Assembly (NCBI GenBank): GCA_944381345.1
Contig: CALWKU010000080.1
Coordinates: 2,891 to 66,890, forward strand
Length of the DNA stretch: 64,000 nt
DNA from: an uncultured Christensenellaceae bacterium
GTDB lineage: Bacteria; Bacillota; Clostridia; Christensenellales; UBA3700
Reading direction: 5' to 3'
Shown here: positions 1 through 64,000 of the stretch, piece after piece
How the letters are laid out: every line of letters begins with the position of its first letter
Position numbering within the stretch: the first letter of the stretch is position 1
Position numbers and translations under genes: made by a program
Notes under the pieces: model-generated
What the model was told of the DNA's origin: nothing
The model's database searches: none
The model's input: the letters and a program-made list of their open reading frames with translations, nothing else

Positions 1-1
1 C

Positions 2-631
2 TACAACGACGACGAGCGCGATTATTATACCAACAACGATCGCCGCGACCGCGACGCTCGCGGTTATCGTTCGGACGGCTATCGTGACCGCGGCTATGCC
101 GATCGTTCGGACTATTCCGACCGCGGATACGGACGCGAACCCGGCGGATATCGTCCCGACAGGGATCACCGCTCGGACAGACCCGACCGCGAGCGTTCGG
201 ACAGAGACTACCGTCCCCGCGACGACTATCGTCCCGCGCCGCAAAGGCAGGACGAGCCGCGCGATGTCTATCGTCCCGGCTATGACAACGAACTGTCTAT
301 GCAATATACGCAGACGGACGAAAAGAAGAAAAAGGGGTTGTTCGCCTTCGGCAAAAAAGATGACGCCAACGTTCACAACGTCATCATCACATATCCGCGC
401 TCGTATGAGGACGTTAGCGGCATAATCGATTCGCTGCGCTCGAGACAGGCGATCATCGTCGACTTCCGCCGCGTCGCGGGAAAAGACACGCAGCGCGTAC
501 TCGATTTTCTCAGCGGCGCGATATATGCGCTTGGCGGCTCGCAGCAGCGCATCAACGACAATATGTTTTTGTTCACCCCCGAGGGCGTGACCATACAGGG
601 GCCGTCGTCGCTCAAACGCAGATACGACTGA
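2..631 (+). CDS. sepF: Cell-division protein SepF. The reading frame is open to the window edge, so it is probably 5'-truncated. The conserved core begins near ATG 299.
   Basis: The C-terminal 90 aa (VIITYPRSYEDV..IIDSLRSRQAIIVDF..RVLDFLSGAIYALGG..MFLFTPEGV) match the SepF core. The same frame has no stop from nt 2 to 298 and encodes an R/D/Y-rich repeat region. There is no SD before ATG 299. Confidence 0.75.
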   Translation, partial: YNDDERDYYTNNDRRDRDARGYRSDGYRDRGYADRSDYSDRGYGREPGGYRPDRDHRSDRPDRERSDRDYRPRDDYRPAPQRQDEPRDVYRPGYDNELSMQYTQTDEKKKKGLFAFGKKDDANVHNVIITYPRSYEDVSGIIDSLRSRQAIIVDFRRVAGKDTQRVLDFLSGAIYALGGSQQRINDNMFLFTPEGVTIQGPSSLKRRYD

Positions 632-632
632 T

Positions 633-1304
633 ATGCTTGAATTTTTACGCAAATACCGCGTCTATATTTTCGAGATCTTGTTTGCCGCGGCGGCGCTCGC
701 GGTCGACCTTGTTTCCAAAGCGGCGGCGTTCGACATCCTCGAAGATACGCCGGGCGGCAGCATAGAGGTCGCTCCAGGCATATTTTCTATAACTCTTGCG
801 CGCAATTACGGCGCGTCGTTCGGCATTTTTTCAGGTAAGACTACGCTGCTGTCCGTGTTTACCGGTATAGGGATCGCGGCGGTGCTTGCGCTTTTGATCT
901 TCAGACCCAAGACTCCCAAGATATTCAGATATTCGCTGCTTTGCATCTTTGCGGGCGGACTTGGCAATTTGATCGACAGGCTCGCGCTGGGATATGTGCG
1001 TGACTTCATCGATTATACGTTTTTGGGTACGTTTTTCGGTATAGATTTTGCGATCGGAAACATCGCCGACATATTTGTCATGATAGCGCTCGGAATGCTT
1101 ATCGTCTATATGATCTTCGGGTACAGGGAGGGCGACTTTTCCAAAGGCGGAAGGCTTACGCCGCAGACTGTGACCGCTGCCGAGGAGGAGGGGAAAGCTC
1201 CGTTGCCATCGGCTGTAGAAGAGAGCGGCGCCGCATCGTCCGAGAGCGTTGACGAGTCAATATCGACAAAGACTTCCGAGAACGCGGACGGAGGAGAAAA
1301 GTGA
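633..1304 (+). CDS. lspA: Lipoprotein signal peptidase II with an acidic/Ser-rich C-terminal tail
   Basis: It has four TM segments and the LspA motifs NYGASFG and GGLGNLIDR..GYVRDFID. It directly follows sepF, and its stop overlaps the rluD start. Confidence 0.9.
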   Translation: MLEFLRKYRVYIFEILFAAAALAVDLVSKAAAFDILEDTPGGSIEVAPGIFSITLARNYGASFGIFSGKTTLLSVFTGIGIAAVLALLIFRPKTPKIFRYSLLCIFAGGLGNLIDRLALGYVRDFIDYTFLGTFFGIDFAIGNIADIFVMIALGMLIVYMIFGYREGDFSKGGRLTPQTVTAAEEEGKAPLPSAVEESGAASSESVDESISTKTSENADGGEK

Positions 1305-2254
1305 GCGGAGAACTCGTCTTTTCGTCTCGCTATTGCGGCAAATCGCAAAAGCGGCTTGACGAGTACGTCTCCGACATTACTTCATTTACCCGGTCGCATG
1401 CGCGCAATCTCATTCTCGACGGGCGCGTTACGGTCGACGACAAAGAGATCGTCAAGGCGGGATATATGATCAAACCTAACGTCCTCGTCACCGTGATATC
1501 GCCCCCTCCGAAAAAACTCGATCTTAATCCGTCCCGACGCGAAGTTCCGATAATCTATCAGGACGACGACATCGCTGTCGTAGACAAACCGCAGGGCATG
1601 GTCGTGCATCCCGCGCCGGGTTCGTACGGCGATACGCTCGTCAATTCGCTGCTTGCCCAACTCGATTCGCTGAGCGGCATAAACGGCATAGTCCGTCCGG
1701 GAATAGTACATAGGCTCGACAAGGATACGTCGGGACTTTTGGTCATTGCCAAAAACGACGAGGCTCATTTGTCGCTGCAAAAACAGATCGCCGCAAAGAC
1801 CGCGCGACGCACATATGTCGCGCTGCTTGACGGTGTGATCAAAGGCGACGGCGGGCGGATCGAAAACCACCTCGACCGCAGCGCAAAGGATCGAAAACTG
1901 TACTCGGTCTCGCGCAGCGGTTCGGGCAGGCTTGCGATCACCGATTACTGCGTACTCAAACGCTATCCGCAATATACGCTGGCGCGATTCGATCTTCAGA
2001 CGGGACGGACTCACCAAATAAGAGTGCACGCAAAATACATAGGGCATCCCGTTGTAGGCGATCCTGCGTACGGCGGCTCGAACGCGTTTGGGCTGGACGG
2101 GCAGCTGCTGCACGCCTGCAAGCTGACGATAACTCATCCGCGGACGGGAGAAGAAATGACTTTCCGCGCGCCGCTTCCGGAACATTTCAAAAAGGTATTG
2201 GAAGAATTGGATTCGAAATACGGCGGAGACGCCGTGGATACGGACAAGATATGA
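1301..2254 (+). CDS. rluD: RluA-family 23S rRNA pseudouridine synthase (RluD-like)
   Basis: An N-terminal S4-like region is followed by the catalytic motif HRLDKDTSGLLVIAKN and GRTHQIRVH. The GTG start overlaps the lspA stop, and a GGAGGAG SD lies upstream. Confidence 0.9.
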   Translation: MSGELVFSSRYCGKSQKRLDEYVSDITSFTRSHARNLILDGRVTVDDKEIVKAGYMIKPNVLVTVISPPPKKLDLNPSRREVPIIYQDDDIAVVDKPQGMVVHPAPGSYGDTLVNSLLAQLDSLSGINGIVRPGIVHRLDKDTSGLLVIAKNDEAHLSLQKQIAAKTARRTYVALLDGVIKGDGGRIENHLDRSAKDRKLYSVSRSGSGRLAITDYCVLKRYPQYTLARFDLQTGRTHQIRVHAKYIGHPVVGDPAYGGSNAFGLDGQLLHACKLTITHPRTGEEMTFRAPLPEHFKKVLEELDSKYGGDAVDTDKI

Positions 2255-2276
2255 CGCGCCCCGCAAGGAGCGCGTC
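2253..2276. terminator. Hairpin between the convergent rluD and rqcH genes
   Basis: GACGCGC-N10-GCGCGTC forms a 7-bp GC stem. The T-tract is weak. Confidence 0.4.
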
Positions 2277-2307
2277 TTGCTTGTCATAGAGGCGATGCGA
2301 ACGTCGG

Positions 2308-4044
2308 TCAGCCGTTCAATTCAAGGTTTTTCCGTGCGTCCGGTTTGACCGCTACTGAGTTGTAGACGGTGTAAAGCACCATTCCCGGCTTGCCGCAGGG
2401 GTGGCGCTTTACGTTCTTTCTGGCGGTGTAGTCGACGACCGCTTTGTCCGAACCTGCGGCTTCGGAATAGTACGCTGCGATTGCGGCAGCCTTGACGATC
2501 ACCTCGTCGGGGACGACTGCGCCTTCGGCGAATATTATCACGTGAGAGCCGTGCGAATCCTTTGCGTGCAGCCAAATGTCGCCGCCGTTTGCGGTCTTGA
2601 AAGTCAATTTGTCGTTTTGAAGATTGTTTTTGCCCGCAGCGACGGTGAAACCGTCTATTTCAAACAGCAGCGGCTTTGCCGGCTTTTGTTTGTGCGCGCC
2701 TTTGGCGGACTTGCCCGATTTCGGCGCGCCCGCATTCTGCAATTCGCCCTCTATTTCCGCGATGTCTTCGAGCGTCTCGCAAGCGTCGATCGACACTTCC
2801 ACGCCGCGCAGATATTCGAGCATATCGCGGCACTCTGCGATCTGGTCGTCGATGAGTTTTGCGGTGCGCTTTTGCTTGGCGTATTTTTTGAAGTATTGCG
2901 ACGCGTTTTGCTGAGGCGAAAGCGCGGGGTCGAGAGGGATCTCGATGGTCGGGCAGTCCTCGCGGTAGTAGTCCGTGACCTTGGCGGCCTTGTCGCCGCG
3001 AGCGATCGAGTGAAGCGAGGACATCAGCAATTCGCCGTATATGCGGTTGCGTTCCGCGCCCTCGGCGTCCTGTTTGCGCGCAAGGCATTTTTCCAATTTT
3101 TTGCGCGTTTTGGCGGTCAGCGAGCGGCAAGCCTTTACGAGATGGCGGACGTGCAGACGCTTGCGCTCTGCTGCGTCGCGCTCGCCGACGCAGAGGTCGA
3201 CGGCTTGGCTCAACGTATCCGTCTTGCGGAACTCCAGTCCCGAACCGTCGTAACGGAACGCGAAAAAGTCGTCGGGCACGTCGTTTTTGAGCGATACGCA
3301 CGGAGAATAGAATGGCATATCATAGACGTCGGCGAGGCTTGTCAGCATATCGGTCAAAGCGTCAGTTTGGGCATCGTCGAGCCTCTCGGCACGCGCGTCG
3401 AGCCCCGAGAGATAGACCGCCTCTTTCGCGGTAGGCTTTGCAAGTCCGCCTATCCCGGTCAGGATGTGGTCGGCAATGTCGCCTCCGGCAAACGACGCTA
3501 CGTGAGCGCGCACGGCGGCTTTGTCGGACAATTTGATCTTGCTTTGCGGCGGCAGTTCGTACTTTGCGCCGGGAAGCAGACAGCGCTTTGTCGCGGTGTC
3601 GAAAGTCGCCTGTTTGAGCGCGTCCTTGACCGCGCCCGTCGCGCCGTCGACAAGCATGATGTTGCTGTATCTGCCCATCATCTCGGCGATCAGCGAAAAT
3701 TTAACGGCGTCGCGCAGTTCGTTGCGCGCGGCGATATCAAAACAGAAGATGCGGTCCTCGCCGAGCATGCGGCAGCCGTCGATCACGGCGCCCGTCAGAA
3801 ATTTGCGCAGCAGCATACAAAACGACGGCGCGTTGACGGGATTTTGCTTTTTCCGGCAGGTGAAGTGTATTCGCGGGTTTTGTGCGTTTGCGGACGCGAC
3901 CAGCGTACGGTTGACGCCCGCGACGCGCACCGCAATCGTGATCTCGTCCTCCTCGGGCATATATATCTTGTCTATTTTCGCTCCGGAAAGCGAAGAGTTC
4001 AGCTCGCGGCAAAGGGCGTTCAAAGTGACGTAATCGTTGGGCAT
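2308..4044 (-). CDS. rqcH: NFACT-family ribosome quality-control factor (RqcH / FbpA-like)
   Basis: The N-terminal NFACT-N region (MPNDYVTLNALCRELN..KIDKIYMPEEDE) and the C-terminal NFACT-R/DUF814 motif (DIWLHAKDSHGSHVII) are both present. The length is 578 aa, and a GGAGGA SD precedes the start. Confidence 0.85.
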   Translation of the reverse strand: MPNDYVTLNALCRELNSSLSGAKIDKIYMPEEDEITIAVRVAGVNRTLVASANAQNPRIHFTCRKKQNPVNAPSFCMLLRKFLTGAVIDGCRMLGEDRIFCFDIAARNELRDAVKFSLIAEMMGRYSNIMLVDGATGAVKDALKQATFDTATKRCLLPGAKYELPPQSKIKLSDKAAVRAHVASFAGGDIADHILTGIGGLAKPTAKEAVYLSGLDARAERLDDAQTDALTDMLTSLADVYDMPFYSPCVSLKNDVPDDFFAFRYDGSGLEFRKTDTLSQAVDLCVGERDAAERKRLHVRHLVKACRSLTAKTRKKLEKCLARKQDAEGAERNRIYGELLMSSLHSIARGDKAAKVTDYYREDCPTIEIPLDPALSPQQNASQYFKKYAKQKRTAKLIDDQIAECRDMLEYLRGVEVSIDACETLEDIAEIEGELQNAGAPKSGKSAKGAHKQKPAKPLLFEIDGFTVAAGKNNLQNDKLTFKTANGGDIWLHAKDSHGSHVIIFAEGAVVPDEVIVKAAAIAAYYSEAAGSDKAVVDYTARKNVKRHPCGKPGMVLYTVYNSVAVKPDARKNLELNG

Positions 4045-4194
4045 TTATCCTCCGTGGCGCAAACGGTTTCGATCGAGCGCGTTTTCGCCGTCGCATATAT
4101 TATAAATTATAAATTTTTCGATTGCAATTATATTGCATAAATCGGTCGATTGTGTTAAACTACTATTTGCAAATAAATTTTGAGAGGTCGTTTT

Positions 4195-5604
4195 ATGAAC
4201 TACACCAAAGAACTTTTGGAGAAAAACAAGGTCAAATTTAGCGTCGAAGTAGACGCCGACGAGTGGCGCGCCGCGATCGACGAGGCATACAATAAGAACA
4301 AGGGGAAATTCCAGATCGAGGGTTTCCGCAAGGGCAAGGCGCCCCGCAGAGTCATCGAGAACGTCTACGGCGCCGGCGTATTTTACGAAGATGCGATGGA
4401 CATAATCTTGCCGAAAACATACGGCGAGATCCTCGACAAGGAGAGCGAACTCTTCCCGGTCGATTCGCCAGAGATCGACATCGACGCGATCAGCGACTCG
4501 ACTTTCAAATATACGGCGACCGTTCAGCTCAGGCCCGATGTCAAACTCGGCGCGTTCAAGGGGCTGAAATTCGTCCGCACCGTCAAGCCGGTCACCGACG
4601 AAGAGGTCGAAGAGAGCATCAAGTCCGCGCTTGATAACGCAGGCAGCTGGGAGCCGATCGGCGACAGAGCGGTCGAGGAAGGCGACAGGACGGTCATCGA
4701 TTACAGCGGCAGCGTCGACGGGGTCAAGTTTGACGGCGGCACCGCCGAAAAGCAAAATCTCGTCATCGGAAGCCACACCTTCATCCCCGGCTTCGAGGAG
4801 CAGGTCGTCGGCATGAAAGTGGGCGAGTCCAAGGACATCGACGTCACTTTCCCCGAGGATTATCACGAAAAGACGCTTGCGGGCAAGGCTGCCGTGTTTG
4901 CGGTTACGCTGCATGAGGCGACGCACAAGGTCGTACCTGCGCTCGACGACGAGAGCGTCAAGGACATCTCGGAGAGTTGCGACACGGTCGAGGAGTACCG
5001 CGCTTCCGTCCGCGCCGAGATAGAGAAGAAACACAACGACGAGGCCGATCAGGAGCTTGAAAACTCCATGGTCGACACCATTGCCGAAGCGTCCGAAGTT
5101 GACATCCCCGAGTGCATGGTCGAGGACGAGAGCAGGCACAAGATCGAAGAGTTTGCCTATCAGTTGCAATATCAGGGACTGAACATAGACGACTACTACA
5201 AGTTCACCGGTTCAACCGAGGAAGATCTGATGAAGAGATATCACGACTCCTCGCTCAAAGCCGTCAAGTACAGGCTCGTTATGCAGGAATTGATCAAACA
5301 GCTCGGTCCCGTCGACGTCTCGGACGAAGACGTACTCGCTTTCATCAAAGAGCAGATGGGCGCGATGGGCGACCGCTATGAAAAGATCGCCGACGTTCCG
5401 GAGGAATATGTCAATTATGCGAAGAGCATAGAGACTACAAAGAAAGTATTCGCGCTGTTGAAAGAGAACAACACCGTCGAAAACGCGACCGCCGAGGCGT
5501 CCGCCAAGGCAAATAAAGCGCCCGCCAAAAAGGCGGCGAAGAAAGCCGACGGCGAAGACGCGCCCAAGGCTAAAAAGACCGCTAAGAAAGCGGACAAGGA
5601 GTGA
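4195..5604 (+). CDS. tig: Trigger factor
   Basis: The ribosome-binding motif GFRKGKAPR, a central FKBP PPIase region and a Lys/Ala-rich tail are present. GAGAGG lies 7 nt upstream of ATG 4195, so the track's TTG at 4180 is less likely. Confidence 0.95.
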
Positions 5605-5605
5605 C

Positions 5606-6202
5606 ATGAAGGACATAAAGGATCTGCTCATCCCCACGGTCATTGACAAGACGGAGTCGGGCGAGAGGGCATATGACATCTATTCGAGACTGCTTGAGGA
5701 CAGGATCATATTTTTGACGGGTGAGATCAACGATCAATCCGCCGACAGCGTAGTAGCGCAGCTCATCTTCCTCGAGGCGAAGGACGCCGACAAGGATATC
5801 AGTCTGTATATCAACAGCCCCGGCGGCAGCGTCAGCGCGGGACTAGCGATCTACGACACTATGAATTATGTCAAGTGCGACGTCAATACGATATGCGTCG
5901 GCATGGCGGCGAGCATGGGCGCGTTTTTGCTCTCGTCGGGCGCAAAGGGCAAGAGATTCGCTCTGCCCAACAGCGAGATCATGATCCACCAACCGCTTGG
6001 CGGAGCGCAGGGACAGGCGTCGGATATCGTCATCGTCGCCAACCACATCCAGCGCACCAAGGAGAAGATGGCGCGCATACTCGCGGAAAATTGCGGGCAG
6101 CCCTTTGAAAAGGTCATGGCGGATACGGACAGGGACAACTATCTGTCCGCAGAAGAGGCGCTCGAATACGGCTTGATAGACAAAATATTCTACAAGAGAT
6201 GA
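5606..6202 (+). CDS. clpP: ATP-dependent Clp protease proteolytic subunit
   Basis: [37 protein letters not shown] carries the Ser-His-Asp ClpP signatures. Confidence 0.97.
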
Positions 6203-6209
6203 GGAATTG

Positions 6210-7427
6210 ATGGCAGATAAGAATACACATTGCTCATTTTGCGGCAGATCGGTCGACGAAGTCGATCAGCTCTATACCGCCGACGGCAGCGTCTACATCT
6301 GCGATAGGTGCATCGAGGAGTGCCACGCGCGTCTTGCCGACCGCAAGACGGACAAGCCCGCCAAGGTCGCCGTCTCCGTGCCCACGCCCAAAGAGATCAA
6401 GCAAAAGTTGGACGAATATATCGTAGGACAGGAGCAGGCGAAAAAGGTGCTTTCCGTCGCGGTCTACAACCACTACAAGCGCATCGGCTGCTCCGACAGG
6501 GAAGTGGAGATGGAAAAGAGCAACGTACTGCTGCTCGGTCCCACCGGCTGCGGAAAGACCATGCTTGCCGCAACGCTCGCCAAGATCCTCGACGTACCGT
6601 TTGTCGTCGTAGACGCCACCTCCTTGACGGAAGCGGGCTATGTCGGCGAGGATGTCGAGAACATCCTGCTCAAACTCATTCAAAAGGCGGATTACGACAT
6701 CGAGAAGGCACAGGTCGGCATCATCTACATCGACGAGGTCGACAAACTCGCCAAAAAGGGCGAGAATATGTCCATCACCCGCGACGTATCGGGCGAGGGC
6801 GTTCAACAGGCGCTGCTCAAAATTCTTGAAAGCACCGTCGCCAGCGTGCCGCCGCAGGGCGGTCGCAAGCATCCTCAGCAGGAGTGCATTCAGATCGACA
6901 CTACCAACATTTTGTTCATCTGCGGAGGTGCGTTCGTGGGACTTGACAAGATCGTCGCCAAGCGCAAGCAGGGATCCGCGCTCGGTTTCGGCGCCGACGT
7001 CAAGGGCGCGACGAGTCAAACTTATGGCGAGATATGCAGCGACATCAAGCCGGACGATCTCATCAAGTTCGGGCTTATTCCCGAATTTGTGGGCAGAGTT
7101 CCCGTGGTCGTGTCCGTAGATTCGCTCGACGAAAAAGCGCTCATCAGCATTTTGGTCAAACCCAAAAACGCGCTTGTCAAGCAGTATAAGGCGCTGTTCG
7201 CCCGCGACGGCGTGGATGTGGAATTTACAGACGACGCGCTTCGTGAGATTGCTTCGCAAGCCGTCAAGATGAAGACGGGAGCGAGAGGATTGAAATCCAT
7301 TGTGGAGAACATCATGCTCGACGTGATGTTCGACGCGCCCGGAGACAAGACAATACAAAAGATCGTGATCACTAAAGATTGCGCCGAGATGAAAGAGAAA
7401 CCCACCGTGATACGTAAGAGCGCGTGA
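6210..7427 (+). CDS. clpX: ATP-dependent Clp protease ATP-binding subunit ClpX
   Basis: An N-terminal C4 zinc finger (CSFCGR..CDRC), Walker [17 protein letters not shown] and the pore loop GYVG are all present. Confidence 0.97.
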
Positions 7428-7434
7428 CGGGGAT

Positions 7435-7465
7435 GCGGACGGCGCCGAGCCGTCCGCCATTTTTT
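7435..7465 (+). terminator. Rho-independent terminator after clpX
   Basis: GCGGACGGC-GCCGA-GCCGTCCGC is followed by CATTTTTT. Confidence 0.8.
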
Positions 7466-7479
7466 AGAAAAGGCGAGAG

Positions 7480-9711
7480 ATGAAGATACCTATACTGTTC
7501 ATGCAATTCCGCACCCTTCTGCCGGGTCAGGAGGCGGACGTTACGCCGACGGGATACAAGAAAAAGGATAATATACGCCGCAGTCTCGGTACGCCGGGCA
7601 CGACGCTGGGACTTGTCACCGTCACGACGGAAAGATCAAAGGGCATCCCGAAGATCGGCGTGACGTGCGAGGCATATTGCACGATCGCAAAAGTGTCGGA
7701 CAAGAGCAACGACGACAGGCTGATCGTCGATGTTGTCGAGCGCGCGGTGATCGAAGAAATAATTCCCGATCCCGTCGACGAAATAGTGTACGGCGAATTG
7801 ACCGAAAAGCCGTATCCGCCTCTGCCAGAGGATTACGACCGCCGCGTGATGACGATGAGCTGCAAGCTGCTCAACTCTCTCTACGAGAGGCTGCCTTTGC
7901 CGCGGGACGACGACAGGGAGAGGCGCTATCGCTTGGCGAACGAGCATGACGCGGACGGCTTGATCGCGTACATCGCCGACAGGGTGAGGATAGGTGTGCC
8001 GCCGCTGCTCTCCGCCGATAACGTCGCCGAGCGCATCAAGGTCGCCAAGAATATGCTCACCGGACTTGCAATCGCCGCGGAAGGCGAGCGTAAAAAGACG
8101 GCAAGACGCGACGGGCAAGGTCAGCCGCAGGACGAACAAAACGAAGACGCGGAGAAGTTCAAAGAGAGGATAGAGGGGCTCAACGCCCCGGATGAGGTAA
8201 AGGAAAAGCTGAATGCGGAGCTGAAAAAGTTTGCCGCGCTTCCGCCGATGGCGATCGACAAGCACAGCATAGCCAACTACATCGAGACTGTACTCGGGCT
8301 GCCGTGGCTTAATTATTCTCGCCCGGCTTGCGATCTGAAAGAGGTCGCGCGTATCCTCGACGAGGACCATTACGGACTCAAAGACGTCAAGGAGCGCGTA
8401 CTGGAATACATCGCCGTTCGTATTAAAAATCCCGACGGCAAGGCGCCGATACTGTGTCTTGTGGGCGCTCCGGGCGTGGGTAAGTCGTCTATCGCGCGTT
8501 CGATCGCAAGGGCGGTCGGCAGAGAATACGTGCGCATGAGTCTCGGCGGATTGAGCGACGAGGCGGATATACGCGGCTTCCGCAGGACGTATGTCGGTGC
8601 CGCGCCGGGCCGCATCGTCTATTCTATGTCCAAGGTCAAGACGTCCGATCCGCTGATGCTGCTTGACGAGATAGACAAGCTGGCTCCGTCTGCCGCGCGC
8701 GGCAACATCCAAAGCGCGCTGCTCGAAGTTCTCGACCCCGAACAGAACAACTCCTTCCGGGATCACTATCTCGAGCTGCCTTACGACCTGTCCAAAGTGT
8801 TCTTTTTGGCGACGGCAAACTCGCTCACGGACATACCCCGACCGCTGCTCGACCGTATGGAAGTGATTGAGATATCGGGCTATACGCAAGACGAGAAACT
8901 TGCGATCGCGCAGCGATATCTGGTTCGCAAACAGCTTGCCGAATGCGGACTTGCGGAAGGAGATGTGGTCTTTGAGGACGACGCGGTCATGTTTTTGACG
9001 GAGTGCTATACCCGCGAGTCCGGCGTAAGGGGATTGGAGCGCAAGATAGGCTCGATCTGCCGCAAGATAGTAAAAAAGCAATTGCTCGAGGGCGGGGATG
9101 CTATCCGCCGAGTGAACAGACAGACGGTTTCGGAGCTACTCGGCGTGCCGCCGTACAATGCGCCCGAAACTCAAACTTCGGGCGAGGTTGGTTGCGTGAC
9201 GGGACTCGCGTGGACCGCGGCGGGCGGAGTAACTTTGCCGATCGAGGTCCGACTCGTGCCCGCAGGCAAGGGCGAACTGATCATGACGGGCAGTCTCGGC
9301 GACGTGATGAAAGAGTCGGCGGAGATCGCGCTGTCCGTGGTGCGCTCCAAGGGCGCGACAAGAGACGAAAAGACGGACATACATATCCACGTACCCGAGG
9401 GCGCGACGCCCAAGGACGGACCGTCGGCGGGTATAACGCTCGCCTGTGCGCTTATGTCCGCCTTCAACGACATTCGTCCGCGCGCAGCGGTAGCGATGAC
9501 GGGAGAGCTAACTTTGCGCGGCAAAGTACTCAAGATAGGCGGACTCAAAGAAAAGCTGCTCGCCGCGTGCCGCGCAGGAGTAAAGACGGCGATCATTCCG
9601 AAAGACAATGCTCCGCAGCTCGACGAACTGCCGTCCGAGATCAAGGACGAACTGAGGATAATCCCGGTCGGGAACATCGACGAGGTGTTCGGCTTGGTGT
9701 TCGGAGGATGA
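7480..9711 (+). CDS. lon: Lon protease (LonA type)
   Basis: It has a LON N-domain, AAA+ Walker A GAPGVGKSS, LLDEIDK, and a protease domain with DGPSAGITL and the catalytic Ser/Lys context. Confidence 0.93.
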   Translation: MKIPILFMQFRTLLPGQEADVTPTGYKKKDNIRRSLGTPGTTLGLVTVTTERSKGIPKIGVTCEAYCTIAKVSDKSNDDRLIVDVVERAVIEEIIPDPVDEIVYGELTEKPYPPLPEDYDRRVMTMSCKLLNSLYERLPLPRDDDRERRYRLANEHDADGLIAYIADRVRIGVPPLLSADNVAERIKVAKNMLTGLAIAAEGERKKTARRDGQGQPQDEQNEDAEKFKERIEGLNAPDEVKEKLNAELKKFAALPPMAIDKHSIANYIETVLGLPWLNYSRPACDLKEVARILDEDHYGLKDVKERVLEYIAVRIKNPDGKAPILCLVGAPGVGKSSIARSIARAVGREYVRMSLGGLSDEADIRGFRRTYVGAAPGRIVYSMSKVKTSDPLMLLDEIDKLAPSAARGNIQSALLEVLDPEQNNSFRDHYLELPYDLSKVFFLATANSLTDIPRPLLDRMEVIEISGYTQDEKLAIAQRYLVRKQLAECGLAEGDVVFEDDAVMFLTECYTRESGVRGLERKIGSICRKIVKKQLLEGGDAIRRVNRQTVSELLGVPPYNAPETQTSGEVGCVTGLAWTAAGGVTLPIEVRLVPAGKGELIMTGSLGDVMKESAEIALSVVRSKGATRDEKTDIHIHVPEGATPKDGPSAGITLACALMSAFNDIRPRAAVAMTGELTLRGKVLKIGGLKEKLLAACRAGVKTAIIPKDNAPQLDELPSEIKDELRIIPVGNIDEVFGLVFGG

Positions 9712-9712
9712 G

Positions 9713-10309
9713 ATGAAGATATCCCGCGTCGATTTCGTGACATCGATGGCGTCGTTCGATCCGTCTGCGATCAAACCCGTCCCGCGCGTAGCGGTCGCGG
9801 GCAGATCCAACGTCGGCAAGAGTTCGTTTATCAACTATTTCGCCAACAGGGGAGGACTTGCAAAGACGTCGTCGACGCCGGGCAAGACCAAGCTGCTCAA
9901 CTTTTTTGAGGTCAACGGCGGAGAGTTTTATTTGGTCGATCTGCCCGGGTACGGTTTCGCCAAGGCAAGCGACGCCGAAAAGGCGAAGTGGGCGGCGATG
10001 ATCGACAACTATCTTGCGTCGGACGAACTGCTCAAATGCGTACTCGTTTTGGTCGACAGCAGGCACGACCCCACCGCGCTCGACAGGCAGATGATCGCAT
10101 ATCTGCATCACAATCGCATACCGTTTTTCGTCGTCGCCACAAAGGCGGACAAGCTGTCGCGCGCTCAACTGAACAGGCAGCTTCCCGCGATCGCCAACGC
10201 GTTTGCGATGGGAAGGGCGGACATCACATCGGTCTCGTCGTCCGCAAAGACGGGGCTTGAAGCGGTGCTGGCTCGTCTCGACGTCATGCTTTCGCCGCAG
10301 CAAGAATGA
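9713..10309 (+). CDS. engB: Ribosome-biogenesis GTPase EngB/YsxC
   Basis: G1 GRSNVGKSSFIN and G3 DLPGYG are present. It holds the conserved position after lon. Confidence 0.93.
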   Translation: MKISRVDFVTSMASFDPSAIKPVPRVAVAGRSNVGKSSFINYFANRGGLAKTSSTPGKTKLLNFFEVNGGEFYLVDLPGYGFAKASDAEKAKWAAMIDNYLASDELLKCVLVLVDSRHDPTALDRQMIAYLHHNRIPFFVVATKADKLSRAQLNRQLPAIANAFAMGRADITSVSSSAKTGLEAVLARLDVMLSPQQE

Positions 10310-10495
10310 ATTTTGTCGCAAAAACCGGAAATATAGAGAATTTCAGCTGTTTCACATTTATTTGAACGCGTTTCCCGTAATATAGCCGCATATAAAGACG
10401 AGGCTTTCGAGCAAGAGCGCCGCGCCGCGTCCTTTTCGTGTGTCAGCAGCTTGTTAAAAAATAATCAATCGACGACGAAATTTACCCGTTTTCGC

Positions 10496-10525
10496 TTGCA
10501 AAGCAGCACCTTATTAAGATATAAT
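10496..10525 (+). promoter_or_regulatory. Putative sigma-A promoter of the decarboxylase cluster
   Basis: TTGCAA (10496-10501), an 18-nt spacer, then TATAAT (10520-10525). Confidence 0.45.
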
Positions 10526-10553
10526 GCTATTGGTGTAAATTAAGACAATTTTA

Positions 10554-10571
10554 ATGCGCCCGCGGGCGCAT
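10554..10571. promoter_or_regulatory. Perfect 18-bp palindrome in the 5' leader. It could be an operator or a 5' stem-loop.
   Basis: ATGCGCCCGCGGGCGCAT equals its own reverse complement. It lies just upstream of the SD ACGGAGGA and ATG 10587. Confidence 0.4.
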
Positions 10572-10586
10572 ACGGAGGATTAGTAT

Positions 10587-11993
10587 ATGGAGATAGGCAA
10601 ACTCATTGTCAGCTCCGAAGCGATCGGCAAGGCGACCGCGTCGGTGAAGAAATTCATCGATGCGATCTGCGACAAGTCGAGTTTTGTCGAGACGGACGTG
10701 TTCGTCACGGGCAAGACTTTCGAGGACGCTGCCGCCGCTTTGGGAGAAGGCGTGGTCACCGGCTATGCTACGCTCGGCGGCAAGCCCGTCCATATCTTCG
10801 CGCAGAATGCGGAAGTGCTTAAAGGCAGCCTTGGCAAAGCTCATGCGGACAAGATCGTCAAGTGCATGAGACGCGCCGTCAAGACGGGCACTCCGCTTGT
10901 TTCCGTCATCGATTGCGGAGGCGCGAGGGTCGGAGAGGGCGTCGGAGTACTTGAAGGCTATGCCGAAGTACTTGCCGAAGCCGCGATCGTTTCGGGGCAG
11001 GTCCCGCACTTCTGCGTCGTCAAGGGCAACGCGGTCGGTATGATGTCGGCGTTCGCCGCGATGGCGGACTTCACGTTTATGTCAAAAGACGCGGTGCTTT
11101 CGCTCGATTCGCCGATGTATCTGGCGTCTACCCAAAAAGATTTTCCCGCGCTCAACAAGCTGCTCGGCTATGACGCGCACAAGTGCGGAGCGGACGTCGC
11201 GCAGTTTACTTACAAGAGCGACGCCGATCTCAAAAAGCAGCTCGATTCGTTGGTCGAGCTGCTGCTCGGCGGCGTAGAGACCGACGACAATCCCAACAGG
11301 GTCGCTTCCGCGCTCGACAAGGGTGCGTCTGCGATCGACACGGTCAAGGCTGTCGTCGACGACGGCAAGGCGGTGGAGTATTGCCCCGAGTGGGCTAAGG
11401 ATGTCGTCTGCGCGCTCGCTTCCGTCAACGGAATGAGCGTCGGCGTCGTCGCCACCGAGCCTAAGGCGTGCAAAGGTTATCTGACTTTGGACGGCGCGCG
11501 CAAGATCGCCGCTTTCGTCGACAAACTCGAGGCGTTTGATCTGCCTCTTGTCACGCTGGTCGACTGCCTCGGTTTCAATACCACCGTCGAGCAGGAAAAT
11601 GCCGGCGCAGCCAAGGTCGCCGCAGAACTCTTTGCCGCTATCGCGTCCTCGTCCGTCGACAAGATAGGCGTCGCCACCGGCAAGGCGATCGGCGCCGCAT
11701 ATGCCGCACTGATGAGCAAAGGCATCGGGTTTGACTACACGCTCGCCACGGACAAGGCTTGCGTCAGCCCCGTTGCTCCCGACGCCGCGGTCGACGTGTT
11801 CATGTCCGATCAGCTCGCCGCGGAAAAGGGCAAGGACATATCCAGAGCGAGACAAAAACTTGCCGACAGCTATGCAAAACTCGCCGCTGATCCAATGATC
11901 GCCGCGCAGGAAGGCTACGTCGACAACGTCGTCGAGGCGAAGAACCTCAGACCCTACATCGCTTCGGCGCTGTTGATGCTCAAAGGCATCTGA
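10587..11993 (+). CDS. Acyl-CoA carboxyltransferase, similar to methylmalonyl-/glutaconyl-CoA decarboxylase alpha or the transcarboxylase 12S subunit
   Basis: The carboxyl-transferase fold is duplicated: an N-half (GGKPVHIFAQN..GSLG..VSVIDCGGARVGEG) and a C-half (VGVVATEP..GYLTLDGARKIA.FV). It has no biotin or ATP-grasp domain. Confidence 0.8.
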   Translation: MEIGKLIVSSEAIGKATASVKKFIDAICDKSSFVETDVFVTGKTFEDAAAALGEGVVTGYATLGGKPVHIFAQNAEVLKGSLGKAHADKIVKCMRRAVKTGTPLVSVIDCGGARVGEGVGVLEGYAEVLAEAAIVSGQVPHFCVVKGNAVGMMSAFAAMADFTFMSKDAVLSLDSPMYLASTQKDFPALNKLLGYDAHKCGADVAQFTYKSDADLKKQLDSLVELLLGGVETDDNPNRVASALDKGASAIDTVKAVVDDGKAVEYCPEWAKDVVCALASVNGMSVGVVATEPKACKGYLTLDGARKIAAFVDKLEAFDLPLVTLVDCLGFNTTVEQENAGAAKVAAELFAAIASSSVDKIGVATGKAIGAAYAALMSKGIGFDYTLATDKACVSPVAPDAAVDVFMSDQLAAEKGKDISRARQKLADSYAKLAADPMIAAQEGYVDNVVEAKNLRPYIASALLMLKGI

Positions 11994-12003
11994 CGGAGAG
12001 GAT

Positions 12004-12468
12004 ATGAAAAAGAGAGTTGCGTTGATACTTCTGACGCTGCTGTCGGTCATGTTCGTGCTTGCGTTCGCCGCCGCCTGCGACGTCGAAGCCCCCGATCCCG
12101 ACAAACTCGGGATAGCGGATATGGGAGTCGGCGACAGGTTGTGGACGGGCATCCAGGTGTTCATTTTGGGACTTGCGATGGTGTTCATCGTGTTGTTCCT
12201 CTTGATCGGATGCATAAAGATAGTCGAATATCTTATCGCTTTGCCTGAAAAGATCGCTAAAAAGAAGGCGGTCGAGAACATAGAGACCGAAAAGCGCGAA
12301 GCGGAACAAGCCGCCGTCGCCGCCGCAGAGCAACAGCGTGAGGAAGAGGAAGAATACGAGGTAGTCGCGGTTATCACCGCGGCGCTGACGGCGTACTACT
12401 GCGGCGGTCAAGCCGCGGAAATGAGCGATCTCCCGTTCAGGGTGCGCTCCATAAAAGAAATCAAATGA
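12004..12468 (+). CDS. OadG/MmdD-like small membrane subunit with an N-terminal lipoprotein-type signal
   Basis: A signal with lipobox-like LAFAAAC is followed by one TM (VFILGLAMVFIVLFLLIG), an acidic linker, and the C-terminal VVAVITAALTAYY typical of OadG-family anchors. Confidence 0.7.
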   Translation: MKKRVALILLTLLSVMFVLAFAAACDVEAPDPDKLGIADMGVGDRLWTGIQVFILGLAMVFIVLFLLIGCIKIVEYLIALPEKIAKKKAVENIETEKREAEQAAVAAAEQQREEEEEYEVVAVITAALTAYYCGGQAAEMSDLPFRVRSIKEIK

Positions 12469-12480
12469 GAGGATAAGATC

Positions 12481-12879
12481 ATGCGTAAATTCAATGTCAA
12501 TGTCAACGGCAAGACCTATGCCGTAGAAGTGGAGGAGATCGGCGCCGTCGAATACGCCGCTCCCGTAGTTCAAGCCGCTCCGGTTTCCGCACCCGCGGCT
12601 GCTCCCAAGACAGCGCCCGCTCCGGCTCCCGCGCCCGCGCCCGCAGCCGCTCCCAAAGCCGCCGGCGCAGGCGATCCCGTCAAGACGCAGATGCCCGGTC
12701 TCGTCAAGAAGCTGTGCTTCTCCAACGGCGCTTCCGTCAAGAAGAACGACACGATCGTCATCCTCGAAGCGATGAAGATGGACACCCCGATCGTCGCTCC
12801 CAAGGACGGCGTGATCACTTACAGCGTCAACGAAGGCGCGAACATCGATACCGGTACAATCCTCTGCACGATCGCATAA
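12481..12879 (+). CDS. Free-standing biotin carboxyl carrier protein (1.3S/gamma-like)
   Basis: A Pro/Ala linker (PAPAPAPAPAAAP) precedes a biotinyl-lysine motif, EAMKM, within a lipoyl-like domain. Confidence 0.9.
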   Translation: MRKFNVNVNGKTYAVEVEEIGAVEYAAPVVQAAPVSAPAAAPKTAPAPAPAPAPAAAPKAAGAGDPVKTQMPGLVKKLCFSNGASVKKNDTIVILEAMKMDTPIVAPKDGVITYSVNEGANIDTGTILCTIA

Positions 12880-12888
12880 AGAGGTGGC

Positions 12889-14421
12889 ATGATGTTGGGA
12901 TTTTCATCTACAATATTGTCGCTCGACTTTGTAGATTCCTTACAGAATTTGTGGAACAGCACGGGTTTCATGACCTCGCTGACTCCGCTTTGGCAGAACT
13001 TGATCATGCTCGTCATCGCGTGCGCGCTCATCTACCTGGCGGTGTACAAGGAGTTTGAGCCCAATCTGCTGCTCGCGATAGGTTTCGGTATGTTCATCAT
13101 CAACATTCCCGGCACCTACAACATTCTGTACGGAACATACGGCTACAATTTTACGGTCGACGGCGATCAAATGTATATGTTCTTCAATACCGGTGAAGAG
13201 CTGTTTGCCGGCACTCTGCCGCAGCTTGCCGAAAAGCTGGGGATAGCGCTTGCGGACGAAATGACCGTTTCGCAGCAATTGCAGGCGGTGACAACCAAGA
13301 TTGCGGAGACCTATCAATACGCGTATGCGTCGCCCATTTCCGGCACGATAAACGAACTCAATCAGATGTTCGGCATCGTATATCAGACGGTTGGCGACGT
13401 CGATATGGTCAGTCTGCCCGACAAATTGGCGGCGATCTGCGCGAAGGTTGCCGAGATCAGCCCCGATTACGCCTACTCAAAGGAGGTAGTCGCGGACTAC
13501 GGTCTGTTCTATTACCTGTATAAGGGCGTCGATTGGGTCATCTATCCGCCGCTCATCTTCCTGGGCATCGGCGCAATGACCGACTTCGGTCCGCTCATCG
13601 CCAACCCCAAGAGCTTACTCATGGGCGCGGCGGCGCAGCTTGGTATCTTCATTACTTTCATCGTTGCGATCAACATCGGTTTCACCGGCGAAGAGGCTTC
13701 GGCGATCGCGATTATCGGCGGCGCGGACGGACCTACGGCGATCTATGTCACAGTCAAACTTGCGGCTCACTTGTTGCCTTCGATAGCCGTCGCGGCGTAT
13801 TCGTACATGGCTCTGATCAAACTGATTCAGCCGCCCATTATGAAACTGGTCACGACCAAGAAGGAGAGAGCTGTCGTCATGGAGCAGCTCCGCCCCGTCT
13901 CCAAGACGGAGAAAGTCGTGTTCCCGCTTGCGGTCACGCTCATCGTCGGCGTCATACTGCCCAGCGCTGTGCCGCTGCTCGGTATGCTCATGCTCGGCAA
14001 CCTGTTCAAGGAGTCCGAGGTCGTACCGAGACTGACCAACACCGCTAAGAACGAACTGATCAACATAATCACGATCTTGCTCGGCGTACTCGTCGGGACA
14101 AAGGCGACTGCGGATGTGTTCCTCAACCTGCAGACGCTCAAGATCTTGATCATCGGCATCGTCGCGTTCTCGTTCGGTACGCTCGGCGGTCTGCTGATCG
14201 GCAAGCTGATGTATTTGACCAGCAAGGGCAAGGTCAATCCGCTCATCGGTTCCGCCGGCGTCTCCGCCGTCCCGATGGCTGCGAGGATTTCGCACAACGT
14301 CGGTCAAGAAGAGAATCCGCAAAACTATCTGCTCATGCACGCTATGGGGCCCAATGTCGCAGGCGTCATAGGCAGCGCCGTCGCGGCAGGCGTGTTGCTG
14401 TCCGTGTTCGGCGTCGCATAA
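12889..14421 (+). CDS. Na+-translocating decarboxylase beta subunit (OadB/MmdB/GcdB family)
   Basis: It is polytopic and carries family signatures: GAMTDFGPLIANP, IIGGADGPTAIY, AAYSYMAL..IQPPIM, NPLIGSAGVSAVPMAAR and LLMHAMGPNVAGVIGSA. The hydrophilic region after the first TM block is long. Confidence 0.92.
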   Translation: MMLGFSSTILSLDFVDSLQNLWNSTGFMTSLTPLWQNLIMLVIACALIYLAVYKEFEPNLLLAIGFGMFIINIPGTYNILYGTYGYNFTVDGDQMYMFFNTGEELFAGTLPQLAEKLGIALADEMTVSQQLQAVTTKIAETYQYAYASPISGTINELNQMFGIVYQTVGDVDMVSLPDKLAAICAKVAEISPDYAYSKEVVADYGLFYYLYKGVDWVIYPPLIFLGIGAMTDFGPLIANPKSLLMGAAAQLGIFITFIVAINIGFTGEEASAIAIIGGADGPTAIYVTVKLAAHLLPSIAVAAYSYMALIKLIQPPIMKLVTTKKERAVVMEQLRPVSKTEKVVFPLAVTLIVGVILPSAVPLLGMLMLGNLFKESEVVPRLTNTAKNELINIITILLGVLVGTKATADVFLNLQTLKILIIGIVAFSFGTLGGLLIGKLMYLTSKGKVNPLIGSAGVSAVPMAARISHNVGQEENPQNYLLMHAMGPNVAGVIGSAVAAGVLLSVFGVA

Positions 14422-14439
14422 TCAACGAGGTGTTACATT

Positions 14440-15837
14440 ATGGCAAAAGTACAAATTACCGAAACAATTTTGAGAGACGCTCACCAATCGCAGGCGGCTA
14501 CGCGTATGAGATTGGACGAGATGCTTCCCGTCGCCGAAAAGCTCGACAAAGTCGGGTATTACTCCATCGAGTGCTGGGGCGGCGCGACGTTCGACTCGTG
14601 CCTGCGTTTCCTCAACGAAGATCCGTGGGAGAGGCTGCGCAAACTGCGCAAGGCGATGCCCAATACCAAGCTGCAAATGCTGCTCAGAGGTCAAAATATC
14701 CTCGGATACAAACACTATGCAGACGACGTGGTCGAGGAATTCGTCAAGAAGTCCATCGAGAACGGCATCGACATCATCCGCATCTTCGACGCGCTCAACG
14801 ATACCCGCAATATGCGCAAGGCCATGGAGAGCTGCAAAAAGTACAAGGGTATCTGCGAAGCTACGATCTGCTACACGACCAGTCCCGTCCACACGACCGA
14901 ATACTTCATTAAGCTCGCCAAAGAACTTGAGGACATGGGCGCAGACGTCATCTGTATAAAGGACATGGCGGGCATTTTGGTCCCGTATGTCGCGTACGAA
15001 CTCGTCAAGGGCATCAAGAAGGTCGTCAAAGCGCCCGTGCATCTGCATACGCACCAGACGTCGGGCGTAGGCAGCATGACCTATCTCAAAGCGATAGAGG
15101 CGGGCGTCGACATTATCGACTGCGCTCTGTCCGCGCTCGGCAACGGCACCTCTCAGCCTGCGACCGAACCCATGGTCGCCACTTTGCAGGGTACCGAGTA
15201 CGACACCGGGCTTGACCTAAAATTGCTTAACGATATCAACAAGCACTTCGTCGACGTTGCCGATCGTCTCAAAAAGGACGGTTGGCTGACCGACAAGTCG
15301 CTCAAAACGGACGTCAAGGCGTTGATCTATCAGGTTCCTGGCGGCATGCTCTCCAACCTCGTCGGACAGCTCAAATCGCTCGGCGCGCTCGACAAGTACG
15401 AAGAAGTGCTTGCAGAAGTGCCCAACGTACGCAAAGATCTCGGCTATCCGCCGCTTGTCACTCCGACAAGCCAGATTGTCGGCACGCAGGCTGTGTTCAA
15501 CGTCGTCAGCGGCGAGAGATACAAGATGGTCTCCGCCGAGACCAAGGGCGTGCTTCGCGGCGAGTACGGCAGATTGCCGGCAAAGCCCGATGCGGACGTT
15601 GTAAAGAAGGTCCTCGGCGACGAAAAACCGATCACTTGCCGTCCCGCAGATCTCATTAAACCCGAACTTGCAAAGTATCGTGACGAGATCAAGCAATACA
15701 TAGAACAGGACGAGGACGTGCTGTCCTATGCGCTGTTTCCGCAAGTCGCGCTCAACTATTTCAAGTTCAGGCAGGCAAACGAGCGCAAGGTCGACACTCT
15801 TGTCGGCGATGTCAAGAACGGCATTCAGCCCGTCTGA
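14440..15837 (+). CDS. Oxaloacetate decarboxylase alpha / pyruvate carboxyltransferase (5S-like) lacking a biotinyl domain
   Basis: An HMGL-like TIM barrel (ITETILRDAHQS..ECWGGATFD..LRGQN..HLHTHQTSG) is followed by a conserved C-terminal PYC_OADA region. The protein ends at 465 aa with no EAMKM domain. Confidence 0.9.
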   Translation: MAKVQITETILRDAHQSQAATRMRLDEMLPVAEKLDKVGYYSIECWGGATFDSCLRFLNEDPWERLRKLRKAMPNTKLQMLLRGQNILGYKHYADDVVEEFVKKSIENGIDIIRIFDALNDTRNMRKAMESCKKYKGICEATICYTTSPVHTTEYFIKLAKELEDMGADVICIKDMAGILVPYVAYELVKGIKKVVKAPVHLHTHQTSGVGSMTYLKAIEAGVDIIDCALSALGNGTSQPATEPMVATLQGTEYDTGLDLKLLNDINKHFVDVADRLKKDGWLTDKSLKTDVKALIYQVPGGMLSNLVGQLKSLGALDKYEEVLAEVPNVRKDLGYPPLVTPTSQIVGTQAVFNVVSGERYKMVSAETKGVLRGEYGRLPAKPDADVVKKVLGDEKPITCRPADLIKPELAKYRDEIKQYIEQDEDVLSYALFPQVALNYFKFRQANERKVDTLVGDVKNGIQPV

Positions 15838-15855
15838 CGCATTGAGTCGAATAAA

Positions 15856-15878
15856 GGCGGTCCCTATAGGGGATCGCC
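15856..15878 (+). repeat. Left copy of the 23-bp target-site duplication, which is the operon terminator hairpin
   Basis: GGCGGTCCCTATAGGGGATCGCC is identical to 17442-17464. It is itself a hairpin (GGCGGTCCC / GGGGATCGCC). Confidence 0.9.
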
Positions 15879-17441
15879 TCAGACTGTAGACAAACCCCAC
15901 CAAAACAAGCTTTTTGGTGGGGTTTGTGGTATAATATAAGTATGTTAAACAAGAGAAAGACAGACAATCGTAATCAAATACGAATGGTGTGCATTGAGGA
16001 TTTGGTTCCGCAAGATCACCTATTGCGTAAGATAGAGAACGCAATAGATTTCGGATTTGTTTACGATGAAGTAAAAGGGTTATACAGCAGCGACAACGGC
16101 AGACCGAGCATAGACCCGGTATGCTTGGTTAAGCTATGCGTTATTAACTATTTGTATGGATACAACAGCATGCGCCGCACAATTCGAGAATGCGAAGTAA
16201 ACATGGCATACAGATGGTTTATTGGGTATGGCATAGAAGAAAAGGTACCTCATTTCTCAACATTTGGGAAGAACTATATGAGGCGATTTGAGGGTACGGA
16301 TATATTCGAGAAGATATTCACTCGCGTATTAGACGAAGCAATACGGCACAAGTTTGTGGATGCAAAGACGATATTTGTAGACGGAACGCATGTAAAAGCG
16401 AACGCGAACATACACAAGAGCGCTAAGGTAATGGTGGAAAAAGAGGCTCGGAAGTATGATGAGCAATTAAAGAAAGAGATAAACGAAGACCGCGAGAAGC
16501 ACGGAAAGAAACCCTTTGACGATGATGACGAAACGCCGGGGACAAAGGAAATAACCGAATCGACGACGGATCCCGAGAGCGGACTTTTTCACAAAGGCGA
16601 ACACAAGAAATGCTTTGCGTATAACGTACAAGTGGCATGCGACAAACACGGTTGGATATTGGGCGGAACGGTACACAAAGGGAATAAACACGACAGTACC
16701 GTTTTCGACGAAATATACGAAAAAGTCAAAGAAACAACAGGGAGACCGGACAGTTTGGCTGCGGATGCGGGTTACAAAACGCCGGCAATAGCAAAGATGT
16801 TAATAGACGAGAATGTCAAACCGTATATGCCGTACAAGAGTCCTATGACAAAGAATGGATATCTGTACAAAAACGAATATGTATATGACGAATACTATGA
16901 CTGCTATATTTGCCCCAACTGCGAAGTATTGGAATACAGCACAACAAATAAAGAGGGGTACCGGGAATACAAGAGCAAACGAGAGGAATGCGAAAAGTGT
17001 CCGTATTTGAAACAATGCACAAAAAGCAAGAATAAGACCAAAGTCATAACCCGGCACATATGGGCAGAATACTTAGACAGAGTTGAGGATAACCGGCATA
17101 CGCAAGACGGAAAAGACATCTACGGAAAGCGAAAAGAGACAATAGAGCGAGTATTTGCGGACGCGAAAGAGAAACACGGGATGAGGTTTACAAGACACAA
17201 CGGCTTAGCAAAAGTTAAGACGCAGGTGTTGCTTACTTTGATGGTGATGAACTTGAAGAAATTAGCAAAGATGATTGGAGGAATACCCGAGAAAACACGA
17301 GACTTTTTAGCAAAAATGTTTGTCTTTACCTCAAATATTGGATTTGTAACTCAATTTTGAAAAGCAGAACACATTTTTTAAACCAAAAAGCAAAAGCGGC
17401 TTTGAACAATTTGTCCAAAACCGCTTTTGTCTACGGTCTGA
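15879..17441 (+). mobile_element. IS1182-family insertion sequence (about 1.56 kb)
   Basis: The terminal inverted repeats are TCAGACTGTAGACAAA (left) and TTTGTCTACGGTCTGA (right). It holds one DDE transposase ORF, is flanked by a 23-bp direct repeat, and has lower GC than its surroundings. Confidence 0.9.
15942..17360 (+). CDS. IS1182/IS5-type DDE transposase
   Basis: The N-terminal transposase domain (LVPQDHLLRKIE..GRPSIDPV..YGYNSMRR..EVNMAYRWF) is followed by a DDE region (FVDGTHVKANA..AADAGY..ERVFADAKE.HG). ATG 15942 lies 6 nt after TGgTATAAT. Confidence 0.9.
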   Translation: MLNKRKTDNRNQIRMVCIEDLVPQDHLLRKIENAIDFGFVYDEVKGLYSSDNGRPSIDPVCLVKLCVINYLYGYNSMRRTIRECEVNMAYRWFIGYGIEEKVPHFSTFGKNYMRRFEGTDIFEKIFTRVLDEAIRHKFVDAKTIFVDGTHVKANANIHKSAKVMVEKEARKYDEQLKKEINEDREKHGKKPFDDDDETPGTKEITESTTDPESGLFHKGEHKKCFAYNVQVACDKHGWILGGTVHKGNKHDSTVFDEIYEKVKETTGRPDSLAADAGYKTPAIAKMLIDENVKPYMPYKSPMTKNGYLYKNEYVYDEYYDCYICPNCEVLEYSTTNKEGYREYKSKREECEKCPYLKQCTKSKNKTKVITRHIWAEYLDRVEDNRHTQDGKDIYGKRKETIERVFADAKEKHGMRFTRHNGLAKVKTQVLLTLMVMNLKKLAKMIGGIPEKTRDFLAKMFVFTSNIGFVTQF

Positions 17442-17469
17442 GGCGGTCCCTATAGGGGATCGCCTTTTT
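17442..17469 (+). terminator. Right copy of the duplicated hairpin with the original T-tract. This is the intact rho-independent terminator.
   Basis: GGCGGTCCCTATAGGGGATCGCC is followed by TTTTT. Before the IS inserted, it would have followed the 5S-like gene directly. Confidence 0.8.
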
Positions 17470-17498
17470 GCATATATAATAATTTTTTGTTCACAATA
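17470..17498 (+). promoter_or_regulatory. Candidate forespore-type (sigma-F/G-like) promoter of sigG
   Basis: GCATA, a 17-nt spacer, then CACAATA, located 38 nt upstream of ATG 17536. It resembles the GHATR-N17/18-CATxxTA consensus as I recall it. Confidence 0.3.
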
Positions 17499-17535
17499 TC
17501 TATGCCGACATCGAGCGCCTACATAGGAGGTGAGT

Positions 17536-18303
17536 ATGAACCACAAAGTGACGATTTGCGGCGTGGACACCAACTCGCTGCCCAAATTGGGGCGCGAGGA
17601 GACGCGCGAATTGATCGAAATGAGCAAGCGCGGCAACGTCAATGCTCGCGAAAAGCTGGCCATGGGCAACGTCAGGCTAGTGCTGTCGCTCGTTCAAAGA
17701 TTCCGCAACCGAAACAACAGCGACGATCTCTTTCAAGTAGGCATGGTCGGGCTGATGAAGGCTGTAGAAAACTTCGACACCCGTTTCAATGTCGCGTTTT
17801 CCACCTATGCGGTGCCTATGATCATAGGGGAGATCAAGCGTTTCCTAAAAGACGGTTCGGGCATCAAGGTCAGTCGCAGTATGCGCGACGTGGCGTACAA
17901 GGCGCTGCACGCAAAGGAGACGCTCGAGGGGCGCGACGGCAAAATACCGACCGCTATGGAGATAGCCGAGGAGATAGATCTTCCTCTTAAGGAGGTCGTA
18001 TGCGCGCTTGACGCGGTCAGCGAGCCGGTGTACTTGCAGGACTGCGTGTTCGGAGACAGCGACGACGGCTTGTCCCTCGAGGACAGGATAGGCGACGAAA
18101 AGAACACGGCGGACGATTGGAACGAGCGAATCTGCCTTAAAGGCGCGATAGCGGATCTGCCCGAAAGAGAGCGCAACGTCATCTATATGCGCTACTATCT
18201 CGGCAAGACGCAGACCGAGATATCGCGCGAAACGGACATATCGCAGGCGCAGGTCAGCAGGCTGGAAAAGTCAGCGCTCGCAAAGATCAGATCCAAATTT
18301 TGA
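17536..18303 (+). CDS. sigG: Sporulation sigma factor sigma-G
   Basis: The N-terminus KVTICGVDTNSLPKL..EETRELI is characteristic of SigG. Regions 2-4 are present (DLFQVGMVGLMKAVENFD, FSTYAVPMIIGEIKRFLKD, ISQAQVSRLEK). AGGAGG lies 5 nt before ATG 17536. Confidence 0.9.
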   Translation: MNHKVTICGVDTNSLPKLGREETRELIEMSKRGNVNAREKLAMGNVRLVLSLVQRFRNRNNSDDLFQVGMVGLMKAVENFDTRFNVAFSTYAVPMIIGEIKRFLKDGSGIKVSRSMRDVAYKALHAKETLEGRDGKIPTAMEIAEEIDLPLKEVVCALDAVSEPVYLQDCVFGDSDDGLSLEDRIGDEKNTADDWNERICLKGAIADLPERERNVIYMRYYLGKTQTEISRETDISQAQVSRLEKSALAKIRSKF

Positions 18304-18305
18304 AA

Positions 18306-18329
18306 AATGCGGCGAGCGATCGCCGCATT
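18306..18329 (+). terminator. Hairpin after sigG
   Basis: AATGCGGCGA-GCGA-TCGCCGCATT forms a perfect 10-bp stem. It has an A-run upstream and no clear T-run downstream. Confidence 0.5.
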
Positions 18330-18464
18330 AATATTGCCGTTTCTACGCGCCTAACGCGGATTCTTTTAGAGTTTTATAATTTTTGCACACTACATTTTGC
18401 GCTTTTTGCCAGAATGCTTTGCATATTCCGCAATATGTAGTATAATTGAATCTGCGGAGGAATT

Positions 18465-18941
18465 ATGAAGTGTATTTATTGCGGCTGTATGGACAGCAAG
18501 GTCATCGACAGCAGAGTCAACGAGGACGGCACCTCGATCAGGCGCAGACGTGAGTGTATGAATTGCGGCAAGCGGTTCACGACCTATGAGACGATCGAAA
18601 CCGCTCCTATCATGGTCATCAAAAAGTCGGGTTGCAGACAGATCTTTTCTCCCCAAAAACTAAAGAACGGCATTGTAAAGGCTTGCGACAAGCGCCCCGT
18701 GTCCATGCAGCAGATAGACAAACTTGTCTCGGACATTGAAAAGCAGCTTGCCAATCAATTGGAGCAGGAAGTGACCTCGACGCAGATCGGCGATCTCGTC
18801 ATGGAAGGGCTCAAAGACATCGACGACGTCGCTTACGTGCGTTTCGCCGCAGTACACAGGCAATTTAAGGACATCAACAGTTGGCTCAGCGAGATTAACG
18901 AGATCGTCAAACACAAACACGACAACAATAAAAATAAATAA
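18465..18941 (+). CDS. nrdR: Transcriptional repressor NrdR
   Basis: It has a zinc ribbon (CIYCG..C.NCGKRFTTYE) and an ATP-cone. A TATAAT and a GGAGG SD lie upstream. Confidence 0.95.
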   Translation: MKCIYCGCMDSKVIDSRVNEDGTSIRRRRECMNCGKRFTTYETIETAPIMVIKKSGCRQIFSPQKLKNGIVKACDKRPVSMQQIDKLVSDIEKQLANQLEQEVTSTQIGDLVMEGLKDIDDVAYVRFAAVHRQFKDINSWLSEINEIVKHKHDNNKNK

Positions 18942-18947
18942 GGCTCA

Positions 18948-18976
18948 CGCGCGAACGACTGTCGTTTGCGCGTTTT
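18948..18976 (+). terminator. Rho-independent terminator after nrdR
   Basis: CGCGCGAACGAC/GTCGTTTGCGCG stem followed by TTTT. Confidence 0.75.
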
Positions 18977-18985
18977 ACGGAAATT

Positions 18986-20926
18986 ATGAGAGAAAGAGCT
19001 CAAAATTTGTGGCTCACCGTCAGAAGGTATTGGCAGCGTCCCAAGCGCGGCGACGAAGTCGCGTATAAGGAGATTGCGGCGTTCAGCATTGGCTCAATGG
19101 GACTTAAAGGCTACGGCTCTTTGATGACCAGTTACATTCAAATGGCGGCGACGTGCCTTCTCACGGGCACCGTGTACGGACTCAGCCCGACGTATATAAT
19201 GATCCTGTACATCATTACAAACGTCGTCGGAGTGATCAAGACACCGTTCATAAGTATGCTGATCGACAACACCAACACGCCGATCGGCAAGTTCAGACCC
19301 TACATAATTTGGGCGGGCATTCCGAGCGTGCTTGCGCTTGTCGGATTGACATGGGGCGTGCCGCTCGACGCGTCTCCGATCGTCAAAGCCGTGCTGATAG
19401 GCGTTTTCTACAACCTGCTCAGCATCTCACAGCCGCTTGCCGCTAACGCGCAGGTAGGGCTTTCACAGGTCATCAGCTCCAACTCGGCGGAACGTTCGAG
19501 GATATTGGGCTTTTCGGAACTTTTGGGCAATCTCGGTCCAAGTATCATCCAGCTTTTGCTGCCGTCGATCGGAGGCATAATCTATGGCGACGACGCGATG
19601 ACCAATATTTGGACATACCGTATCCTTATTCCGATCTTCGGCGTAGGTTCGCTTGCGATGAGCCTGTTCGCACTCTATTTCGCGCAAGAGCGCGCAGTCG
19701 TGCCGAGACTCAAGGTAAATAAGATCAAATTCACCGAGGGCATGAAGATACTGTCCAAAAATCGAGAATTTTGGGCGATCACGGTCACGCGCTTTTTTGA
19801 CAGTTTCAAGACTTCGCTCGTCGCGCTTTTGCCGTGGGTATGCACTTATCAATTGGGCAAGAGCAGTTTGCTCGGAATTACGCAAACAATCGTGTCCGTC
19901 GGCTTTACGCCGGGCATAATTTTGGCACCTCTCCTTATCTCTAAATTAGGTACTCGCAAGGCCGGACTTACTTTCTGTCTTGCCAATTGCATAGCGGCGC
20001 TCATCATGTTCTTTACATTCAAGCAGGGCTTTGTGTTCTTTGTCATATCGCTGTTCATCTTCAATTTCGCAGACGGACCGCAATATATAATCCAAACGAC
20101 GATCATGTCGGACGGTCTCGACGCCCAGCAGGATATTACAGGTGAAAGAATAGAGGGCTTTGCTCAAAATTTTCAGACATTGGTCACGACGATCGGCGGC
20201 GTGCTGTCTACATTCTTGTTTACTTGGGTCTATGAATCCAACGGACTCGTAGCAGATCCCGCCACCGGAGAGACCGATTATGAGATCTTGAAAAATGCGG
20301 AGATCAGAGAACCGATAATCTCGACGATAATTTTGATAGCAATGGCGGCAAGTTTCCTCGCCGCAGTTCCGTATCTGATGGTCAGACTCGATCGCAAGAG
20401 AATGGCGGTCATCCGCGAGTCGCTCACGCGGAAAAAAGTCATAGCCGACGCCGGATTGAAAGACGCTACCGAAGAAGAGCAGCAGGCGGCATATGACGCC
20501 TACCTCGCCGAAAAGGAGAAAGAAGAAGAGCGCAACAAAGCGATAGTTGAGCGCGAAAAAGAAGAACTGCGTCAAAAGAACGAAGAGCGTGCGGCAAAAG
20601 CTGCGGCATTTGAGACAAAGATCGCTGAGTTTGAGCAGGAATCGCGCGCAAAAGGAATGTCCGAAAAGGAGATCGCTAAAGGCGTAAAGGAGATCCGTAA
20701 AGAGGTAAAACGTCAAAAAGCCGCCGCAAGAAAGGAGACGTTTGATAAATTGCGCGCGGATCAAAAGGAATTGAACAGGAGACGCAAGGCGTTTTGTATC
20801 GTTTGGATAGGCAACGCCAAAGCGGAGGGCAAAAAGAAGTGGCTGCGTGTGCTTGCAAGGGAGGCATTTGCGCGGAAACTCGCCGAAGAAAGCCTGCAAA
20901 TGCCCGAAGAAGAGGAAACGATCTGA
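18986..20926 (+). CDS. GPH/MFS-type cation symporter with a long charged C-terminal coiled-coil extension
   Basis: It has about 12 TM segments and the GPH-like motif DNTNTPIGKFRPYI. The last ~175 aa are K/E/A-rich (EKEKEEERNKAIVEREKEELRQKNEERAAKAAAFE...). Confidence 0.8.
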   Translation: MRERAQNLWLTVRRYWQRPKRGDEVAYKEIAAFSIGSMGLKGYGSLMTSYIQMAATCLLTGTVYGLSPTYIMILYIITNVVGVIKTPFISMLIDNTNTPIGKFRPYIIWAGIPSVLALVGLTWGVPLDASPIVKAVLIGVFYNLLSISQPLAANAQVGLSQVISSNSAERSRILGFSELLGNLGPSIIQLLLPSIGGIIYGDDAMTNIWTYRILIPIFGVGSLAMSLFALYFAQERAVVPRLKVNKIKFTEGMKILSKNREFWAITVTRFFDSFKTSLVALLPWVCTYQLGKSSLLGITQTIVSVGFTPGIILAPLLISKLGTRKAGLTFCLANCIAALIMFFTFKQGFVFFVISLFIFNFADGPQYIIQTTIMSDGLDAQQDITGERIEGFAQNFQTLVTTIGGVLSTFLFTWVYESNGLVADPATGETDYEILKNAEIREPIISTIILIAMAASFLAAVPYLMVRLDRKRMAVIRESLTRKKVIADAGLKDATEEEQQAAYDAYLAEKEKEEERNKAIVEREKEELRQKNEERAAKAAAFETKIAEFEQESRAKGMSEKEIAKGVKEIRKEVKRQKAAARKETFDKLRADQKELNRRRKAFCIVWIGNAKAEGKKKWLRVLAREAFARKLAEESLQMPEEEETI

Positions 20927-20937
20927 TATCGCAAAGG

Positions 20938-20976
20938 CAGACAAAAGCCCCGCGCTGACCGCGGGGCTTTTGTCTG
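20938..20976 (+). terminator. Long-stem terminator after the transporter
   Basis: CAGACAAAAGCCCCGCG, a 5-nt loop, then CGCGGGGCTTTTGTCTG, giving a 17-bp stem. Confidence 0.75.
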
Positions 20977-21123
20977 CAATATCTGGTCGGCGGAGCATGG
21001 CGGAAAAACGCTGCAGCCGCAAGCCGGATGTCGGCCGATGCAGCGAAAATTTCGATGCGAGGTGTGCTGTCGGGCGCAAAGCGAGGTAAGCCGACTCGAA
21101 TTATTAACTTATGCGCCCAAAAT

Positions 21124-21153
21124 GCCGCCGCGCGTCTTAAATTGCGCGGCGGC
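21124..21153 (-). terminator. GC hairpin with a T-run on the minus strand. It may be the terminator for the GNAT locus.
   Basis: GCCGCCGCGC-N10-GCGCGGCGGC forms a perfect 10-bp stem. The minus strand continues ATTTTGGG. Confidence 0.45.
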
Positions 21154-21339
21154 GATCGGAGCGAGAGACGTTCGTAGGCGTTCAAAATGCGGCGGACATC
21201 TGCAATAATTGTCTCAGTAGCGCCATTATATCGGTCGGAGTATGACAAGGGAAACATATCGGCGTAAGCTGCTCATTATTTATAAGGGAATTATTTTGGC
21301 GGAATTGCCCGTCGGGAACGGGAGGCAAGGCGTTTAATC

Positions 21340-21855
21340 TTATAGATCTTTTCTCATGATGCGATCGGTCTGTCTGTAGTTGCCCCAAAAGAATACGTGT
21401 GATCAGATCGTATAAAAGCCGTTGCGCTTGTAGAAGCGCAATGCGCGCCCGTTGTTCTCCCAAACTCCGAGCCATATATGATCTTTTCAGTGCAGTCTTG
21501 CGAGATCCGACGCGTAATCCAACATATATTTACCCAAGCCTTTGCAGTAAAATTCTTTTGTTATATACAGGCGTTCGATTTCTGCAGACCGCGCGTCGTT
21601 AAAATCCGTTTGCGCGGGAGGAAAGATGATTTTGAGGCATCCGCACAAAATATTTTTGAAAAACATAAGATAAAATTCCGAGTTTGCATTATTCAATTCC
21701 GACAGAAGTTTTCTCTTGTTGAATGCGGAATCAAGATACAATGCCATGTTATCCTTCGAGTTGAACGGCGCAAAAGTTTGAGTATATGTGATTATAGATA
21801 AGTTGCGAAGCGCATCGATGTCGGAAACCGTGCATTTTTTCAAATAACAGTCCAT
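21340..21855 (-). pseudogene. GNAT-family N-acetyltransferase interrupted by two in-frame TGA codons
   Basis: It is a single 172-codon frame. The 122-aa ORF ends ..EIERLYITKEFYCKGLGKYMLDYASDLARLH, then TGA (21487-21489). It continues KDHIWLGVWENNGRALRFYKRNGFYTI, then TGA (21403-21405), then SHVFFWGNYRQTDRIMRKDL and TAA. The locus is AT-rich. Confidence 0.8.
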
Positions 21856-22767
21856 AAATTTGTACTAATGACAGTATATACGATTCGAGCGTAATAGTCG
21901 AACGTGAAAGTGTATAAACGCCATTGAGTTGACGCAATCTGCGCATATGAATGTATATCTTCAAAAATTATTTGGCTGTATTATCAAAATATTGCGGTAT
22001 TACAATCATCTTGTGCAACATATTACAAATATAATAATACACAAGTGTAGAAGAATCCAAAAAACTTGTTGTGAAACAAATTTTCAAAACATTCGATATC
22101 GCATGTAAAAACAAAAAATATTGAAATTATAGACGTATTGAAGTTGAAAACCCTGAAAACATACTTGTGAAACAAAATCTCGTGATTGTTATTGAGGATG
22201 CGTAATAAAACTTGTTCCAACAAACTGTAATATTATTATAAATTAAACAATCAATTATTATATTAATTTTATCAATATAATAATTGGGACTATCGGACAA
22301 AACGCAAATTAAACATCTGATTGTCTAGTATTAATCATATGTAGAATATAACCCAAAAACTTCCGGCAGACATTGGGGAGCAGGCGTTGTCGATAGTTCA
22401 TGCTTGCGGCAGAATAGAGCGATATACCGCAACAAATGTAGATCGCCGAACATTTACTGCGGTTTTCAGACATATACCCGGATATCGTAAGGATAGGTAA
22501 AACAATTAAAACTTTGTTATTCCCGAGCGATTGTACGAATAACGATCGCGTAAGTTCAGCTTTTTCCGGATCCGTTATTTGTCGGATAGACCGTTTGTAA
22601 TAGTCGATCGATCGCGTCAAAGCAAGTTGCGGGACTCAATATGTTCAGCGTGTCGTTAAGCGGTTTTCCTATATCAAAACAAAGCAAAAATCGCGCATTT
22701 CCGCAATTTTGCGTCACTGCGTCTCGGCTATACTGTTATTTGCCCTTCGGGGAGATTGGAGGACGAA

Positions 22768-23076
22768 ATGCAGGTCAAATTTGCCGAATATGCCGATGCT
22801 ACCGTCGTCAGATTGGACGGAGAACTTGACGAACATACCGCCGCGCAAGTGCGCCAGGCGGTCGATATGGCTATCGATATGTGCAGACAAAAGACTTTTG
22901 TCTTTGATTTTTCTTCGCTGTCTTTTATGGACAGTACGGGTATCGGTATACTGCTCGGAAGATACAAAAAACTGAAAGCAAAGGGTATAGTTCCCAAGAT
23001 TTATGCTCCGAATCGTCAGGTGGACAAGATCTTGCAGATGGCGGGGATATACGCGATCATCAAAAAGACAAGTTGA
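22768..23076 (+). CDS. spoIIAA: Anti-sigma-F factor antagonist SpoIIAA
   Basis: It has a STAS domain with the phospho-serine context FMDSTGIG. GGAGG lies 5 nt before ATG 22768, so the track's TTG at 22756 is unlikely. Confidence 0.93.
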   Translation: MQVKFAEYADATVVRLDGELDEHTAAQVRQAVDMAIDMCRQKTFVFDFSSLSFMDSTGIGILLGRYKKLKAKGIVPKIYAPNRQVDKILQMAGIYAIIKKTS

Positions 23077-23085
23077 GAGGTGATA

Positions 23086-23520
23086 ATGAAAAACGAACTG
23101 AAAATGACGATCAGCGCGGACATTGCTAACGATTCCTTTGTTCGCAGCAGCGTAGCGGCGTTTTGTTTGCCGCTCGATCCCACTCTGGACGGGATTGAGG
23201 ATATAAAGACCGTGGTTTCCGAGGCGTTTACCAACAGCGTCGTTCACGGATACGACAACGACAAGTCAAAGAAAGTGGATTTATACGTCTGTTTGGAGGG
23301 CTGTCAATTGGAAATAATCGTCGAGGACCGCGGATGCGGGATCGCCGATGTCGACAAGGCGATGCAGCCGTTTTTTACGACTAAGCCTGAGCAGGAGCGC
23401 AGCGGTATGGGGTTTACGCTCATGAGTACTTTTATGGACGGGATCAAAGTGACCTCCGAGGTCGGAAAAGGGACGCGGGTATGTATGACCAAGAAGATCG
23501 TTGAGGCGAAACATGCTTGA
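23086..23520 (+). CDS. spoIIAB: Anti-sigma-F factor / serine kinase SpoIIAB
   Basis: The HATPase_c motifs EAFTNSVVHGY, EDRGCGI and ERSGMGFTLM are present, with a GAGAGG SD. Confidence 0.93.
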   Translation: MKNELKMTISADIANDSFVRSSVAAFCLPLDPTLDGIEDIKTVVSEAFTNSVVHGYDNDKSKKVDLYVCLEGCQLEIIVEDRGCGIADVDKAMQPFFTTKPEQERSGMGFTLMSTFMDGIKVTSEVGKGTRVCMTKKIVEAKHA

Positions 23521-24235
23521 CAGAGAGTCTACTCTCGAATATATTAAAGCGGCACAGGCGGGCGACGAGCAAGCAAAAGAGCAGTTAATCGTTCACAATA
23601 TGCCGCTGATTAAGTCGATCGTAGCGCGCTATCGCGGCAATGCGACCGAATACGAAGATCTGCTGCAATTGGGCAGTATGGGGCTGGTCAAAGCGATTAA
23701 CAACTTCGATGTCGGCTATAATGTGCGGTTTTCGACTTATGCCGTGCCGATGATCGCGGGAGAGATCAAGAGGTTTATACGCGACGACGGAGCGATCAAG
23801 GTCAGCCGTGCGCTCAAAACTTTGTCCATGGCGCTCAAAAAGGAGATAGAATCGTATCGATTGACTAACGGCGAAGCGCCGAGCGCGGAATATCTCGCGC
23901 AAAAGTTTTCGGTTACGCCGCAAGAAGTAGTGTTTGCGCTCGACAGCAGCAAATATCCGGTCTCGTTGTACGAAAAATTTGACGACGAAGGCAATCAAAG
24001 CGTGATCGACAAGCTGCCTTCGGATGAAAACGGAGACAATATAGACGACAAAATTTTGTTAAAAGAAGCTATTTCGACATTGCCCGAACGCGAGAAAAAA
24101 GTGCTGATTTTGAGATATTATAGGGATAAGACGCAGAGCGAGATAGCAAAAATTCTCGGAGTTTCGCAAGTTCAAGTGTCGCGTATAGAGAGCAAAGTCA
24201 TATCAATTTTGAAGAAAAAGTTTGGAAAAGAATAA
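23513..24235 (+). CDS. sigF: Sporulation sigma factor sigma-F
   Basis: It is the third gene of the spoIIA operon and overlaps the spoIIAB stop. It carries DLLQLGSMGLVKAINNFD, FSTYAVPMIAGEIKRFIRD and VSQVQVSRIE. Confidence 0.92.
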   Translation: MLDRESTLEYIKAAQAGDEQAKEQLIVHNMPLIKSIVARYRGNATEYEDLLQLGSMGLVKAINNFDVGYNVRFSTYAVPMIAGEIKRFIRDDGAIKVSRALKTLSMALKKEIESYRLTNGEAPSAEYLAQKFSVTPQEVVFALDSSKYPVSLYEKFDDEGNQSVIDKLPSDENGDNIDDKILLKEAISTLPEREKKVLILRYYRDKTQSEIAKILGVSQVQVSRIESKVISILKKKFGKE

Positions 24236-24386
24236 CATATGTCTGCCGTTTGGTCGGCGTTTTGTATTATCGCGCCTCGCTTGCCCATAATAACGATATG
24301 GCAAACGGTGAAGATCTTGTGATAAGGCGTAATCGTGAAGATAAAGAACTTGTCTTTGGCGACAGGACGCGAACGGAGCGAAGAAG

Positions 24387-24833
24387 ATGATCGGGCGGCA
24401 GGAATATACCGCTCTCGTCAGGCAGGCGTCGCCAAGGACCAATGAGGCAAAGACGCTGTTTGCCGCGTTTTGCGTAGGCGGGATCATATGTATGATAGGA
24501 CAGGCGGTCTCGGATGTCTTTACCGAGTTTTTACCTCTCGATGAAAAGTCGATAGCCGCTTTGACCGGAATGACGATGATCTTTTTGGGCGCATTGCTGA
24601 CGGGCGTGGGGGTTTATGACAAAATAGGCTATCATGCCGGAGCGGGTTCGATAGTACCAATCACGGGATTTGCAAACTCGATTGTGTCGCCGGCTATGGA
24701 ATTTCACAGCGAAGGAATTATCTTCGGTATGATGGCGCGAATGTTCGGCGTCGCGGGACCGATAATCGTTTCGGGCGTATGTTCGAGCGTCGTCGTAGGG
24801 GCAATATATTACTTAGTCGGAGTGGCGGTATGA
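24387..24833 (+). CDS. spoVAC: Stage V sporulation protein AC
   Basis: The pattern ..FAAFCVGGIICMIGQ.. and ITGFANSIVSPAMEF matches SpoVAC, with four TM segments. Confidence 0.9.
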   Translation: MIGRQEYTALVRQASPRTNEAKTLFAAFCVGGIICMIGQAVSDVFTEFLPLDEKSIAALTGMTMIFLGALLTGVGVYDKIGYHAGAGSIVPITGFANSIVSPAMEFHSEGIIFGMMARMFGVAGPIIVSGVCSSVVVGAIYYLVGVAV

Positions 24834-25837
24834 AGATCGGTGCTCAGACATATCTGCCTCAAAGACGCGCATTTATCTCGCTCGTAGCCGACATTGCGGG
24901 AAGCGACGAGGCGCTCGGCAATTTGCGCGAATATATCGATACGGCTATAGATTGCGGCGAATGGGGCTGTTCTTCACATGAAAAAACCGAGACGAGAATG
25001 CGCGAAGAGATCATACGTTCGCTTTTGGAAAAGGCGCGGCTCGAACCTAAAGACATTGATTGTCTTATGGGCGGCGATCTTGTCAATCAGATAGTGCCGA
25101 GTACGTTTTCGGCGCGCAGTTTCGATATTCCGTTTTACGGATTGTATTGCGCGTGCGCAACGTTCGGTCAGGCGTTGTCTGCAGCGGCGGAGGCGGTCGG
25201 AGCGGGCATGAACAATGTAATATGCTGCACAAGTTCGCATTTTGCGACCGCGGAGAGGCAATATCGCTTTCCGCTCGAATTGGGTACTCAGCCTACGCCT
25301 ACATCTCAGCGCACCGTGACGGGAGCGGGCGCGGTGCTGGTGTCCGCATATCCGCCTAAGTGGCGTTGTCCCGAGATCACCGCATATACTTTGGGTAAAA
25401 TAGTAGATCTCGGTTGTGAGGATGTCAACAATATGGGCGCGGCTATGGCGCCCGCGGCGTTCGATACGATCCGCGCGCATCTGCGCGAGACGGGGAGAGA
25501 CGAAAGCTATTACGATATGATCGTCACAGGCGACCTTGGGAGGCTCGGACGTGAACTTCTGGTAGAATTGATGCAAAAGGATGGCGTCGGAGAGGGTAAA
25601 AACGTCAATGACTGCGGGTGTATGGTCTTTGCGCCGGGACAGAAATGCGGTCTCGGAGGTTCGGGTGCGGGGTGTAGTAGTTTGGTTTATTGTGCGTATT
25701 TGCACAAATTGCTCGTATCGGGGCAGTTGAACAGACTGTTGCTGGCGCCGACGGGCGCGCTGCTGTCAAAGGATTCGTCTCTTCAGGGCGAAAGTATCCC
25801 CGGCATTGCATATGCCGTCGCTATAGAGTGCAGGTGA
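24830..25837 (+). CDS. spoVAD: Stage V sporulation protein AD
   Basis: It has a thiolase-like fold (GGDL.NQI....FYGLYCACATFGQ). ATG 24830 overlaps the spoVAC stop (ATGA), so the longer track ORF from 24779 is a frame run-on. Confidence 0.9.
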   Translation: MKIGAQTYLPQRRAFISLVADIAGSDEALGNLREYIDTAIDCGEWGCSSHEKTETRMREEIIRSLLEKARLEPKDIDCLMGGDLVNQIVPSTFSARSFDIPFYGLYCACATFGQALSAAAEAVGAGMNNVICCTSSHFATAERQYRFPLELGTQPTPTSQRTVTGAGAVLVSAYPPKWRCPEITAYTLGKIVDLGCEDVNNMGAAMAPAAFDTIRAHLRETGRDESYYDMIVTGDLGRLGRELLVELMQKDGVGEGKNVNDCGCMVFAPGQKCGLGGSGAGCSSLVYCAYLHKLLVSGQLNRLLLAPTGALLSKDSSLQGESIPGIAYAVAIECR

Positions 25838-25840
25838 GCC

Positions 25841-26215
25841 ATGATATTGGAGTTGATGGGAAAATACGGCAGAGTCTTTCTGTGCGGAGGACTTGTATGT
25901 CTGATAGGTCAATTGCTGATAAACAAGACAAAGATGACCTCTGCAAGAATATTGGTCACGTTTTTGTTGGCGGGAGTAATTCTCGAAGCCGTCGGAGTCT
26001 TTGAGTATATCGAAGAATTTGCTTTGGCGGGAGCGACGATCCCGATAACGGGATTCGGTAAGTCGCTCGCCGCCGGCGCGATCGAGGGAGCTCGGATAGG
26101 CTTGTTCGAGGCGTGTACCTACGGTATGCGCGCGGTGGCGGGAGGATTGACTGCGGCGATAGTATTCGGATTCGTATTTGCGCTGTTATTCAGGTCAAAG
26201 TCAAAGACGGCATAG
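25841..26215 (+). CDS. spoVAE: Stage V sporulation protein AE (SpoVAEb-like)
   Basis: It has small TM segments, shares the PITGFG motif with SpoVAC, and follows spoVAD directly. Confidence 0.88.
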   Translation: MILELMGKYGRVFLCGGLVCLIGQLLINKTKMTSARILVTFLLAGVILEAVGVFEYIEEFALAGATIPITGFGKSLAAGAIEGARIGLFEACTYGMRAVAGGLTAAIVFGFVFALLFRSKSKTA

Positions 26216-26475
26216 CCGGCAGTTTGGCGTGAACGAACGCATCCGTTCGATAAAACGAAGAAAATGATATTATTTAGCGATAACGGTACGACTGTGGCGT
26301 AATTTAATTAAATTATTCTATTCTCGGCATTAATTTGTAGCAATATATTACTATTGATGATCAAATTGCTGTCGAATGACCGATCTGTTTCGTCGCTTTC
26401 AAACGTAAACGTAAGATCTGCAAACGCAGGTGCAGCTGCCGACGGGCAACAATAAACCGCTCTCGTCATATCATA

Positions 26476-27144
26476 TTGAGTATGAGGGCGCGCAAGAAGG
26501 CAAAGATCTGCATAGCCGTGATAGTAGTCCTTACGACGGTCATCGGCGGACTGTTTTATTTTCGCGGCAATATCGTGCCTCTTGTAACCGATACAGCTTA
26601 CAACACGGTGTGGAGCAAGACCGTCGAAGCGCTCAATACCGCGTACGAAAAGACTACTGTCGATATGGATGCGGCGAATTATGAAAATTTTGTGACCGTA
26701 GTGCGCGACGATTCGGGCAATGTCGAGATGCTGTCGGTCAATATGCTCTACGTCAACAAGGTGATGAGCAACATTAGCACAATAATACAAAATGAAATGA
26801 ACGCGCTGCTGTTTGACGGAGTAAACGTTCCGCTCGGCGCGTTTTCGGGCATTGTGTTGCTTGGCGAACACGGACTCGACGTCAATCTTGAGATCATGAC
26901 GGTGGGGCTTGCGGAGTGCAGTTTCCGCACGGAATTTATGAGCGTTGGAATAAATCAGGTGCTTCACAGCATCTATATCGATATTACCGCCTACGCGCAG
27001 GTCATATTGCCTTTGGAGAGCAGTAACGTGGAGTGCAGTTCGTCGCTTTTGCTCGCGGAGAACGTGATTGTAGGCGATGTGCCCGAATTTATCATTCAAA
27101 ATGCCGGGAGTATTGATTTTTCCACGATAAAAGAGTTGCCATAA
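26476..27144 (+). CDS. yunB: Sporulation protein YunB
   Basis: It has an N-terminal TM segment and the YunB-family pattern (NMLYVNKV.SNI...IQNEM..., VPLG.FSG..LLG..G..V.L, INQV.H.IY). The start is either TTG 26476 or ATG 26482. CATATCAT (sigma-E -10-like) lies just upstream. Confidence 0.8.
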   Translation: MSMRARKKAKICIAVIVVLTTVIGGLFYFRGNIVPLVTDTAYNTVWSKTVEALNTAYEKTTVDMDAANYENFVTVVRDDSGNVEMLSVNMLYVNKVMSNISTIIQNEMNALLFDGVNVPLGAFSGIVLLGEHGLDVNLEIMTVGLAECSFRTEFMSVGINQVLHSIYIDITAYAQVILPLESSNVECSSSLLLAENVIVGDVPEFIIQNAGSIDFSTIKELP

Positions 27145-27149
27145 AGTTA

Positions 27150-27406
27150 AAAATGCGCTAAAATAATGTAAAAGCTACGACGGAGAACATGCCCGCAACA
27201 TCGTTCCGACAGAGAATGCGCCCCATCGGCTGAAAGGGCGCTGCGGCAACTGTGCGGGGAATTCGCTCCCGAGCTCGATCGCCGAAAGCAGAGTAAGCGT
27301 TCGCGGTTTGACCCGTTACGGTCTCAAGAGGTCCGCGTCTTATGCGGACGAAATTAGGTGGTACAGCGTGACAACGCCCTATACGAAAGTATGGGGCGCA
27401 TTTTTT
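27150..27406 (+). promoter_or_regulatory. T-box riboswitch leader (Phe) controlling pheS-pheT
   Basis: The conserved T-box sequence AAATTAGGTGGTACAGCG is at 27351-27368. A terminator follows at 27375-27406 (10-bp stem, GAAA loop, T6). Stem-I-like AGAGA/GAAAG elements are present, and a candidate UUC specifier is at 27262-27264. Confidence 0.85.
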
Positions 27407-27416
27407 CGGAGGTATT

Positions 27417-28436
27417 ATGAAACAGAAGATCGACAATCTGATCGCTGCGGCGAAGTCGGACATCGAGGCGTGCGTCTCGGTCAACGATATCGCGGCGGTC
27501 AAAGTCAGGTATCTGGGCAAAAGCGGCGAGCTGACCGCGCTTTTGCGCGGGATGAAAGACGTCCCCGCCGACCAAAAGCCGCAGATAGGCAAGTACGTCA
27601 ACGAGGCTCGAGACGTTATAACCGCGCTCACGGAGGACAAACAGCGCGTACTCGAGGCGCAGCGGACGGAAAGCCGTATGCGAGAAGAGAGCATAGATGT
27701 AACATATGCGGAACGCGACGGTTCGCTCGGCAGTCTGCATCCTTGCACTCTTGTCAAAAACGAGATCGTGGACATCTTTACGTCGCTCGGTTTCAAGGTC
27801 GCAAAAGGCCCCGAGATAGAGCTTGACTTCTTCAACTTCCAAGCGCTCAACATTCCCAAAGATCATCCGGCAAGGGATATGCAGGATACGTTTTATATCG
27901 GCGACGACGTGCTTCTCCGCACGCACACTTCGCCTGTCCAGGCGCGCACGATGATGAACGAAAAGCCGCCGATCGCGATCGTAGTTCCCGGCAAGGTCTA
28001 TCGTCCCGACGACGACGCGACCCACAGTCCGATGTTTCAGCAGATAGAGGGTCTTGTAGTCGACAAACACATCACGCTTTGCGATCTCAAAGGCACGCTG
28101 ACGCTGTTTGCGAAAGAGCTGTTCGACAGGAATACTAAGACGCGTTTCCGACCGTCCTATTTCCCGTTTACCGAACCCAGCGTGGAAGTGGACGTCACTT
28201 GTTCGCAATGCCACGGCAAGGGATGCAGGCTTTGCCACGGCACGGGCTGGATAGAGGTACTCGGCGCGGGTGTAGTAAATCCCAAAGTGCTTGAAAATTG
28301 CGGCATTGACTCGTCCGTTTACAGCGGTTATGCGTTCGGTATGGGCATAGAGAGGATAACAATGATCAAGTACGGCATTCCCGACATGCGCATTTTGTTT
28401 GAAAACGACACGCGTTTCTTGAGAAGTTTCAGGTGA
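27417..28436 (+). CDS. pheS: Phenylalanine--tRNA ligase alpha subunit
   Basis: The class II motifs (FRPSYFPFTEPS, GAGVVNP..., GYAFGMGIERI) are present, with a GGAGG SD. Confidence 0.97.
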   Translation: MKQKIDNLIAAAKSDIEACVSVNDIAAVKVRYLGKSGELTALLRGMKDVPADQKPQIGKYVNEARDVITALTEDKQRVLEAQRTESRMREESIDVTYAERDGSLGSLHPCTLVKNEIVDIFTSLGFKVAKGPEIELDFFNFQALNIPKDHPARDMQDTFYIGDDVLLRTHTSPVQARTMMNEKPPIAIVVPGKVYRPDDDATHSPMFQQIEGLVVDKHITLCDLKGTLTLFAKELFDRNTKTRFRPSYFPFTEPSVEVDVTCSQCHGKGCRLCHGTGWIEVLGAGVVNPKVLENCGIDSSVYSGYAFGMGIERITMIKYGIPDMRILFENDTRFLRSFR

Positions 28437-28444
28437 GGTGAGAT

Positions 28445-30841
28445 ATGAAAGTTTCGTTGAGTTGGCTCAAAGACTTTGTAGACATAGACGTCCCCGTGCA
28501 GGAGCTTGCCGACAGACTCGTCTCCGCAGGTTTCGAGGTCGAGGAGATAATAGATAAGAGCGCCGAGATTCGCAACGTCGTACTTGGCAAGATAGTCAAG
28601 ATGACCCATCATCCCGACGCGGACAAGCTGTGGATTTGTTCGGTCGATATAGGAAATGGCGCGCCCGTTCAGATCGTCACAGGCGCACAGAATCTCACCG
28701 AAGGCGACCTCGTGCCCGCCGCGCTCGACGATTCCTATCTGCCGGGCGGTAAGCACATCAAGACTGGCAAGCTTCGCGGCGTAGAGTCGTGCGGCATGCT
28801 TTGTTCGGGCGAAGAACTCGGGTTGTCCGAAAGCGATTACAAGGGCGCGGGCGTATACGGAATCCTCGTGATGAACAAGGAGACCGCGCCGCTCGGAACA
28901 GACATAAACAATGTACTCGGCAATGACGACATCATTCTCGACATCGGCGTTACAGCCAACCGCAGCGACTGCAACAGCGTACTCGGCATAGCGCGCGAAG
29001 TTTCCGCAGTGCTCGGCAAGCCTCTGCGGATGCCGGAGATTGGCTTCAAGTGCGTCAAAGACAAAGTCGCGGACAAGATATCCGTTGAAGTTAAAGCTCC
29101 TCAGCTGTGCCCGAGATATATGGCTGCCGCCGTGTCCGACGTCAAGATTGTGCCTTCCGACGAGACGATCGCAAGACGTCTCCGCAGCGTGGGGCTTCGT
29201 CCGATAAACAGCATCGTAGACATTACCAACTATGTGCTTGTCGAGATAGGGCAGCCTATGCACGCGTTCGACGCACACAAGCTCCAAGGCGGCAAGATCG
29301 TCGTCCGCACCGCCAAAGACGGTGAAAAGATAGTCGCGCTAGACAACAAAGAGTATGCGCTCGATCCATCGATGGTGGCGATCTGCGACGAGGTCAAACC
29401 TTGCGCTATCGGCGGAGTAATGGGCGGCAGCAACAGCTGTATCGACGAAAACACAAAAGACATCGTCTTTGAAAGCGCAAAGTTTATGCGCGACAACATC
29501 CGCCGTACTTCGCGCAAGCTCAATCTGCACAGCGACTCATCTTTCCGTTACGAAAGGGGGATCGATACTGACAGCCAGCGCCTCGGGCTTATGCGCGCGC
29601 TGACGTTGATAGACAAGTTCGGTTACGGCAAGATATCCGACGGCGTCGTCGACGCGTTCGCCGCTCCGCCCAAGCGCGAAAATGTCAGCGTGCCGTTGAC
29701 CAAGATCGCCGACATTCTCGGCATAGTTGTTCCCGAACAAGACATTATGAACATACTGTCCTGTCTCGGGCTTTCGCCGAAGATAGAGGGCGGAGTGCTG
29801 ACGGTTGAGCCGCCGCTTTTCCGCGACGATATCGAAAACGCCAACGACATCGCCGAAGAGATCATTCGTATGTACGGTTACGATCACATCGAAGAGACGC
29901 TTATCGGCGACAAAGAGCAGACTTTGGGCGGCAAGCCCGACGCGCTCAAAGCCGAGGACGTCATCAAAGAAATATGCGTGGGTGCGGGATACAGCGAGAC
30001 GTTGACCTATTCGTTCACGAGCGAAAAAGGTTTTGACGTGCTGCGTCTGCCGGAGGACGCGACCGAGCGCAAATGCGTCAAATTGCTCAATCCGCTCGGC
30101 GAAGACACCTCGGTCATGCGCACGACGCTTGTCTATTCGGCGCTCAACGCGCTTGCGTCAAACGCGCTCAAAAACATCAAAGAGGCAAAGTTGTTCGAGA
30201 TCTCGGCTGTCTATCTTCCGAAGGCGTTGCCGTTGACCGAACTGCCCGAAGAAAAGGACAGGCTGGTCATTGCCGCCTACGGAGAAAAGTACGACTATTA
30301 TGCGCTCAAAGAGGTTGTCGACAAGATCCTCTATAAGTTCGGCGTCTCGCCGATAGTGCGCCGCTCCGGCGCGCCGTGGCTGCACGCAGGCAGAGGCGCT
30401 GATCTGTTTGTCGGCAAGTTTGCGATCGGCTCGCTCGGAGAGGTACATCCCGACGTAGCAAAGGCTTTGGACGTAAAACAGCGTATGTATGCAGCCGAGA
30501 TAGATATAGAGAGTCTGCTCAGATACCGCAGCCGCGGATATAAGTTCACGGAGACGGGCAAGTATCCGCCTATCGAGCGTGACATCGCCGTAGTCGTGGA
30601 CGAGAACGTCGAGGCGGCAAAGATACTCGAATGCGCGAACAAAGCCGCGGGCAAGGCATTGAGAGAGGCGAAGATATTCGATATATACCGTTCGGACGCG
30701 CTTGGCAAAGGCAAAAAGAGCGTCGCGGTCAAACTTGAATTCCGCTTACCGGACCGCACTCTGACCGATGAGGAGGCGCAGACGGCGACCGACGCCGTAT
30801 TGCAAAAACTCGCAAAAGATACGGGCGCGGTCCTGCGCTGA
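28445..30841 (+). CDS. pheT: Phenylalanine--tRNA ligase beta subunit
   Basis: MKVSLSWLKDFVDI leads into a tRNA-binding OB domain, B3/4 and B5 domains, and a C-terminal FDX-ACB domain. The length is 798 aa. Confidence 0.97.
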   Translation: MKVSLSWLKDFVDIDVPVQELADRLVSAGFEVEEIIDKSAEIRNVVLGKIVKMTHHPDADKLWICSVDIGNGAPVQIVTGAQNLTEGDLVPAALDDSYLPGGKHIKTGKLRGVESCGMLCSGEELGLSESDYKGAGVYGILVMNKETAPLGTDINNVLGNDDIILDIGVTANRSDCNSVLGIAREVSAVLGKPLRMPEIGFKCVKDKVADKISVEVKAPQLCPRYMAAAVSDVKIVPSDETIARRLRSVGLRPINSIVDITNYVLVEIGQPMHAFDAHKLQGGKIVVRTAKDGEKIVALDNKEYALDPSMVAICDEVKPCAIGGVMGGSNSCIDENTKDIVFESAKFMRDNIRRTSRKLNLHSDSSFRYERGIDTDSQRLGLMRALTLIDKFGYGKISDGVVDAFAAPPKRENVSVPLTKIADILGIVVPEQDIMNILSCLGLSPKIEGGVLTVEPPLFRDDIENANDIAEEIIRMYGYDHIEETLIGDKEQTLGGKPDALKAEDVIKEICVGAGYSETLTYSFTSEKGFDVLRLPEDATERKCVKLLNPLGEDTSVMRTTLVYSALNALASNALKNIKEAKLFEISAVYLPKALPLTELPEEKDRLVIAAYGEKYDYYALKEVVDKILYKFGVSPIVRRSGAPWLHAGRGADLFVGKFAIGSLGEVHPDVAKALDVKQRMYAAEIDIESLLRYRSRGYKFTETGKYPPIERDIAVVVDENVEAAKILECANKAAGKALREAKIFDIYRSDALGKGKKSVAVKLEFRLPDRTLTDEEAQTATDAVLQKLAKDTGAVLR

Positions 30842-30855
30842 CGCACCGAAACGAC

Positions 30856-30881
30856 GCGCGCTCCGAAAGGGGCGCGCTTTT
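30856..30881 (+). terminator. Rho-independent terminator after pheT
   Basis: GCGCGCTCC-GAAA-GGGGCGCGC followed by TTTT. Confidence 0.85.
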
Positions 30882-30894
30882 GTCTGCAATAGAC

Positions 30895-30923
30895 TTGCGC
30901 CCGCGCGCAAAAAAGGATATAAT
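30895..30923 (+). promoter_or_regulatory. Sigma-A-type promoter abutting the U32 start codon
   Basis: TTGCGC, a 17-nt spacer, then TATAAT (30918-30923). ATG 30930 lies 6 nt downstream. Confidence 0.5.
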
Positions 30924-30929
30924 CGAGAT

Positions 30930-33161
30930 ATGGAATTATTGGCTCCCGCAGGGACTCCCGCATCGCTTTTCGCCGCAGTCGCGGCGGGTGCGGACGCCGT
31001 ATATTTCGGTTTGGGCGAACTCAACGCCCGAGCAAAGGCGCAGGGCTTTGACGAAAGCAACGTCAAAGACCTGATCGATTATTGCCATCTGCACGGGGTC
31101 AAATGTCATATCACACTCAACACCATGCTGAAAAACGGCGAGGAGAGTACGCTAGTGCGCCTTGCCAACTCTGCCGCTTCGGCAGGGGCGGACGCGTTCA
31201 TCGTTGCGGACATAGGCGTGGCGAGGCTGCTGTCACGGCTCGATGTGCCTCTTCACGCCAGCACACAGATGGGGGTGCACAATCTCGAGGGCGCGAGATA
31301 TCTCGAAAGATACGGTTTCACGCGCGTCGTCACTTCGCGAGAGACATTGCTTGAAGACATTGAGAAGATCAAGAAAAACACTTCGCTCGAAGTCGAGTAT
31401 TTCGTACACGGCGCGCTGTGCGTCGCGTTCAGCGGCGCGTGTCTGATGTCCGCCGCGCGCAGCGGAGATAGCGGCAACAGAGGCAGATGTTTGCAGCCGT
31501 GCCGTATGAGATATACGAGTTCGTTCGGCAAGTCGGGGTATCTGCTGTCGCCGTCGGACCAATGTCTGATCGCAAAGCTCGGAGAGCTGGAAGAAGCGGG
31601 GGTAGACAGTCTCAAAATAGAGGGCAGGCTCAAACAGCCGCACTATGTTTATGCTGCGGCGTCCGCATATCGCGCGGCTCTCGACGGCAAGCGCGTGACC
31701 CGCGGGGATATAGACGAATTACAGCGTGCGTTCAACCGGGGCAACTTCACCGAGGGCTACAACTTTGCAGACACGCGCGCAATCATGTATCCTAAGGTGC
31801 AGAACAATATCGGCGTGACGATCGGAGAGGTCGTTTCAGCGTCCAAAAGCGAGATCAAAGCGCGCATAACGGAGAGCATAAACGTCGGAGACGGGCTGAA
31901 ATTGCTTACCGCGGACGGCTACGAGCGCGGCGGTTTTGAGGCGCGTGCGGCAGCGCAAAGCGGCAACGCGGTCAAATTGAGCGTGCCGAGGACGTTGACG
32001 GCGCAAAAAGGCGACCTCATCGCCAAAACTTTGGACGTCGAGCAGGTAAAGAGAGCGGTCTCCGCGCCTGTTCCGGTCAAAGTCGGATTGAGCGCGAGGG
32101 CATACGAGGGCGAGCCGTTCGAGATCGAACTCCGCTCCGGCGAAGTCGCCGTGCGGGCGCATGGTGAACGCGTAACGAAAGCCGAAGCACACCCTCTCGA
32201 CAAGCGCACGTTGGCAAACGCCGCAAACAGACTTGGCGCAAGCGGTTTTGCCGCGGTCTCGATAGACGCAGAGTGCGGGGATGGCGTGTTTGTGCCGATG
32301 AGCGAGATCAACAGAGTGCGGCGCGCCGCCTGCGATATGCTTAGGGGCGCGCTTGCCGACAGGTATAATGCCTCTCGTCAGCGCGCGAAAATATGCGCGC
32401 CCTATGCGTCTGAAACGATGGCTTTGGACGCGTTGTACGAGGTGGGCGACATGAGCGGTGCGGACGTGTCGGTCCGTTCGCTCGCGGTCGCGCCGAATGC
32501 GTTCGGCAAAGAGGACGCCGCCCGGCTCAAAGAGGAGTGCAAGAGGAGGGATGTAAAAGTATTCTGCCGTCTTCCGATGATCGTTCGAGGAGCGGATATG
32601 GCGATGCTACGCGCCTATCTCGAAGAAGTCAACGAGGTGCTGTGTGGGTATATCTGCGACAATTGGTATGCGCTCGAACTTGCGCGGGAATACAGCAAAC
32701 CAGCGATCGCGGGACAGCGCATGAATATTGCCTCCGACGACGCGTTTGCCGCGAGCGGCGCGAACGCCGCGATAGCTTCGGCTGAATTGTCTTACGCAGA
32801 GGTGCGCCGCCTCGGATTCGACGCGCTTTGTTATACGGTAGGCGATTTGACTTTGATGACTTTGACGCATTGTCCGATCCGCCTTAATACAGGCTGCGGA
32901 TGCGGAGACTGCAAGTATGACGGGGACTTTTATTATGCCGACAAGGCGGCTCGATACCGCATTTCGCGCACAAAACTATCGCATTGCACGTTTGACTTGC
33001 ACAATCCGTCGATCGTATGCGCGCCGCCTAAATTTCGCGACGAGACAAGACAATTCGTCTCTCTCGTCGGGACGGGACTGACATTGTCGCAATACTTTGC
33101 CGATCCGTATTTAACAGGCAGAGACAAGACGGCGGGTTTGCTGTCGAGAGGTGTCAAATGA
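30930..33161 (+). CDS. U32-family peptidase (collagenase-like / RlhA-TrhP family), long form
   Basis: MELLAPAG...AGADAVYFG.., the HV(K)xHITLNT pattern, and the E..GVDSLKIEGR U32 signature are present. The upstream 54 codons of the track ORF overlap the pheT terminator and are rejected. Confidence 0.85.
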   Translation: MELLAPAGTPASLFAAVAAGADAVYFGLGELNARAKAQGFDESNVKDLIDYCHLHGVKCHITLNTMLKNGEESTLVRLANSAASAGADAFIVADIGVARLLSRLDVPLHASTQMGVHNLEGARYLERYGFTRVVTSRETLLEDIEKIKKNTSLEVEYFVHGALCVAFSGACLMSAARSGDSGNRGRCLQPCRMRYTSSFGKSGYLLSPSDQCLIAKLGELEEAGVDSLKIEGRLKQPHYVYAAASAYRAALDGKRVTRGDIDELQRAFNRGNFTEGYNFADTRAIMYPKVQNNIGVTIGEVVSASKSEIKARITESINVGDGLKLLTADGYERGGFEARAAAQSGNAVKLSVPRTLTAQKGDLIAKTLDVEQVKRAVSAPVPVKVGLSARAYEGEPFEIELRSGEVAVRAHGERVTKAEAHPLDKRTLANAANRLGASGFAAVSIDAECGDGVFVPMSEINRVRRAACDMLRGALADRYNASRQRAKICAPYASETMALDALYEVGDMSGADVSVRSLAVAPNAFGKEDAARLKEECKRRDVKVFCRLPMIVRGADMAMLRAYLEEVNEVLCGYICDNWYALELAREYSKPAIAGQRMNIASDDAFAASGANAAIASAELSYAEVRRLGFDALCYTVGDLTLMTLTHCPIRLNTGCGCGDCKYDGDFYYADKAARYRISRTKLSHCTFDLHNPSIVCAPPKFRDETRQFVSLVGTGLTLSQYFADPYLTGRDKTAGLLSRGVK

Positions 33162-35512
33162 CAACCGAAAAGACGTTGAAAACTTTGGAGTTCGACAAGA
33201 TATGCGCCGCTGCGGCGGCATATGCGGACAGCCCGCGCGGAGCGTCGGCTGTGACGGCTAGCACGCCGTCGCCGCGCCTTGACGAGGCGCTCGACAAGCT
33301 TGAATATACGCGTCAGGCGTTTTGTGCGATGTACGATATGTTGGTCGCGCCGTCGCTTGCGGTCGACGACGTTTCGGAGATAGTCGCCGCGCTCGGCAAA
33401 CAGGCGGTGTTGTCTCCGTCGGATCTTCTGAAAATCGCAGGGTTGCTGCGCTGCGCGTCGTCGTTTGCCTCGGTAGAGCAAAAACTGCCTAGAGACGGCT
33501 ACGGCAAGATACGCGACGCGGCTGCGTCGCTCTATTTCAACGGCGCGCTGCGCGAGGACATCGAAAAATCGATCGTGGGAGACAATGAGATCGCCGACGG
33601 CGCAAGCGCAAAACTTTTCGACATCCGCCGCGACATCCGCGACATAAACGCCAAGATACGCGCCAAGCTCAATTCCTATGTCTCCGGCGCAGCGTCAAAA
33701 TATTTGCAGGACAACGTGATTACGGTGCGCGCGGGCAGATTCGTGCTTCCGGTGAGGTCGGAATACCGCGCTCAGGTCCCGGGACTTATACACGACCGCT
33801 CTGCGAGCGGAGCGACGCTGTTCATCGAGCCGTTTGCTGTTGTTGAGCTGAACAACGATCTTCGCGCTTTGCAGGCGGACGAGCAAAACGAGATAGAGGC
33901 GATCTTGACCGCGCTGTCATTCCGCGCGTCCGAGTGTGCGGAAGGTTTGGAGCGGGACGCGGAAGTACTTGCCGAGGCGGACAGGGCGTTCGCTTTGGCG
34001 AAGTATGCGCGCGCGACGCGCTCTACGCTTCCCAAACTCAACGACAAGGGCGTCACGGACATAAAGCGCGGCAGACACGTGCTTATCGACCCCGAAAAAG
34101 TCGTTCCTATCGACGTAAGGCTTGGTAAAGATTTCGATATATTGCTGATTACAGGACCTAACACCGGCGGCAAGACGGTCACGCTCAAATTGGTCGGACT
34201 GCTGTCGGCTATGGCGGCAAGCGGTTTTTTCGTACCGTGCGCGGACGACAGCGAGCTGTCCGTATATGACGGGATATATTGCGACATAGGCGACGAGCAG
34301 AGCATCGAACAGAGCCTGTCTACCTTTTCGTCGCATATGAAAAACCTGATCGACATCACCTCCGCCGTAGACGAAAACTCGTTGGTCCTGCTTGACGAAC
34401 TCGGCGCCGGGACCGATCCCGCCGAGGGCAGCGCGCTCGCGATAGCGGCGATGGAATATCTGCGCGCCGAAAAGTGCCGCTGCATAATTACCACACATTA
34501 CGGCGAACTCAAAGAATACGGCTATACGCACGACGGCATTGAAAACGCGTCAATGGACTTCGATCCCGAGACATTCGCGCCGGTTTACAAACTCATGATC
34601 GGAGTTTCAGGCTCGTCGAACGCTATCAAGATCGCTCGGTCGCTCGGATTGAAAGAGGAGATCGCATTGCACGCCGAATCCTTGATAGGCGACGAAAAGA
34701 GAAGTTTCGACCATATCGTCGCGTCCGCGGAGGCAAGCAGACGCGACGCCGAAAAACTCAAAGAGGACGCGTACAGGCTGAATGCGGAAGCCGCCGCGGA
34801 ACTCAAAGCCGCGCAAGAGGAACGCAAAAAGGCTCAAGTGGCGCGCGAAAAGTTGGAGGCAAAGACGTCCAAGCATGCGCGCGAACTGCTTGCCGAATAC
34901 ACGGACAAGGCGGACGAATTGATCGAGCGCATCAAAGAAGAAGTAGCAAAAAGCGACGAGCGAGCTTTGTTTGAGGCGCGTCGATTGAAGAGGGCATTGA
35001 CGGGATTGGAGCGCGGCGAAACCCCCGACATTCCGCAAAAGCGCAGACGGATAGGCGGAGAGATCGAGGTGGGAGACAGAGTTTATATCCCGAAATTGAA
35101 ATGCGAAGCAAACGTGACGTCGATCGACAGAGAGCGCGATAGATACGGCGTCGCCGCCGGCGTGATCCGCACAGAAGTCAAGCGCAGAGATATCGAGCGC
35201 CTTGCGGCAGGCGAACCTGAAAAGCCGGCAAAGGCGCGATACACCTCGCCCGCTACCGCATACGAGGGCTGTCCCAAAGAACTCAACGTCATCGGCATGA
35301 CCGTGGACGAGGCGGTAGCCGAACTCGACAGATATTTGGACAGAGCGGCGATGTGCAACTATTCGGAAGTACGTATAGTACACGGCAAGGGAAGCGGCGC
35401 GCTGCGCGCGGGAATACGCAAATATCTGGACAGGCTGTCGTATGTCAAGGGCTACAAGTCGGCGGCTTACGGCGAGGGCGACAGCGGCGTCACGGTCGTG
35501 GAGCTGAGATGA
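33158..35512 (+). CDS. mutS2: Endonuclease MutS2
   Basis: It has Walker A GPNTGGKT, LLDELGAGTDP and a C-terminal Smr domain (VRIVHGKGSGALR). The ATG overlaps the U32 stop. Confidence 0.95.
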   Translation: MTTEKTLKTLEFDKICAAAAAYADSPRGASAVTASTPSPRLDEALDKLEYTRQAFCAMYDMLVAPSLAVDDVSEIVAALGKQAVLSPSDLLKIAGLLRCASSFASVEQKLPRDGYGKIRDAAASLYFNGALREDIEKSIVGDNEIADGASAKLFDIRRDIRDINAKIRAKLNSYVSGAASKYLQDNVITVRAGRFVLPVRSEYRAQVPGLIHDRSASGATLFIEPFAVVELNNDLRALQADEQNEIEAILTALSFRASECAEGLERDAEVLAEADRAFALAKYARATRSTLPKLNDKGVTDIKRGRHVLIDPEKVVPIDVRLGKDFDILLITGPNTGGKTVTLKLVGLLSAMAASGFFVPCADDSELSVYDGIYCDIGDEQSIEQSLSTFSSHMKNLIDITSAVDENSLVLLDELGAGTDPAEGSALAIAAMEYLRAEKCRCIITTHYGELKEYGYTHDGIENASMDFDPETFAPVYKLMIGVSGSSNAIKIARSLGLKEEIALHAESLIGDEKRSFDHIVASAEASRRDAEKLKEDAYRLNAEAAAELKAAQEERKKAQVAREKLEAKTSKHARELLAEYTDKADELIERIKEEVAKSDERALFEARRLKRALTGLERGETPDIPQKRRRIGGEIEVGDRVYIPKLKCEANVTSIDRERDRYGVAAGVIRTEVKRRDIERLAAGEPEKPAKARYTSPATAYEGCPKELNVIGMTVDEAVAELDRYLDRAAMCNYSEVRIVHGKGSGALRAGIRKYLDRLSYVKGYKSAAYGEGDSGVTVVELR

Positions 35513-35970
35513 ACGGCTGTTATCGGAGAGAATATCCCGATACGCGGGCTTCGTTTAAGAGAACGGTGCTGCTTGCGGCCGCTCTGTTTTGCGACGTGCT
35601 GACTCTTGCGTTCGCGGTCAGGGCGTTCGCGGGGGCGTATCTGTATTTTGTCGGCGCGGGATGTTCGGTCGCGGTGTCGATCGCGCTGAGGCTGCTCTCG
35701 CTGCGATTCGGCAGAACGTGGCAATACGTATTTGACAAACAGAAGCTTACGGTAGCGCTCAAATATCCGAATAAGAGCGTCACAGCTCTCGTATTGGAAC
35801 GGGGCGGCTTTACGCTTTGCGGCGCGGCGGACGGAAATTGTCCCAAACTTGCTCCCGATCCTTGCGAATGCGCACTTTATATGGTAAAATTATCGGACGG
35901 ACGAAGATTTGCGCTTGCGCTCAACGATTATATGCTGGCGCTCGTCGACGAACTTTCGTTTAAGGAGTGA
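35509..35970 (+). CDS. Hypothetical small membrane protein, translationally coupled to mutS2
   Basis: ATGA overlaps the mutS2 stop. It has two predicted TM helices (VLLAAALFCDVLTLAFAV.., YFVGAGCSVAVSIALRLL). I recognise no family. Confidence 0.5.
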   Translation: MNGCYRREYPDTRASFKRTVLLAAALFCDVLTLAFAVRAFAGAYLYFVGAGCSVAVSIALRLLSLRFGRTWQYVFDKQKLTVALKYPNKSVTALVLERGGFTLCGAADGNCPKLAPDPCECALYMVKLSDGRRFALALNDYMLALVDELSFKE

Positions 35971-35971
35971 T

Positions 35972-37117
35972 ATGGTCTATCTCGACAATGCCGCGACTAC
36001 GGCGATGTATCCCGAGTGTCTCGACGACATACGCAAGTACGGAATCGAGGAGTTCTTCAATCCGTCCGCTTACTATGCTCAGGCGGGCGTCAACGCGCAC
36101 GTCGTCGATAAAGCGAGAAAGATCGTCTTGTCCGCGCTCGGCGCGCCGGACGGGGCGAATTTGATCTTTACCGCGTCCGGGAGCGAGGGCGACAACATCG
36201 CTTTGCGCTGCTGTCTCAAAAAGAAAAGGGGGACGATCGTCGTCTCCGCGCTCGAACACGCAGCCGTGTTCAACACCGCCAAAGCTCTCGAAGCGGAGGG
36301 ATATACGCTCAAGATCGCCGAATGCGACAAGAGCGGAGCTGTCGTCGAGGACAAGCTGTACGAATTGCTCGACGACGACACGGCGTTAGTTTCGGTCATG
36401 CACGTCTGCAACGAGACCGGCGCGCTCAACGATGTCAAAAAAATTGCCGCAACGGTAAAAAAACGCTGTCCGCGCTGCGTCTTTCACAGCGACGGAGTGC
36501 AGGCGTTCCTCAAAGTCCCGTTTTCGCTGTCCGGCAGCGCTATAGATCTTTATACGATCAGCGCGCACAAGGTACACGGACCTAAGGGGGTCGGAGCGCT
36601 CTATCTCGCGCCCGGCGTCAACGCGTCCACTTTTGTTTACGGCGGAGGACAGGAGTTCAATCTGCGGTCGGGGACCGAGAATGTGCCCGGCATAGCGGCT
36701 TTTGCTGCGGCGGTAGCCAAGGGCAGAGAGCTACGTGTGTCAAAGGCGGAAGTGTGCGCGCGCCACAAGCGCGCGATCGTCGACTTTTTGGAGGCAAATT
36801 ACGGCGGTAAGGTGCGCGTTGCCACGAACGTAGACCGCAGCGCGGGAGGCATTCTGCACTTTTCGTTTGAGGACGTGCGCGGCGAAGTCATGGTGCATTC
36901 GCTTGAAAAGAAAGGTTTTTTGGTGGGAACGGGCAGCGCCTGTTCGTCCAAAAAGGCTCAAAAGCGCATCCCCGACGCGCTCGGGCTTTCCGGCGGCTAT
37001 TCCGAGGGCGCGATCCGCGTCAGTCTGGACGGTACCGAGAGCGACGACGAGATCGCCGCATTTTGCGACGCGCTCGACGATTGCCGCAAAGTACTTGAAA
37101 AATATGCGAGGGTATAA
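35972..37117 (+). CDS. Class V cysteine desulfurase (NifS/IscS-like, paired with thiI)
   Basis: VYLDNAATT.., the PLP-lysine context ISAHKVHGPKG, and the active-site loop GSACSS are present. An AAGGAG SD precedes the start. Confidence 0.9.
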   Translation: MVYLDNAATTAMYPECLDDIRKYGIEEFFNPSAYYAQAGVNAHVVDKARKIVLSALGAPDGANLIFTASGSEGDNIALRCCLKKKRGTIVVSALEHAAVFNTAKALEAEGYTLKIAECDKSGAVVEDKLYELLDDDTALVSVMHVCNETGALNDVKKIAATVKKRCPRCVFHSDGVQAFLKVPFSLSGSAIDLYTISAHKVHGPKGVGALYLAPGVNASTFVYGGGQEFNLRSGTENVPGIAAFAAAVAKGRELRVSKAEVCARHKRAIVDFLEANYGGKVRVATNVDRSAGGILHFSFEDVRGEVMVHSLEKKGFLVGTGSACSSKKAQKRIPDALGLSGGYSEGAIRVSLDGTESDDEIAAFCDALDDCRKVLEKYARV

Positions 37118-37118
37118 A

Positions 37119-38288
37119 ATGCAAAAGGTTTTGTTGTTACGTTTCGGAGAGATCTTTCTCAAAGGCAAAAACCGCAGCTATTTTGAAAAGCTGCTCGTCG
37201 AAAACATAAAAGCCGCGCTCGGCGCTATGAAATATTCGTTCGCCAAGACGCACAACCGTTACTATATCGAAGATTTTGACGAAGAGGAGACCGAGGAGTT
37301 CAAAAAGAAACTCAAAAGGGTATTCGGGCTGCATTCGCTCAGCGAGGCATACAAGGTGCGCACCGACTATGACGCGATAGGCGAGGCGGCGATGGCGTTC
37401 GCGCCGGAGGGTAAAACATCATTCCGCGTCACGGTCAATCGCGCAGACAAGTCTTTGGACAAAAATTCCGCTCAAATTGGCGCGGATATCGGGGGATACG
37501 TGCTTGACAGACGTCCCGAATACAAAGTAGATCTTTCGCATCCGGAACTCAACATAAAAGTAGACATCCGCGAAAACGGATTCGCCTACGTGTTCGCGTC
37601 GACCGAGGACTGTGCGCAGGGTATGCCCGTGGGCTGTTCGGGCAACGGGATGCTGTTGCTGTCGGGAGGATTCGATTCGCCCGTCGCAGGTTACAGAATG
37701 GCGAGGCGCGGCATGCGAATAAAGGCGATACATTACCATTCATTCCCGTATACGAGCGAACAGGCAAAGCAAAAAGTTGTCGACCTCGCGCAGGTACTCA
37801 GCGGATATGCCGGACCGATCGACCTCTTTGTCGTTCCGTTCACCGACATACAGTTTGCCATCCACGAAAAGTGCAGACCCGACTATATGATCACGATCAT
37901 GCGCAGGATTATGATCATGATTGCCGAAAGAGTCGCGCGTGAAAACGGCTGCGGAGCGATGATCACGGGCGAAAGTTTGGGACAGGTCGCGTCGCAGACG
38001 CTCGAGAGCCTTACCGTAACCGAGGACGCGGTGGTCTGCTTGCCCGTGTTCCGTCCTCTGATCGGAACGGATAAATACGAGATAATGGATACTGCGGCGG
38101 AGATAGGCACATACAAACTGAGCGAACTGCCGTATCAGGACTGCTGTACGGTGTTTTTGCCGCGCAATCCAGTGATCAAGCCGTCCGTCGCTACGGCGCG
38201 AAGAGAACAGGCAAAGATAGAAAATCTGGACGAACTTATCGACAAGGCGATCGCCAACATAGAGAAGATAGAGATCGGAAAATATTGA
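37119..38288 (+). CDS. thiI: tRNA 4-thiouridine(8) synthase ThiI
   Basis: A THUMP region (LLRFGEIFLKGKNR) precedes the PP-loop SGGFDSPVA. It starts 1 nt after the desulfurase stop. Confidence 0.93.
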   Translation: MQKVLLLRFGEIFLKGKNRSYFEKLLVENIKAALGAMKYSFAKTHNRYYIEDFDEEETEEFKKKLKRVFGLHSLSEAYKVRTDYDAIGEAAMAFAPEGKTSFRVTVNRADKSLDKNSAQIGADIGGYVLDRRPEYKVDLSHPELNIKVDIRENGFAYVFASTEDCAQGMPVGCSGNGMLLLSGGFDSPVAGYRMARRGMRIKAIHYHSFPYTSEQAKQKVVDLAQVLSGYAGPIDLFVVPFTDIQFAIHEKCRPDYMITIMRRIMIMIAERVARENGCGAMITGESLGQVASQTLESLTVTEDAVVCLPVFRPLIGTDKYEIMDTAAEIGTYKLSELPYQDCCTVFLPRNPVIKPSVATARREQAKIENLDELIDKAIANIEKIEIGKY

Positions 38289-38316
38289 AAAATGCCCGGC
38301 TGAGCCGGGCGTTTTT
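38288..38316. terminator. Bidirectional terminator between thiI and the PBP gene
   Basis: AAAAAT-GCCCGGC-TGA-GCCGGGC-GTTTTT. Confidence 0.85.
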
Positions 38317-40526
38317 CATTGCCGCAGAACGACGACTTCGCCGACTGTCTCTTCTCCGCGGTCGTCGAGATAGTACGGAATGATCGCATACGACGGCGGG
38401 AAAAGCGAATATGCTCCGTCGCTTACGGTCACGACGCCTTCTCTGTCGGAGATGTCCGCGACTATGCTGTCTCTTGACAAAAATCCCTTTTTGATCACCC
38501 TGTAACACAGCCGAGGATCGGCGTCGAAGGCAATCGTGACCGCGTCGCCGCCGTATTCGATACGCGCGTTTGCGGCGCTAGGGCGGTCGAACGTCGTATT
38601 TACGTCTACCGGCAGACGGTCCGAGGCAAACAGCTCCGTTTCGCAGGCATATCTCGGTGCATAAGGGGACGCGATCGTCAATTTGCCTTGTTTGAGATCG
38701 TAAGCGTCGAGCCTCACTTGCGTTATCCCGTCGGGACGTTTGAATTCGCCGCCGGAGCCGACTACGTCAAAAAATTCGCGCGCAAATATCGTCGGCGTTC
38801 CTCCGCCCGTGTCGGATACAAATTGAGAATAGTCGGGGCTTCCCGTCCAAAAAAGAGCTGCGCACGACGGAGTGTAGGCGACGCAATAGGCGTCGTGATT
38901 GCCCTCAGACGAACCGACCGTACCCGTCTTGGCGGCGACGGTGAATCCGAGCGGAGACAGTTTTTTTGCGGTGCCGTCACAGGCACAATCCACGAGACAA
39001 TCGGTGATCAGATAGCTTGTTTGAGGCGAAAACACCGGCTTTGCGTCGATATTTCTGCGATAAACCGCATTGTCGTCTGCGTCGAAGATCGCACTGACGA
39101 GCGCAAGGCGCGCATAATCGCCTCCCGAGGCGAGCGTAGTGTAGCCGCCAAGCAGATCGGGGAAAGAAACGCCCGCTTGAGTCGCGCCGAGAGCAAGGGC
39201 GAGATCGGCGTTGTCGCCCGCGTCTATGCCCATCGATGCGAGCGCAGCCGCTCCCTCGTCAACGCCTATGCTTTGCAGCGTCTGAACGGCAGGGACGTTG
39301 AGGGATAACGACAAAGCGCGCCGCGCCGATACGTCTCCGTAATAAATATCGCCGTAATTGGACGGAGAATAGTCTCCAAATGACTTACGCGAGTCGTCCA
39401 ATATGCCGGCGGGAGATAGTATTCCGCACTCAAAAGCGGGCGCATAGGCGACGAGCGGCTTGAGCGCTGAGCCGCTCTGACGAGCAAAGCCGGCGAGATC
39501 GAGCGCAAAGTCCGCATACACCGCGTCCAACGCATAATTGTTCACGTCGGCAGACAGCCCCGCTTTTATGCCGTGCGTTTCGCTTCCGTCGATAGATTTA
39601 ACCAATGCGTCGAGCTTGTCGTAGTCGAGGTAAGTGAACACCTTGTAACCCTTGGCGACAAGTTCTTTTTCGCTTATGCCGAGTATAGACGAGGCCTCGG
39701 CAAGCGCGTTAGAAAGATAAATTTGATCGAAATTATTCTCATTTAACTCATTTTTTATAACAATCTTTGCGTTTTGCGCCACATTGTGTGTATTATCGTC
39801 GATCAATCCCTGTTCGTGCATCAGATCAAGCACTATCAGTGCGCGCTCATGCGTAGCTTGAAGATCGTTCAGCGGATTGACATTGGACGGCGCTTTTACG
39901 GTAGCGGCGAGCATTGCCGCTTCGAGCGGAGACACCTTGTCGAGGCTCTTGCCGAAATATCTTCGTGCCGCATTCTTGACACCGTATTCGCCGTTGCCGA
40001 AATAGAGCATATTGAGGTAGTATTCGAGAAGCTGTTCTTTTGAGAAGTTCTTTTCGAGAGTTACGGCGATCCTCGCCTCTTTTATTTTGCGCTCTAAACT
40101 CTTTTCCGAACTTAAATAGATGTTCTTGGCAAGCTGTTGAGTGATCGTAGATCCGCCTTCGGCAAACGAACCGCTTTTGATGTTTTTCAAAGCCGCGCCC
40201 GCCATCCTGATATAATCTATTCCGTTATGCGACCAAAATCTCTTGTCCTCGACCGCTATGAACGCGTCTTTTACTATATCCGGAATTTCGTCGTATGTCG
40301 CATAACTATCGCTGCGGGCGCAATATTTCGCCAGTTCGCCGTTTGCCGCGTATATCTCGGGCGGCTTTGCCGCGGTTCTCAATCGAGCGAAGTCCACGCT
40401 TTCGCCCGAATTAAGATACATCAACGCGATAGCCGCCGTCGCAAGCGCCGCGATAAGCCCGGTGAGCGCGACCGCAAAGATTATCCGCGTAAATGCGCTC
40501 GTCTTGAATTTGCCGCTCCTGTTCAT
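38316..40526 (-). CDS. Class A penicillin-binding protein (PBP1A-type transglycosylase/transpeptidase)
   Basis: It has an N-terminal TM segment, GT51 motifs (AVEDKRFWSHNGID, GGSTITQQLAKN, RKIKE), and a transpeptidase SxxK (SALKP), SxN and KTGT. The start at 40526 has an AGAGG SD, and the 113 upstream codons of the track ORF are rejected. Confidence 0.9.
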   Translation of the reverse strand: MNRSGKFKTSAFTRIIFAVALTGLIAALATAAIALMYLNSGESVDFARLRTAAKPPEIYAANGELAKYCARSDSYATYDEIPDIVKDAFIAVEDKRFWSHNGIDYIRMAGAALKNIKSGSFAEGGSTITQQLAKNIYLSSEKSLERKIKEARIAVTLEKNFSKEQLLEYYLNMLYFGNGEYGVKNAARRYFGKSLDKVSPLEAAMLAATVKAPSNVNPLNDLQATHERALIVLDLMHEQGLIDDNTHNVAQNAKIVIKNELNENNFDQIYLSNALAEASSILGISEKELVAKGYKVFTYLDYDKLDALVKSIDGSETHGIKAGLSADVNNYALDAVYADFALDLAGFARQSGSALKPLVAYAPAFECGILSPAGILDDSRKSFGDYSPSNYGDIYYGDVSARRALSLSLNVPAVQTLQSIGVDEGAAALASMGIDAGDNADLALALGATQAGVSFPDLLGGYTTLASGGDYARLALVSAIFDADDNAVYRRNIDAKPVFSPQTSYLITDCLVDCACDGTAKKLSPLGFTVAAKTGTVGSSEGNHDAYCVAYTPSCAALFWTGSPDYSQFVSDTGGGTPTIFAREFFDVVGSGGEFKRPDGITQVRLDAYDLKQGKLTIASPYAPRYACETELFASDRLPVDVNTTFDRPSAANARIEYGGDAVTIAFDADPRLCYRVIKKGFLSRDSIVADISDREGVVTVSDGAYSLFPPSYAIIPYYLDDRGEETVGEVVVLRQ

Positions 40527-40578
40527 GCCTCTATTGTGTGCAATCGCCGATATTTTAGCTATATCGTTGACAAAGCGT

Positions 40579-40607
40579 TTGAGTTTTACGCGCGCATACG
40601 CTATAAT
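40579..40607 (+). promoter_or_regulatory. Sigma-A-type promoter abutting the miaB start codon
   Basis: TTGAGT, a 17-nt spacer, then TATAAT (40602-40607). ATG 40614 lies 6 nt downstream with no SD. Confidence 0.5.
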
Positions 40608-40613
40608 ATATCC

Positions 40614-41930
40614 ATGCCTACATTTGAAATAATCACATACGGGTGTCAAATGAACGTACACGAATCGGAAAAGATCGCCGGGATATTGATGTCGCGCGGT
40701 CTTACCGAATGCAATGACGGCGAGCCCGACGTAGTGGTATTCAACACATGCTGTATCCGCGACAACGCCGAGCGCAAGGCGATCGGGCAGATAGGGCGGT
40801 TCAAGCAGCTCAAAAAGTCTAACCCCGACGCGGTGATAGCGGTCGTGGGCTGTATGACGCAGCAAGACGGAGCAGGTTTTGCTTTGCGTAGGAAGTTTCC
40901 GTTCATCGACATAGTTTTGGGCACTTCCAATATCGAGAAGATCGGAGAGTACGTGAGCGACGCGCTATCCTCGCGCACATGCCGCGTCGAGATAGACGAC
41001 GACCCGCGTCCCGCGATAGTCGAGGGCGTGCCGTACCATCGCTCGAGCGGCTGCAACGCATGGATCAACATCATGTACGGCTGCAACAATTTTTGTTCCT
41101 ACTGCATCGTTCCGTATGTTCGAGGGAGGGAGCGCAGCCGCGCTAAAGAGGACGTCTTGGCGGAATTTGAAAAAGCCCTTTCCGACGGATACAAAGAGGT
41201 CACGTTGCTCGGTCAAAACGTCAATTCTTACGGCAACGACAGAGGCGACGGCTACGGCTTTGCGTCCTTGCTCGAAGATCTGGCTAAATACAAGGGCGAT
41301 CATCGTATTCGTTTCATGACGTCTCACCCCAAAGATATGGACGACAGAGTGATAGACATCATCGCCGACAGTCCAAACATCTGCAACAACATCCATTTGC
41401 CGCTGCAATCGGGGTCGGACAGGATACTCAAATTGATGAACAGGCACTACACGCGAGACGACTATCTTGCGATCATAGAAAAGATACGCGCCAAGATGCC
41501 CGACTGCGGGATCACTACCGACCTCATGGTCGGCTTTCCGTACGAAGACGAAAATGATTTCGAGGACACGCTCGACATGGTTCGCCGCGTTGAGTGGTCC
41601 AACGCCTTCACGTTCGTATATTCGCCGCGTCGCGGCACGCCCGCCGCAACAATGCCGCAAGTGCCCGCCGAAGTGTCCAAGCGCAGGATAATGAAATTGA
41701 TCGCCGAACAAAACTCGGTCACACGCCGCTTGTCCGACGCATATGTCGGCAACGTGTACAAAGTGCTTTGCGAGGACGCCGTCGACAAGAACGGTAAACT
41801 GACGCTCTGCGGCAGGACGGAGAGCGGCAGGATGGTCAATTTCAACGGCGATCCTAAACTTGTCGGCAGTTTTTGCGATGTAAAGGTGACTCGCTCTCAA
41901 TCGGCTTCGCTGTTCGGGACAAGGATATAG
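40614..41930 (+). CDS. miaB: tRNA-2-methylthio-N6-dimethylallyladenosine synthase MiaB
   Basis: The UPF0004 domain (TYGCQMN..FNTC), the radical-SAM motif CNNFCSYC and a TRAM domain are present. Confidence 0.93.
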   Translation: MPTFEIITYGCQMNVHESEKIAGILMSRGLTECNDGEPDVVVFNTCCIRDNAERKAIGQIGRFKQLKKSNPDAVIAVVGCMTQQDGAGFALRRKFPFIDIVLGTSNIEKIGEYVSDALSSRTCRVEIDDDPRPAIVEGVPYHRSSGCNAWINIMYGCNNFCSYCIVPYVRGRERSRAKEDVLAEFEKALSDGYKEVTLLGQNVNSYGNDRGDGYGFASLLEDLAKYKGDHRIRFMTSHPKDMDDRVIDIIADSPNICNNIHLPLQSGSDRILKLMNRHYTRDDYLAIIEKIRAKMPDCGITTDLMVGFPYEDENDFEDTLDMVRRVEWSNAFTFVYSPRRGTPAATMPQVPAEVSKRRIMKLIAEQNSVTRRLSDAYVGNVYKVLCEDAVDKNGKLTLCGRTESGRMVNFNGDPKLVGSFCDVKVTRSQSASLFGTRI

Positions 41931-41938
41931 GAGGAGTT

Positions 41939-44530
41939 ATGGCTATCTCACCGATGATGAAATACTATCTCGAAGTCAAAGAGAAGTACAAGGACGCGAT
42001 CTTGATGTTCAGGCTCGGCGACTTTTACGAGATGTTTTTCGAGGACGCCAAGCTGTGCAGTGAGGTGCTCGATTTGACGCTGACGGGCAGAGATTGCGGG
42101 TTGGAACAGCGCGCGCCTATGTGCGGCGTGCCGTATCATGCCGTCGACGGATATATTTCCAAGCTGATCAACGCCGGTTACAAGGTTGCGATCTGCGAGC
42201 AACTCTCAGCGCCTCAGGCGAGAGGTCTTGTCGAGCGCGACGTAGTGCGCGTGATCACGCCCGGCACGGTGATAGAGGACGACATCCTCGACGACAAAAA
42301 GAACAACTATCTTGCATGCCTCGTGATGACGGAAAAAGAGTTTTCCCTGGCATGGGTGGATGTATCCACGGGAGAATTCAACGTCATGCAAAGCGAATAC
42401 GCGGATTTCGCGGCGATAGAGGATATGCTGACGACGATCGCCCCCGCGGAGATCATCGCCAACGAGTTTGCAGCCGAAAAGGTGCGCGAACTTCCCGATA
42501 TGCGCAAGTCGCGTTTTGCGCCCGTGCAGCGTTACCACGATTGGATATTCACCGAAAACAACGGCGCAGCGGCTATGAAAAAACAGTTTTGCGTCGACAA
42601 TCTCTCAAAGTACGAATTCGGCGAGCAAAAGCTGTGCTACCGTTCGGTCGGCGCGTTGTGTCTCTATCTCGAAGAGACGCAAAAGCGCGCGCTCACCCAC
42701 ATCAAAGACGTCAAACTGGTGCGCAGCAGTCGCTTTATGGTGTTGGACGCCAATACCCGCCGCAACCTCGAATTGACGGCAAGTCTGCGCGACGGCACCC
42801 GCCGCGGCACGCTGCTCAAGGTTCTCGACCGCACCCGCACTTCAATGGGAGCGCGCAATCTGCGCCGTTGGCTGGAACAGCCGCTGCGCGATTCATGCGA
42901 GATAAACAAGAGGCTCGACGCGGTCGACGCGCTCGTCAAAGGGGCTCGTGTGCGCAGCAATCTCGACGAACTTTTGTCGCTTGTCAAGGATCTCGAAAGG
43001 CTGGCGTCCAAGATTGTTTACGGCAATCCGTCTCCGCGCGACTTTATCTCGATCGCGCAATCTCTCGCGCCCATGCAGGAGATCAGGAATTTTCTTTTGT
43101 CGACGGGGGAGCGCTATCTCGCCGAGATATCGGACAACATCTTTACGCTTGCCGAGGAGCGCGCGCGCATTCTCGACATCCTCGACGAAAATCCTCCCGC
43201 TACTACCAAGGACGGCGGTTTTGTTCGCAAGGGGTTCAGCTCCGAACTTGACGCCTGCCGCAGCGCAAAGACGGACGGAAAGAACTGGCTCGCCAAGCTG
43301 GAGAGTGACGAGCGCGCCGAGACGGGAATAAAGACGCTCAAAGTAGGCTTTAACAAGGTGTTCGGATACTATATCGAGGTCAGCAAGGGCGCGCTCGACA
43401 AAGTACCGATCAGATATGTCCGCAAGCAGACGCTGACGACGGGCGAGCGCTTCATTACCGAGGAACTCAAACAGATAGAGGACAAGATTCTTAACTCAGA
43501 AAGCCGCGCAATCGAGATCGAACTTTCGCTGTACGAGCAGTTAAAATTGGAGATGCTGCAAGTCATTCCGCAATTGCAGTCGACGGCGCGAGCGATCGCA
43601 GCGGCGGATACGCTCCTTGCGTTTGCAAAACTCGCGGGAGACAACGACTATTGCAAGCCGATCATCAACGACAATACCGAAGTTATAGAGATAGTGGCGG
43701 GCAGACACCCCGTCGTCGAGTCTTTGCTTGCGAGCGGCGCGTTCGTTCCCAACGATACCGAACTCGACTGCGGGCAAAACCGTACAATGGTCATCACAGG
43801 TCCGAACATGGCGGGCAAGAGTACTTATATGCGTCAAGTCGCTTTGATAACGCTCATGGCGCACATAGGCTGTTTCGTGCCGGCTGCTTCGGCGAAAATA
43901 GCGATCACAGACCGCATCTTCACCCGTATCGGCGCGTCCGACGACGTCGCTTACGGTCAAAGCACGTTCATGGTCGAAATGGTCGAGGTCGCTACGATAT
44001 TGCAAAACGCGACCATGCGCAGTCTGCTTATCCTCGACGAGATAGGAAGAGGGACGTCTACGTTCGACGGGCTTTCGATCGCCAAAGCCGTACTCGAAGC
44101 CGTGACCGGCAAGATAAGGTGCAAAACGCTGTTTTCTACGCACTATCACGAGCTGACTTCTCTCGAGAGCAAGCTCGAGGGCGTCAAGAACTATAAGATA
44201 GTAGCTTCCGAGCGCGACAACGGCATAGTGTTTTTGCACAAGATAATGCGCGGCGGCACAAACAAGAGTTTCGGAATTGAGGTCGCAAAACTTGCAGGGG
44301 TGCCCAAAGATGTCATCGCGCGAGCCAAGCGTATTTCGGCGGATCTCGAAAAGGATGCGCTCGACAAGCGCAGCGAACGAGCCGCTGCCAAAGAACCGGA
44401 TCTCGTAACGATGATGAACACCAACGGCATCCTCGACGAACTGAGAGCGTGCAACGTAGACGATATGACGCCGATACAGGCGTGGATGAAACTCGGCGAT
44501 CTTGCCAAAAAGGCGAGGGAGGACAACTGA
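41939..44530 (+). CDS. mutS: DNA mismatch repair protein MutS
   Basis: TPMMKQY-like PMMKYYLEVKEKY, the GDFYEMFFEDA mismatch-binding motif, Walker A GPNMAGKST and DEIGRGTST are present. A GGAGGAG SD precedes the start. Confidence 0.97.
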   Translation: MAISPMMKYYLEVKEKYKDAILMFRLGDFYEMFFEDAKLCSEVLDLTLTGRDCGLEQRAPMCGVPYHAVDGYISKLINAGYKVAICEQLSAPQARGLVERDVVRVITPGTVIEDDILDDKKNNYLACLVMTEKEFSLAWVDVSTGEFNVMQSEYADFAAIEDMLTTIAPAEIIANEFAAEKVRELPDMRKSRFAPVQRYHDWIFTENNGAAAMKKQFCVDNLSKYEFGEQKLCYRSVGALCLYLEETQKRALTHIKDVKLVRSSRFMVLDANTRRNLELTASLRDGTRRGTLLKVLDRTRTSMGARNLRRWLEQPLRDSCEINKRLDAVDALVKGARVRSNLDELLSLVKDLERLASKIVYGNPSPRDFISIAQSLAPMQEIRNFLLSTGERYLAEISDNIFTLAEERARILDILDENPPATTKDGGFVRKGFSSELDACRSAKTDGKNWLAKLESDERAETGIKTLKVGFNKVFGYYIEVSKGALDKVPIRYVRKQTLTTGERFITEELKQIEDKILNSESRAIEIELSLYEQLKLEMLQVIPQLQSTARAIAAADTLLAFAKLAGDNDYCKPIINDNTEVIEIVAGRHPVVESLLASGAFVPNDTELDCGQNRTMVITGPNMAGKSTYMRQVALITLMAHIGCFVPAASAKIAITDRIFTRIGASDDVAYGQSTFMVEMVEVATILQNATMRSLLILDEIGRGTSTFDGLSIAKAVLEAVTGKIRCKTLFSTHYHELTSLESKLEGVKNYKIVASERDNGIVFLHKIMRGGTNKSFGIEVAKLAGVPKDVIARAKRISADLEKDALDKRSERAAAKEPDLVTMMNTNGILDELRACNVDDMTPIQAWMKLGDLAKKAREDN

Positions 44531-46404
44531 TGCCCGACATCAATATACTCGACAGCAGCGTATATAACCTGATATCGGCGGGCGAGGTCATCGAAAGACC
44601 CGCGTCCGTCGTCAAGGAATTGTTTGAAAACGCGATAGATTCCGGCGCAAACCGTATCACCGTCTCGATCAAAGAGGGCGGAATCAGCGAGATCTCCGTG
44701 ACAGATAACGGCTGCGGCATGGACGCGGAAAATTTGGCGAAGGCGTTTTTGCCTCACGCAACCTCAAAACTTGCCGCCGCTTCCGATCTTGACAATATCT
44801 CTACGCTCGGATTCAGAGGCGAGGCGCTTGCGTCAATCGCCGCCGTGTCAAAAACCGAGATCGTCAGCAGGACGGACGGCAGCGAGAGCGGCGCGCGCGT
44901 CTTTGCGGACGGCGGCAGGATATCTTCCGTCGTTCCGTGCGGCGCGGCTGCGGGTACTACGGTCACGGTGTCAGATCTGTTCTTCAACACTCCCGTACGC
45001 GCTCGATTCCTCAAAAAGCCAGCACAGGAAGAGAAAGCGGTAACCGATAGGGTCGCAGCTTTGATACTTGCCAATCCCGATATCGCTGTAAATTACGTAG
45101 TCGACGGGAAGTCGGTGTTTGGCACGTCGGGCGGTTTTGAAAACGCAGTCTATACGGTATATTCCACCGAGGTCGCCAATCAACTCATTTGGTTTGACGA
45201 GACCCGCGACGACGGTTACCGTGTCTACGGCTACGTCGGCAGACGTGAATTGACGCGCCACAACAAGAGTTTGCAGACCATCATCGTCAACGGCCGCACC
45301 GTTTCGGACAAGACGATCGAGACCGCTGCGACCCGGGCATACGGCGACACGCTGATGAAACGGTGTTATCCCGTGTTCGTCATAAATCTGATTGTGCCGT
45401 TCGACGAAGTCGACGTGAACGTACATCCTTCAAAAAACGAAGTTCGTTTCCGTCAGCCCAACAAAGTGTTTTCGGCGGTGTATCGCGCCGTGGAGAAGGC
45501 GCTTGCGATACAGGCGCAGACAATGATGCTGGGCGAAACGGCGGAAGAGGATAGACAAAACGCGCCCGTCACCGCGCAAGATGCGCAACACCCTGACTTT
45601 GCGCCGCGTTCCGTTCCCGATCTTCCTACGCGCGAAGTGAGAGCGGAGGACGAGCAAAAGTGGCAAAAGGCTTTGCAAAGACAGCGCGAGCGCGTCGAAC
45701 AAAGCTCCGTCTTTACACACAGCATATACAAGCCGCAGACAAAAGTAGCGTCGCCGTCCGCATTCACGATGGAGAGCGTCGTTCCAAAGGAGCAAAGCGC
45801 GGTGTTCGGCGAAATAGACGATATGCTGCGACTCGGTTATAAGGTCGTCGGGCAGTTGTTCAACACCTTCCTGATCGTCGAACAAGGCGTTAGAGCCTAT
45901 CTCATCGACCAACACGCGGTACACGAGCGTATGCTCTACGACGAGCTGCTCGCTAAGCTGAACGCCAAGAAGGTCGTCTCGCAGCCGCTGCTTGTGCCGT
46001 ATATATTGGAGTGCGACGTCGCTCAGAGCGAATTCGTAACCAAGCACGCCGCAAAACTTTCCGAACTCGGCTTTGAAATCGAGCCGTTCGGAGCAGACTG
46101 TTTCAAGATAGGCGCGGTGCCCGACGTGCTTGTCGACATCAACCTCGGCGCGTTTTTCGCAAAGCTGTTCGACGAAAGAGGAAAGATAGATTCCTACCGC
46201 AGCGGCGATATGATCACGGAGGCGCTGGCGACGCGCGCCTGCAAAGCCGCGATAAAGAGCGGGGACAAGCTTTCCGACGCGCAGATCACGGCGCTTCTCG
46301 ATTCGATGAAGGGCGGAGTGCCGCTGCAATGTCCGCACGGCAGACCGACGACTTACGCTTTTACGCGCAAAGATCTCGACAAACTGTTCAAGAGGATAGT
46401 CTGA
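44530..46404 (+). CDS. mutL: DNA mismatch repair protein MutL
   Basis: The GHKL ATPase motifs (AGEVIERPASVVKELFENAIDSGA, DNGCGM, LGFRGEAL) and the C-terminal endonuclease region (CPHGRP) are present. The ATG overlaps the mutS stop. Confidence 0.96.
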   Translation: MPDINILDSSVYNLISAGEVIERPASVVKELFENAIDSGANRITVSIKEGGISEISVTDNGCGMDAENLAKAFLPHATSKLAAASDLDNISTLGFRGEALASIAAVSKTEIVSRTDGSESGARVFADGGRISSVVPCGAAAGTTVTVSDLFFNTPVRARFLKKPAQEEKAVTDRVAALILANPDIAVNYVVDGKSVFGTSGGFENAVYTVYSTEVANQLIWFDETRDDGYRVYGYVGRRELTRHNKSLQTIIVNGRTVSDKTIETAATRAYGDTLMKRCYPVFVINLIVPFDEVDVNVHPSKNEVRFRQPNKVFSAVYRAVEKALAIQAQTMMLGETAEEDRQNAPVTAQDAQHPDFAPRSVPDLPTREVRAEDEQKWQKALQRQRERVEQSSVFTHSIYKPQTKVASPSAFTMESVVPKEQSAVFGEIDDMLRLGYKVVGQLFNTFLIVEQGVRAYLIDQHAVHERMLYDELLAKLNAKKVVSQPLLVPYILECDVAQSEFVTKHAAKLSELGFEIEPFGADCFKIGAVPDVLVDINLGAFFAKLFDERGKIDSYRSGDMITEALATRACKAAIKSGDKLSDAQITALLDSMKGGVPLQCPHGRPTTYAFTRKDLDKLFKRIV

Positions 46405-47339
46405 TGCGCGCGCTGTTCATAGTCGGACCTACCGCGTGCGGCAAATCGGCTTTGGCGATCGAATGCGCGCGACGAGCCGACAGCGAGATCATCTCCTGCG
46501 ACAGTATGCAGATATATCGTCACATGGACATAGGCACCGCAAAGACTTCCGATAGGCAGACGTGCGGCATCCCGGTACACATGACCGATATCGTAGAGCC
46601 GGATGCCGAATACAGCGCGTACGAATACGCCGATGAGGCGCTGCGCGTTGCCCGTGAAGTTTGGAACAGGGGCAAATTGCCGATCTTTGCCGGAGGCACG
46701 GGTCTGTACGCTCATTCGACCATATTTCCGTTGACTTTCGGCGCGCAAAAGGACGAGCGCGTTCGAGCGTCGCTCGAACAAGAGCTGTCGGAGCGCGGCG
46801 CGGAGGAGATGTGGCGCGAACTTGCGCGGCTCGATCCCGAGGACGCAGCGAAGATACATCCCAACAACACAAAACGACTGTTGCGCGCGCTTGAGATCGT
46901 CCGCACGGGCAATTTCAAGCCCAAAGGGGAGAGCTTGACTCCGCGTTTTGCAGTTAAGATGATCTATCTGCGTCCGCCGAGAGATAAGCTGCGCAGGGCG
47001 ATAGACGACAGAGTCGAGGCGATGTTCGACGCCGGTTTGGAACGGGAAGTGAAAGATTTGATCGGCAAGCGCGGGCTCGGCTTTTCAATGCAGAGCATGC
47101 AGGCGATAGGTTACCGAGAATTCGCCCCCTATCTCGCCGGCGATATCTCGCTCGCGCAACTCAAAGAGAACATAAAGCTGGATACGCGCAGATACGCCAA
47201 GCGGCAGGAGACCTGGTTCGGACGATACAAGTTTGCAATCGAGGTCGACCCGTTTGCGCTGTCGCTCGGCGAGCTTGCCGACATCGCGCTGTCCGACGAC
47301 GGATATTATAACGGAGAACAAAATGCTGAACATCGATGA
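46404..47339 (+). CDS. miaA: tRNA dimethylallyltransferase MiaA
   Basis: P-loop GPTACGKS, SCDSMQIYRHMDIGTAK and GGTGLY are present. The start overlaps the mutL stop. Confidence 0.95.
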   Translation: MRALFIVGPTACGKSALAIECARRADSEIISCDSMQIYRHMDIGTAKTSDRQTCGIPVHMTDIVEPDAEYSAYEYADEALRVAREVWNRGKLPIFAGGTGLYAHSTIFPLTFGAQKDERVRASLEQELSERGAEEMWRELARLDPEDAAKIHPNNTKRLLRALEIVRTGNFKPKGESLTPRFAVKMIYLRPPRDKLRRAIDDRVEAMFDAGLEREVKDLIGKRGLGFSMQSMQAIGYREFAPYLAGDISLAQLKENIKLDTRRYAKRQETWFGRYKFAIEVDPFALSLGELADIALSDDGYYNGEQNAEHR

Positions 47340-48561
47340 AAAAGTACGCGCTTTCGTCAACAAAGCGGAGCAAAATATTGCGGCGGACCTCGCGCGGGTA
47401 GACGAGATCGCACTCGTCAATCAAGCCAAAGTTCTGAATGCGTTCCATAGTTTCAATGTTGGGCAGCGTCATTTTGCGCAAACCAACGGATACGGCTACG
47501 ACGATATAGGACGGGATACGCTTGCAGACATATTCGCAAACGCGTTCGGAGCTGAGAGCGCGGTCGTTTCACCGCAGATAGTCTCCGGTACCCATGCGCT
47601 GACCGCAGCTCTGTTCGGATTGCTTCGGCCGGGCGACGTACTGCTCTCGGTCAGCGGCGAACCGTACGACACGCTCAAAGAGGCGATCGTCGGCAAGGGC
47701 GCCGGGTCGCTGTCCGATTACGGCGTGCGCTATCAAAGCGTCGCTCTAAAAGACGGCAAATTTGATTTTGACGGCATCAAAGAGGCGTTTCAAAAGCGCA
47801 TAAAAGTTGTGTTTGTCGGCAGATCGCGCGGCTACGAGTGGCGCGACGCGCTCTCCGTCAAAGAGATAGGAAAGATGTGCGAGTTTGTCAAATCGCTGCA
47901 ATCGGACGTCGTCGTGATGTGCGACAATTGTTACGGCGAATTCGTCGATACGATAGAGCCGGTCGCCGTGGGCGCGGATATAATGGCAGGTTCGCTCATC
48001 AAAAATCCCGGGGGAGGAATCGCTCCAACGGGAGGTTATATCTGCGGAAAAAAGTCTCTTGTCGAACAGGCGACTTACCGCCTGACATCACCGTCGATAG
48101 GCTGCGAGGTCGGCTCTTACGCATACGGATACCGTGAGTTTTATCAAGGCTTTTTTCTTGCGCCTCACGTTACGGCGCAGGCGATCAAGACGAGTATGTT
48201 GTTCGGCGCCGCATTCGATATGCTGGGTTATGAGACGATGCCCAAGCCCGGCGCGATCTGCCGCGACATCATACGCTCGATCAAATTTAATACCGAAGAG
48301 GAACTGACCGGGTTTGTCCGCGCGATACAATTTGCATCGCCCGTCGACGGCAACGTCACGCCGTTTGCATGGGATATGCCCGGATATGAGGATCAAGTGA
48401 TCATGGCTGCGGGTACTTTCGTCGCCGGCGCGTCGATAGAACTGTCAGCCGATTCGCCTATACGTAAGCCGTATATCGCCTATCTGCAAGGCGGTTTGAC
48501 ATACGAACACGGCAAGATCGCGCTTGCGGGCTGTCTGCAAAGTCTTGACCTTGTCAAATAA
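47323..48561 (+). CDS. Methionine gamma-lyase-family / aluminium-resistance-type PLP protein (YnbB-like)
   Basis: The N-terminus (..VNQAKVLNAFH...V...HF..TNGYGYDD.GRD.L) and GSLIKNPGGGIAPTGGY are typical of this family. It overlaps the miaA end by 17 nt. Confidence 0.8.
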   Translation: MLNIDEKVRAFVNKAEQNIAADLARVDEIALVNQAKVLNAFHSFNVGQRHFAQTNGYGYDDIGRDTLADIFANAFGAESAVVSPQIVSGTHALTAALFGLLRPGDVLLSVSGEPYDTLKEAIVGKGAGSLSDYGVRYQSVALKDGKFDFDGIKEAFQKRIKVVFVGRSRGYEWRDALSVKEIGKMCEFVKSLQSDVVVMCDNCYGEFVDTIEPVAVGADIMAGSLIKNPGGGIAPTGGYICGKKSLVEQATYRLTSPSIGCEVGSYAYGYREFYQGFFLAPHVTAQAIKTSMLFGAAFDMLGYETMPKPGAICRDIIRSIKFNTEEELTGFVRAIQFASPVDGNVTPFAWDMPGYEDQVIMAAGTFVAGASIELSADSPIRKPYIAYLQGGLTYEHGKIALAGCLQSLDLVK

Positions 48562-48812
48562 CATCACCGTTGAGGCATAGCCGCCGTTAAGGAGGCTATT
48601 ATATAGTAGGCGGCTCGCATTTTCAATGCGCCGCTTTGCAAAAAGAATAGATAAAGAGTTACCGCTAAATTAAGTCGGGACAGATCAAAACGGCCGTTAA
48701 AAGCGTCCTGCAGCGAAGATCGCCCATAGTATCAGCAAGTTGCGCAGGGAAAACCGTTCGAGAAAACGGGCAAATCAAGAGCTTCGCTGTTACGTTTGAC
48801 CTGAACGCCGCA

Positions 48813-49127
48813 TTATGCCTCGTTATCATCGACGGCTTGAATCAAAAAACTGACGGGGCGAAAGCCGTCGTTGCAAGATAGCATCGCCGAATGCGAATCC
48901 TTCATCCAATCACCGTAAAACCTGCCTCCGCCGCGCAAAAGTTCATCGACAAAAGGGAAGAGCGTCTCCCACGCGTTTTTACAAAAACCGCGCGGACGGT
49001 TGCCGTCGCTCCAAAAGATTTGACCGACGCGCATATCGCAGGCGTTAGAAATAGGGTTTTCGTATTTTGCGATCAAATCGTCATAGCGCGCGACGCGCAT
49101 GACCGTGATCTTGCACTTCCTCGTCAC
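48813..49127 (-). CDS. Small 4-Cys protein resembling the TIGR04076 family, co-transcribed with lexA
   Basis: It is 104 aa with the pattern KITV..., CD..VGQ.F, P.GFC..AW, and SC.DGFRPV.F. Its ATG overlaps the lexA stop by 4 nt. Confidence 0.6.
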   Translation of the reverse strand: MTRKCKITVMRVARYDDLIAKYENPISNACDMRVGQIFWSDGNRPRGFCKNAWETLFPFVDELLRGGGRFYGDWMKDSHSAMLSCNDGFRPVSFLIQAVDDNEA

Positions 49128-49759
49128 GCCTTGTGCGCGAACGAATTGCGCATCAATCCGACGGCAATGCCGAGGATGCGGAAGTCCGTCCCTTCGGGTA
49201 CGACGATGTCATCCATTTGAGAATTTTCAGGATGAAGGACTATGTCGCCGTCCTTGCGGAAAAAGCGTTTGAGCGTCACCTCGCCGCCGTCTATCTGTGC
49301 GGCGACGATGTCGCCCTCATTTGCCGTCGGCGTAGATCTGATCAGTACTACGTCGCCGTTCATAATGCCTATCTCGCGCATACTTTCACCCTTTACGGTC
49401 AAGCAAAAATTGTCGCCGACGAGATGAAAGAAATCGGCGGGAAAGTGCATCTTGACGTCGTTCTCGACTGCGGCAAGCAACGGTTGACCTGCGGCGATGT
49501 TGCCGAGCATGGGGACGGTCGCAAAGTCTTTGAATTCTTCGTCGTCGACGAGTTCGATCGTCCTGTTTTTGGCGGTCTCGCGTTTGATCAGCCCCGCGTT
49601 GACGAGTTTTTCGAGATAGTATTGCACGGAAGCGGTTGACTTGAAGCCGCCTTCGCGGCAGATATCGCGCACGCTGGGCGAATAGTTGTGTTCGGACACA
49701 AACTTGCGGATGCAAGCCATCGTCTTGTCCAAATTTTCCTGCATTTTTGTCGACGCCAT
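49124..49759 (-). CDS. lexA: SOS repressor LexA
   Basis: It has a winged-helix N-domain, the Ala-Gly cleavage site (NIAAGQP), and the S24 catalytic Ser (GESM) and Lys (TLKRF). Confidence 0.96.
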   Translation of the reverse strand: MASTKMQENLDKTMACIRKFVSEHNYSPSVRDICREGGFKSTASVQYYLEKLVNAGLIKRETAKNRTIELVDDEEFKDFATVPMLGNIAAGQPLLAAVENDVKMHFPADFFHLVGDNFCLTVKGESMREIGIMNGDVVLIRSTPTANEGDIVAAQIDGGEVTLKRFFRKDGDIVLHPENSQMDDIVVPEGTDFRILGIAVGLMRNSFAHKA

Positions 49760-49785
49760 TTGAGTTCTCTCCTATATACACCTAT

Positions 49786-49814
49786 ATTTTAGCACATATG
49801 TTCACATTTTGCAA
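49786..49814 (-). promoter_or_regulatory. lexA promoter with an embedded SOS (Cheo-type) box
   Basis: On the minus strand: TTGCAA (49809-49814), a 17-nt spacer, then TAAAAT (49786-49791). The spacer contains GAACATATGTGC (49792-49803), which is one mismatch from GAAC-N4-GTTC. Confidence 0.75.
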
Positions 49815-49830
49815 CGGCTTTACCGAAATA

Positions 49831-50014
49831 TTTGCAAAAATGTATTGACAGACTAATATGATTGCAAAATTACGTGCGCGTTTTGGTCAAACAAAACTAT
49901 AAAATGCTCAAAATTTTGTAAAGATGTCTTGACAGGATATTTTCAAAATTCCGAACAACAACCAAACGCGCATTTGATAAAAAGTACAAAGATTTTTGCA
50001 AAGACGTCTTGACT
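49831..50014. repeat. Three degenerate ~82-bp tandem repeats with the core TTTGyAAArAyGTmTTGAC
   Basis: The cores are at 49831-49850, 49914-49934 and 49993-50014. They lie in the AT-rich spacer between the recombinase 3' end and the lexA promoter. Confidence 0.7.
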
Positions 50015-50068
50015 ACGTTGCTTTGCGGTAATACCGTCTAAACCTCCGCTCGAACGATAGGGGCGAGA

Positions 50069-51121
50069 TCAATTTCTCGGTTCACGCAAGATGACTTTAC
50101 GTGCGGCGTCGCGCTTGATATCGTCGCTGATAGCGGCGTAATGGCGTTTTGTCGTGTTGATGTCCTTATGTCCGAGTACTTCGGCCACGACATAGATGTC
50201 GCCCGTTTCGCGGTACAGTTCGGTGCCGTATGTGCTGCGCAGCTTGTGAGGCGTGATCTTTTTGAGCGGGGTTACGATCTGTGCGTATTTTTTTACCAAA
50301 AGTTCGACGCTGCGCACCGACATACGCTTTTTTTGCAAAGATACGAACAGCGCCGGCACTTCATCGAGCGCTTCGTCCTTTGCGCGTTCGTCAAGCCATG
50401 CGAGCAGAGCGTCCGCGACTTCGTCCGAAAAGTACAAGATCGTCTGAGAACCGCCTTTTCGCGTGATCTTGAATCCGTTTACGTTAAAATCGAGGTCGTC
50501 GACGTCAAGACCGACAAGCTCGCTGATACGAATCCCCGTACCGAGAAAGAGCGTCATGATCGCAAGATCGCGCAAACGGGTCTTTTCGTGAAAAGCTGCT
50601 TGTCGCTCGCCCAAGCCTTCGCCGCTGTCTACGCTGTCAAGCAATCGCGTAACTTCATCTACTTCAAGCCTTATGATCGGTTTCTCGTGTAATTTCGGCG
50701 TCAAGACTTTGGATGCCGGATCGGAGTCTATCGAATCCTTGTTGTAAAAATACTTGAAAAAAGATTTGATAGTGGACAATTTGCGTGCCTTAGTTTTGAC
50801 GCTGTTTGAATATTTTACGCCGTCGAACTCGTAATAGTTGAGAAATTCGAGAAAAGATTCTATCTGCGATGTAGAGACTTCGTCAAGCTGTTTAATGCCG
50901 AAATTCGACGCGTCAAAGCTTTGAAATTCGCGTGTTTCCGTAAAAAGATAATAAAAAAATATTCTGAGATCGTATGCGTATTCCAATCTCGTAAGAGGCG
51001 TCGTGCGGTTTTCGATCCCGATGAAAAATTCATCGCAAAACTTAGGCAGATCGCGCCTGATCTCACGCAATTTGAGCGTATTGTCAATGTTTCGTTGCTC
51101 AAAATAATCGGTCTTTTTCAT
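50069..51121 (-). CDS. Tyrosine recombinase (XerC/D-like, 350 aa with extended N-terminal SAM-like domain)
   Basis: The catalytic signature is present: RDLAIMTLFLGTGIRISE (Arg), HKLRST (His-x-x-Arg) and LGHKDINTTKRHY (His...Tyr). Confidence 0.9.
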   Translation of the reverse strand: MKKTDYFEQRNIDNTLKLREIRRDLPKFCDEFFIGIENRTTPLTRLEYAYDLRIFFYYLFTETREFQSFDASNFGIKQLDEVSTSQIESFLEFLNYYEFDGVKYSNSVKTKARKLSTIKSFFKYFYNKDSIDSDPASKVLTPKLHEKPIIRLEVDEVTRLLDSVDSGEGLGERQAAFHEKTRLRDLAIMTLFLGTGIRISELVGLDVDDLDFNVNGFKITRKGGSQTILYFSDEVADALLAWLDERAKDEALDEVPALFVSLQKKRMSVRSVELLVKKYAQIVTPLKKITPHKLRSTYGTELYRETGDIYVVAEVLGHKDINTTKRHYAAISDDIKRDAARKVILREPRN

Positions 51122-51127
51122 ATCTTA

Positions 51128-51156
51128 ATCATAACACGCAACGCATAATTTGACAA
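51128..51156 (-). promoter_or_regulatory. Sigma-A-type promoter abutting the recombinase start codon
   Basis: On the minus strand: TTGTCA (51151-51156), a 17-nt spacer, then TATGAT (51128-51133), then TAAGAT and ATG (51121). There is no SD. Confidence 0.5.
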
Positions 51157-51212
51157 GCAAATTCGTATTTTGCGAAAAGATTGACAAAACTAAAACTTAC
51201 CACACAATAAGC

Positions 51213-51692
51213 AAACAAACATTCGCAAATTTCGGCGTAATTACGAGACGACGCATAGGGAATGAACAAATATTCGTTGAATTACAAACACAAAATCTCG
51301 CTTTAGGTGTAAATTAAACGGTTGCGGAACATATATTCGCACGACAACTAACACAAGATCCCGCAATCAGACCGACGCATTGTACAAATATTCTGCGAAT
51401 AACAAACACGAAATCTCGATCCGTGCAAAAGCAGGACGACGTTGAACAAACATTCGCTCGATAAAAAACACAAGCGGAGTGCAGACGAATTACGAAAGAG
51501 AAACGAGTCGAAATATACCGCCATGAGAATCGCGGTCGCGTACAATAGAATTACGCAACGCGTAACAAATGATCGTCATCGTTGAAATTTGTCGACGACA
51601 GACATGATCGGATATTCATTGATAAATAACCGGCGCAAAATATTGCACGCAAACGTAAAGACGGCACGCAAAACAATGCGAACATATATTTG
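51213..51692 (+). repeat. Array of SOS-box-like 13-mers (GAACAnAnATTCG) within degenerate 53-63-bp repeats
   Basis: The boxes are at 51213-25 (AAACAAACATTCG), 51264-76 (GAACAAATATTCG), 51327-39 (GAACATATATTCG), 51382-94 (GTACAAATATTCT), 51444-56 (GAACAAACATTCG) and 51680-92 (GAACATATATTTG). The units pair into two ~118-bp higher-order repeats. Confidence 0.75.
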
Positions 51693-52538
51693 TGCGGGGA
51701 AAGGCGCGCCATATACAGACAGCTAGCAAAACGAAGCGCATGACAAAGCGAATAAAACTCGTATCGGATATCCCTGAACACAGATCGCAGACGTATATTA
51801 ATAAGCAGCGACATTGCAAAAATAATACGTAAGTCCGAAACGACGTAAAACCGCCAAAAAATAAGCGAATAAAATCAGAACCATTTAGGCTGAGAATCGT
51901 CAGATTATTTTGAAAATCACTCTTATTTGAAATAATATTGCGCTAATTTTTCGCAAAGGTATTGTTTTGCGAATAGATTAAAAGACTAAAATTTATGTTT
52001 CCCGACTGCGATCAGATCCGTTTTGATGCGTTGAAGCAATGCAGTTCGGCTCAATTATATCCTAATCAAAATACGGAGCTCGCTGCAACGCAATATATAA
52101 GCGCACCCGGGGGTAGATTGCTCTGTCGTTAATTTGTGAACACTTGTTTTGCTGCGCTCCCCCGCTGTTTTTCTCACTAGACATACTATTTGAATGTGAA
52201 TTTTCATTATTTTAACAATTTAACCGTATAGAGTCGTATATTAAGCAATTTGGGTTGAACAAATACTGCACCGTAAGCGTTGCACATAACTAAGCCCATG
52301 TAGACAATACGACGTTGAGGCGGTCTATTCCTAATATTCGGAGCTGATCGGCTACCGGCGGCATGATAAATTCATTGTATGCCGATACGATTTCCGATCG
52401 GCAGTATGTAGTTCTTATCATTTGAACGTTATTACACGTCTGTCCTCTAATTTTTGTAAATTATAATAAAAACTTGTCTAAATGAGAAATATTTTGTCCT
52501 GCATTTCAAATTATTGTTACAAATATCTTCGCTATTAT

Positions 52539-52567
52539 TTGACTGTTCTATCAAAGTGTTGTATCAT
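52539..52567 (+). promoter_or_regulatory. Sigma-A promoter of the PadR-like gene
   Basis: TTGACT, a 17-nt spacer, then TATCAT. An AAGGAG SD is at 52573-78, before ATG 52585. Confidence 0.6.
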
Positions 52568-52584
52568 AGATACAAGGAGAAGAT

Positions 52585-53925
52585 ATGGACGCATCCAACG
52601 TAAACATAGATCTCATACGTTCCCATGTGGACACCATTATCCTCAGATCGCTCTGCGACGAGGACAAGTATGGCTATGAGATCCTCAATGAGATTAAGGA
52701 CAAGAGCAAAGGACTGTATATGCTCAAACAGCCCACTCTTTACAGCTGTCTCAAACGTTTGGAAAAGCTCGGTTACATTCGTTCGTACAAGGGCGACGTG
52801 TCCAACGGAGCGCAACGTGTTTACTACTCTTTGCAACCCGAAGGGCGGACGTTTCTCGAAAGCGACCAGGTCCAATGGGAATTCAGCCGTACGATCATCG
52901 ACAAGTTGCTTTCGGATAAAGAGTTTGATCCCGCAAGCATCCCTCCGTTTGATCCTACCGCCTATCGACCGATGACCAAGCGTCAGCGCAATCCCCACTC
53001 CTATGCCGAATATCTCGCTTCGCTTGCCGAACCCGACGATTCCGCTCCCGCCGACGACGCGCAACCCGAATCTAACACCGAAGAGGGCGCTCCGATCGTT
53101 TACGATCGTCCCTCTCCCGCCGCCGTTGCGCCCGAGCAACGTCAAGGTAAAGACGACGGTGCGTCGAGTTACGAACGTATAGCCGAGATCTTCAAGACGC
53201 CCAAAAAAGAAGTCGAAGAAGATCCCCGCCCCGAGCCGTCTCCCGCTCCGATATTCGATATGCGCGACGAGGAGCCGGGCGTCAACTATATCACGAGTTT
53301 TGACAGCATTTACAGTTCGCCTCAAAACGATGTGCGCGAGTATGCCGGGTCCGCCGACCGCAGCTTCGACGGCGGCGCCGATCAGTACGGCTTTGTTTCT
53401 CTCAACGAACTGCGCGCGCGTTATGCTGCGGACGGATACACGATAAGACAATATGTAAAGAAAAATACGAGCGAGTTTTACATCAACAATTACTATTACG
53501 TCAACAGGCTGCTGCGCGACTGCTCTTTCTTTGCGTACGCGCTGTATGCCATTGAGGTCTTGATCGCCTATTTTGCGACATTCCGCATGACAGAGCCATC
53601 CGCTTCGATCGGTTATCTGTTTTTATTTCTCGGGATCGGGCTTTTGTTCCCCGTCTTTGCCGTGGTCAATTGCTTTGTAGACCCGGTCAAGCGTGTAAAA
53701 GCCAATTTCAGCTTGCGTTCCTCGCTGATCAATTCGCTGATATTCATGTTGAACGCATTGATATTGATCGTTTGTTTGGGATTCTTCGTGTTCGGGGCGA
53801 AGATCGATGCGCCCTCAACGTCCGTCAAACCGATCATCATCCCGGCGTTGTTCCTTCTCGACATCCCCGCCGCACTGTTGATCTACAATTTACTGTACAA
53901 GACGCGACGCTACCATGTGAGCTGA
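52585..53925 (+). CDS. PadR-family transcriptional regulator fused to a disordered linker and a 4-TM C-terminal domain
   Basis: The N-terminal winged helix (IILRSLCDEDKYGYEILNEI...KQPTLYSCLKRLEKLGYI..Y) is followed by ~170 aa rich in Pro, Glu and Asp. Four hydrophobic helices occupy the last ~140 aa. Confidence 0.8.
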   Translation: MDASNVNIDLIRSHVDTIILRSLCDEDKYGYEILNEIKDKSKGLYMLKQPTLYSCLKRLEKLGYIRSYKGDVSNGAQRVYYSLQPEGRTFLESDQVQWEFSRTIIDKLLSDKEFDPASIPPFDPTAYRPMTKRQRNPHSYAEYLASLAEPDDSAPADDAQPESNTEEGAPIVYDRPSPAAVAPEQRQGKDDGASSYERIAEIFKTPKKEVEEDPRPEPSPAPIFDMRDEEPGVNYITSFDSIYSSPQNDVREYAGSADRSFDGGADQYGFVSLNELRARYAADGYTIRQYVKKNTSEFYINNYYYVNRLLRDCSFFAYALYAIEVLIAYFATFRMTEPSASIGYLFLFLGIGLLFPVFAVVNCFVDPVKRVKANFSLRSSLINSLIFMLNALILIVCLGFFVFGAKIDAPSTSVKPIIIPALFLLDIPAALLIYNLLYKTRRYHVS

Positions 53926-54948
53926 TCACGAGCCGCTTTCGGGCGGCTTTATGTTTGCTCCGTCTGTGTTTGCGAGCGATCTTCCGTTTGCGCATACGGT
54001 GGCGATATGCGTCTCTATGCGGTCATCCCGCACCATGCCTTTTTTGACGGGCTTGCGCTTTCTCGGCATTTTGGATAAAACTTTTGACAGTATGGCGTTT
54101 ACCCGATCCGCGATCTTGTCTCCGTATTTATACAGCACAGCAAACAGCGCAGCCGTAACTAATGCGATCGCTATCCAAAGCGCGATTCCCGCCGCATTTG
54201 CGGGAATAGAAACTGCCCCCTTGTACACCGCCGCCGTCCAGAGAACACCAATCGGACGAGTTATTATCATCATAATCAAAAACGAGCGATAGGACATCGA
54301 GCCGAGCCCGGCTATCACGCAAAGCAGATCGTCCGGAAAAACGGGAAGCAAGAACATTGCGTACAAAAGCACCGCCTCTCTTCCTTTGAGAAGGCGACGG
54401 TATTTGCTCACCGCTTTTGCGCCGCAGAGCCATGACGCAAGTTTGACTCCGAACGTGCGTCCGAGCGCAAACGCCACCATTGAGCCGGCAATTATCGCAA
54501 CAGAAGAATATAGGACCGCTTCCGTGACGCCGAAGATCGTAATGCCTGCTATCGTGGTGAGCGTTGCCGGCAGAGGCAGCACGGTCACTTGCGCGAATTG
54601 AATCGTTACGAATATCAACACCGCATACGGATCGTATTGTCTTATCAACGTCAACAGCGCGTCGATATCGTCGAAGTACTCGAACCAACCGTATGTCAAG
54701 CCCGCCTTGTAAACGAGCGCCGAAAGCGCGGTAACAAGCGCTCCCAAAAACGAAATTTTTAGTAATGTCTCCGATCCGTATATTATCCCGCACACTCGTA
54801 GCGCCGCGAACACAGCGATCAAGCACGCCCCTGCCGCTACGGATAGTTCTGGCGCGCCGATGCTGGCGAGGTCGTCGACGATGAACGCGGCGACCACGCT
54901 TGCAGCCGCCGTAAGCGCTGTCGAAATCAATTCGGGTATTTTTGACAT
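53926..54948 (-). CDS. TVP38/TMEM64 (DedA-related, YdjX-like) membrane protein
   Basis: It is polytopic with the characteristic ..VLPLPATL..., GRTFG... and ...PVFPDDLLCVIAG motifs. I chose MSKIPE (54948) as the start. Its stop directly abuts the padR-like stop. Confidence 0.8.
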   Translation of the reverse strand: MSKIPELISTALTAAASVVAAFIVDDLASIGAPELSVAAGACLIAVFAALRVCGIIYGSETLLKISFLGALVTALSALVYKAGLTYGWFEYFDDIDALLTLIRQYDPYAVLIFVTIQFAQVTVLPLPATLTTIAGITIFGVTEAVLYSSVAIIAGSMVAFALGRTFGVKLASWLCGAKAVSKYRRLLKGREAVLLYAMFLLPVFPDDLLCVIAGLGSMSYRSFLIMMIITRPIGVLWTAAVYKGAVSIPANAAGIALWIAIALVTAALFAVLYKYGDKIADRVNAILSKVLSKMPRKRKPVKKGMVRDDRIETHIATVCANGRSLANTDGANIKPPESGS

Positions 54949-55028
54949 GGTATGCACTCGCAATATAGTATTTGCGCGATAAAGTCAAAATACTACGCGG
55001 CAAGAAAAAACCGCCCGAAGGCGGCATA

Positions 55029-55487
55029 TCAATCTATTTGCGGGTTTTTGGATGCGTTGGCTATCTCTCCCGTCGCCAGCTTGTCGCATCGGTTGTTGTA
55101 GATGTTGTCGGAGTGTCCTTTGACCTTGACGAAGTTCACCGAGTGCTTTCCGCACTCCAAAAGCAGCATTTTCCACAGATCGGCGTTTTTGACCTGCCCT
55201 TTGCCGCCTTTAAGTTTCCAATCCGAAGCGCTCCATTCGTCTATCCATCCCTCCAGAAAGGCATTGCAGACATAAGCGGAATCGGAATAGACAGTCACTT
55301 CGCACCGCTGATTGAGCTGTTTAAGCCCTTGGATGACGGCAAACAACTCCATACGATTGTTGGTCGTCTCGCGGTTGTAGCCGCTGAGCTCTTTTTCTAT
55401 GCCGTTATAGATGAGGATCGCCGCCCATCCGCCCGCGCCGGGATTGCCCGAACACGCGCCGTCGGTATATATGTCTACCTTTTTCAT
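55029..55487 (-). CDS. rnhA: Ribonuclease HI
   Basis: IYTDGACSGNPG.GGWAAIL, NNRMEL, SDS.Y and KGHS....N..D.LA are present. The ATG overlaps the proC stop (ATGA). Confidence 0.93.
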   Translation of the reverse strand: MKKVDIYTDGACSGNPGAGGWAAILIYNGIEKELSGYNRETTNNRMELFAVIQGLKQLNQRCEVTVYSDSAYVCNAFLEGWIDEWSASDWKLKGGKGQVKNADLWKMLLLECGKHSVNFVKVKGHSDNIYNNRCDKLATGEIANASKNPQID

Positions 55488-56278
55488 GCTTTGCCCAGCT
55501 CCTCGCTGCGCTTGCGGCAAGCGGTCATTCCGTCGATGACGATCCCGTCCATCCCGGCTTTGCGGAATGTGTCTATTGCCCGGATGGTCGTGCCGCCCTT
55601 TGAGCAAACCTTGTCGATTAACACTTCGAGATCGTCGTCCGATATCTCGGCTAATTTGCACGCGCCTGCCACGGTTGCGAGCGTCAACCGTTTTGCTACA
55701 TCGGGCGAAAGCCCGTTGGCAATGCCGCCCTCCGTCATCGCTTTTATGAAATAAAATACGTATGCCGGGCCGCTTCCGCTGACGCAAGTGACGGCGTCAA
55801 AGTCTTTTTCGGGCACATAAACGGTCTGACCGACCGATTGGAAGATTTTGCGGCAAAAGGAGTTGCTCTCTCCCGAACAGCGGTTTTCTGCTATCGCGGT
55901 CGCACCCATGCCCACTTTGGACGGTGTGTTCGGCATTACTCGTATTATATTGCCGCAAACTCCAAGTGCGTTTGCAACGGTTTCCGAGTTAAGTCCCGCC
56001 ATTATGCTGATGACTGCCGCAGACTGCACCGGTCGCAGTTCGTGAGCGATACTTTTGAATACCTGCGGTTTGACCGCAAGCACCGTATACTCGCTGTTTG
56101 CGGTCACATATGCGTTGTTCGTAGTGCAGGTTATGCCTTCGATCGGCGTAACTCCGCTCGTATTCGACATCACGATGTCCTCTGCCGTCGCCATCCCCGA
56201 GGATAAGACTCCGTGAACGATAGCTTGAGCCATATTGCCCGAACCGACAAAACCGAGCTTGAATTTGTAATTTGCCAT
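55484..56278 (-). CDS. proC: Pyrroline-5-carboxylate reductase
   Basis: The Rossmann motif LGFVGSGNMAQAI, ..RVMPNTP and SPGGTT-like SKGGTT are present. The start at 56278 has a GAGGT SD, and the upstream 34 codons of the track ORF run into the repeat. Confidence 0.93.
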   Translation of the reverse strand: MANYKFKLGFVGSGNMAQAIVHGVLSSGMATAEDIVMSNTSGVTPIEGITCTTNNAYVTANSEYTVLAVKPQVFKSIAHELRPVQSAAVISIMAGLNSETVANALGVCGNIIRVMPNTPSKVGMGATAIAENRCSGESNSFCRKIFQSVGQTVYVPEKDFDAVTCVSGSGPAYVFYFIKAMTEGGIANGLSPDVAKRLTLATVAGACKLAEISDDDLEVLIDKVCSKGGTTIRAIDTFRKAGMDGIVIDGMTACRKRSEELGKA

Positions 56279-56383
56279 AGTTACCTCGCAGACAATTTTA
56301 TCACAACGATATCTTTTTGGCAACGAAAAGCAGAGATCAACTCGCATATATCCATGAAGAGATCGTATCGGGCAGCTCAAACG

Positions 56384-56489
56384 AAAGCGCGAGCGTCACA
56401 CGCAACTTGCATTATATGCAAACTTGCATATTTAGAATCGCGTCTCCCTCTGCCATATAAGCAAAAAGAGAACGCGGTTTCGTTCTTTT
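56384..56489 (+). repeat. Unit A of the 210-bp-period tandem repeat: GC hairpin, palindrome, tRNA-Trp 3'-half copy, terminator
   Basis: It is near-identical to 56594-56700. It contains TTGCATTATATGCAA (56407-21), TTAGAATCGCGTCTCCCTCTGCC (56432-54), and the hairpin AGAGAACG/CGTTCT. Confidence 0.85.
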
Positions 56490-56593
56490 GCATCTTGCGC
56501 GATTCGTAAGGAGCGAGATATGTATATATCGAGCGACGGAATAGCGAGCGAGCAAGACTATACGGGAACGACGGTATTGGTCGTGTAAAGTAA

Positions 56594-56700
56594 AAAGCGC
56601 GAGCGTCACACGCAACTTGCATTATATGCAAACTTGCATATTTCGAATCGCGTCTCCCCCTGCCGTATAAGCAAAAAGAGAACGCGGTTTCGTTCTCTTT
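56594..56700 (+). repeat. Unit B of the tandem repeat
   Basis: It contains TTGCATTATATGCAA (56617-31) and TTCGAATCGCGTCTCCCCCTGCC (56642-64). The latter is the sense sequence of the tRNA-Trp 3' half with one extra C. A bidirectional terminator lies at 56673-56702. Confidence 0.85.
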
Positions 56701-56702
56701 TT
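56673..56702. terminator. Bidirectional rho-independent terminator that serves tRNA-Trp on the minus strand
   Basis: AAAAAGAGAACG-CGGTTT-CGTTCTCTTTTT. Confidence 0.85.
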
Positions 56703-56705
56703 GTG

Positions 56706-56780
56706 TGGCAGGGGAGACGCGATTCGAACACGCAACCAATGGTTTTGGAGACCACTACTCTACCGTTGAGCCACTCCCCT
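56706..56780 (-). tRNA. trnW: tRNA-Trp (anticodon CCA), with the 3' CCA encoded
   Basis: The reverse complement reads AGGGGAG-TG-GCTC-AACGGTA-GAGT-A-GTGGT-CTCCAAA-ACCAT-TGGTT-GCGTG-TTCGAAT-CGCGT-CTCCCCT-G-CCA. This gives a cloverleaf with a 7-bp acceptor stem and a TTCGAAT T-loop. Confidence 0.93.
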
Positions 56781-56793
56781 AAATTGCCTATAC

Positions 56794-56822
56794 ATTTTAC
56801 TATGCGCCGCAGAATAAGTCAA
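56794..56822 (-). promoter_or_regulatory. Sigma-A promoter of tRNA-Trp
   Basis: On the minus strand: TTGACT (56817-22), a 17-nt spacer, then TAAAAT (56794-99). It ends 13 nt before the tRNA 5' end. Confidence 0.65.
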
Positions 56823-56943
56823 ACGTTTTTAGCCGATTTACAAAAATAGTATTCAAGACGCATTTTGCGCAAAGTGCGCGTAAAACAGTAGAATTTCGTC
56901 GTAAAATATTGTATAATAATTTTATCAAAACACGGAGATTACT

Positions 56944-58377
56944 ATGCAGACAAATATTTACGTCAATCCCCTGATTACCAGATATGCCGGCAAAGAGATG
57001 GCGGCAAACTTTTCGGACGACGCAAAGTTCCGACTTTGGAGGCGGCTTTGGATCGCTCTCGCCAAGTCTGAGAAGGCGCTCGGATTGAACATCACAGACG
57101 AACAGATCGCCGAAATGGAAAAGTTCAAAGACGACATCAATTATGACGACGCGGCAAAGTTTGAAAAAGAAGTCCGCCACGACGTTATGGCTCATGTCAA
57201 GGCGTTCGGCAAGCAGGCGACAAAGGCAATGCCCATAATCCATCTCGGAGCGACGTCGTGTTTCGTCACCGACAACGCCGAAGTCATCATCATCGACCGC
57301 GCGCTCGATCTTGTACTCGCCAAGCTGGTCAACGTTATGGACAAGCTCAAAGCGTTTGCGCTCAAATACAGGGACTTGCCCGCGCTCGGATTCACACACC
57401 TTCAACCTGCTCAGCTGACCACGGTCGGCAAGCGCGCGACTTTGTGGCTCGAGGACTTGGAGATGGACTATGTTTCTTTGGCAAATCTCAAAGCCAACGT
57501 CAAGTTGCGCGGCGTAAAGGGCACTACGGGAACGCAAGCGAGTTTTCTCGATCTTTTTGAGGGAGACGGCGAAAAGGTCAAGGAATTGGAACGCCGGGTC
57601 GTTGCCGAGATGGGCTACTCCTCTTTTTACGGCGTGACGGGACAGACATATCCGCGCAAGTTTGATTACAACGTACTGTGCGTGCTGTCGCAGATCGCGC
57701 AAAGCTGCTATCGTTTCTCAAACGATATCCGCCTGTTGCAGCACATGAAAGAGATAGAGGAGCCGTTCGAAAAGACGCAGATCGGCTCGTCGGCTATGGC
57801 ATATAAGCGCAACCCGATGCGCAGCGAACGTATAGGTTCGATCGCAAGGTACGTGATATCGCTGCCGACAAACTGCGCGGTCACCGCGGCGACGCAATGG
57901 TTTGAGCGCACTCTTGACGACAGCGCAAACAAGCGAATCGTGATCGCGCAAGCGTTCCTCGCGGTCGACGCGATTCTCAACATCTATCTCAACGTATCTG
58001 AAAACCTCGTCGTTTACGACAAGGTCATAAAGAAACACATCGACGCCGAGCTGCCGTTTATGGCGACAGAAAACATTATGATGGAATGCGTCAAGGCGGG
58101 CGGTAACCGTCAGGAGCTGCACGAGCGTATACGCGTGCTGTCCATGGAGGCGTCGCGCAATGTCAAAGTCGAAGGCAAAGACAATAATCTTATCGACCTG
58201 ATCAAAAAAGACGAAATGTTTGCCGCCGTTGCCGACAGATTGGACGGTATCCTCGACGCAAAAAACTTTGTCGGCAGAGCGCCGCAGCAAGTGGTCGAAT
58301 TCATCTCGGCAGAGATAGATCCGATATTAAAAAAACACGCCGATCTGCTTGGACAAAAAGGCGTGGTCAACGTCTGA
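56944..58377 (+). CDS. purB: Adenylosuccinate lyase
   Basis: NPLITRYAGKEM.., the fumarate-lyase signature GSSAMAYKRNP, and a C-terminal ADSL domain are present. TGTATAAT and a GGAG SD lie upstream. Confidence 0.96.
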   Translation: MQTNIYVNPLITRYAGKEMAANFSDDAKFRLWRRLWIALAKSEKALGLNITDEQIAEMEKFKDDINYDDAAKFEKEVRHDVMAHVKAFGKQATKAMPIIHLGATSCFVTDNAEVIIIDRALDLVLAKLVNVMDKLKAFALKYRDLPALGFTHLQPAQLTTVGKRATLWLEDLEMDYVSLANLKANVKLRGVKGTTGTQASFLDLFEGDGEKVKELERRVVAEMGYSSFYGVTGQTYPRKFDYNVLCVLSQIAQSCYRFSNDIRLLQHMKEIEEPFEKTQIGSSAMAYKRNPMRSERIGSIARYVISLPTNCAVTAATQWFERTLDDSANKRIVIAQAFLAVDAILNIYLNVSENLVVYDKVIKKHIDAELPFMATENIMMECVKAGGNRQELHERIRVLSMEASRNVKVEGKDNNLIDLIKKDEMFAAVADRLDGILDAKNFVGRAPQQVVEFISAEIDPILKKHADLLGQKGVVNV

Positions 58378-58391
58378 TCCGAACAATTTGA

Positions 58392-58416
58392 GGGACCCTT
58401 GCGGGTCCCGCTTTTT
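58392..58416. terminator. Terminator between the convergent purB and spoIVB genes
   Basis: GGGACCC-TTGC-GGGTCCC followed by GCTTTTT. Confidence 0.85.
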
Positions 58417-59560
58417 ATTGCGTCAGCATCCAATCGATGAATATGCCGTATCCTTTTGTGGGGTCGGACGTAAACACGTGGGTGACAGCTCCGACCAGTT
58501 TGTCGTCTTGAACAATCGGACTTCCGCTCATCCCCTGCACAATCCCTCCCGTCATCGAGATCAATCCTTTGTCTGTGACGCGGATGACCATGCTCTTGTC
58601 GTCGGGCGAATCTTGCTTTTCCACTTTGATTATCTCGATGTCGTACCATTCCGGTTCATTCCCGATGACCGTGGAATAGATCTGCGCTTTGCCGGGACGT
58701 ACCTCTTCGCGCGAAGCGACGGCAATCTCGGTCAGCCCGTCCGTATCTCCCGTATAATATCCGAAATTACCGAATTTGTTGTTTGAGTCGATAACTGCGA
58801 TCGGTGCGTCTGCTCTTGAAAACGCCCCTACGAGTTCGCCCGCTTTCCCGGTAGTTCCTTTGACAGATCCGGTGATGTATGCGGGATATGCCATGCCGTA
58901 GACGGCGTCGACGGGCACGTTTTCGGTGACGGCGATCGGATGCCCGAGACAGCCGAAGCGCGCAGTCATCGGGTCGATAAAGGTAAGAGTTCCTATACCG
59001 TCGATCTTTTCCTGCAACAGCAGACCGAGTTTGTATTTCGACGTCAAGGCGTCTCTTACCGCCTGCACGCGGAATGTGCGGCTCGCTCCTCCGCGCGAGA
59101 TCTCCAAAACGGCTGAGCCGTCTGATGATTCGAGTATTTCGGCGATCCGGTCGGAGCTGTCGACATCCACTCCGTTGACAGACTTCAGGATATCGCCGAA
59201 AGTCACATCCGAGTCGTCCATAGGTGACGCAGTCCCCTCATCCGTAATGACCGCACGTTTGGCTGTTATCATCAATCCGTCAAGATTGAGCGATATGCCG
59301 AGCGGACGCCCTCCGAGCAAGACGTCGTGCGATACGACAGGCTCGGTTTTCTTTTTGCCTATTTCAAAAATGCCGAACAATTTACTGCTCGTCGTTGCGG
59401 TTTGGTCGTCGTAGACGTTTTCTACATACGGCGCTTCGCTCGGCTCGCAGTCACAGAACGCGGTCGCCGCCCAAAAGTCGTCTTGTTCCTGCAAGCCGAA
59501 ATAGCCGACCGCCGCCACCGCGACGAACAGCAGCATCATCACGCACAAAAATCTTTTCAT
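58415..59560 (-). CDS. spoIVB: SpoIVB signalling serine peptidase (S55)
   Basis: It has a signal/TM segment (MKRFLCVMMLLFVAVAAVG), a PDZ region and an S55 catalytic region (GIVQGMSGSPIVQDDKLVGAVTHVF). The start at 59560 has a GAGGA SD. Confidence 0.92.
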   Translation of the reverse strand: MKRFLCVMMLLFVAVAAVGYFGLQEQDDFWAATAFCDCEPSEAPYVENVYDDQTATTSSKLFGIFEIGKKKTEPVVSHDVLLGGRPLGISLNLDGLMITAKRAVITDEGTASPMDDSDVTFGDILKSVNGVDVDSSDRIAEILESSDGSAVLEISRGGASRTFRVQAVRDALTSKYKLGLLLQEKIDGIGTLTFIDPMTARFGCLGHPIAVTENVPVDAVYGMAYPAYITGSVKGTTGKAGELVGAFSRADAPIAVIDSNNKFGNFGYYTGDTDGLTEIAVASREEVRPGKAQIYSTVIGNEPEWYDIEIIKVEKQDSPDDKSMVIRVTDKGLISMTGGIVQGMSGSPIVQDDKLVGAVTHVFTSDPTKGYGIFIDWMLTQ

Positions 59561-59604
59561 TGCCGTCCTCACGAAGTTAGTTTGCACTTCCGTCAAGCAA
59601 TTAT

Positions 59605-59631
59605 GAAAAAAGCGCCGCCAATCGGCGACGC
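59605..59631 (-). terminator. Rho-independent terminator after recN
   Basis: On the minus strand: GCGTCGCC-GATT-GGCGGCGC followed by TTTTTT. Confidence 0.8.
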
Positions 59632-59644
59632 AAATCAAAAGTCT

Positions 59645-61330
59645 TTATGCTGTTTTGAATTCGTCTGCGTATCGTTTCATCTCCTTTGCGTGCGGAAGCG
59701 CGTGTTCGCTGTATTCGCTGCCGCCGATGAGCCGCGCAATCTCGGCAAGCATACCGTCTCGGTCCAACGCGGTAAGCGCGGTATGAGCGCCGTTCTCGTC
59801 CGTATATTTGCTAATGAGAAAATGCCGGTCCGCCATGGAAGCGAGTTGAGGCAAATGCGTGACAGCGAGTACTTGTCTCCCCTTGGCGATCGTGTACAAT
59901 TTTTGAGCGACCACCTGCGACGTCTTACCGCTGATGCCTGTATCAACCTCGTCAAAGACCATTGTCTCTACGCCGTCAATATCGGAAATAATGTTCTTGA
60001 TCGCAAGCATGAAACGAGACAGCTCGCCGCCGGAAATAACTTTGACAAGTTCGCGCAGAGGCTGACCGGCGTTGGCGGAAAACATAAAGACGACCTTGTC
60101 CTCGCCGACGGGCGTAGGTTCGCATTCGACGCGATCTATCTTCGCTTCGAATGACGCGTTGTTCATCCCGAGGTCTTTGAGCTGAGCGACCAATTGTACG
60201 GCAAGCGCGGCGGCGGCGTCCTTACGAAGCATATGCAATTTGTCGGCGTTCCTAGACAAAGCCGCGCATATTTTTTCGGATTTGACGTTGAGTTCTTGCA
60301 GCGCCGCTTCTCCGCCCGCAAGAAAATCGAGTTCCCTGCGCAATTCGTCAAGCTTTGCGCCGTATTCTTGCTCGGAAACTGAATATTTGCGCTTGATCTT
60401 GCGCACGAGTGCGAGACGCTCTTCGCACCTTTCGGCAGCATACGGATCAAAGTCGTCCGAGTTTATCAGCTCGCGCAAAGTCGCGGCGATGTCTTGCGTT
60501 TCGATCTTCAACTCCTCGAGTCTGTTCTCAATCTCCGCATAAGACGGATCGTAATCGCTTACGCCGCCGATCGACCTGCGCGCGGAGACGATGTCCGAAA
60601 GCGCGCTGCCCGCGTCGCCGTCAAGGGAATTTTGCGCGTCGGCGAGCGCGTCACGTATGCGTTGGGCGTTGTTGAATTTTTTGCGCGCGGCGAGCAGAGC
60701 GTCCTCTTCGCCCTCTTCGAGCGCGGCTTCTTCCAACTCCCTGATAGCGTCGCATACCTCTTCGGTGCGCGCCTCGACGTCCGTAAGCGAACCGTACTTG
60801 GCAATCTCTGCCCGTGTCGCTTTGTATTGCGCGCAAAGCTTTGCGCGTTCCTCGAGGGCGGCGGCAAGGGGTTCGCCGGCAAACTTGTCGAGAACTTTTA
60901 TGTGATTTTCTTCGCTTAAAAGCCCTGTCGCCTCATGCTGACCGTAAATGTCCGCAAGCGCGTGCGCGACAGATCTGAGTACGGCAAGCGTGACTCTGAC
61001 GCCGTTGACGCGGCAGACGTTTTTGCCGTCTACGCTCATGGTTCGCGCCAACATCAGCTCGCCGTCTTCGCTGTCGATGCCCGTTTCTTTTAATATGTCG
61101 ACCGCCGGCAACGACGCGCCCGTTTCAAACAGAGCCGATACCGAAGCCTCATCGCAGCCGTATCTGATCAAAGACCTGTCGGCCCTCTCGCCGAGTACGA
61201 ACTCAAGGCTGTCTATGATGATGGATTTGCCCGCGCCCGTCTCGCCCGAAAGTATGTTCAGTCCTTCCGAAAATTCCGCTTCGAGCTTGTCTATCAACGC
61301 TATGTTTCTGATGCTGAGCGATGCAAGCAT
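59645..61330 (-). CDS. recN: DNA repair protein RecN
   Basis: It has SMC-like Walker A GETGAGKS, a long coiled coil, the C-terminal signature SGGELSR and Walker B MVFDEVD. Confidence 0.96.
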   Translation of the reverse strand: MLASLSIRNIALIDKLEAEFSEGLNILSGETGAGKSIIIDSLEFVLGERADRSLIRYGCDEASVSALFETGASLPAVDILKETGIDSEDGELMLARTMSVDGKNVCRVNGVRVTLAVLRSVAHALADIYGQHEATGLLSEENHIKVLDKFAGEPLAAALEERAKLCAQYKATRAEIAKYGSLTDVEARTEEVCDAIRELEEAALEEGEEDALLAARKKFNNAQRIRDALADAQNSLDGDAGSALSDIVSARRSIGGVSDYDPSYAEIENRLEELKIETQDIAATLRELINSDDFDPYAAERCEERLALVRKIKRKYSVSEQEYGAKLDELRRELDFLAGGEAALQELNVKSEKICAALSRNADKLHMLRKDAAAALAVQLVAQLKDLGMNNASFEAKIDRVECEPTPVGEDKVVFMFSANAGQPLRELVKVISGGELSRFMLAIKNIISDIDGVETMVFDEVDTGISGKTSQVVAQKLYTIAKGRQVLAVTHLPQLASMADRHFLISKYTDENGAHTALTALDRDGMLAEIARLIGGSEYSEHALPHAKEMKRYADEFKTA

Positions 61331-61340
61331 ATCCCCTCCG

Positions 61341-61802
61341 TCAGACGAGATAAGATCTCAAAAGTTGAACGGTGGCGTCGACGTTCTCGCCGTCGGCTAC
61401 GACCGTGAAGATGGTGTCGTCGCCGGCAAGCGTGCCTATGACCTGCGGAAGATTGAGGTGGTCTATGAACGCACACGCGCTGTTGGCGCCGCCCGTGACC
61501 GTCTTGACGACGATCAGATTTGACGCGCTGCGGATGGACAGCACGCACTCTTTGAAGATGTTGCCGTACTTCGCGGCGATCTTGTGCGCTCCGCCGTCGG
61601 CTTTGACATATTTATACTTTCGCTCCGTCCCCGAGACTTTGACCAGTCCCAGCTCCTTGACGTCGCGCGAGACCGTCGCCTGCGTCGCGTCCGATCCCTG
61701 TTTTCGCAGCAGTTCCACAAGCTCGCCCTGCGTGCCGACCTCTTGTCTTTCAATGATGTCGAGGATCAATTGCTGTCTTTTGGATCTGACCATATCACTC
61801 AC
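61341..61802 (-). CDS. argR: Arginine repressor ArgR/AhrC
   Basis: The winged helix (RQQLILDII....V.TQGELVELL...G...TQATVSRD..EL) and the C-terminal GTLAGDDTIF motif are present. Confidence 0.94.
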   Translation of the reverse strand: MSDMVRSKRQQLILDIIERQEVGTQGELVELLRKQGSDATQATVSRDVKELGLVKVSGTERKYKYVKADGGAHKIAAKYGNIFKECVLSIRSASNLIVVKTVTGGANSACAFIDHLNLPQVIGTLAGDDTIFTVVADGENVDATVQLLRSYLV

Positions 61803-62616
61803 CCCAATACGAGAGTTTTTTCACGAGTTTTTCGTAAAAGCTCTGATGACCGAATCGTACAAAAAGCGCGTCCTTATCGCTGCGGACGATGTCGACTTCA
61901 CATCTGCCGTCGCCAAGCCCGAAAATGCTGCCGTCTGCGGTAAGGCGCATGCCGGATCCCTCGCAAGAGAGTGTGATCTTGCTGTCGGAATTGACGACGA
62001 TGGGGCAAAAATGAAGCGAATGCGGGCAAATCGCGTTGATGATGAACGCATTGACGTCGGGCGACAGTACAGGCCCGTTGCAAGACAGCGAATAGGCGGT
62101 CGAACCCGTCGCGGTTGCAACGATGACCCCGTCGCCTCTGACCGAATCCGCATGGTGACCGTTGACGGAGACGTCGATCGTACATACACGAGAATTGCTG
62201 CCCGTGCCAAGCACGACTTCGTTGAGCGCTAAGTATGTCTTTTCGCCCGCCGTAGCGGCGAGCATTGCCCTGCGTTCGAGCGAAAAAGAACCGGCGATGA
62301 GCCCGTCGACTACCTTTTCGAGTTCGTCCTTGGACGCTTCGGACAAGAAACCTATCCTGCCCAAATTGACGCCGAGGATCGGGATTGCGTTTTGCGCGCA
62401 ATACTCTACGACGTTGAGCATCGTGCCGTCGCCGCCGAACGCGACGAGGATATCGCCTATCTTGCCCGCCTTGGCGAGATCTGACGACGCGTCCGCGCCT
62501 CCGTCGCCGTAAAAATAGCCGCATTCGACGCCTTTGCGCGCCAAAATGCCGCAAAATTGCTTGGCTATCATCCCGTGTGGATCTTTGTTGTAATTGGTGT
62601 AAACGCCTATCTTCAT
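61795..62616 (-). CDS. nadK: NAD kinase
   Basis: The GGDGT motif (AFGGDGTML), NLGRIGFL and ATATGSTAYSLS are present. It overlaps the argR start by 8 nt. Confidence 0.95.
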   Translation of the reverse strand: MKIGVYTNYNKDPHGMIAKQFCGILARKGVECGYFYGDGGADASSDLAKAGKIGDILVAFGGDGTMLNVVEYCAQNAIPILGVNLGRIGFLSEASKDELEKVVDGLIAGSFSLERRAMLAATAGEKTYLALNEVVLGTGSNSRVCTIDVSVNGHHADSVRGDGVIVATATGSTAYSLSCNGPVLSPDVNAFIINAICPHSLHFCPIVVNSDSKITLSCEGSGMRLTADGSIFGLGDGRCEVDIVRSDKDALFVRFGHQSFYEKLVKKLSYWGE

Positions 62617-62625
62617 ACGAAAGAT

Positions 62626-62654
62626 ATTATATAATAATATGCAAAATTATTCAA
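62626..62654 (-). promoter_or_regulatory. Sigma-A-type promoter close to the nadK start
   Basis: On the minus strand: TTGAAT (62649-54), a 17-nt spacer, then TATAAT (62626-31), then 9 nt (ATCTTTCGT, no SD) and ATG 62616. Confidence 0.45.
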
Positions 62655-62678
62655 CGATTTTTGAATAAATGCATAAAA

Positions 62679-63395
62679 TCAAATTTTGACGAGGCGAATG
62701 ACGTATTCTGTGTTTTTATCCTTTTTGACGGGAGCCGTGGTCACTCCTTTCGCCTTCAAACCGACGCTTGCGGCAAAAGAAGTTATGTCGTTCACGACCG
62801 CTTCGCGTATCTTTTGCGAGGTCACGATCCCGCGTTTAGACAGCGCGCTTCTGCCCGCTTCGAATTGCGGTTTTATCAGCGCGAATATCTCTCCGCCGCG
62901 TTTGAGCAGGCATTTGACGGACGGCAAGACGAGTTTGAGCGAGATGAAACTGACGTCTATCGTCACGACGTCGCACGGCTCGCCTATGTCGTCGGGAGTG
63001 ATATAGCGCGCGTTGAGTCTGTCGCGGACGATAACCCGCCCGTCCTCTTTCAGCCTTTGCGGCAGAGCGCATTCCCCCACGTCCACCGCATATACTTTTG
63101 ATGCGCCGTGTTTGAGGAGACAGTCGGTAAAGCCGCCGTTTGACGCGCCTATGTCCGCGCAGACGGCGCCGGTAACATCTGCGACGAAATCGCTAAGCGC
63201 TTTTTGGAGTTTGTCTCCGCCTGCCGAAGCGAATACCCCCTCGTCCGAGAGCGTGACTTCGGAAGAGGGAGCAATGTCTTTTGACGGCTTGTCAGCCGGT
63301 TTCCCGTTACAAAAAACGCGCCCTTCTTCAATGAAGCGGGCGGCTTTTGTTCTGCTTATGCCGAACTTTTCGGCGACATAAGCGTCAAGCCTCAT
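62679..63395 (-). CDS. tlyA: TlyA-family rRNA 2'-O-methyltransferase (S4 + FtsJ domains)
   Basis: MRLD.YV......SR..A...I..G.V..NG and the SAM motif DIGASNGGFTDCLL..GA..VYAVDVG are present. Confidence 0.9.
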   Translation of the reverse strand: MRLDAYVAEKFGISRTKAARFIEEGRVFCNGKPADKPSKDIAPSSEVTLSDEGVFASAGGDKLQKALSDFVADVTGAVCADIGASNGGFTDCLLKHGASKVYAVDVGECALPQRLKEDGRVIVRDRLNARYITPDDIGEPCDVVTIDVSFISLKLVLPSVKCLLKRGGEIFALIKPQFEAGRSALSKRGIVTSQKIREAVVNDITSFAASVGLKAKGVTTAPVKKDKNTEYVIRLVKI

Positions 63396-64000
63396 CGTCG
63401 AGAGCGCGCACTATCGCGGTGCGGTCGGTCTTGCAATACTTTTGTATCTCGGCAACTTCGCCCATGGGATACAGTCCGTCGGCATAGCCGATTACCTTGA
63501 CTTTTGGGAAGATGTCGCTGTCTCGGCGGGCGTAATAGTTACGCACCGCTTCACCGAATCCGCCGTCGACAACCCCGTCCTCCACGGTCAGCACAAACCT
63601 GTCGTCGATGAGATCGAGAAGTTCGGTGTCCAAAGGCTTTGCAAAGCGTGCGTTGACGAACGCGACCTTTTCGCCCTTTTTGCGTAGAGAATCTACTGCG
63701 CTCGCGGCCTCCGCGCAGCTTTGCGCGCCGCAAGCAAGCACTATTTTGTCCGCAAGCAGCACCTCGTCGGGATCAAAATCCCACTTCCCGACGGTAACAG
63801 GCGTATGTCTGTCGTAAGCGGCGGGGACGCCGCCTTTCGGGTAACGTATCTCGAGCGGATGCCCGAACGAAACCGACCACTCGATCGCGGCTTCAAGTTC
63901 TTCCGCGTCCTTGGGACACAATATAGCAATGTTTGGCAGTTCGCGTAAAAACGAGATGTCGTACACGCCCTGATGTGTGGGACCGTCGCCCGAGACGACG
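63385..64000 (-). CDS. dxs: 1-deoxy-D-xylulose-5-phosphate synthase. Only the C-terminal part is present, because the gene continues beyond the window.
   Basis: The frame is open to the window edge and reads ..VVSGDGPTHQGVYDISFLRELPN..ILCPKD..E. This is the transketolase-like pyrimidine-binding/C-terminal region, in the canonical dxs-tlyA-nadK-argR-recN-spoIVB order. Confidence 0.9.
   Translation of the reverse strand, partial: VVSGDGPTHQGVYDISFLRELPNIAILCPKDAEELEAAIEWSVSFGHPLEIRYPKGGVPAAYDRHTPVTVGKWDFDPDEVLLADKIVLACGAQSCAEAASAVDSLRKKGEKVAFVNARFAKPLDTELLDLIDDRFVLTVEDGVVDGGFGEAVRNYYARRDSDIFPKVKVIGYADGLYPMGEVAEIQKYCKTDRTAIVRALDDEA

Follow-up and report, generated by a model that had tools for sequence, protein, structure and literature searches.

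An oriented composite sequence element near a dif-like site at the replication terminus of an uncultured Christensenellaceae bacterium and its close relatives

The window analyzed here (a 64,000-nt stretch of a contig from an uncultured Christensenellaceae bacterium) contains, upstream of a gene for a Xer-family recombinase, an array of degenerate boxes. The boxes are parts of a conserved, strand-locked composite cis-element of 32–34 bp. Its two blocks keep a fixed distance, and the unit is present in 14 of the 14 closest genomes (the window and related loci L001–L013, 1–5 copies each), constantly on the strand of xer and lexA. The array lies at the replication terminus and is separate from both a dif-like palindrome and a half-site in the xer promoter. 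The array is best read as a set of oriented protein-binding sites that LexA may bind weakly through one good half-site; this reading is held tentatively, at somewhat less than an even chance.

Structure and conservation of the array unit

The first-pass annotation of the window reported six direct copies of the 13-mer GAACANANATTCG. The copies exist, but they are not equally exact. A pattern search in the 64-kb window gave three exact matches (51264, 51327, and 51444), two copies with one mismatch (51213, AAAC...; 51680, ...ATTTG), and a box with two mismatches at 51382 (GTACAAATATTCT). Just one further one-mismatch match occurs across the 64 kb, and approximately 0.03 exact matches are expected by chance for the 11 fixed bases. 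The reported spacings of 51, 63, 55, and 62 bp between boxes were correct, as was the description of the gap as AT-rich and free of credible ORFs (51122 to 52584, 1463 bp, GC 0.39, ORFs of at most 87 aa). A supposed seventh copy at 52258 has three mismatches, which is the chance level, and a 118-bp higher-order repeat turned out to be marginal (identity 65%, versus a mean of 56% and a maximum of 64% in shuffles).

An independent repeat-family search identified one family, D1, with four copies of 38 nt (identity 66–84%) at 51263, 51326, 51381, and 51443. Tandem Repeats Finder with a minimum score of 30 reported zero arrays because the spacers are too divergent, and by this measure the array is not a tandem satellite. 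Between the conserved cores lie spacers that are unrelated to one another and vary in length. When read on the minus strand, the cores extend to a composite unit of 34 nt, in which block 1 (YGTGTnnGT, GTGTTTGT) is followed exactly 17 nt later by the 14-bp near-palindrome CGAA[T/A]-N4-GTTCG. Block 1, the minus-strand reading, and the dif-like palindrome with its terminus context in the same gap had been overlooked. The full unit occurs four times in the window, always on the minus strand, and is accompanied by two box-only sequences:

51442–51475, minus strand: composite unit A, GCTTGTGTTTTTTATCGAGCGAATGTTTGTTCAA, PWM 28.8 bits, family D1, containing the box first annotated at 51444
51380–51413, minus strand: composite unit B, TTTCGTGTTTGTTATTCGCAGAATATTTGTACAA, PWM 34.8 bits, family D1, containing the 51382 box
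51325–51358, minus strand: composite unit C, TCTTGTGTTAGTTGTCGTGCGAATATATGTTCCG, PWM 29.7 bits, family D1, containing the 51327 box
51262–51295, minus strand: composite unit D, TTTTGTGTTTGTAATTCAACGAATATTTGTTCAT, PWM 40.2 bits, reference copy of family D1, containing the 51264 box
51213–51229, minus strand: promoter-proximal box-only copy, AAATTTGCGAATGTTTGTTT, one mismatch, without block 1, PWM below 12 bits
51680–51692, minus strand: isolated degenerate box (plus strand GAACATATATTTG), one mismatch, without block 1 or a PWM match

In the PWM scan of the 64 kb, four units reached at least 28 bits, all of them in the array and none elsewhere. Relative to the xer ATG, the units lie at −174 to −354, and the boxes inside them begin 154–334 bp upstream. 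In the right half of unit B, GTAC replaces GTTC. The promoter-proximal copy has aligned counterparts in L001 and L002; the TTTGCGAAT part of this copy also resembles the dif right arm. The box at 51680–51692 is probably not an array member.

A pattern derived from the window, L001, and L002 detected 11 further units in L004–L013; these share one strand and a single intergenic gap. One stray match occurred in approximately 0.9 Mb. At a threshold of at least 15 bits, the unit PWM gave 38 matches, versus 1 in shuffles. The offset of 17 nt between block 1 and the box is invariant across units, and adjacent full units are spaced by 51–122 bp across species. The left half is GAAT or GAAA in 33 of 33 units and never GAAC, in agreement with the earlier suggestion that a shared deviation marks a propagated unit. 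Since the unit is kept while the intergenic DNA around it is unalignable among these species (mean column identity 51%), it is under selection.

The placement of the array differs among the genomes: it is found upstream of xer, between xer and lexA (one species), or downstream of lexA in a convergent gap (the 10 sister species L004–L013). Therefore, the unit cannot simply be the operator set of the recombinase. The distance to the lexA gene is always at most ~2.4 kb, and the array is constantly on one side of dif, 0.5–3 kb off (2.6–3.2 kb in L004–L013). No oppositely oriented units were detected by the PWM scan in the 64 kb or in 80 related loci of ~13 kb. A metagenome scan for the composite unit returned 0 matches with a query of 24 fixed bases and is thus uninformative on its wider occurrence.

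A neutral or selfish local satellite, e.g., a remnant of dif-integrating elements, would be consistent with the differences among species in copy number, spacing, and position, with the integration of elements at dif in this group (see below), and with the many contigs that break just upstream of xer. However, the two blocks, the 17-nt offset, and the fixed strand are kept despite unalignable surroundings and recombinases that are just 73–76% identical among the array-bearing genomes. In addition, the array is identical in four independent samples of one species, and neither the 64 kb nor 0.9 Mb of related loci contained a unit elsewhere. A satellite origin is thus considered very improbable.

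The dif-like site, the recombinase, and the terminus

The array is surrounded by the following features:

49124–49759, minus strand: lexA (Pfam LexA_DNA_bind and Peptidase_S24)
49792–49803, minus strand: lexA autoregulatory operator, GAACATATGTGC, inside the promoter spacer
50069–51121, minus strand: Xer-family tyrosine recombinase, 350 aa (Pfam Phage_integrase, 3.8e-33, and SAM_1)
51128–51156, minus strand: xer promoter, TTGTCA, 17-nt spacer, TG-extended TATGAT (10/12 matches in the promoter scan)
51168–51182, minus strand: dif left-arm copy, AATCTTTTCGCAAAA, 11 bp upstream of the −35 of xer
51945–51979, no strand assigned: dif-like core recombination site, a 35-bp palindrome unique in the window (0 expected by chance)
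52585–53925, plus strand: PadR-family winged-helix protein, 446 aa (Pfam PadR, 2e-15), with a divergent C-terminal half

The catalytic motifs GIRISE, HKLRST, and LGH...RHY are present in the translated recombinase. Its best NCBIfam match was XerS (NF003462) with 168.5 bits, below the cutoff of 267; scores with the XerA, XerC, and XerD models were below each cutoff as well, and likeness to XerH was weak (E 3e-6). According to the Pfam analysis, there is no separate arm-binding domain.

On the xer strand, the dif-like site reads AATCTATTCGCAAAA-CAATAC-CTTTGCGAAAAATT, i.e., inverted arms around a centre of 6–7 bp. A single copy is present in each of 66 of the 81 loci; its arms covary, its orientation is conserved, and the inner TTTT/AAAA of the arm is invariant in these 66 loci. 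The palindrome combines inverted arms, a short centre, single copy number, a skew switch, and a Xer neighbour, as expected of a dif core site, and this previously unnoticed sequence is predicted to be the core site of the recombinase. In the first-pass annotation, that role had been offered for the array boxes, an option that is rejected here. The units show no dyad of 11–13-bp inverted arms around a 6–8-bp centre and share with the dif arms only CGAAwA or TTCGCA; the predicted core is the separate palindrome, to which a half-site in the promoter of xer corresponds.

The site also has the properties of an IMEX site (an integration site for integrase-less elements). In L030, dif is split by an inovirus-like 5.6-kb insert located between a half site and a full site, which encodes a G2P-like Rep (E 3e-5, below the cutoff) and an HTH repressor; none of the seven insert ORFs scanned gave a Pfam integrase match. 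Split dif sites were also found in L029, L032, and L036. Since the arms covary across 66 loci and inovirus-like inserts occur at the palindrome, the system would be expected to work like XerS/difSL, and the Xer protein with the dif-like site appears to form a single-recombinase dif module of this type.

The xer ATG begins 6 nt past the −10, so the xer mRNA may be leaderless. The 13-mer TCTWTTCGCAAAA occurs in two places only, the 51168–51182 copy and dif. In the window and L001–L003, a 15-bp block of the left-arm copy is invariant, and arm half-sites are found at −50 to −91 in other lineages. The copy is a candidate autoregulatory Xer half-site.

The gene order of the locus is PadR–dif–xer–lexA. 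The lexA gene is next after xer in 67 of 81 loci, and on the other side dif and xer have the divergently oriented PadR gene as a conserved neighbour (adjacent in 56 loci). The N-terminal domain of the PadR protein is ~80% identical in L005–L013, and its C-terminal half, as read from the sequence, seemingly spans the membrane. The locus sits at a sign change of GC skew and a convergence of gene orientation, which marks the replication terminus; the same skew pattern was seen in 39 of 52 related loci and the opposite pattern in none. Oligomer strand skew (KOPS-like) around dif was dominated by coding bias within the 64 kb. Assembly contigs often end just upstream of xer.

The units might be arm-like accessory or regulatory Xer sites controlling xer expression or shaping the dif synapse. 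CGAAwA is common to the box and the right arm of dif (TTTGCGAAwA), many units run on as GTTCGCA, like the TTCGCA of the arm, and the promoter-proximal copy (TTTGCGAATG) agrees with the arm at ~10/12 positions and faces the perfect arm copy at 51168–51182. Single-recombinase systems are known to be genetically linked to their sites (PMC5357621). However, the likeness comprises only 6–7 bp in AT-rich DNA, and the units are without the invariant inner TTTT/AAAA of the arm. Moreover, the array of L004–L013 is separated from dif by two genes and lies beyond the xer transcription unit, and the recombinase has no separate domain for arm binding. Such a role is regarded as improbable.

Candidate readers of the unit

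The LexA consensus used for scoring was that of Firmicute DinR/Cheo boxes (CGAAC-N4-GTTCG); a motif of the clade itself is derivable from lexA promoters only. The lexA box GAACATATGTGC was confirmed on the minus strand in the promoter spacer TTGCAA-17-TAAAAT. Its sequence TGTGAACATATGTGCTAA is near-invariant in the window and L001–L013, varying at three leading bases and one N4 base. All lexA operators found in the clade (47 of 67 loci) keep the C of GAAC and the inner AC...GT core and vary at outer positions only. Perfect GAAC-N4-GTTC gave 9 matches in 0.9 Mb of loci, fewer than expected, several of them with AT-rich LexA-like spacers (L005, L007, L011, L012, and L016).

The resemblance of the array boxes to the Cheo box, pointed out in the first-pass annotation, was borne out. 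The box agrees with GAAC-N4-GTTC at 7/8 positions, as does the conserved lexA operator of the clade. Unit boxes of the window match the extended consensus CGAACRNRYGTTCG at 11–12 of 14 positions; the agreement is fullest in L007–L013, whose box CGAATATACGTTCG matches at 13/14, including the flanking C and G and the RNRY spacer. The LexA-binding option is nevertheless weakened. The C of GAAC is changed in every unit and kept in the lexA operators; therefore, the defect hits the position LexA seems to need most, and in no array unit are both AC...GT cores intact. A B. subtilis recA operator of the form GAAT-N4-GTTC would be a parallel, but this string was not found in the papers searched and was not counted as evidence. 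LexA of C. difficile binds sites with one defective half (AAAC-N4-GTTC and GAACATAAAAAT), and its binding to the vanR site GAAC-N4-ATTT is unstable (PMC4234289).

SOS control of the recombinase by the array, another earlier proposal, is unlikely to be its main role: no unit overlaps a promoter, the sole promoter near the array in the window gap being that at 51128–51156, and the position varies among species. Rather, the sites would act on the DNA itself, neither as classical promoter operators nor as a crossover site of the recombinase. LexA is the best candidate reader of the near-palindrome; it might be held weakly via the one perfect half-site (CGAAC, bottom strand), perhaps assisted by a reader of block 1. 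The resulting LexA-loaded platform beside dif, xer, and lexA would be cleared upon LexA cleavage. Directly observed are the unit with its fixed geometry, conservation, and orientation, the terminus context, and the separate dif site and promoter half-site; we infer protein binding to the unit, the presence of LexA among the binders, and any SOS-dependent consequence. The units contain no RNA family, consensus fold, or promoter, which is in favour of this LexA reading. On the other hand, LexA leaves block 1 and the strict polarity unexplained, the units have no −35/−10 overlap, and in 10 species the array lies between convergent genes after lexA.

The boxes could also be ARG boxes (consensus TGAATwwwwATTCA) bound by ArgR, the classical accessory protein when Xer recombinases act on cer sites of plasmids. 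The left half with its spacer, TGAAT-wwww, is ARG-box-like, and an argR gene is present at 61341–61802. However, 31 of 33 units have GTTCG in place of ATTCA as their right half, the box is flanked by C and G instead of T and A, and agreement is 11/14 with the ARG box versus 13/14 with the LexA consensus. ARG boxes normally form close pairs, not boxes 50–120 bp apart, and the units lie too far from dif, at distances that vary too much. Binding by ArgR is thus highly unlikely.

The first-pass annotation also considered a promoter region of small RNAs. Other bacteria have SOS-controlled loci for small toxins and sRNAs, and promoter-like matches in the region number 15, versus 7.7 in shuffles, which might suit units serving as promoters or operators of small SOS-induced RNA or peptide genes. 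However, no −35/−10 pair was found at a consistent distance from the units on either strand, and no downstream sequence or ORF is conserved among units or species. An Rfam search of the window and 11 related loci with gathering and E-value thresholds gave only a chance-level match to nqrA (E 0.69), and RNAalifold on 33 aligned units predicted no structure (−0.25 and 0 kcal/mol on the two strands). We see only a slight chance of such genes. When the unit was inspected by eye as a possible promoter for sigma-70, sigma-H, sigma-E, or sigma-K, spacing and hexamers were inconsistent on either strand. No fit was found to the consensus sequences for DnaA, Spo0A, Rex, CodY, SinR, parS, NBS, or matS.

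The units may also be sites of a terminus-specific protein, acting as a polar (Ter-like) fork pause or as an SMC roadblock or unloading platform. Besides the location at the skew and gene-orientation switch, this is supported by the properties of the units, which are bipartite, ~32 bp long, strictly oriented, and free of promoter ties, and which occupy three intergenic positions, yet constantly on the same side of dif. Ter sites of B. subtilis are likewise bipartite and polar (PMC10331603). In archaea, a winged-helix protein on dif-proximal AT-rich intergenic DNA stalls SMC, and in B. subtilis, arrays of dif-like XDS sites block SMC (PMC11840125). The conserved winged-helix PadR-family gene flanks dif, and its DNA-binding domain matched Pfam RTP faintly but at full length (E 0.034). 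However, this match (15.1 bits, far below the cutoff of 26.7) is expected for any PadR protein; as the sole support, it did not suffice to accept the neighbour as an RTP homologue, and the palindrome at the PadR promoter (TGTATCATAGATACA) is unlike the array unit. Neither the 64 kb nor any of the 13-kb loci contains an opposed set of units, so there is no trap; the units are limited to 14 close genomes, whereas terminus, dif, and xer are common to all 80 loci; and no candidate protein emerged from the analysis. Overall, a terminus-specific protein is the main rival of the LexA reading, though a fairly unlikely one. When the units were compared with the Ter consensus of B. subtilis, unit B (GTACAAATATTC) alone was similar, and only with a 1-nt gap; this was dismissed because unit B is the deviant copy.

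In a broader version, the array would be a new terminus-organising element whose oriented composite sites load a protein beside dif, causing a one-way fork pause or SMC stopping or unloading, and LexA or the PadR-like neighbour may be recruited; this is rather unlikely.

Significance and comparison with known systems

To our knowledge, only a handful of model lineages have described fork traps or terminus organisers (Tus, RTP, MatP, and XerD-XDS), and most bacteria are thought to lack them. The data point to a compact terminus module across a whole gut-associated Clostridia order (Christensenellales and relatives), with one Xer-family recombinase, a dif-like site, an arm copy in the promoter, downstream lexA, a PadR-type neighbour, and integrase-less phage-like inserts. 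The module yields a dif prediction that can be tested across a large uncultured group and would account for the frequent assembly breaks of these genomes at the locus. The polar array with its LexA-box-mimicking core belongs to one family-level clade only. Binding by LexA would connect the SOS response with chromosome-dimer resolution and the terminus in a new manner; binding by a different protein would make the array a candidate new terminus barrier. Should the barrier reading be true, this would be the third independently evolved one after Tus-Ter and RTP-Ter, coupled to a new single-recombinase Xer/dif module.

Like XerS/difSL of streptococci and lactococci and XerH/difH of Helicobacter and Campylobacter, the module has one recombinase of ~350–360 aa encoded beside its own site, inverted and slightly asymmetric arms ending in AAAA/TTTT, a short centre, and a GC-skew switch. 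It differs in that the protein scores below the XerS cutoff and is only weakly similar to XerH, the arm is CTATTCGCAAAA, the site lies 60–1300 bp from the gene and not adjacent to it, and the promoter contains an extra arm copy. We know of no comparable repeat array described for either system.

The box shares with Firmicute LexA operators a 14-bp near-palindrome, flanking C/G, an AT-rich RNRY spacer, one perfect GTTCG half, and copies near lexA. The multi-box comparators are the B. subtilis lexA promoter and the tandem sites of C. difficile CDR20291_2056. Unlike LexA operators, the box has GAAT or GAAA in one half, is joined to a second block with constant spacing, and is strictly oriented, and the units (1–5 copies at 50–120-bp spacing) do not overlap promoters.

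In B. subtilis RTP-Ter, bipartite polar sites of ~30 bp at the terminus by dif are used, and the winged-helix dimer is encoded nearby (PMC10331603). The array units are likewise bipartite, oriented, and located at the terminus by dif, with a winged-helix PadR gene nearby, but the PadR protein stays below the RTP cutoff (15.1 vs. 26.7 bits), there is no opposed second cluster, and the sequences are unrelated. In dif-proximal SMC roadblocks (XerD-XDS of B. subtilis and TrmBL2 of Thermococcus), protein-bound AT-rich DNA shapes the chromosome, and arrays strengthen the effect (PMC11840125). XDS resemble dif half-sites and are bound by XerD, whereas the array units are unconvincing as Xer arms. As in the accessory sequences of plasmid cer/psi (ArgR, PepA, ArcA), extra putative protein sites lie on one side of a Xer core, and the left half of the box is ARG-box-like. 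In contrast to cer/psi, where these sequences are beside the core within ~200 bp, the array is 0.5–3 kb off with genes between, and its box fits LexA better than ArgR.

Gene neighbourhood of the array and its terminus context

The features around the recombinase gene (xer) are as follows, in window coordinates.

Features of the lexA-xer region
49124-49759, minus strand: lexA
50069-51121, minus strand: xer, tyrosine recombinase of 350 aa
51122-52584: non-coding gap, 1463 bp, GC 0.39
51168-51182: near-perfect left-arm copy of the dif-like site (AATCTTTTCGCAAAA), 11 bp upstream of the xer -35 element
51262-51295, minus strand: composite unit (position matrix)
51325-51358, minus strand: composite unit (position matrix)
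51380-51413, minus strand: composite unit (position matrix)
51442-51475, minus strand: composite unit (position matrix)
51945-51979: dif-like site, unique in the window (0 expected by chance)
52585-53925, plus strand: PadR-family gene

The gap agrees with the AT-rich, ORF-less stretch of 1.46 kb described in the first-pass annotation. Cumulative GC skew reaches its maximum at ~50-51 kb, and long ORFs run on the plus strand up to 48.6 kb and on the minus strand beyond 53.9 kb. Homologues of the recombinase number in the thousands; identity is 60% or higher for the best 120, whose named sources are Clostridia or Christensenellales MAGs. Eighty relative loci (L001-L080) were fetched. The skew changes sign (positive left, negative right) in 39 of 52 related loci and shows the reverse in none. 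The array and the dif-like locus lie in a replication terminus context.

In 67 of the 81 loci, lexA directly follows xer, and the PadR-family protein is a divergent neighbour of dif and xer conserved in 56 loci. Its N-terminal domain is ~80% identical in species with a 75% identical recombinase, and its divergent C-terminal half is, judging by the sequence, seemingly membrane-spanning. The order PadR-dif-xer-lexA is a newly recognised terminus module.

Several further elements were observed in this region. A palindrome (TGTATCATAGATACA) lies in the PadR gene's own promoter (52539-52584), and a GC-rich inverted repeat (CGGGGG...CCCCCG; 52108-52170) between dif and the PadR gene. The xer-lexA spacer contains two 23-nt direct repeats (TTTTGYAAAGAYGTCTTGACWNN; 49914-49936 and 49994-50016), 80 bp apart; on the plus strand, both include TTGAC, which resembles a -35 element. 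A 104-aa ORF (48813-49127, minus strand), apparently co-transcribed with lexA, overlaps the end of that gene at its stop codon and gave no Pfam match; a 98-aa gene is called at its position in the close relatives L089-L092. In the gap after the lexA operon, a near-consensus promoter (TTGAAA-17-TATAAT, 11/12; 48598-48626, minus strand) is directed into the 3' end of a methionine-gamma-lyase-like gene that runs convergently, and may give rise to an antisense or small transcript. Farther away (15924-17360 and 21000-23000), a DDE transposase (IS) is embedded in low-GC DNA (GC 0.38-0.47), where its neighbours are nrdR and sporulation genes, namely spoVAD and two sigma factors.

The composite unit and its conservation

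Six copies of the 13-mer GAACANANATTCG had been reported upstream of xer, an observation that is confirmed in part. Those at 51264, 51327 and 51444 are exact, those at 51213 and 51680 carry one mismatch, and the one at 51382, part of the full composite unit at 51380-51413, carries two. The supposed seventh copy near 52258 has three mismatches and is noise. At one mismatch, only 1 further match was found in the other 62 kb of the window. An independent repeat search recovered the family as four copies of a 38-nt unit (66-84% identity; spacings 63, 55 and 62 bp), whereas Tandem Repeats Finder run over the window did not detect the array. The proposed 118-bp higher-order repeat is marginal: its identity is 65%, and shuffled sequences reach up to 64%.

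A full copy, read on the minus strand like xer and lexA, consists of YGTGTnnGT (block 1) and, at an offset of exactly 17 nt after it, the box CGAAT-N4-GTTC, as in TTTTGTGTTTGTAATTCAACGAATATTTGTTCAT. When both strands of the 64 kb were scanned with a position matrix built from such copies, nothing besides the four units scored above 16 bits; at 51213, close to the promoter, the box stands without block 1.

Repeat searches in L001 and L002 (recombinases 96% and 91% identical) independently yielded the composite unit; either genome has three copies, spaced 96-120 bp apart. The resulting pattern found 11 more units in L004-L013 (recombinases 73-76% identical), all on one strand, with one stray match in ~0.9 Mb of loci. 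At 15 bits or more, the matrix gave 38 matches in the window and L001-L013, 0 in L014-L080 and 1 in shuffled loci. Comparison of the xer-lexA region among relatives, as the first-pass annotation had suggested, shows conservation of the unit in the window and L001-L013. The 17-nt offset is constant in every unit, and a three-unit array is identical in four independent samples of one species. The composite unit is under purifying selection, since the surrounding intergenic DNA is unalignable even among the four closest genomes. A neutral satellite is at odds with the conserved unit geometry. A metagenome scan for the composite unit (24 fixed bases) gave 0 matches.

The array lies upstream of xer in the window, L001 and L002; L003 has a single unit between xer and lexA, and in L004-L013 1-4 units follow lexA, in an intergenic gap whose flanking genes converge. 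Because the position differs among relatives, a role confined to the xer promoter, as operators of that gene, is ruled out. Reading the units as promoters or RNA elements found no support. Of 78 loci, 12 have similar GAAW-N4-GTTC boxes, lacking block 1, ahead of xer in the orientation of the array boxes, and 2 have them in the opposite one, so the box may be an element long linked to xer that one clade has elaborated and amplified. Within the terminus module, the array is a composite cis-element that is both conserved and oriented.

Proteins that may read the array

The reported lexA box at 49792-49803 is indeed located in the spacer of a TTGCAA-17-TAAAAT promoter. The clade LexA motif was derived from lexA promoters alone: the operator TGTGAACATATGTGCTAA, which precedes lexA by 41-47 nt, hardly varies among the window and L001-L013. 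The array box is a 14-bp near-palindrome matching the LexA consensus CGAACRNRYGTTCG at up to 13 of 14 positions; this box and the clade's own operator are equally close to GAAC-N4-GTTC. The array is near lexA in every genome carrying it. The proposed LexA interpretation is supported in part. Against it, the GAAC left half is missing in 33 of 33 units, which have GAAT or GAAA instead. All lexA operators found (47 of 67 loci) keep the inner AC...GT, and the outer bases alone vary. The LexA protein of C. difficile binds even where one half of the site is poor, and its binding to a GAAC-N4-ATTT site is unstable (PMC4234289). No unit overlaps a promoter, and LexA accounts for neither block 1 nor the polarity of the units. 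The array is not a classical operator set. Tentatively, and with somewhat less than even confidence, it can be regarded as a platform of putative oriented protein-binding sites on which LexA would sit, held through a single good half-site.

The main rival, rather unlikely in our estimate, is that the units are sites of another protein acting at the terminus. A polar terminus barrier, either a fork pause or an SMC roadblock, would suit the position, polarity and promoter independence of the units and has precedents (PMC10331603; PMC11840125), but no opposed cluster is present in the 64-kb window or the related loci, no protein was identified for it, and the PadR-family protein matches the Pfam RTP model only faintly, below threshold. 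For ArgR, the left half of the box alone fits. As Xer accessory sites, the units do not contain the invariant inner part of the arms, and those of L004-L013 lie ~2.6-3.1 kb from dif, which is too far.

Several lineages (L015, L018, L030 and L033) have a second LexA-like box (AAACTTATGTTC) that precedes the lexA start by ~165-190 nt and the main operator by ~100-120 nt; in L003, CGAATAAATGTTCG is found at -191. Multi-box lexA promoters may be a feature of the group.

The dif-like site and the recombinase

The array had also been considered as recombinase core sites, which it is not; the candidate core is a separate palindrome (51945-51979). A k-mer survey of upstream regions revealed this ~32-bp palindrome, AACTATTCGCAAAA-CACAAC-TTTTGCGAATAGTT, once per locus and in conserved orientation in 66 of 81 loci; most of the others are cut off upstream. 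Its arms covary among lineages (CTATGCGTAAAA...TTTTACGCATAG, CTATGCGCAAAA...TTTTGCGCATAG, CTCTTCGCAAAA...TTTTGCGAAGAG), the signature expected if a single protein binds both.

In L030, a 5.6-kb insert (170-5830) has a half site on one side and a full site on the other. It encodes DUF2726, an HTH_3 repressor and a filamentous-phage G2P-like Rep whose match (E 3e-5) falls just short of the Pfam cutoff; no Pfam integrase was found in the seven ORFs scanned. It looks like an inovirus-type element that would integrate via the host Xer. Split sites upstream of the recombinase were also found in L029, L032 and L036, and together with the inserts they fit the pattern of elements probably exploiting the host Xer system. 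Seven IMG/VR contigs (L081-L087; GC 0.29-0.44) carry the full palindrome (e.g., AACTATTCGCAAAAGGATAGTTTTGCGAATAGTG), and their flanks, as far as fetched, contain no Xer gene; the palindromes may mimic the host dif as attP sites, or the contigs may be host DNA that was binned as viral. In at least 10 assemblies the contig breaks 40-520 bp upstream of the recombinase gene (contig ends near xer: L009, L018, L025, L037, L042, L043, L050, L056, L058, L074), which suggests strain-variable insertions at dif, or repeats fragmenting assemblies there.

The 13-mer of the left-arm copy occurs in the window solely at 51168-51182 and in dif. The four closest genomes share the 15-bp left-arm block without any change, and in other lineages arm copies lie within or beside xer promoters. 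We infer that the recombinase may autoregulate via this promoter arm copy. Within 51119-51133, the xer -10 element (TATGAT, TG-extended) ends 6 nt before the ATG, with no Shine-Dalgarno sequence. Many relatives share this layout, so xer may be transcribed into a leaderless mRNA.

The recombinase has the catalytic motifs. Its best model matches are XerS, XerA, XerC and XerD, below every curated cutoff; among PDB structures it matches XerD and XerA best and XerH weakly. In the XerS/difSL and XerH/difH systems, a single recombinase is linked to its own site (PMC5357621). Here too one recombinase is linked to a site, whereas by the tests applied it falls outside those families. Because of the dif-like palindrome, the catalytic motifs and the Xer-model matches, the recombinase and the dif-like site would, by analogy, work like XerS/difSL and XerH/difH.

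Follow-up and report, generated by a model that had tools for sequence, protein, structure and literature searches.

A tandem repeat array behind tRNA-Trp in chicken-gut Clostridia that resembles the tRNA-linked repeats of Escherichia coli in plan

The tRNA-linked repeats (TLRs) of E. coli comprise the 178-bp tyrT/tyrV repeats (RtT RNA, Rfam RF00391) and the rrA, rrB and rrF repeats behind 5S rRNA (PMC8144298; Egan & Landy 1978 and Rudd 1999, as cited therein). First seen in 1978 and mostly still without known function, they are defined by 18–19 bp at the repeat 3' end that are identical, in direct orientation, to the 3' end of the upstream tRNA, and the rrnB unit lies between two terminators and is made by read-through (PMC8144298). 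A further tRNA-trailer RNA, 3'ETS-leuZ (Lalaouna et al. 2015, as summarised in PMC8144298), consists of a single unit upstream of a terminator and acts as an sRNA sponge. A limited literature search found no report of an unrelated TLR counterpart outside Enterobacteria. Judged by its sequence, a duplicated module in the window, that is, the whole 64,000-nt stretch of DNA analysed here, is part of a tandem tRNA-linked repeat array that follows tRNA-Trp in a small clade of chicken-gut Clostridia. The favoured reading, held at a probability of roughly 0.55, is that this array is a TLR-like series of trailers and terminators, built by recombination and transcribed by read-through, and not a new anti-tRNA regulator.

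The tRNA-Trp(CCA) gene, with CCA encoded, occupies positions 56706-56780 on the minus strand, where ARAGORN agrees with the preliminary description and Rfam assigns a tRNA at 63 bits. A promoter-like site, TTGACT-17-TAAAAT (56794..56822, minus; from a promoter-like site scan, with equivalents in the related loci L016 and L022), is the sole such site that could drive tRNA-sense transcription into the array. The last ~23 nt of the gene form the left arm of an extended palindrome, the centre of which is the terminator hairpin of unit 1 (56672..56703, strand-neutral). This A/T-flanked hairpin, noticed earlier between the inverted copy and the tRNA, has a 13-bp stem (56672-56684/56691-56703) and a 6-nt loop; an A-run and a T-run lie on either side of it, making it bidirectional in form, and relatives retain a hairpin there with differing sequences. 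The unit 1 antisense copy of the tRNA-Trp 3' half follows (56642..56664, minus; tRNA-sense reading GGCAGGGGGAGACGCGATTCGAA), its first 18 nt forming a perfect complement of tRNA-Trp (56642-56659, plus, versus 56711-56728; 18/18), followed by one extra base. The inverted copy with an extra C is as first described, the match running on to 56664, except that 41 rather than 42 nt separate it from the tRNA. With up to 3 mismatches allowed, the window contains 3 occurrences of the 18-mer of this copy where 0.21 would be expected, and relatives conserve the segment as (T)GGCAGGGGAGACGCGATT.

Adjoining the antisense copy, the variable hairpin region H2 (56612..56641, minus) has the shape GCAAG-T-[variable stem]-loop-[stem']-AAGTTGC. 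It contains TTGCAT-TAT-ATGCAA and overlaps an alternative ATATGCAA/TTGCATAT palindrome; the 25-nt palindrome block is found twice where 0.00 occurrences are expected. The suggestion that TTGCAT-TAT-ATGCAA is a specific protein site is not supported, as relatives form a hairpin of this shape with four other stem sequences. The invariant 20-mer AAGTTGCGTGTGACGCTCGC (tRNA-sense; 56599..56618, minus), recognised by sequence comparison of the units, comes next, and GTTGCGTGT, the variable loop and T-stem 5' side of tRNA-Trp, was found on the minus strand in both modules as claimed.

A conserved spacer block (56498..56553, minus; tRNA-sense reading ...GCTCGCTCGCTATTCCGTCGCTCG...CTCGCTCCTTACGAATCGCG), rich in the hexamer GCTCGC, completes the unit. 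At its end stands TTACGAATCGCG (56498-56509, minus), a direct but decayed copy of the T-loop and T-stem 3' side of the tRNA, which is 11/12 identical to the T-loop/T-stem of tRNA-Trp and lacks the acceptor part. This direct copy, overlooked before, marks the boundary between units 1 and 2, and its place between the two modules implies a true repeat unit of ~210 nt that runs from T-loop to T-loop. The duplication of a ~106-bp module is real, positions 56594-56699 recurring at 56384-56489 with 96% identity and 210-nt spacing. In unit 2, the terminator hairpin (56462..56490, strand-neutral) is a copy of that in unit 1 with one arm 3 nt shorter, not 2 nt as reported, and a minus-strand terminator-like site is called within it at 56486..56469. 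The antisense copy (56432..56454, minus) differs from that of unit 1 by 3 substitutions where 4 had been counted, and in another same-species sample it carries the unit 1 variants. The H2 region (56402..56431, minus) has the same sequence as in unit 1, and the array ends a few bases beyond the second invariant 20-mer (56389..56408, minus), with homology stopping after GACGCTCGCGCTTT. Its downstream neighbour proC (55484-56278, minus) has a promoter-like site of its own, TTGCCA-17-TAAAAT with TG (56295..56323, minus), downstream of the array, so that proC is apparently independent of it; this promoter region is conserved in L001, L005 and L004, with the array present or absent. An Rfam search of the window region returned the tRNA alone, the miRNA-family matches merely reflecting the long hairpin.

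Related loci carry 1–4 units of ~175–220 nt immediately behind tRNA-Trp, and in all of them, as in the window, the array has its start within the T-loop and extends downstream along the tRNA strand (minus in the window). Each unit consists, in order, of a copy of the tRNA 3'-end region, a terminator hairpin, the antisense copy, a variable-stem hairpin and two invariant blocks. The window and L003 have 2 units each and L016, L023 and L002 have 3; among the Ornithoclostridium loci, L017 and L019 have 1, L020, L021 and L024 have 2, and L022 has 3 plus one partial unit. L034 has 2 units with perfect direct 3'-end copies (21/21 nt, twice, from T-loop to CCA), with a separate terminator after each. 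Close strains differ in how many units they have and in what order, the unit types being reshuffled (A,A in the window; B,A,B in L016; A,B,B in L002; B,B,B in L023), and gene content beyond the array differs between close strains as well, with rearranged flanks at the tRNA in L018 and L034. Unequal crossing-over between units and the T-loop core may have produced the array and kept it homogeneous. The invariant 20-mer matched 4 stretches in metagenomes, of which 3 are tRNA-Trp arrays and 1 is a chance match inside coding sequence; every real match thus sits at tRNA-Trp, bearing out the proposed linkage as opposed to genome-wide dispersal. A genome-contig scan with GTTGCGTGTGACGCTCGCG gave 5 chance matches, all in unrelated high-GC bacteria, and is uninformative on dispersal because the last base of GTTGCGTGTGACGCTCGCG varies in relatives. 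The Borkfalkia purB loci have no tRNA-Trp nearby and hence allow no comparison.

The preliminary description did not recognise a described element here, yet the plan equals that of the E. coli TLRs/RtT, down to the pairing of an antisense copy with a direct one. [quoted passage not shown] Both also possess, inside the unit, a stretch complementary to the 3' part of the tRNA: it spans 18–23 nt in the window and relatives, the E. coli tyrT units contain a 22-nt copy that is 86% complementary to the tRNA-Tyr 3' region, and the Rfam RtT consensus pairs the antisense copy with the direct 3'-end copy. The rrnB arrangement of two flanking terminators and read-through is matched exactly by the layout of L034, where read-through is predicted. 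The direct copy by which TLRs are defined is present in L034, at 21 nt, whereas the window has only TTACGAATCGCG. The two systems differ in host phylum and in the tRNA involved. Moreover, every clostridial unit has its own intrinsic-terminator-like hairpin, the clostridial antisense copy places the tRNA end in a long, often perfect palindrome, and in the lineage of the window it is the antisense copy that is well kept, decay having left ~12 nt of the direct one. The RtT model (RF00391) found no match in the window at E <= 10 and none in L016, L022 or L034 at the gathering threshold, against 4 matches of 133–138 bits in the E. coli control, which indicates a likeness of plan and not of descent. 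A shared logic in the absence of sequence relationship suggests that the design arises repeatedly, either through a mutational route that recurs at tRNA 3' ends or through a selective use that recurs. Compared with 3'ETS-leuZ, the array would likewise yield a tRNA 3'-trailer RNA by processing, with no promoter of its own (its expression is predicted), but its units are repeated and lie beyond a terminator.

Perfect palindrome arms that include the tRNA 3' end reach 39 bp in L017, L019, L020 and L021 and 33–35 bp in L016 and L023, and the palindrome loops are exact reverse complements of each other in L017 versus L021 and in L016 versus L026. Loop inversions associated with hairpins are known from chloroplast spacers, and Ripley reportedly described the correction of quasi-palindromes by template switching in 1982. 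The array shares with these processes the loops that are reverse-complemented between strains while the arms stay unchanged, the perfectly homogenised arms and the 'compensatory' stem changes that require no selection; compensatory hairpin changes in the units could likewise stem from palindrome homogenisation and not from selection. Such small inversion is a mutational process and not an element. It accounts for the form and maintenance of the inverted copy and leaves unexplained the invariant non-palindromic blocks and the tandem array. Besides crossing-over, fold-back or template switching across the terminator palindrome may act on the array, and would thereby match the antisense copy next to the tRNA to the tRNA sequence, which is under selection.

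The antisense segment could instead pair with (pre-)tRNA-Trp and thereby control its 3' maturation, stability or availability, in cis on the read-through RNA or in trans as a processed RNA. The complementarity of 18–23 nt to the tRNA 3' end, which in relatives includes the CCA complement, the predicted ~36-bp duplex that sequesters the tRNA 3' half and the presence of an antisense copy in E. coli RtT all speak for such control. Nevertheless, although tRNA-Trp is identical across all loci, the antisense copy is perfect in some, carries 4–5 mismatches within one species, or is strongly decayed (L018, L034). The tRNA-proximal copies with 4–5 mismatches (unit 1 of L022 and of L024) occur in strains whose PurB is identical to that of perfect-copy strains, so that a need for the ~22-bp duplex with tRNA-Trp proposed earlier is not upheld. 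Furthermore, the units lack a promoter, a strong terminator stands ahead of the antisense segment, and perfect identity, where present, is explained by palindrome homogenisation, as the flipped loops indicate. As for a trans-acting sRNA, terminator-like hairpins are present and a conserved promoter-like site inside the units is absent by consensus scan. Regulation of tRNA-Trp by the antisense segment is consequently judged rather improbable.

A consensus scan of the window and relatives found no conserved promoter-like site inside the units on either strand, such sites occurring only at the tRNA and the downstream genes. By analogy with E. coli rrA/rrB/rrF, the units would be transcribed only by read-through of the tRNA-Trp terminator, and each successive terminator would stop part of that read-through, thereby insulating proC. 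The read-through RNA is predicted to fold on itself, the antisense copy pairing either with the 3' half of the tRNA or with the direct copy that follows; in the predicted transcript the tRNA 3' half lies in a ~36-bp duplex (MFE -89.5 kcal/mol, z = -8.3). Predicted folding favours the tRNA-sense strand over its complement by 4–9 kcal/mol. The earlier alternative of a minus-strand read-through RNA that carries an anti-tRNA segment fits the anatomy, with the tRNA 3' half predicted to be sequestered.

The other alternative offered there, short plus-strand RNAs that mimic the tRNA-Trp 3' half, can be weighed together with a 22-aa peptide encoded at 56520-56588. The tRNA 3' half does stand in sense orientation on the plus strand, with a hairpin and T-run after it, and the 22-codon ORF with AAGGAG 6 nt before its ATG is present as claimed. 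This ORF is not conserved in relatives, being reduced to MRATE-stop (5 codons) in L005 and L016 and lacking an ATG at that place in Ornithoclostridium, and it was dropped for that reason. Neither is there a conserved plus-strand promoter to support the mimic RNA; G-U pairs favour the tRNA-sense strand, and ARAGORN and Rfam call nothing on the plus strand. Plus-strand products of either kind are thus barely credible.

Comparison of the units separates an invariant from a variable portion. The invariant 20-mer is identical in all A-, B- and C-type units save one with a 1-nt insertion, and together with the GCTCGCTATTCCGTC block it is invariant across lineages, while the adjacent ~45 nt are unalignable. 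GCTCGC occurs in 3–5 copies per unit in the group of the window and in 2 copies in the two Ornithoclostridium units tested, against ~0.2–0.3 expected; the enrichment is strand-specific and the motifs recur in direct orientation. In contrast to these blocks, the TTGCAT palindrome, the 22-codon ORF and the perfect tRNA complementarity are not conserved, and H2 appears in 8 variants with 5 different inner stems and one common shape. A 10-bp closing helix, ACGCGATTCG/CGAATCGCGT, is predicted in 9/9 aligned units, although it is nearly invariant and so gives no covariation support. The covariation analysis of the units that had been proposed, performed with RNAalifold, yielded a covariation term of -0.48 kcal/mol, almost no signal.

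These features also weigh on the reading that the array is neutral or selfish repeat DNA, of no use to the cell, that template switching at hairpins and unequal crossing-over have produced beside a highly expressed, highly structured gene. Rapid turnover of copy number, unit order and loop orientation, homogenised palindrome arms, the negligible covariation signal and the lack of a known function for E. coli TLRs (PMC8144298) are all consistent with a by-product. Set against this are the 20-mer and GCTCGCTATTCCGTC block, invariant beside unalignable sequence, the strand-specific GCTCGC enrichment and the hairpin and T-run that distal units retain, and a complete lack of function is accordingly regarded as unlikely. 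The invariant 20-mer and the GCTCGC-rich block imply, from sequence conservation, a sequence-specific partner that a passive stack of terminators would leave unexplained. More speculatively, and by analogy, TLRs may be a convergent functional class of tRNA-trailer RNAs that extends well beyond Enterobacteria. Unit RNAs would arise from read-through of the tRNA-Trp terminator, the helix of antisense copy and 3' copy would imitate the acceptor end of a tRNA, and the 20-mer with 2–5 strand-specific GCUCGC motifs per unit would bind a protein, after the model of RrA/B/F and CsrA; alternatively, duplex-specific cleavage would be directed to read-through pre-tRNA-Trp by the antisense copy. We consider this proposal doubtful; if true, it would couple the output of the strongest promoter class to a regulatory or quality-control signal. 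The natural variants provide a comparative series for such questions, spanning perfect and decayed antisense copies, 1–4 units, flipped loops, and L034, rich in direct copies, versus the window, rich in inverted copies.

Att sites in tRNA genes, including a class located in the T-loop, and integrase-less remnants of the CIME type were reportedly described by Williams in 2002 and by Pavlovic and colleagues in 2004. Integrative elements that insert into the tRNA-Trp T-loop could accordingly have left the units behind as attL/attR scars or CIME-like mini-elements, each insertion bringing a replacement tRNA 3' end and a terminator, with the conserved blocks and GCTCGC repeats serving as recombinase arm sites. 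T-loop boundaries (T[T/A]CGAATCGCG), which integrase-mediated events would also give, the T-loop-to-CCA copies of L034, each with a terminator, tandem accretion, the variable gene content beyond the array, the rearranged flanks in L018 and L034 and the direct orientation of the recurring GCTCGC motifs are features in common. In addition, the T-loop hexamer TTCGAA is palindromic and could permit recombination in either orientation. The preliminary description had held that inverted orientation argues against att sites; the inverted copies are real, and simple integration is not expected to give them, but the argument is weakened by the direct copies at 56498-56509 and in L034. Direct cores do bracket each ~200-nt unit, although the bracketed DNA is the unit alone. 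The repeats enclose neither integrase nor cargo, and across ~20 loci the DNA between tRNA-Trp and the units never holds an element with an integrase. The single tyrosine recombinase in the neighbourhood is of the Xer-like kind and reaches none of the NCBIfam cut-offs; with its L034 counterpart, which adjoins a LexA-domain gene, it shares 61% identity and synteny, and it was rejected as the agent because it is a syntenic Xer-like gene. No attP-like source was found in viral contigs, phages or plasmids, where the invariant 20-mer gave 0 matches in viral contigs and the phage and plasmid searches matched tRNA-Trp genes only. Furthermore, what follows the distal cores is not a tRNA 3' end in decay, though neighbouring bases are perfectly conserved, and the E. 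coli TLRs, which share the plan, are not described as att scars in PMC8144298. An origin of the units in site-specific integration is therefore considered quite unlikely.

Several further candidates were tried and rejected. A promoter in the palindrome fails because the TATAAT of type A units (tRNA-sense) has no usable -35 and TATAAT is absent from types B, C and D, and an operator or other palindromic protein site fails because the stem sequence is not conserved. A proC leader or T-box was dismissed since proC has its own promoter and the relatives at 84% in ProC, L002 and L004, have no array directly upstream of proC. The 18–19-nt complement of a tRNA 3' end, with a TGG start in relatives, recalls a retrovirus-style primer-binding site, but the units contain no reverse transcriptase or other coding capacity. 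By eye, GTTGCGT misses the GTTRRRY core of an integron attC and has no matching inverse core, and the plus-strand GAG repeats have the wrong spacing for a TRAP-like site.

The long palindromes and repeats also break metagenome assemblies at this place: of six contigs from the same species, found through proC, through a nearly identical proC or through purB, all six end inside the region. The same palindromes and repeats at the tRNA-Trp locus may also seed chimeric joins.

The tandem array behind tRNA-Trp is a clostridial, non-homologous variant of the tRNA-linked repeats (TLRs) of E. coli and is not unprecedented. The tRNA-Trp(CCA) gene, single in the window and called by ARAGORN and Rfam at 56706–56780 on the minus strand, is accompanied by an exact 18-nt inverted copy of its T-loop, T-stem 3′ side and acceptor 3′ strand on the plus strand at 56642–56659, the match extending as far as 56664 with one extra C. 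At up to three mismatches this 18-mer occurs three times in the 64 kb, against 0.21 expected, and the inverted arms enclose a hairpin (56672–56703) of 13 bp with an A-run on one side and a T-run on the other. A 106-nt module at 56594–56699 is repeated at 56384–56489 with 96% identity and is found in the 64-kb window only at the tRNA-Trp site. The duplicated module with an inverted tRNA-Trp 3′-half copy, noted in the preliminary description, is thereby confirmed as real and far from chance, with three substitutions rather than four, a 3-nt rather than a 2-nt loss, and a gap of 41 rather than 42 nt. That description overlooked that the tRNA T-loop/T-stem is also present as a direct, though decayed, copy at 56498–56509 (minus-strand TTACGAATCGCG); the true repeat unit therefore spans ~210 nt, from T-loop to T-loop.

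PurB homologues place the host near Candidatus Ornithoclostridium and Borkfalkia, both chicken-gut Clostridia. Among relatives, taken as contigs with close ProC or PurB homologues (L-numbers denote these comparison loci), the same structure sits directly behind an identical tRNA-Trp, with three units in L016, L023 and L002 and two in L003; the Ornithoclostridium loci carry one (L017, L019), two (L020, L021, L024), or three plus a partial unit (L022). Read on the tRNA strand, each unit comprises the core T(T/A)CGAATCGCGT, a terminator-like hairpin (stem kept, sequence dependent on lineage), an antisense copy of the tRNA 3′ end ((T)GGCAGGGGAGACGCGATT, which in relatives takes in the complement of CCA), hairpin H2, an invariant 20-mer (AAGTTGCGTGTGACGCTCGC), and a spacer ending in the conserved block GCTCGCTATTCCGTC...CTCCTTACGAATCGCGT. 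Two H2 types, A and B, are arranged in different orders between strains (B,A,B in L016; A,B,B in L002; B,B,B in L023; A,A in the window), and the H2 shape stays constant over five unrelated stems, with a GCAA/TTGC base, one bulge, a 5–7-bp stem and a 3–4-nt loop. The palindrome TTGCAT-TAT-ATGCAA is therefore one version of this hairpin and, its stem sequence changing among relatives, does not behave as a conserved operator; nor is the proposed 22-codon ORF conserved among them. The hexamer GCTCGC occurs on the tRNA-sense strand only, with 3–5 copies per unit in the window's group (window 56389–56553 and related units) and two in each of two Ornithoclostridium units tested, against ~0.2–0.3 expected from shuffles, and its complement GCGAGC never appears on that strand in the units examined. 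A purely neutral repeat would not readily explain the invariant blocks.

The invariant 20-mer matched four metagenome stretches, three being tRNA-Trp arrays of this clade and the fourth a chance match inside a coding sequence, so that all real matches uphold the linkage to tRNA-Trp; a pattern scan of genome contigs was uninformative, the pattern's last base being variable in relatives. The six same-species metagenome contigs, found through proC, a nearly identical proC or purB, all stop within the array region, as expected of a repeat and palindrome trap.

In Ornithoclostridium, the last 21 nt of the tRNA belong to a perfect palindrome, its 39-bp arms separated by a spacer of 6 nt; the arms measure 33–35 bp in L016 and L023, and in the window the palindrome is broken up into 13 bp, an asymmetric loop and a further 18 + 4 bp. 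The loop is the exact reverse complement in L017 versus L021 and in L016 versus L026 with the arms unchanged, which shows that the arms exchange sequence by recombination or template switching. Such exchange would keep the tRNA-proximal antisense copy equal to the selected tRNA sequence, with no need for selection on the copy itself. Among strains with identical PurB, the tRNA-adjacent antisense copy is either perfect or carries 4–5 mismatches (L022_u1 and L024_u1, unit 1 of each locus); perfect tRNA-Trp complementarity is thus not required, consistent with upkeep by arm exchange without selection on the copy. A trans-acting anti-tRNA RNA and plus-strand RNAs mimicking the tRNA, the latter among the readings first proposed for the module, are unlikely, as both lack promoters and conserved complementarity.

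In L034 the gene order runs Fe-ADH, a 421-aa gene, array, tRNA-Trp, proC, rnhA, PadR, recombinase and LexA, and in the array the last 21 nt of tRNA-Trp (CGAATCGCGTCTCCCCTGCCA) recur twice more as perfect direct copies, with a separate strong terminator and a ~120-nt spacer behind each. This spacer, which contains a decayed inverted tRNA copy (variable loop to CCA) and then an H2-shaped hairpin, shares homology with the single, diverged L018 module; the repeat family thus extends over three lineages or more, the direct copies being well kept in one and the inverted copies in the others. The most serious rival, that the units originated as att scars, draws on these perfect 21-mers, on unit boundaries in the T-loop, on variable downstream genes and on flanks rearranged at the tRNA. 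However, an integrase-bearing element lies between the repeats in no locus, and the recombinase gene nearby is Xer-like and syntenic; its window and L034 versions are 61% identical, and the latter adjoins the LexA-domain gene. Nor was an attP source found: viral contigs matched neither the invariant 20-mer nor either tRNA 3′-end pattern, and BLAST of the array region against phages and plasmids returned only tRNA-Trp genes, without the module.

The plan of the E. coli TLRs matches the architecture that the preliminary description did not recognise as a described element. E. coli TLRs, first described as 178-bp tyrT repeats, number 22 units, spread over ten loci with one to five apiece, and each unit finishes in 18–19 bp identical to the upstream tRNA/rRNA 3′ end; most have no known function, and rrA/rrB/rrF, with a terminator on either side, are produced by read-through (PMC8144298). 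In the K-12 tyrT/tyrV region (L035, NC_000913.3 1286300–1288000, region 405–1260), the Rfam family RtT (RF00391) matches four units at 133–138 bits, with no match in the window, L016, L022 or L034. In each of these E. coli units, 22 nt are 86% complementary to the T-arm and acceptor 3′ strand of tRNA-Tyr, and in the RtT consensus this antisense segment pairs with the 18–19-nt direct 3′-end copy; the description in PMC8144298 does not mention this inverted copy. RtT, like the clostridial unit, thus combines an antisense copy, inner hairpins and a direct copy, and RNAalifold predicts for nine clostridial units a nearly invariant 10-bp closing helix (ACGCGATTCG/CGAATCGCGT), the counterpart of the RtT pairing, with negligible overall covariation. 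In the clostridial variant, the inverted copy and the terminator palindromes stand out unusually strongly.

As TLR-like repeats, the units may arise and become homogenised through unequal crossing-over and fold-back/template switching. Their transcription would depend entirely on read-through starting at the tRNA promoter (promoter-like site 56822..56794), because no conserved promoter-like site lies inside the units and the tRNA-sense strand folds 4–9 kcal/mol better than the opposite strand. Successive terminators would halt this read-through ahead of proC (55484–56278, minus strand), which has its own promoter-like site (56323..56295); purB lies to the right on the plus strand. In a read-through transcript, the tRNA 3′ half is predicted to be locked into a duplex of ~36 bp (MFE −89.5 kcal/mol, z = −8.3) that could mark such RNAs for cleavage. 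A passive role does not explain the invariant 20-mer and the strand-specific GCTCGC hexamers, which together suggest a putative sequence-specific partner.

Further observations concern the relatives and the rest of the window. At L018 (3597–3855 and flanks), the Ornithoclostridium purB side meets a different core-gene flank exactly at tRNA-Trp (Fe-ADH, a 425-aa gene, methyltransferase and Zip, with the diverged single module), the result either of genuine rearrangement at the tRNA or of a low-coverage assembly made chimeric through the identical 75-nt tRNA. At the far array end of L034 (2743–2771), a plus-strand promoter-like site, TTGACT-17-TAGAAT, faces into the array antisense to the tRNA and may be a chance match. 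Closely related strains differ in the genes they carry between array and proC: there are none in the window, L017, L020 and L021 (2800–3340) carry CLIPPER-domain ORFs of 150, 162 and 363 aa, L022 (2270–2870) has three small ORFs, and L016 (1–3045), L002 and L003 contain a HipA_C-like kinase, an ECF sigma factor and a 753-aa ORF. The window's Xer-like tyrosine recombinase (50069–51121, minus strand) lies in a 43% GC dip, scores below all NCBIfam cut-offs, and adjoins an unannotated 211-aa ORF (49124–49759) that, going solely by the L034 gene order, may be LexA. Cumulative GC skew (window 46000–52000) reaches its maximum at ~48–50 kb and declines after, a peak that may mark a replication terminus. 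The segment at 16000–28000, with 44–51% GC against ~55% elsewhere and strong positive GC skew, may represent an island or prophage.
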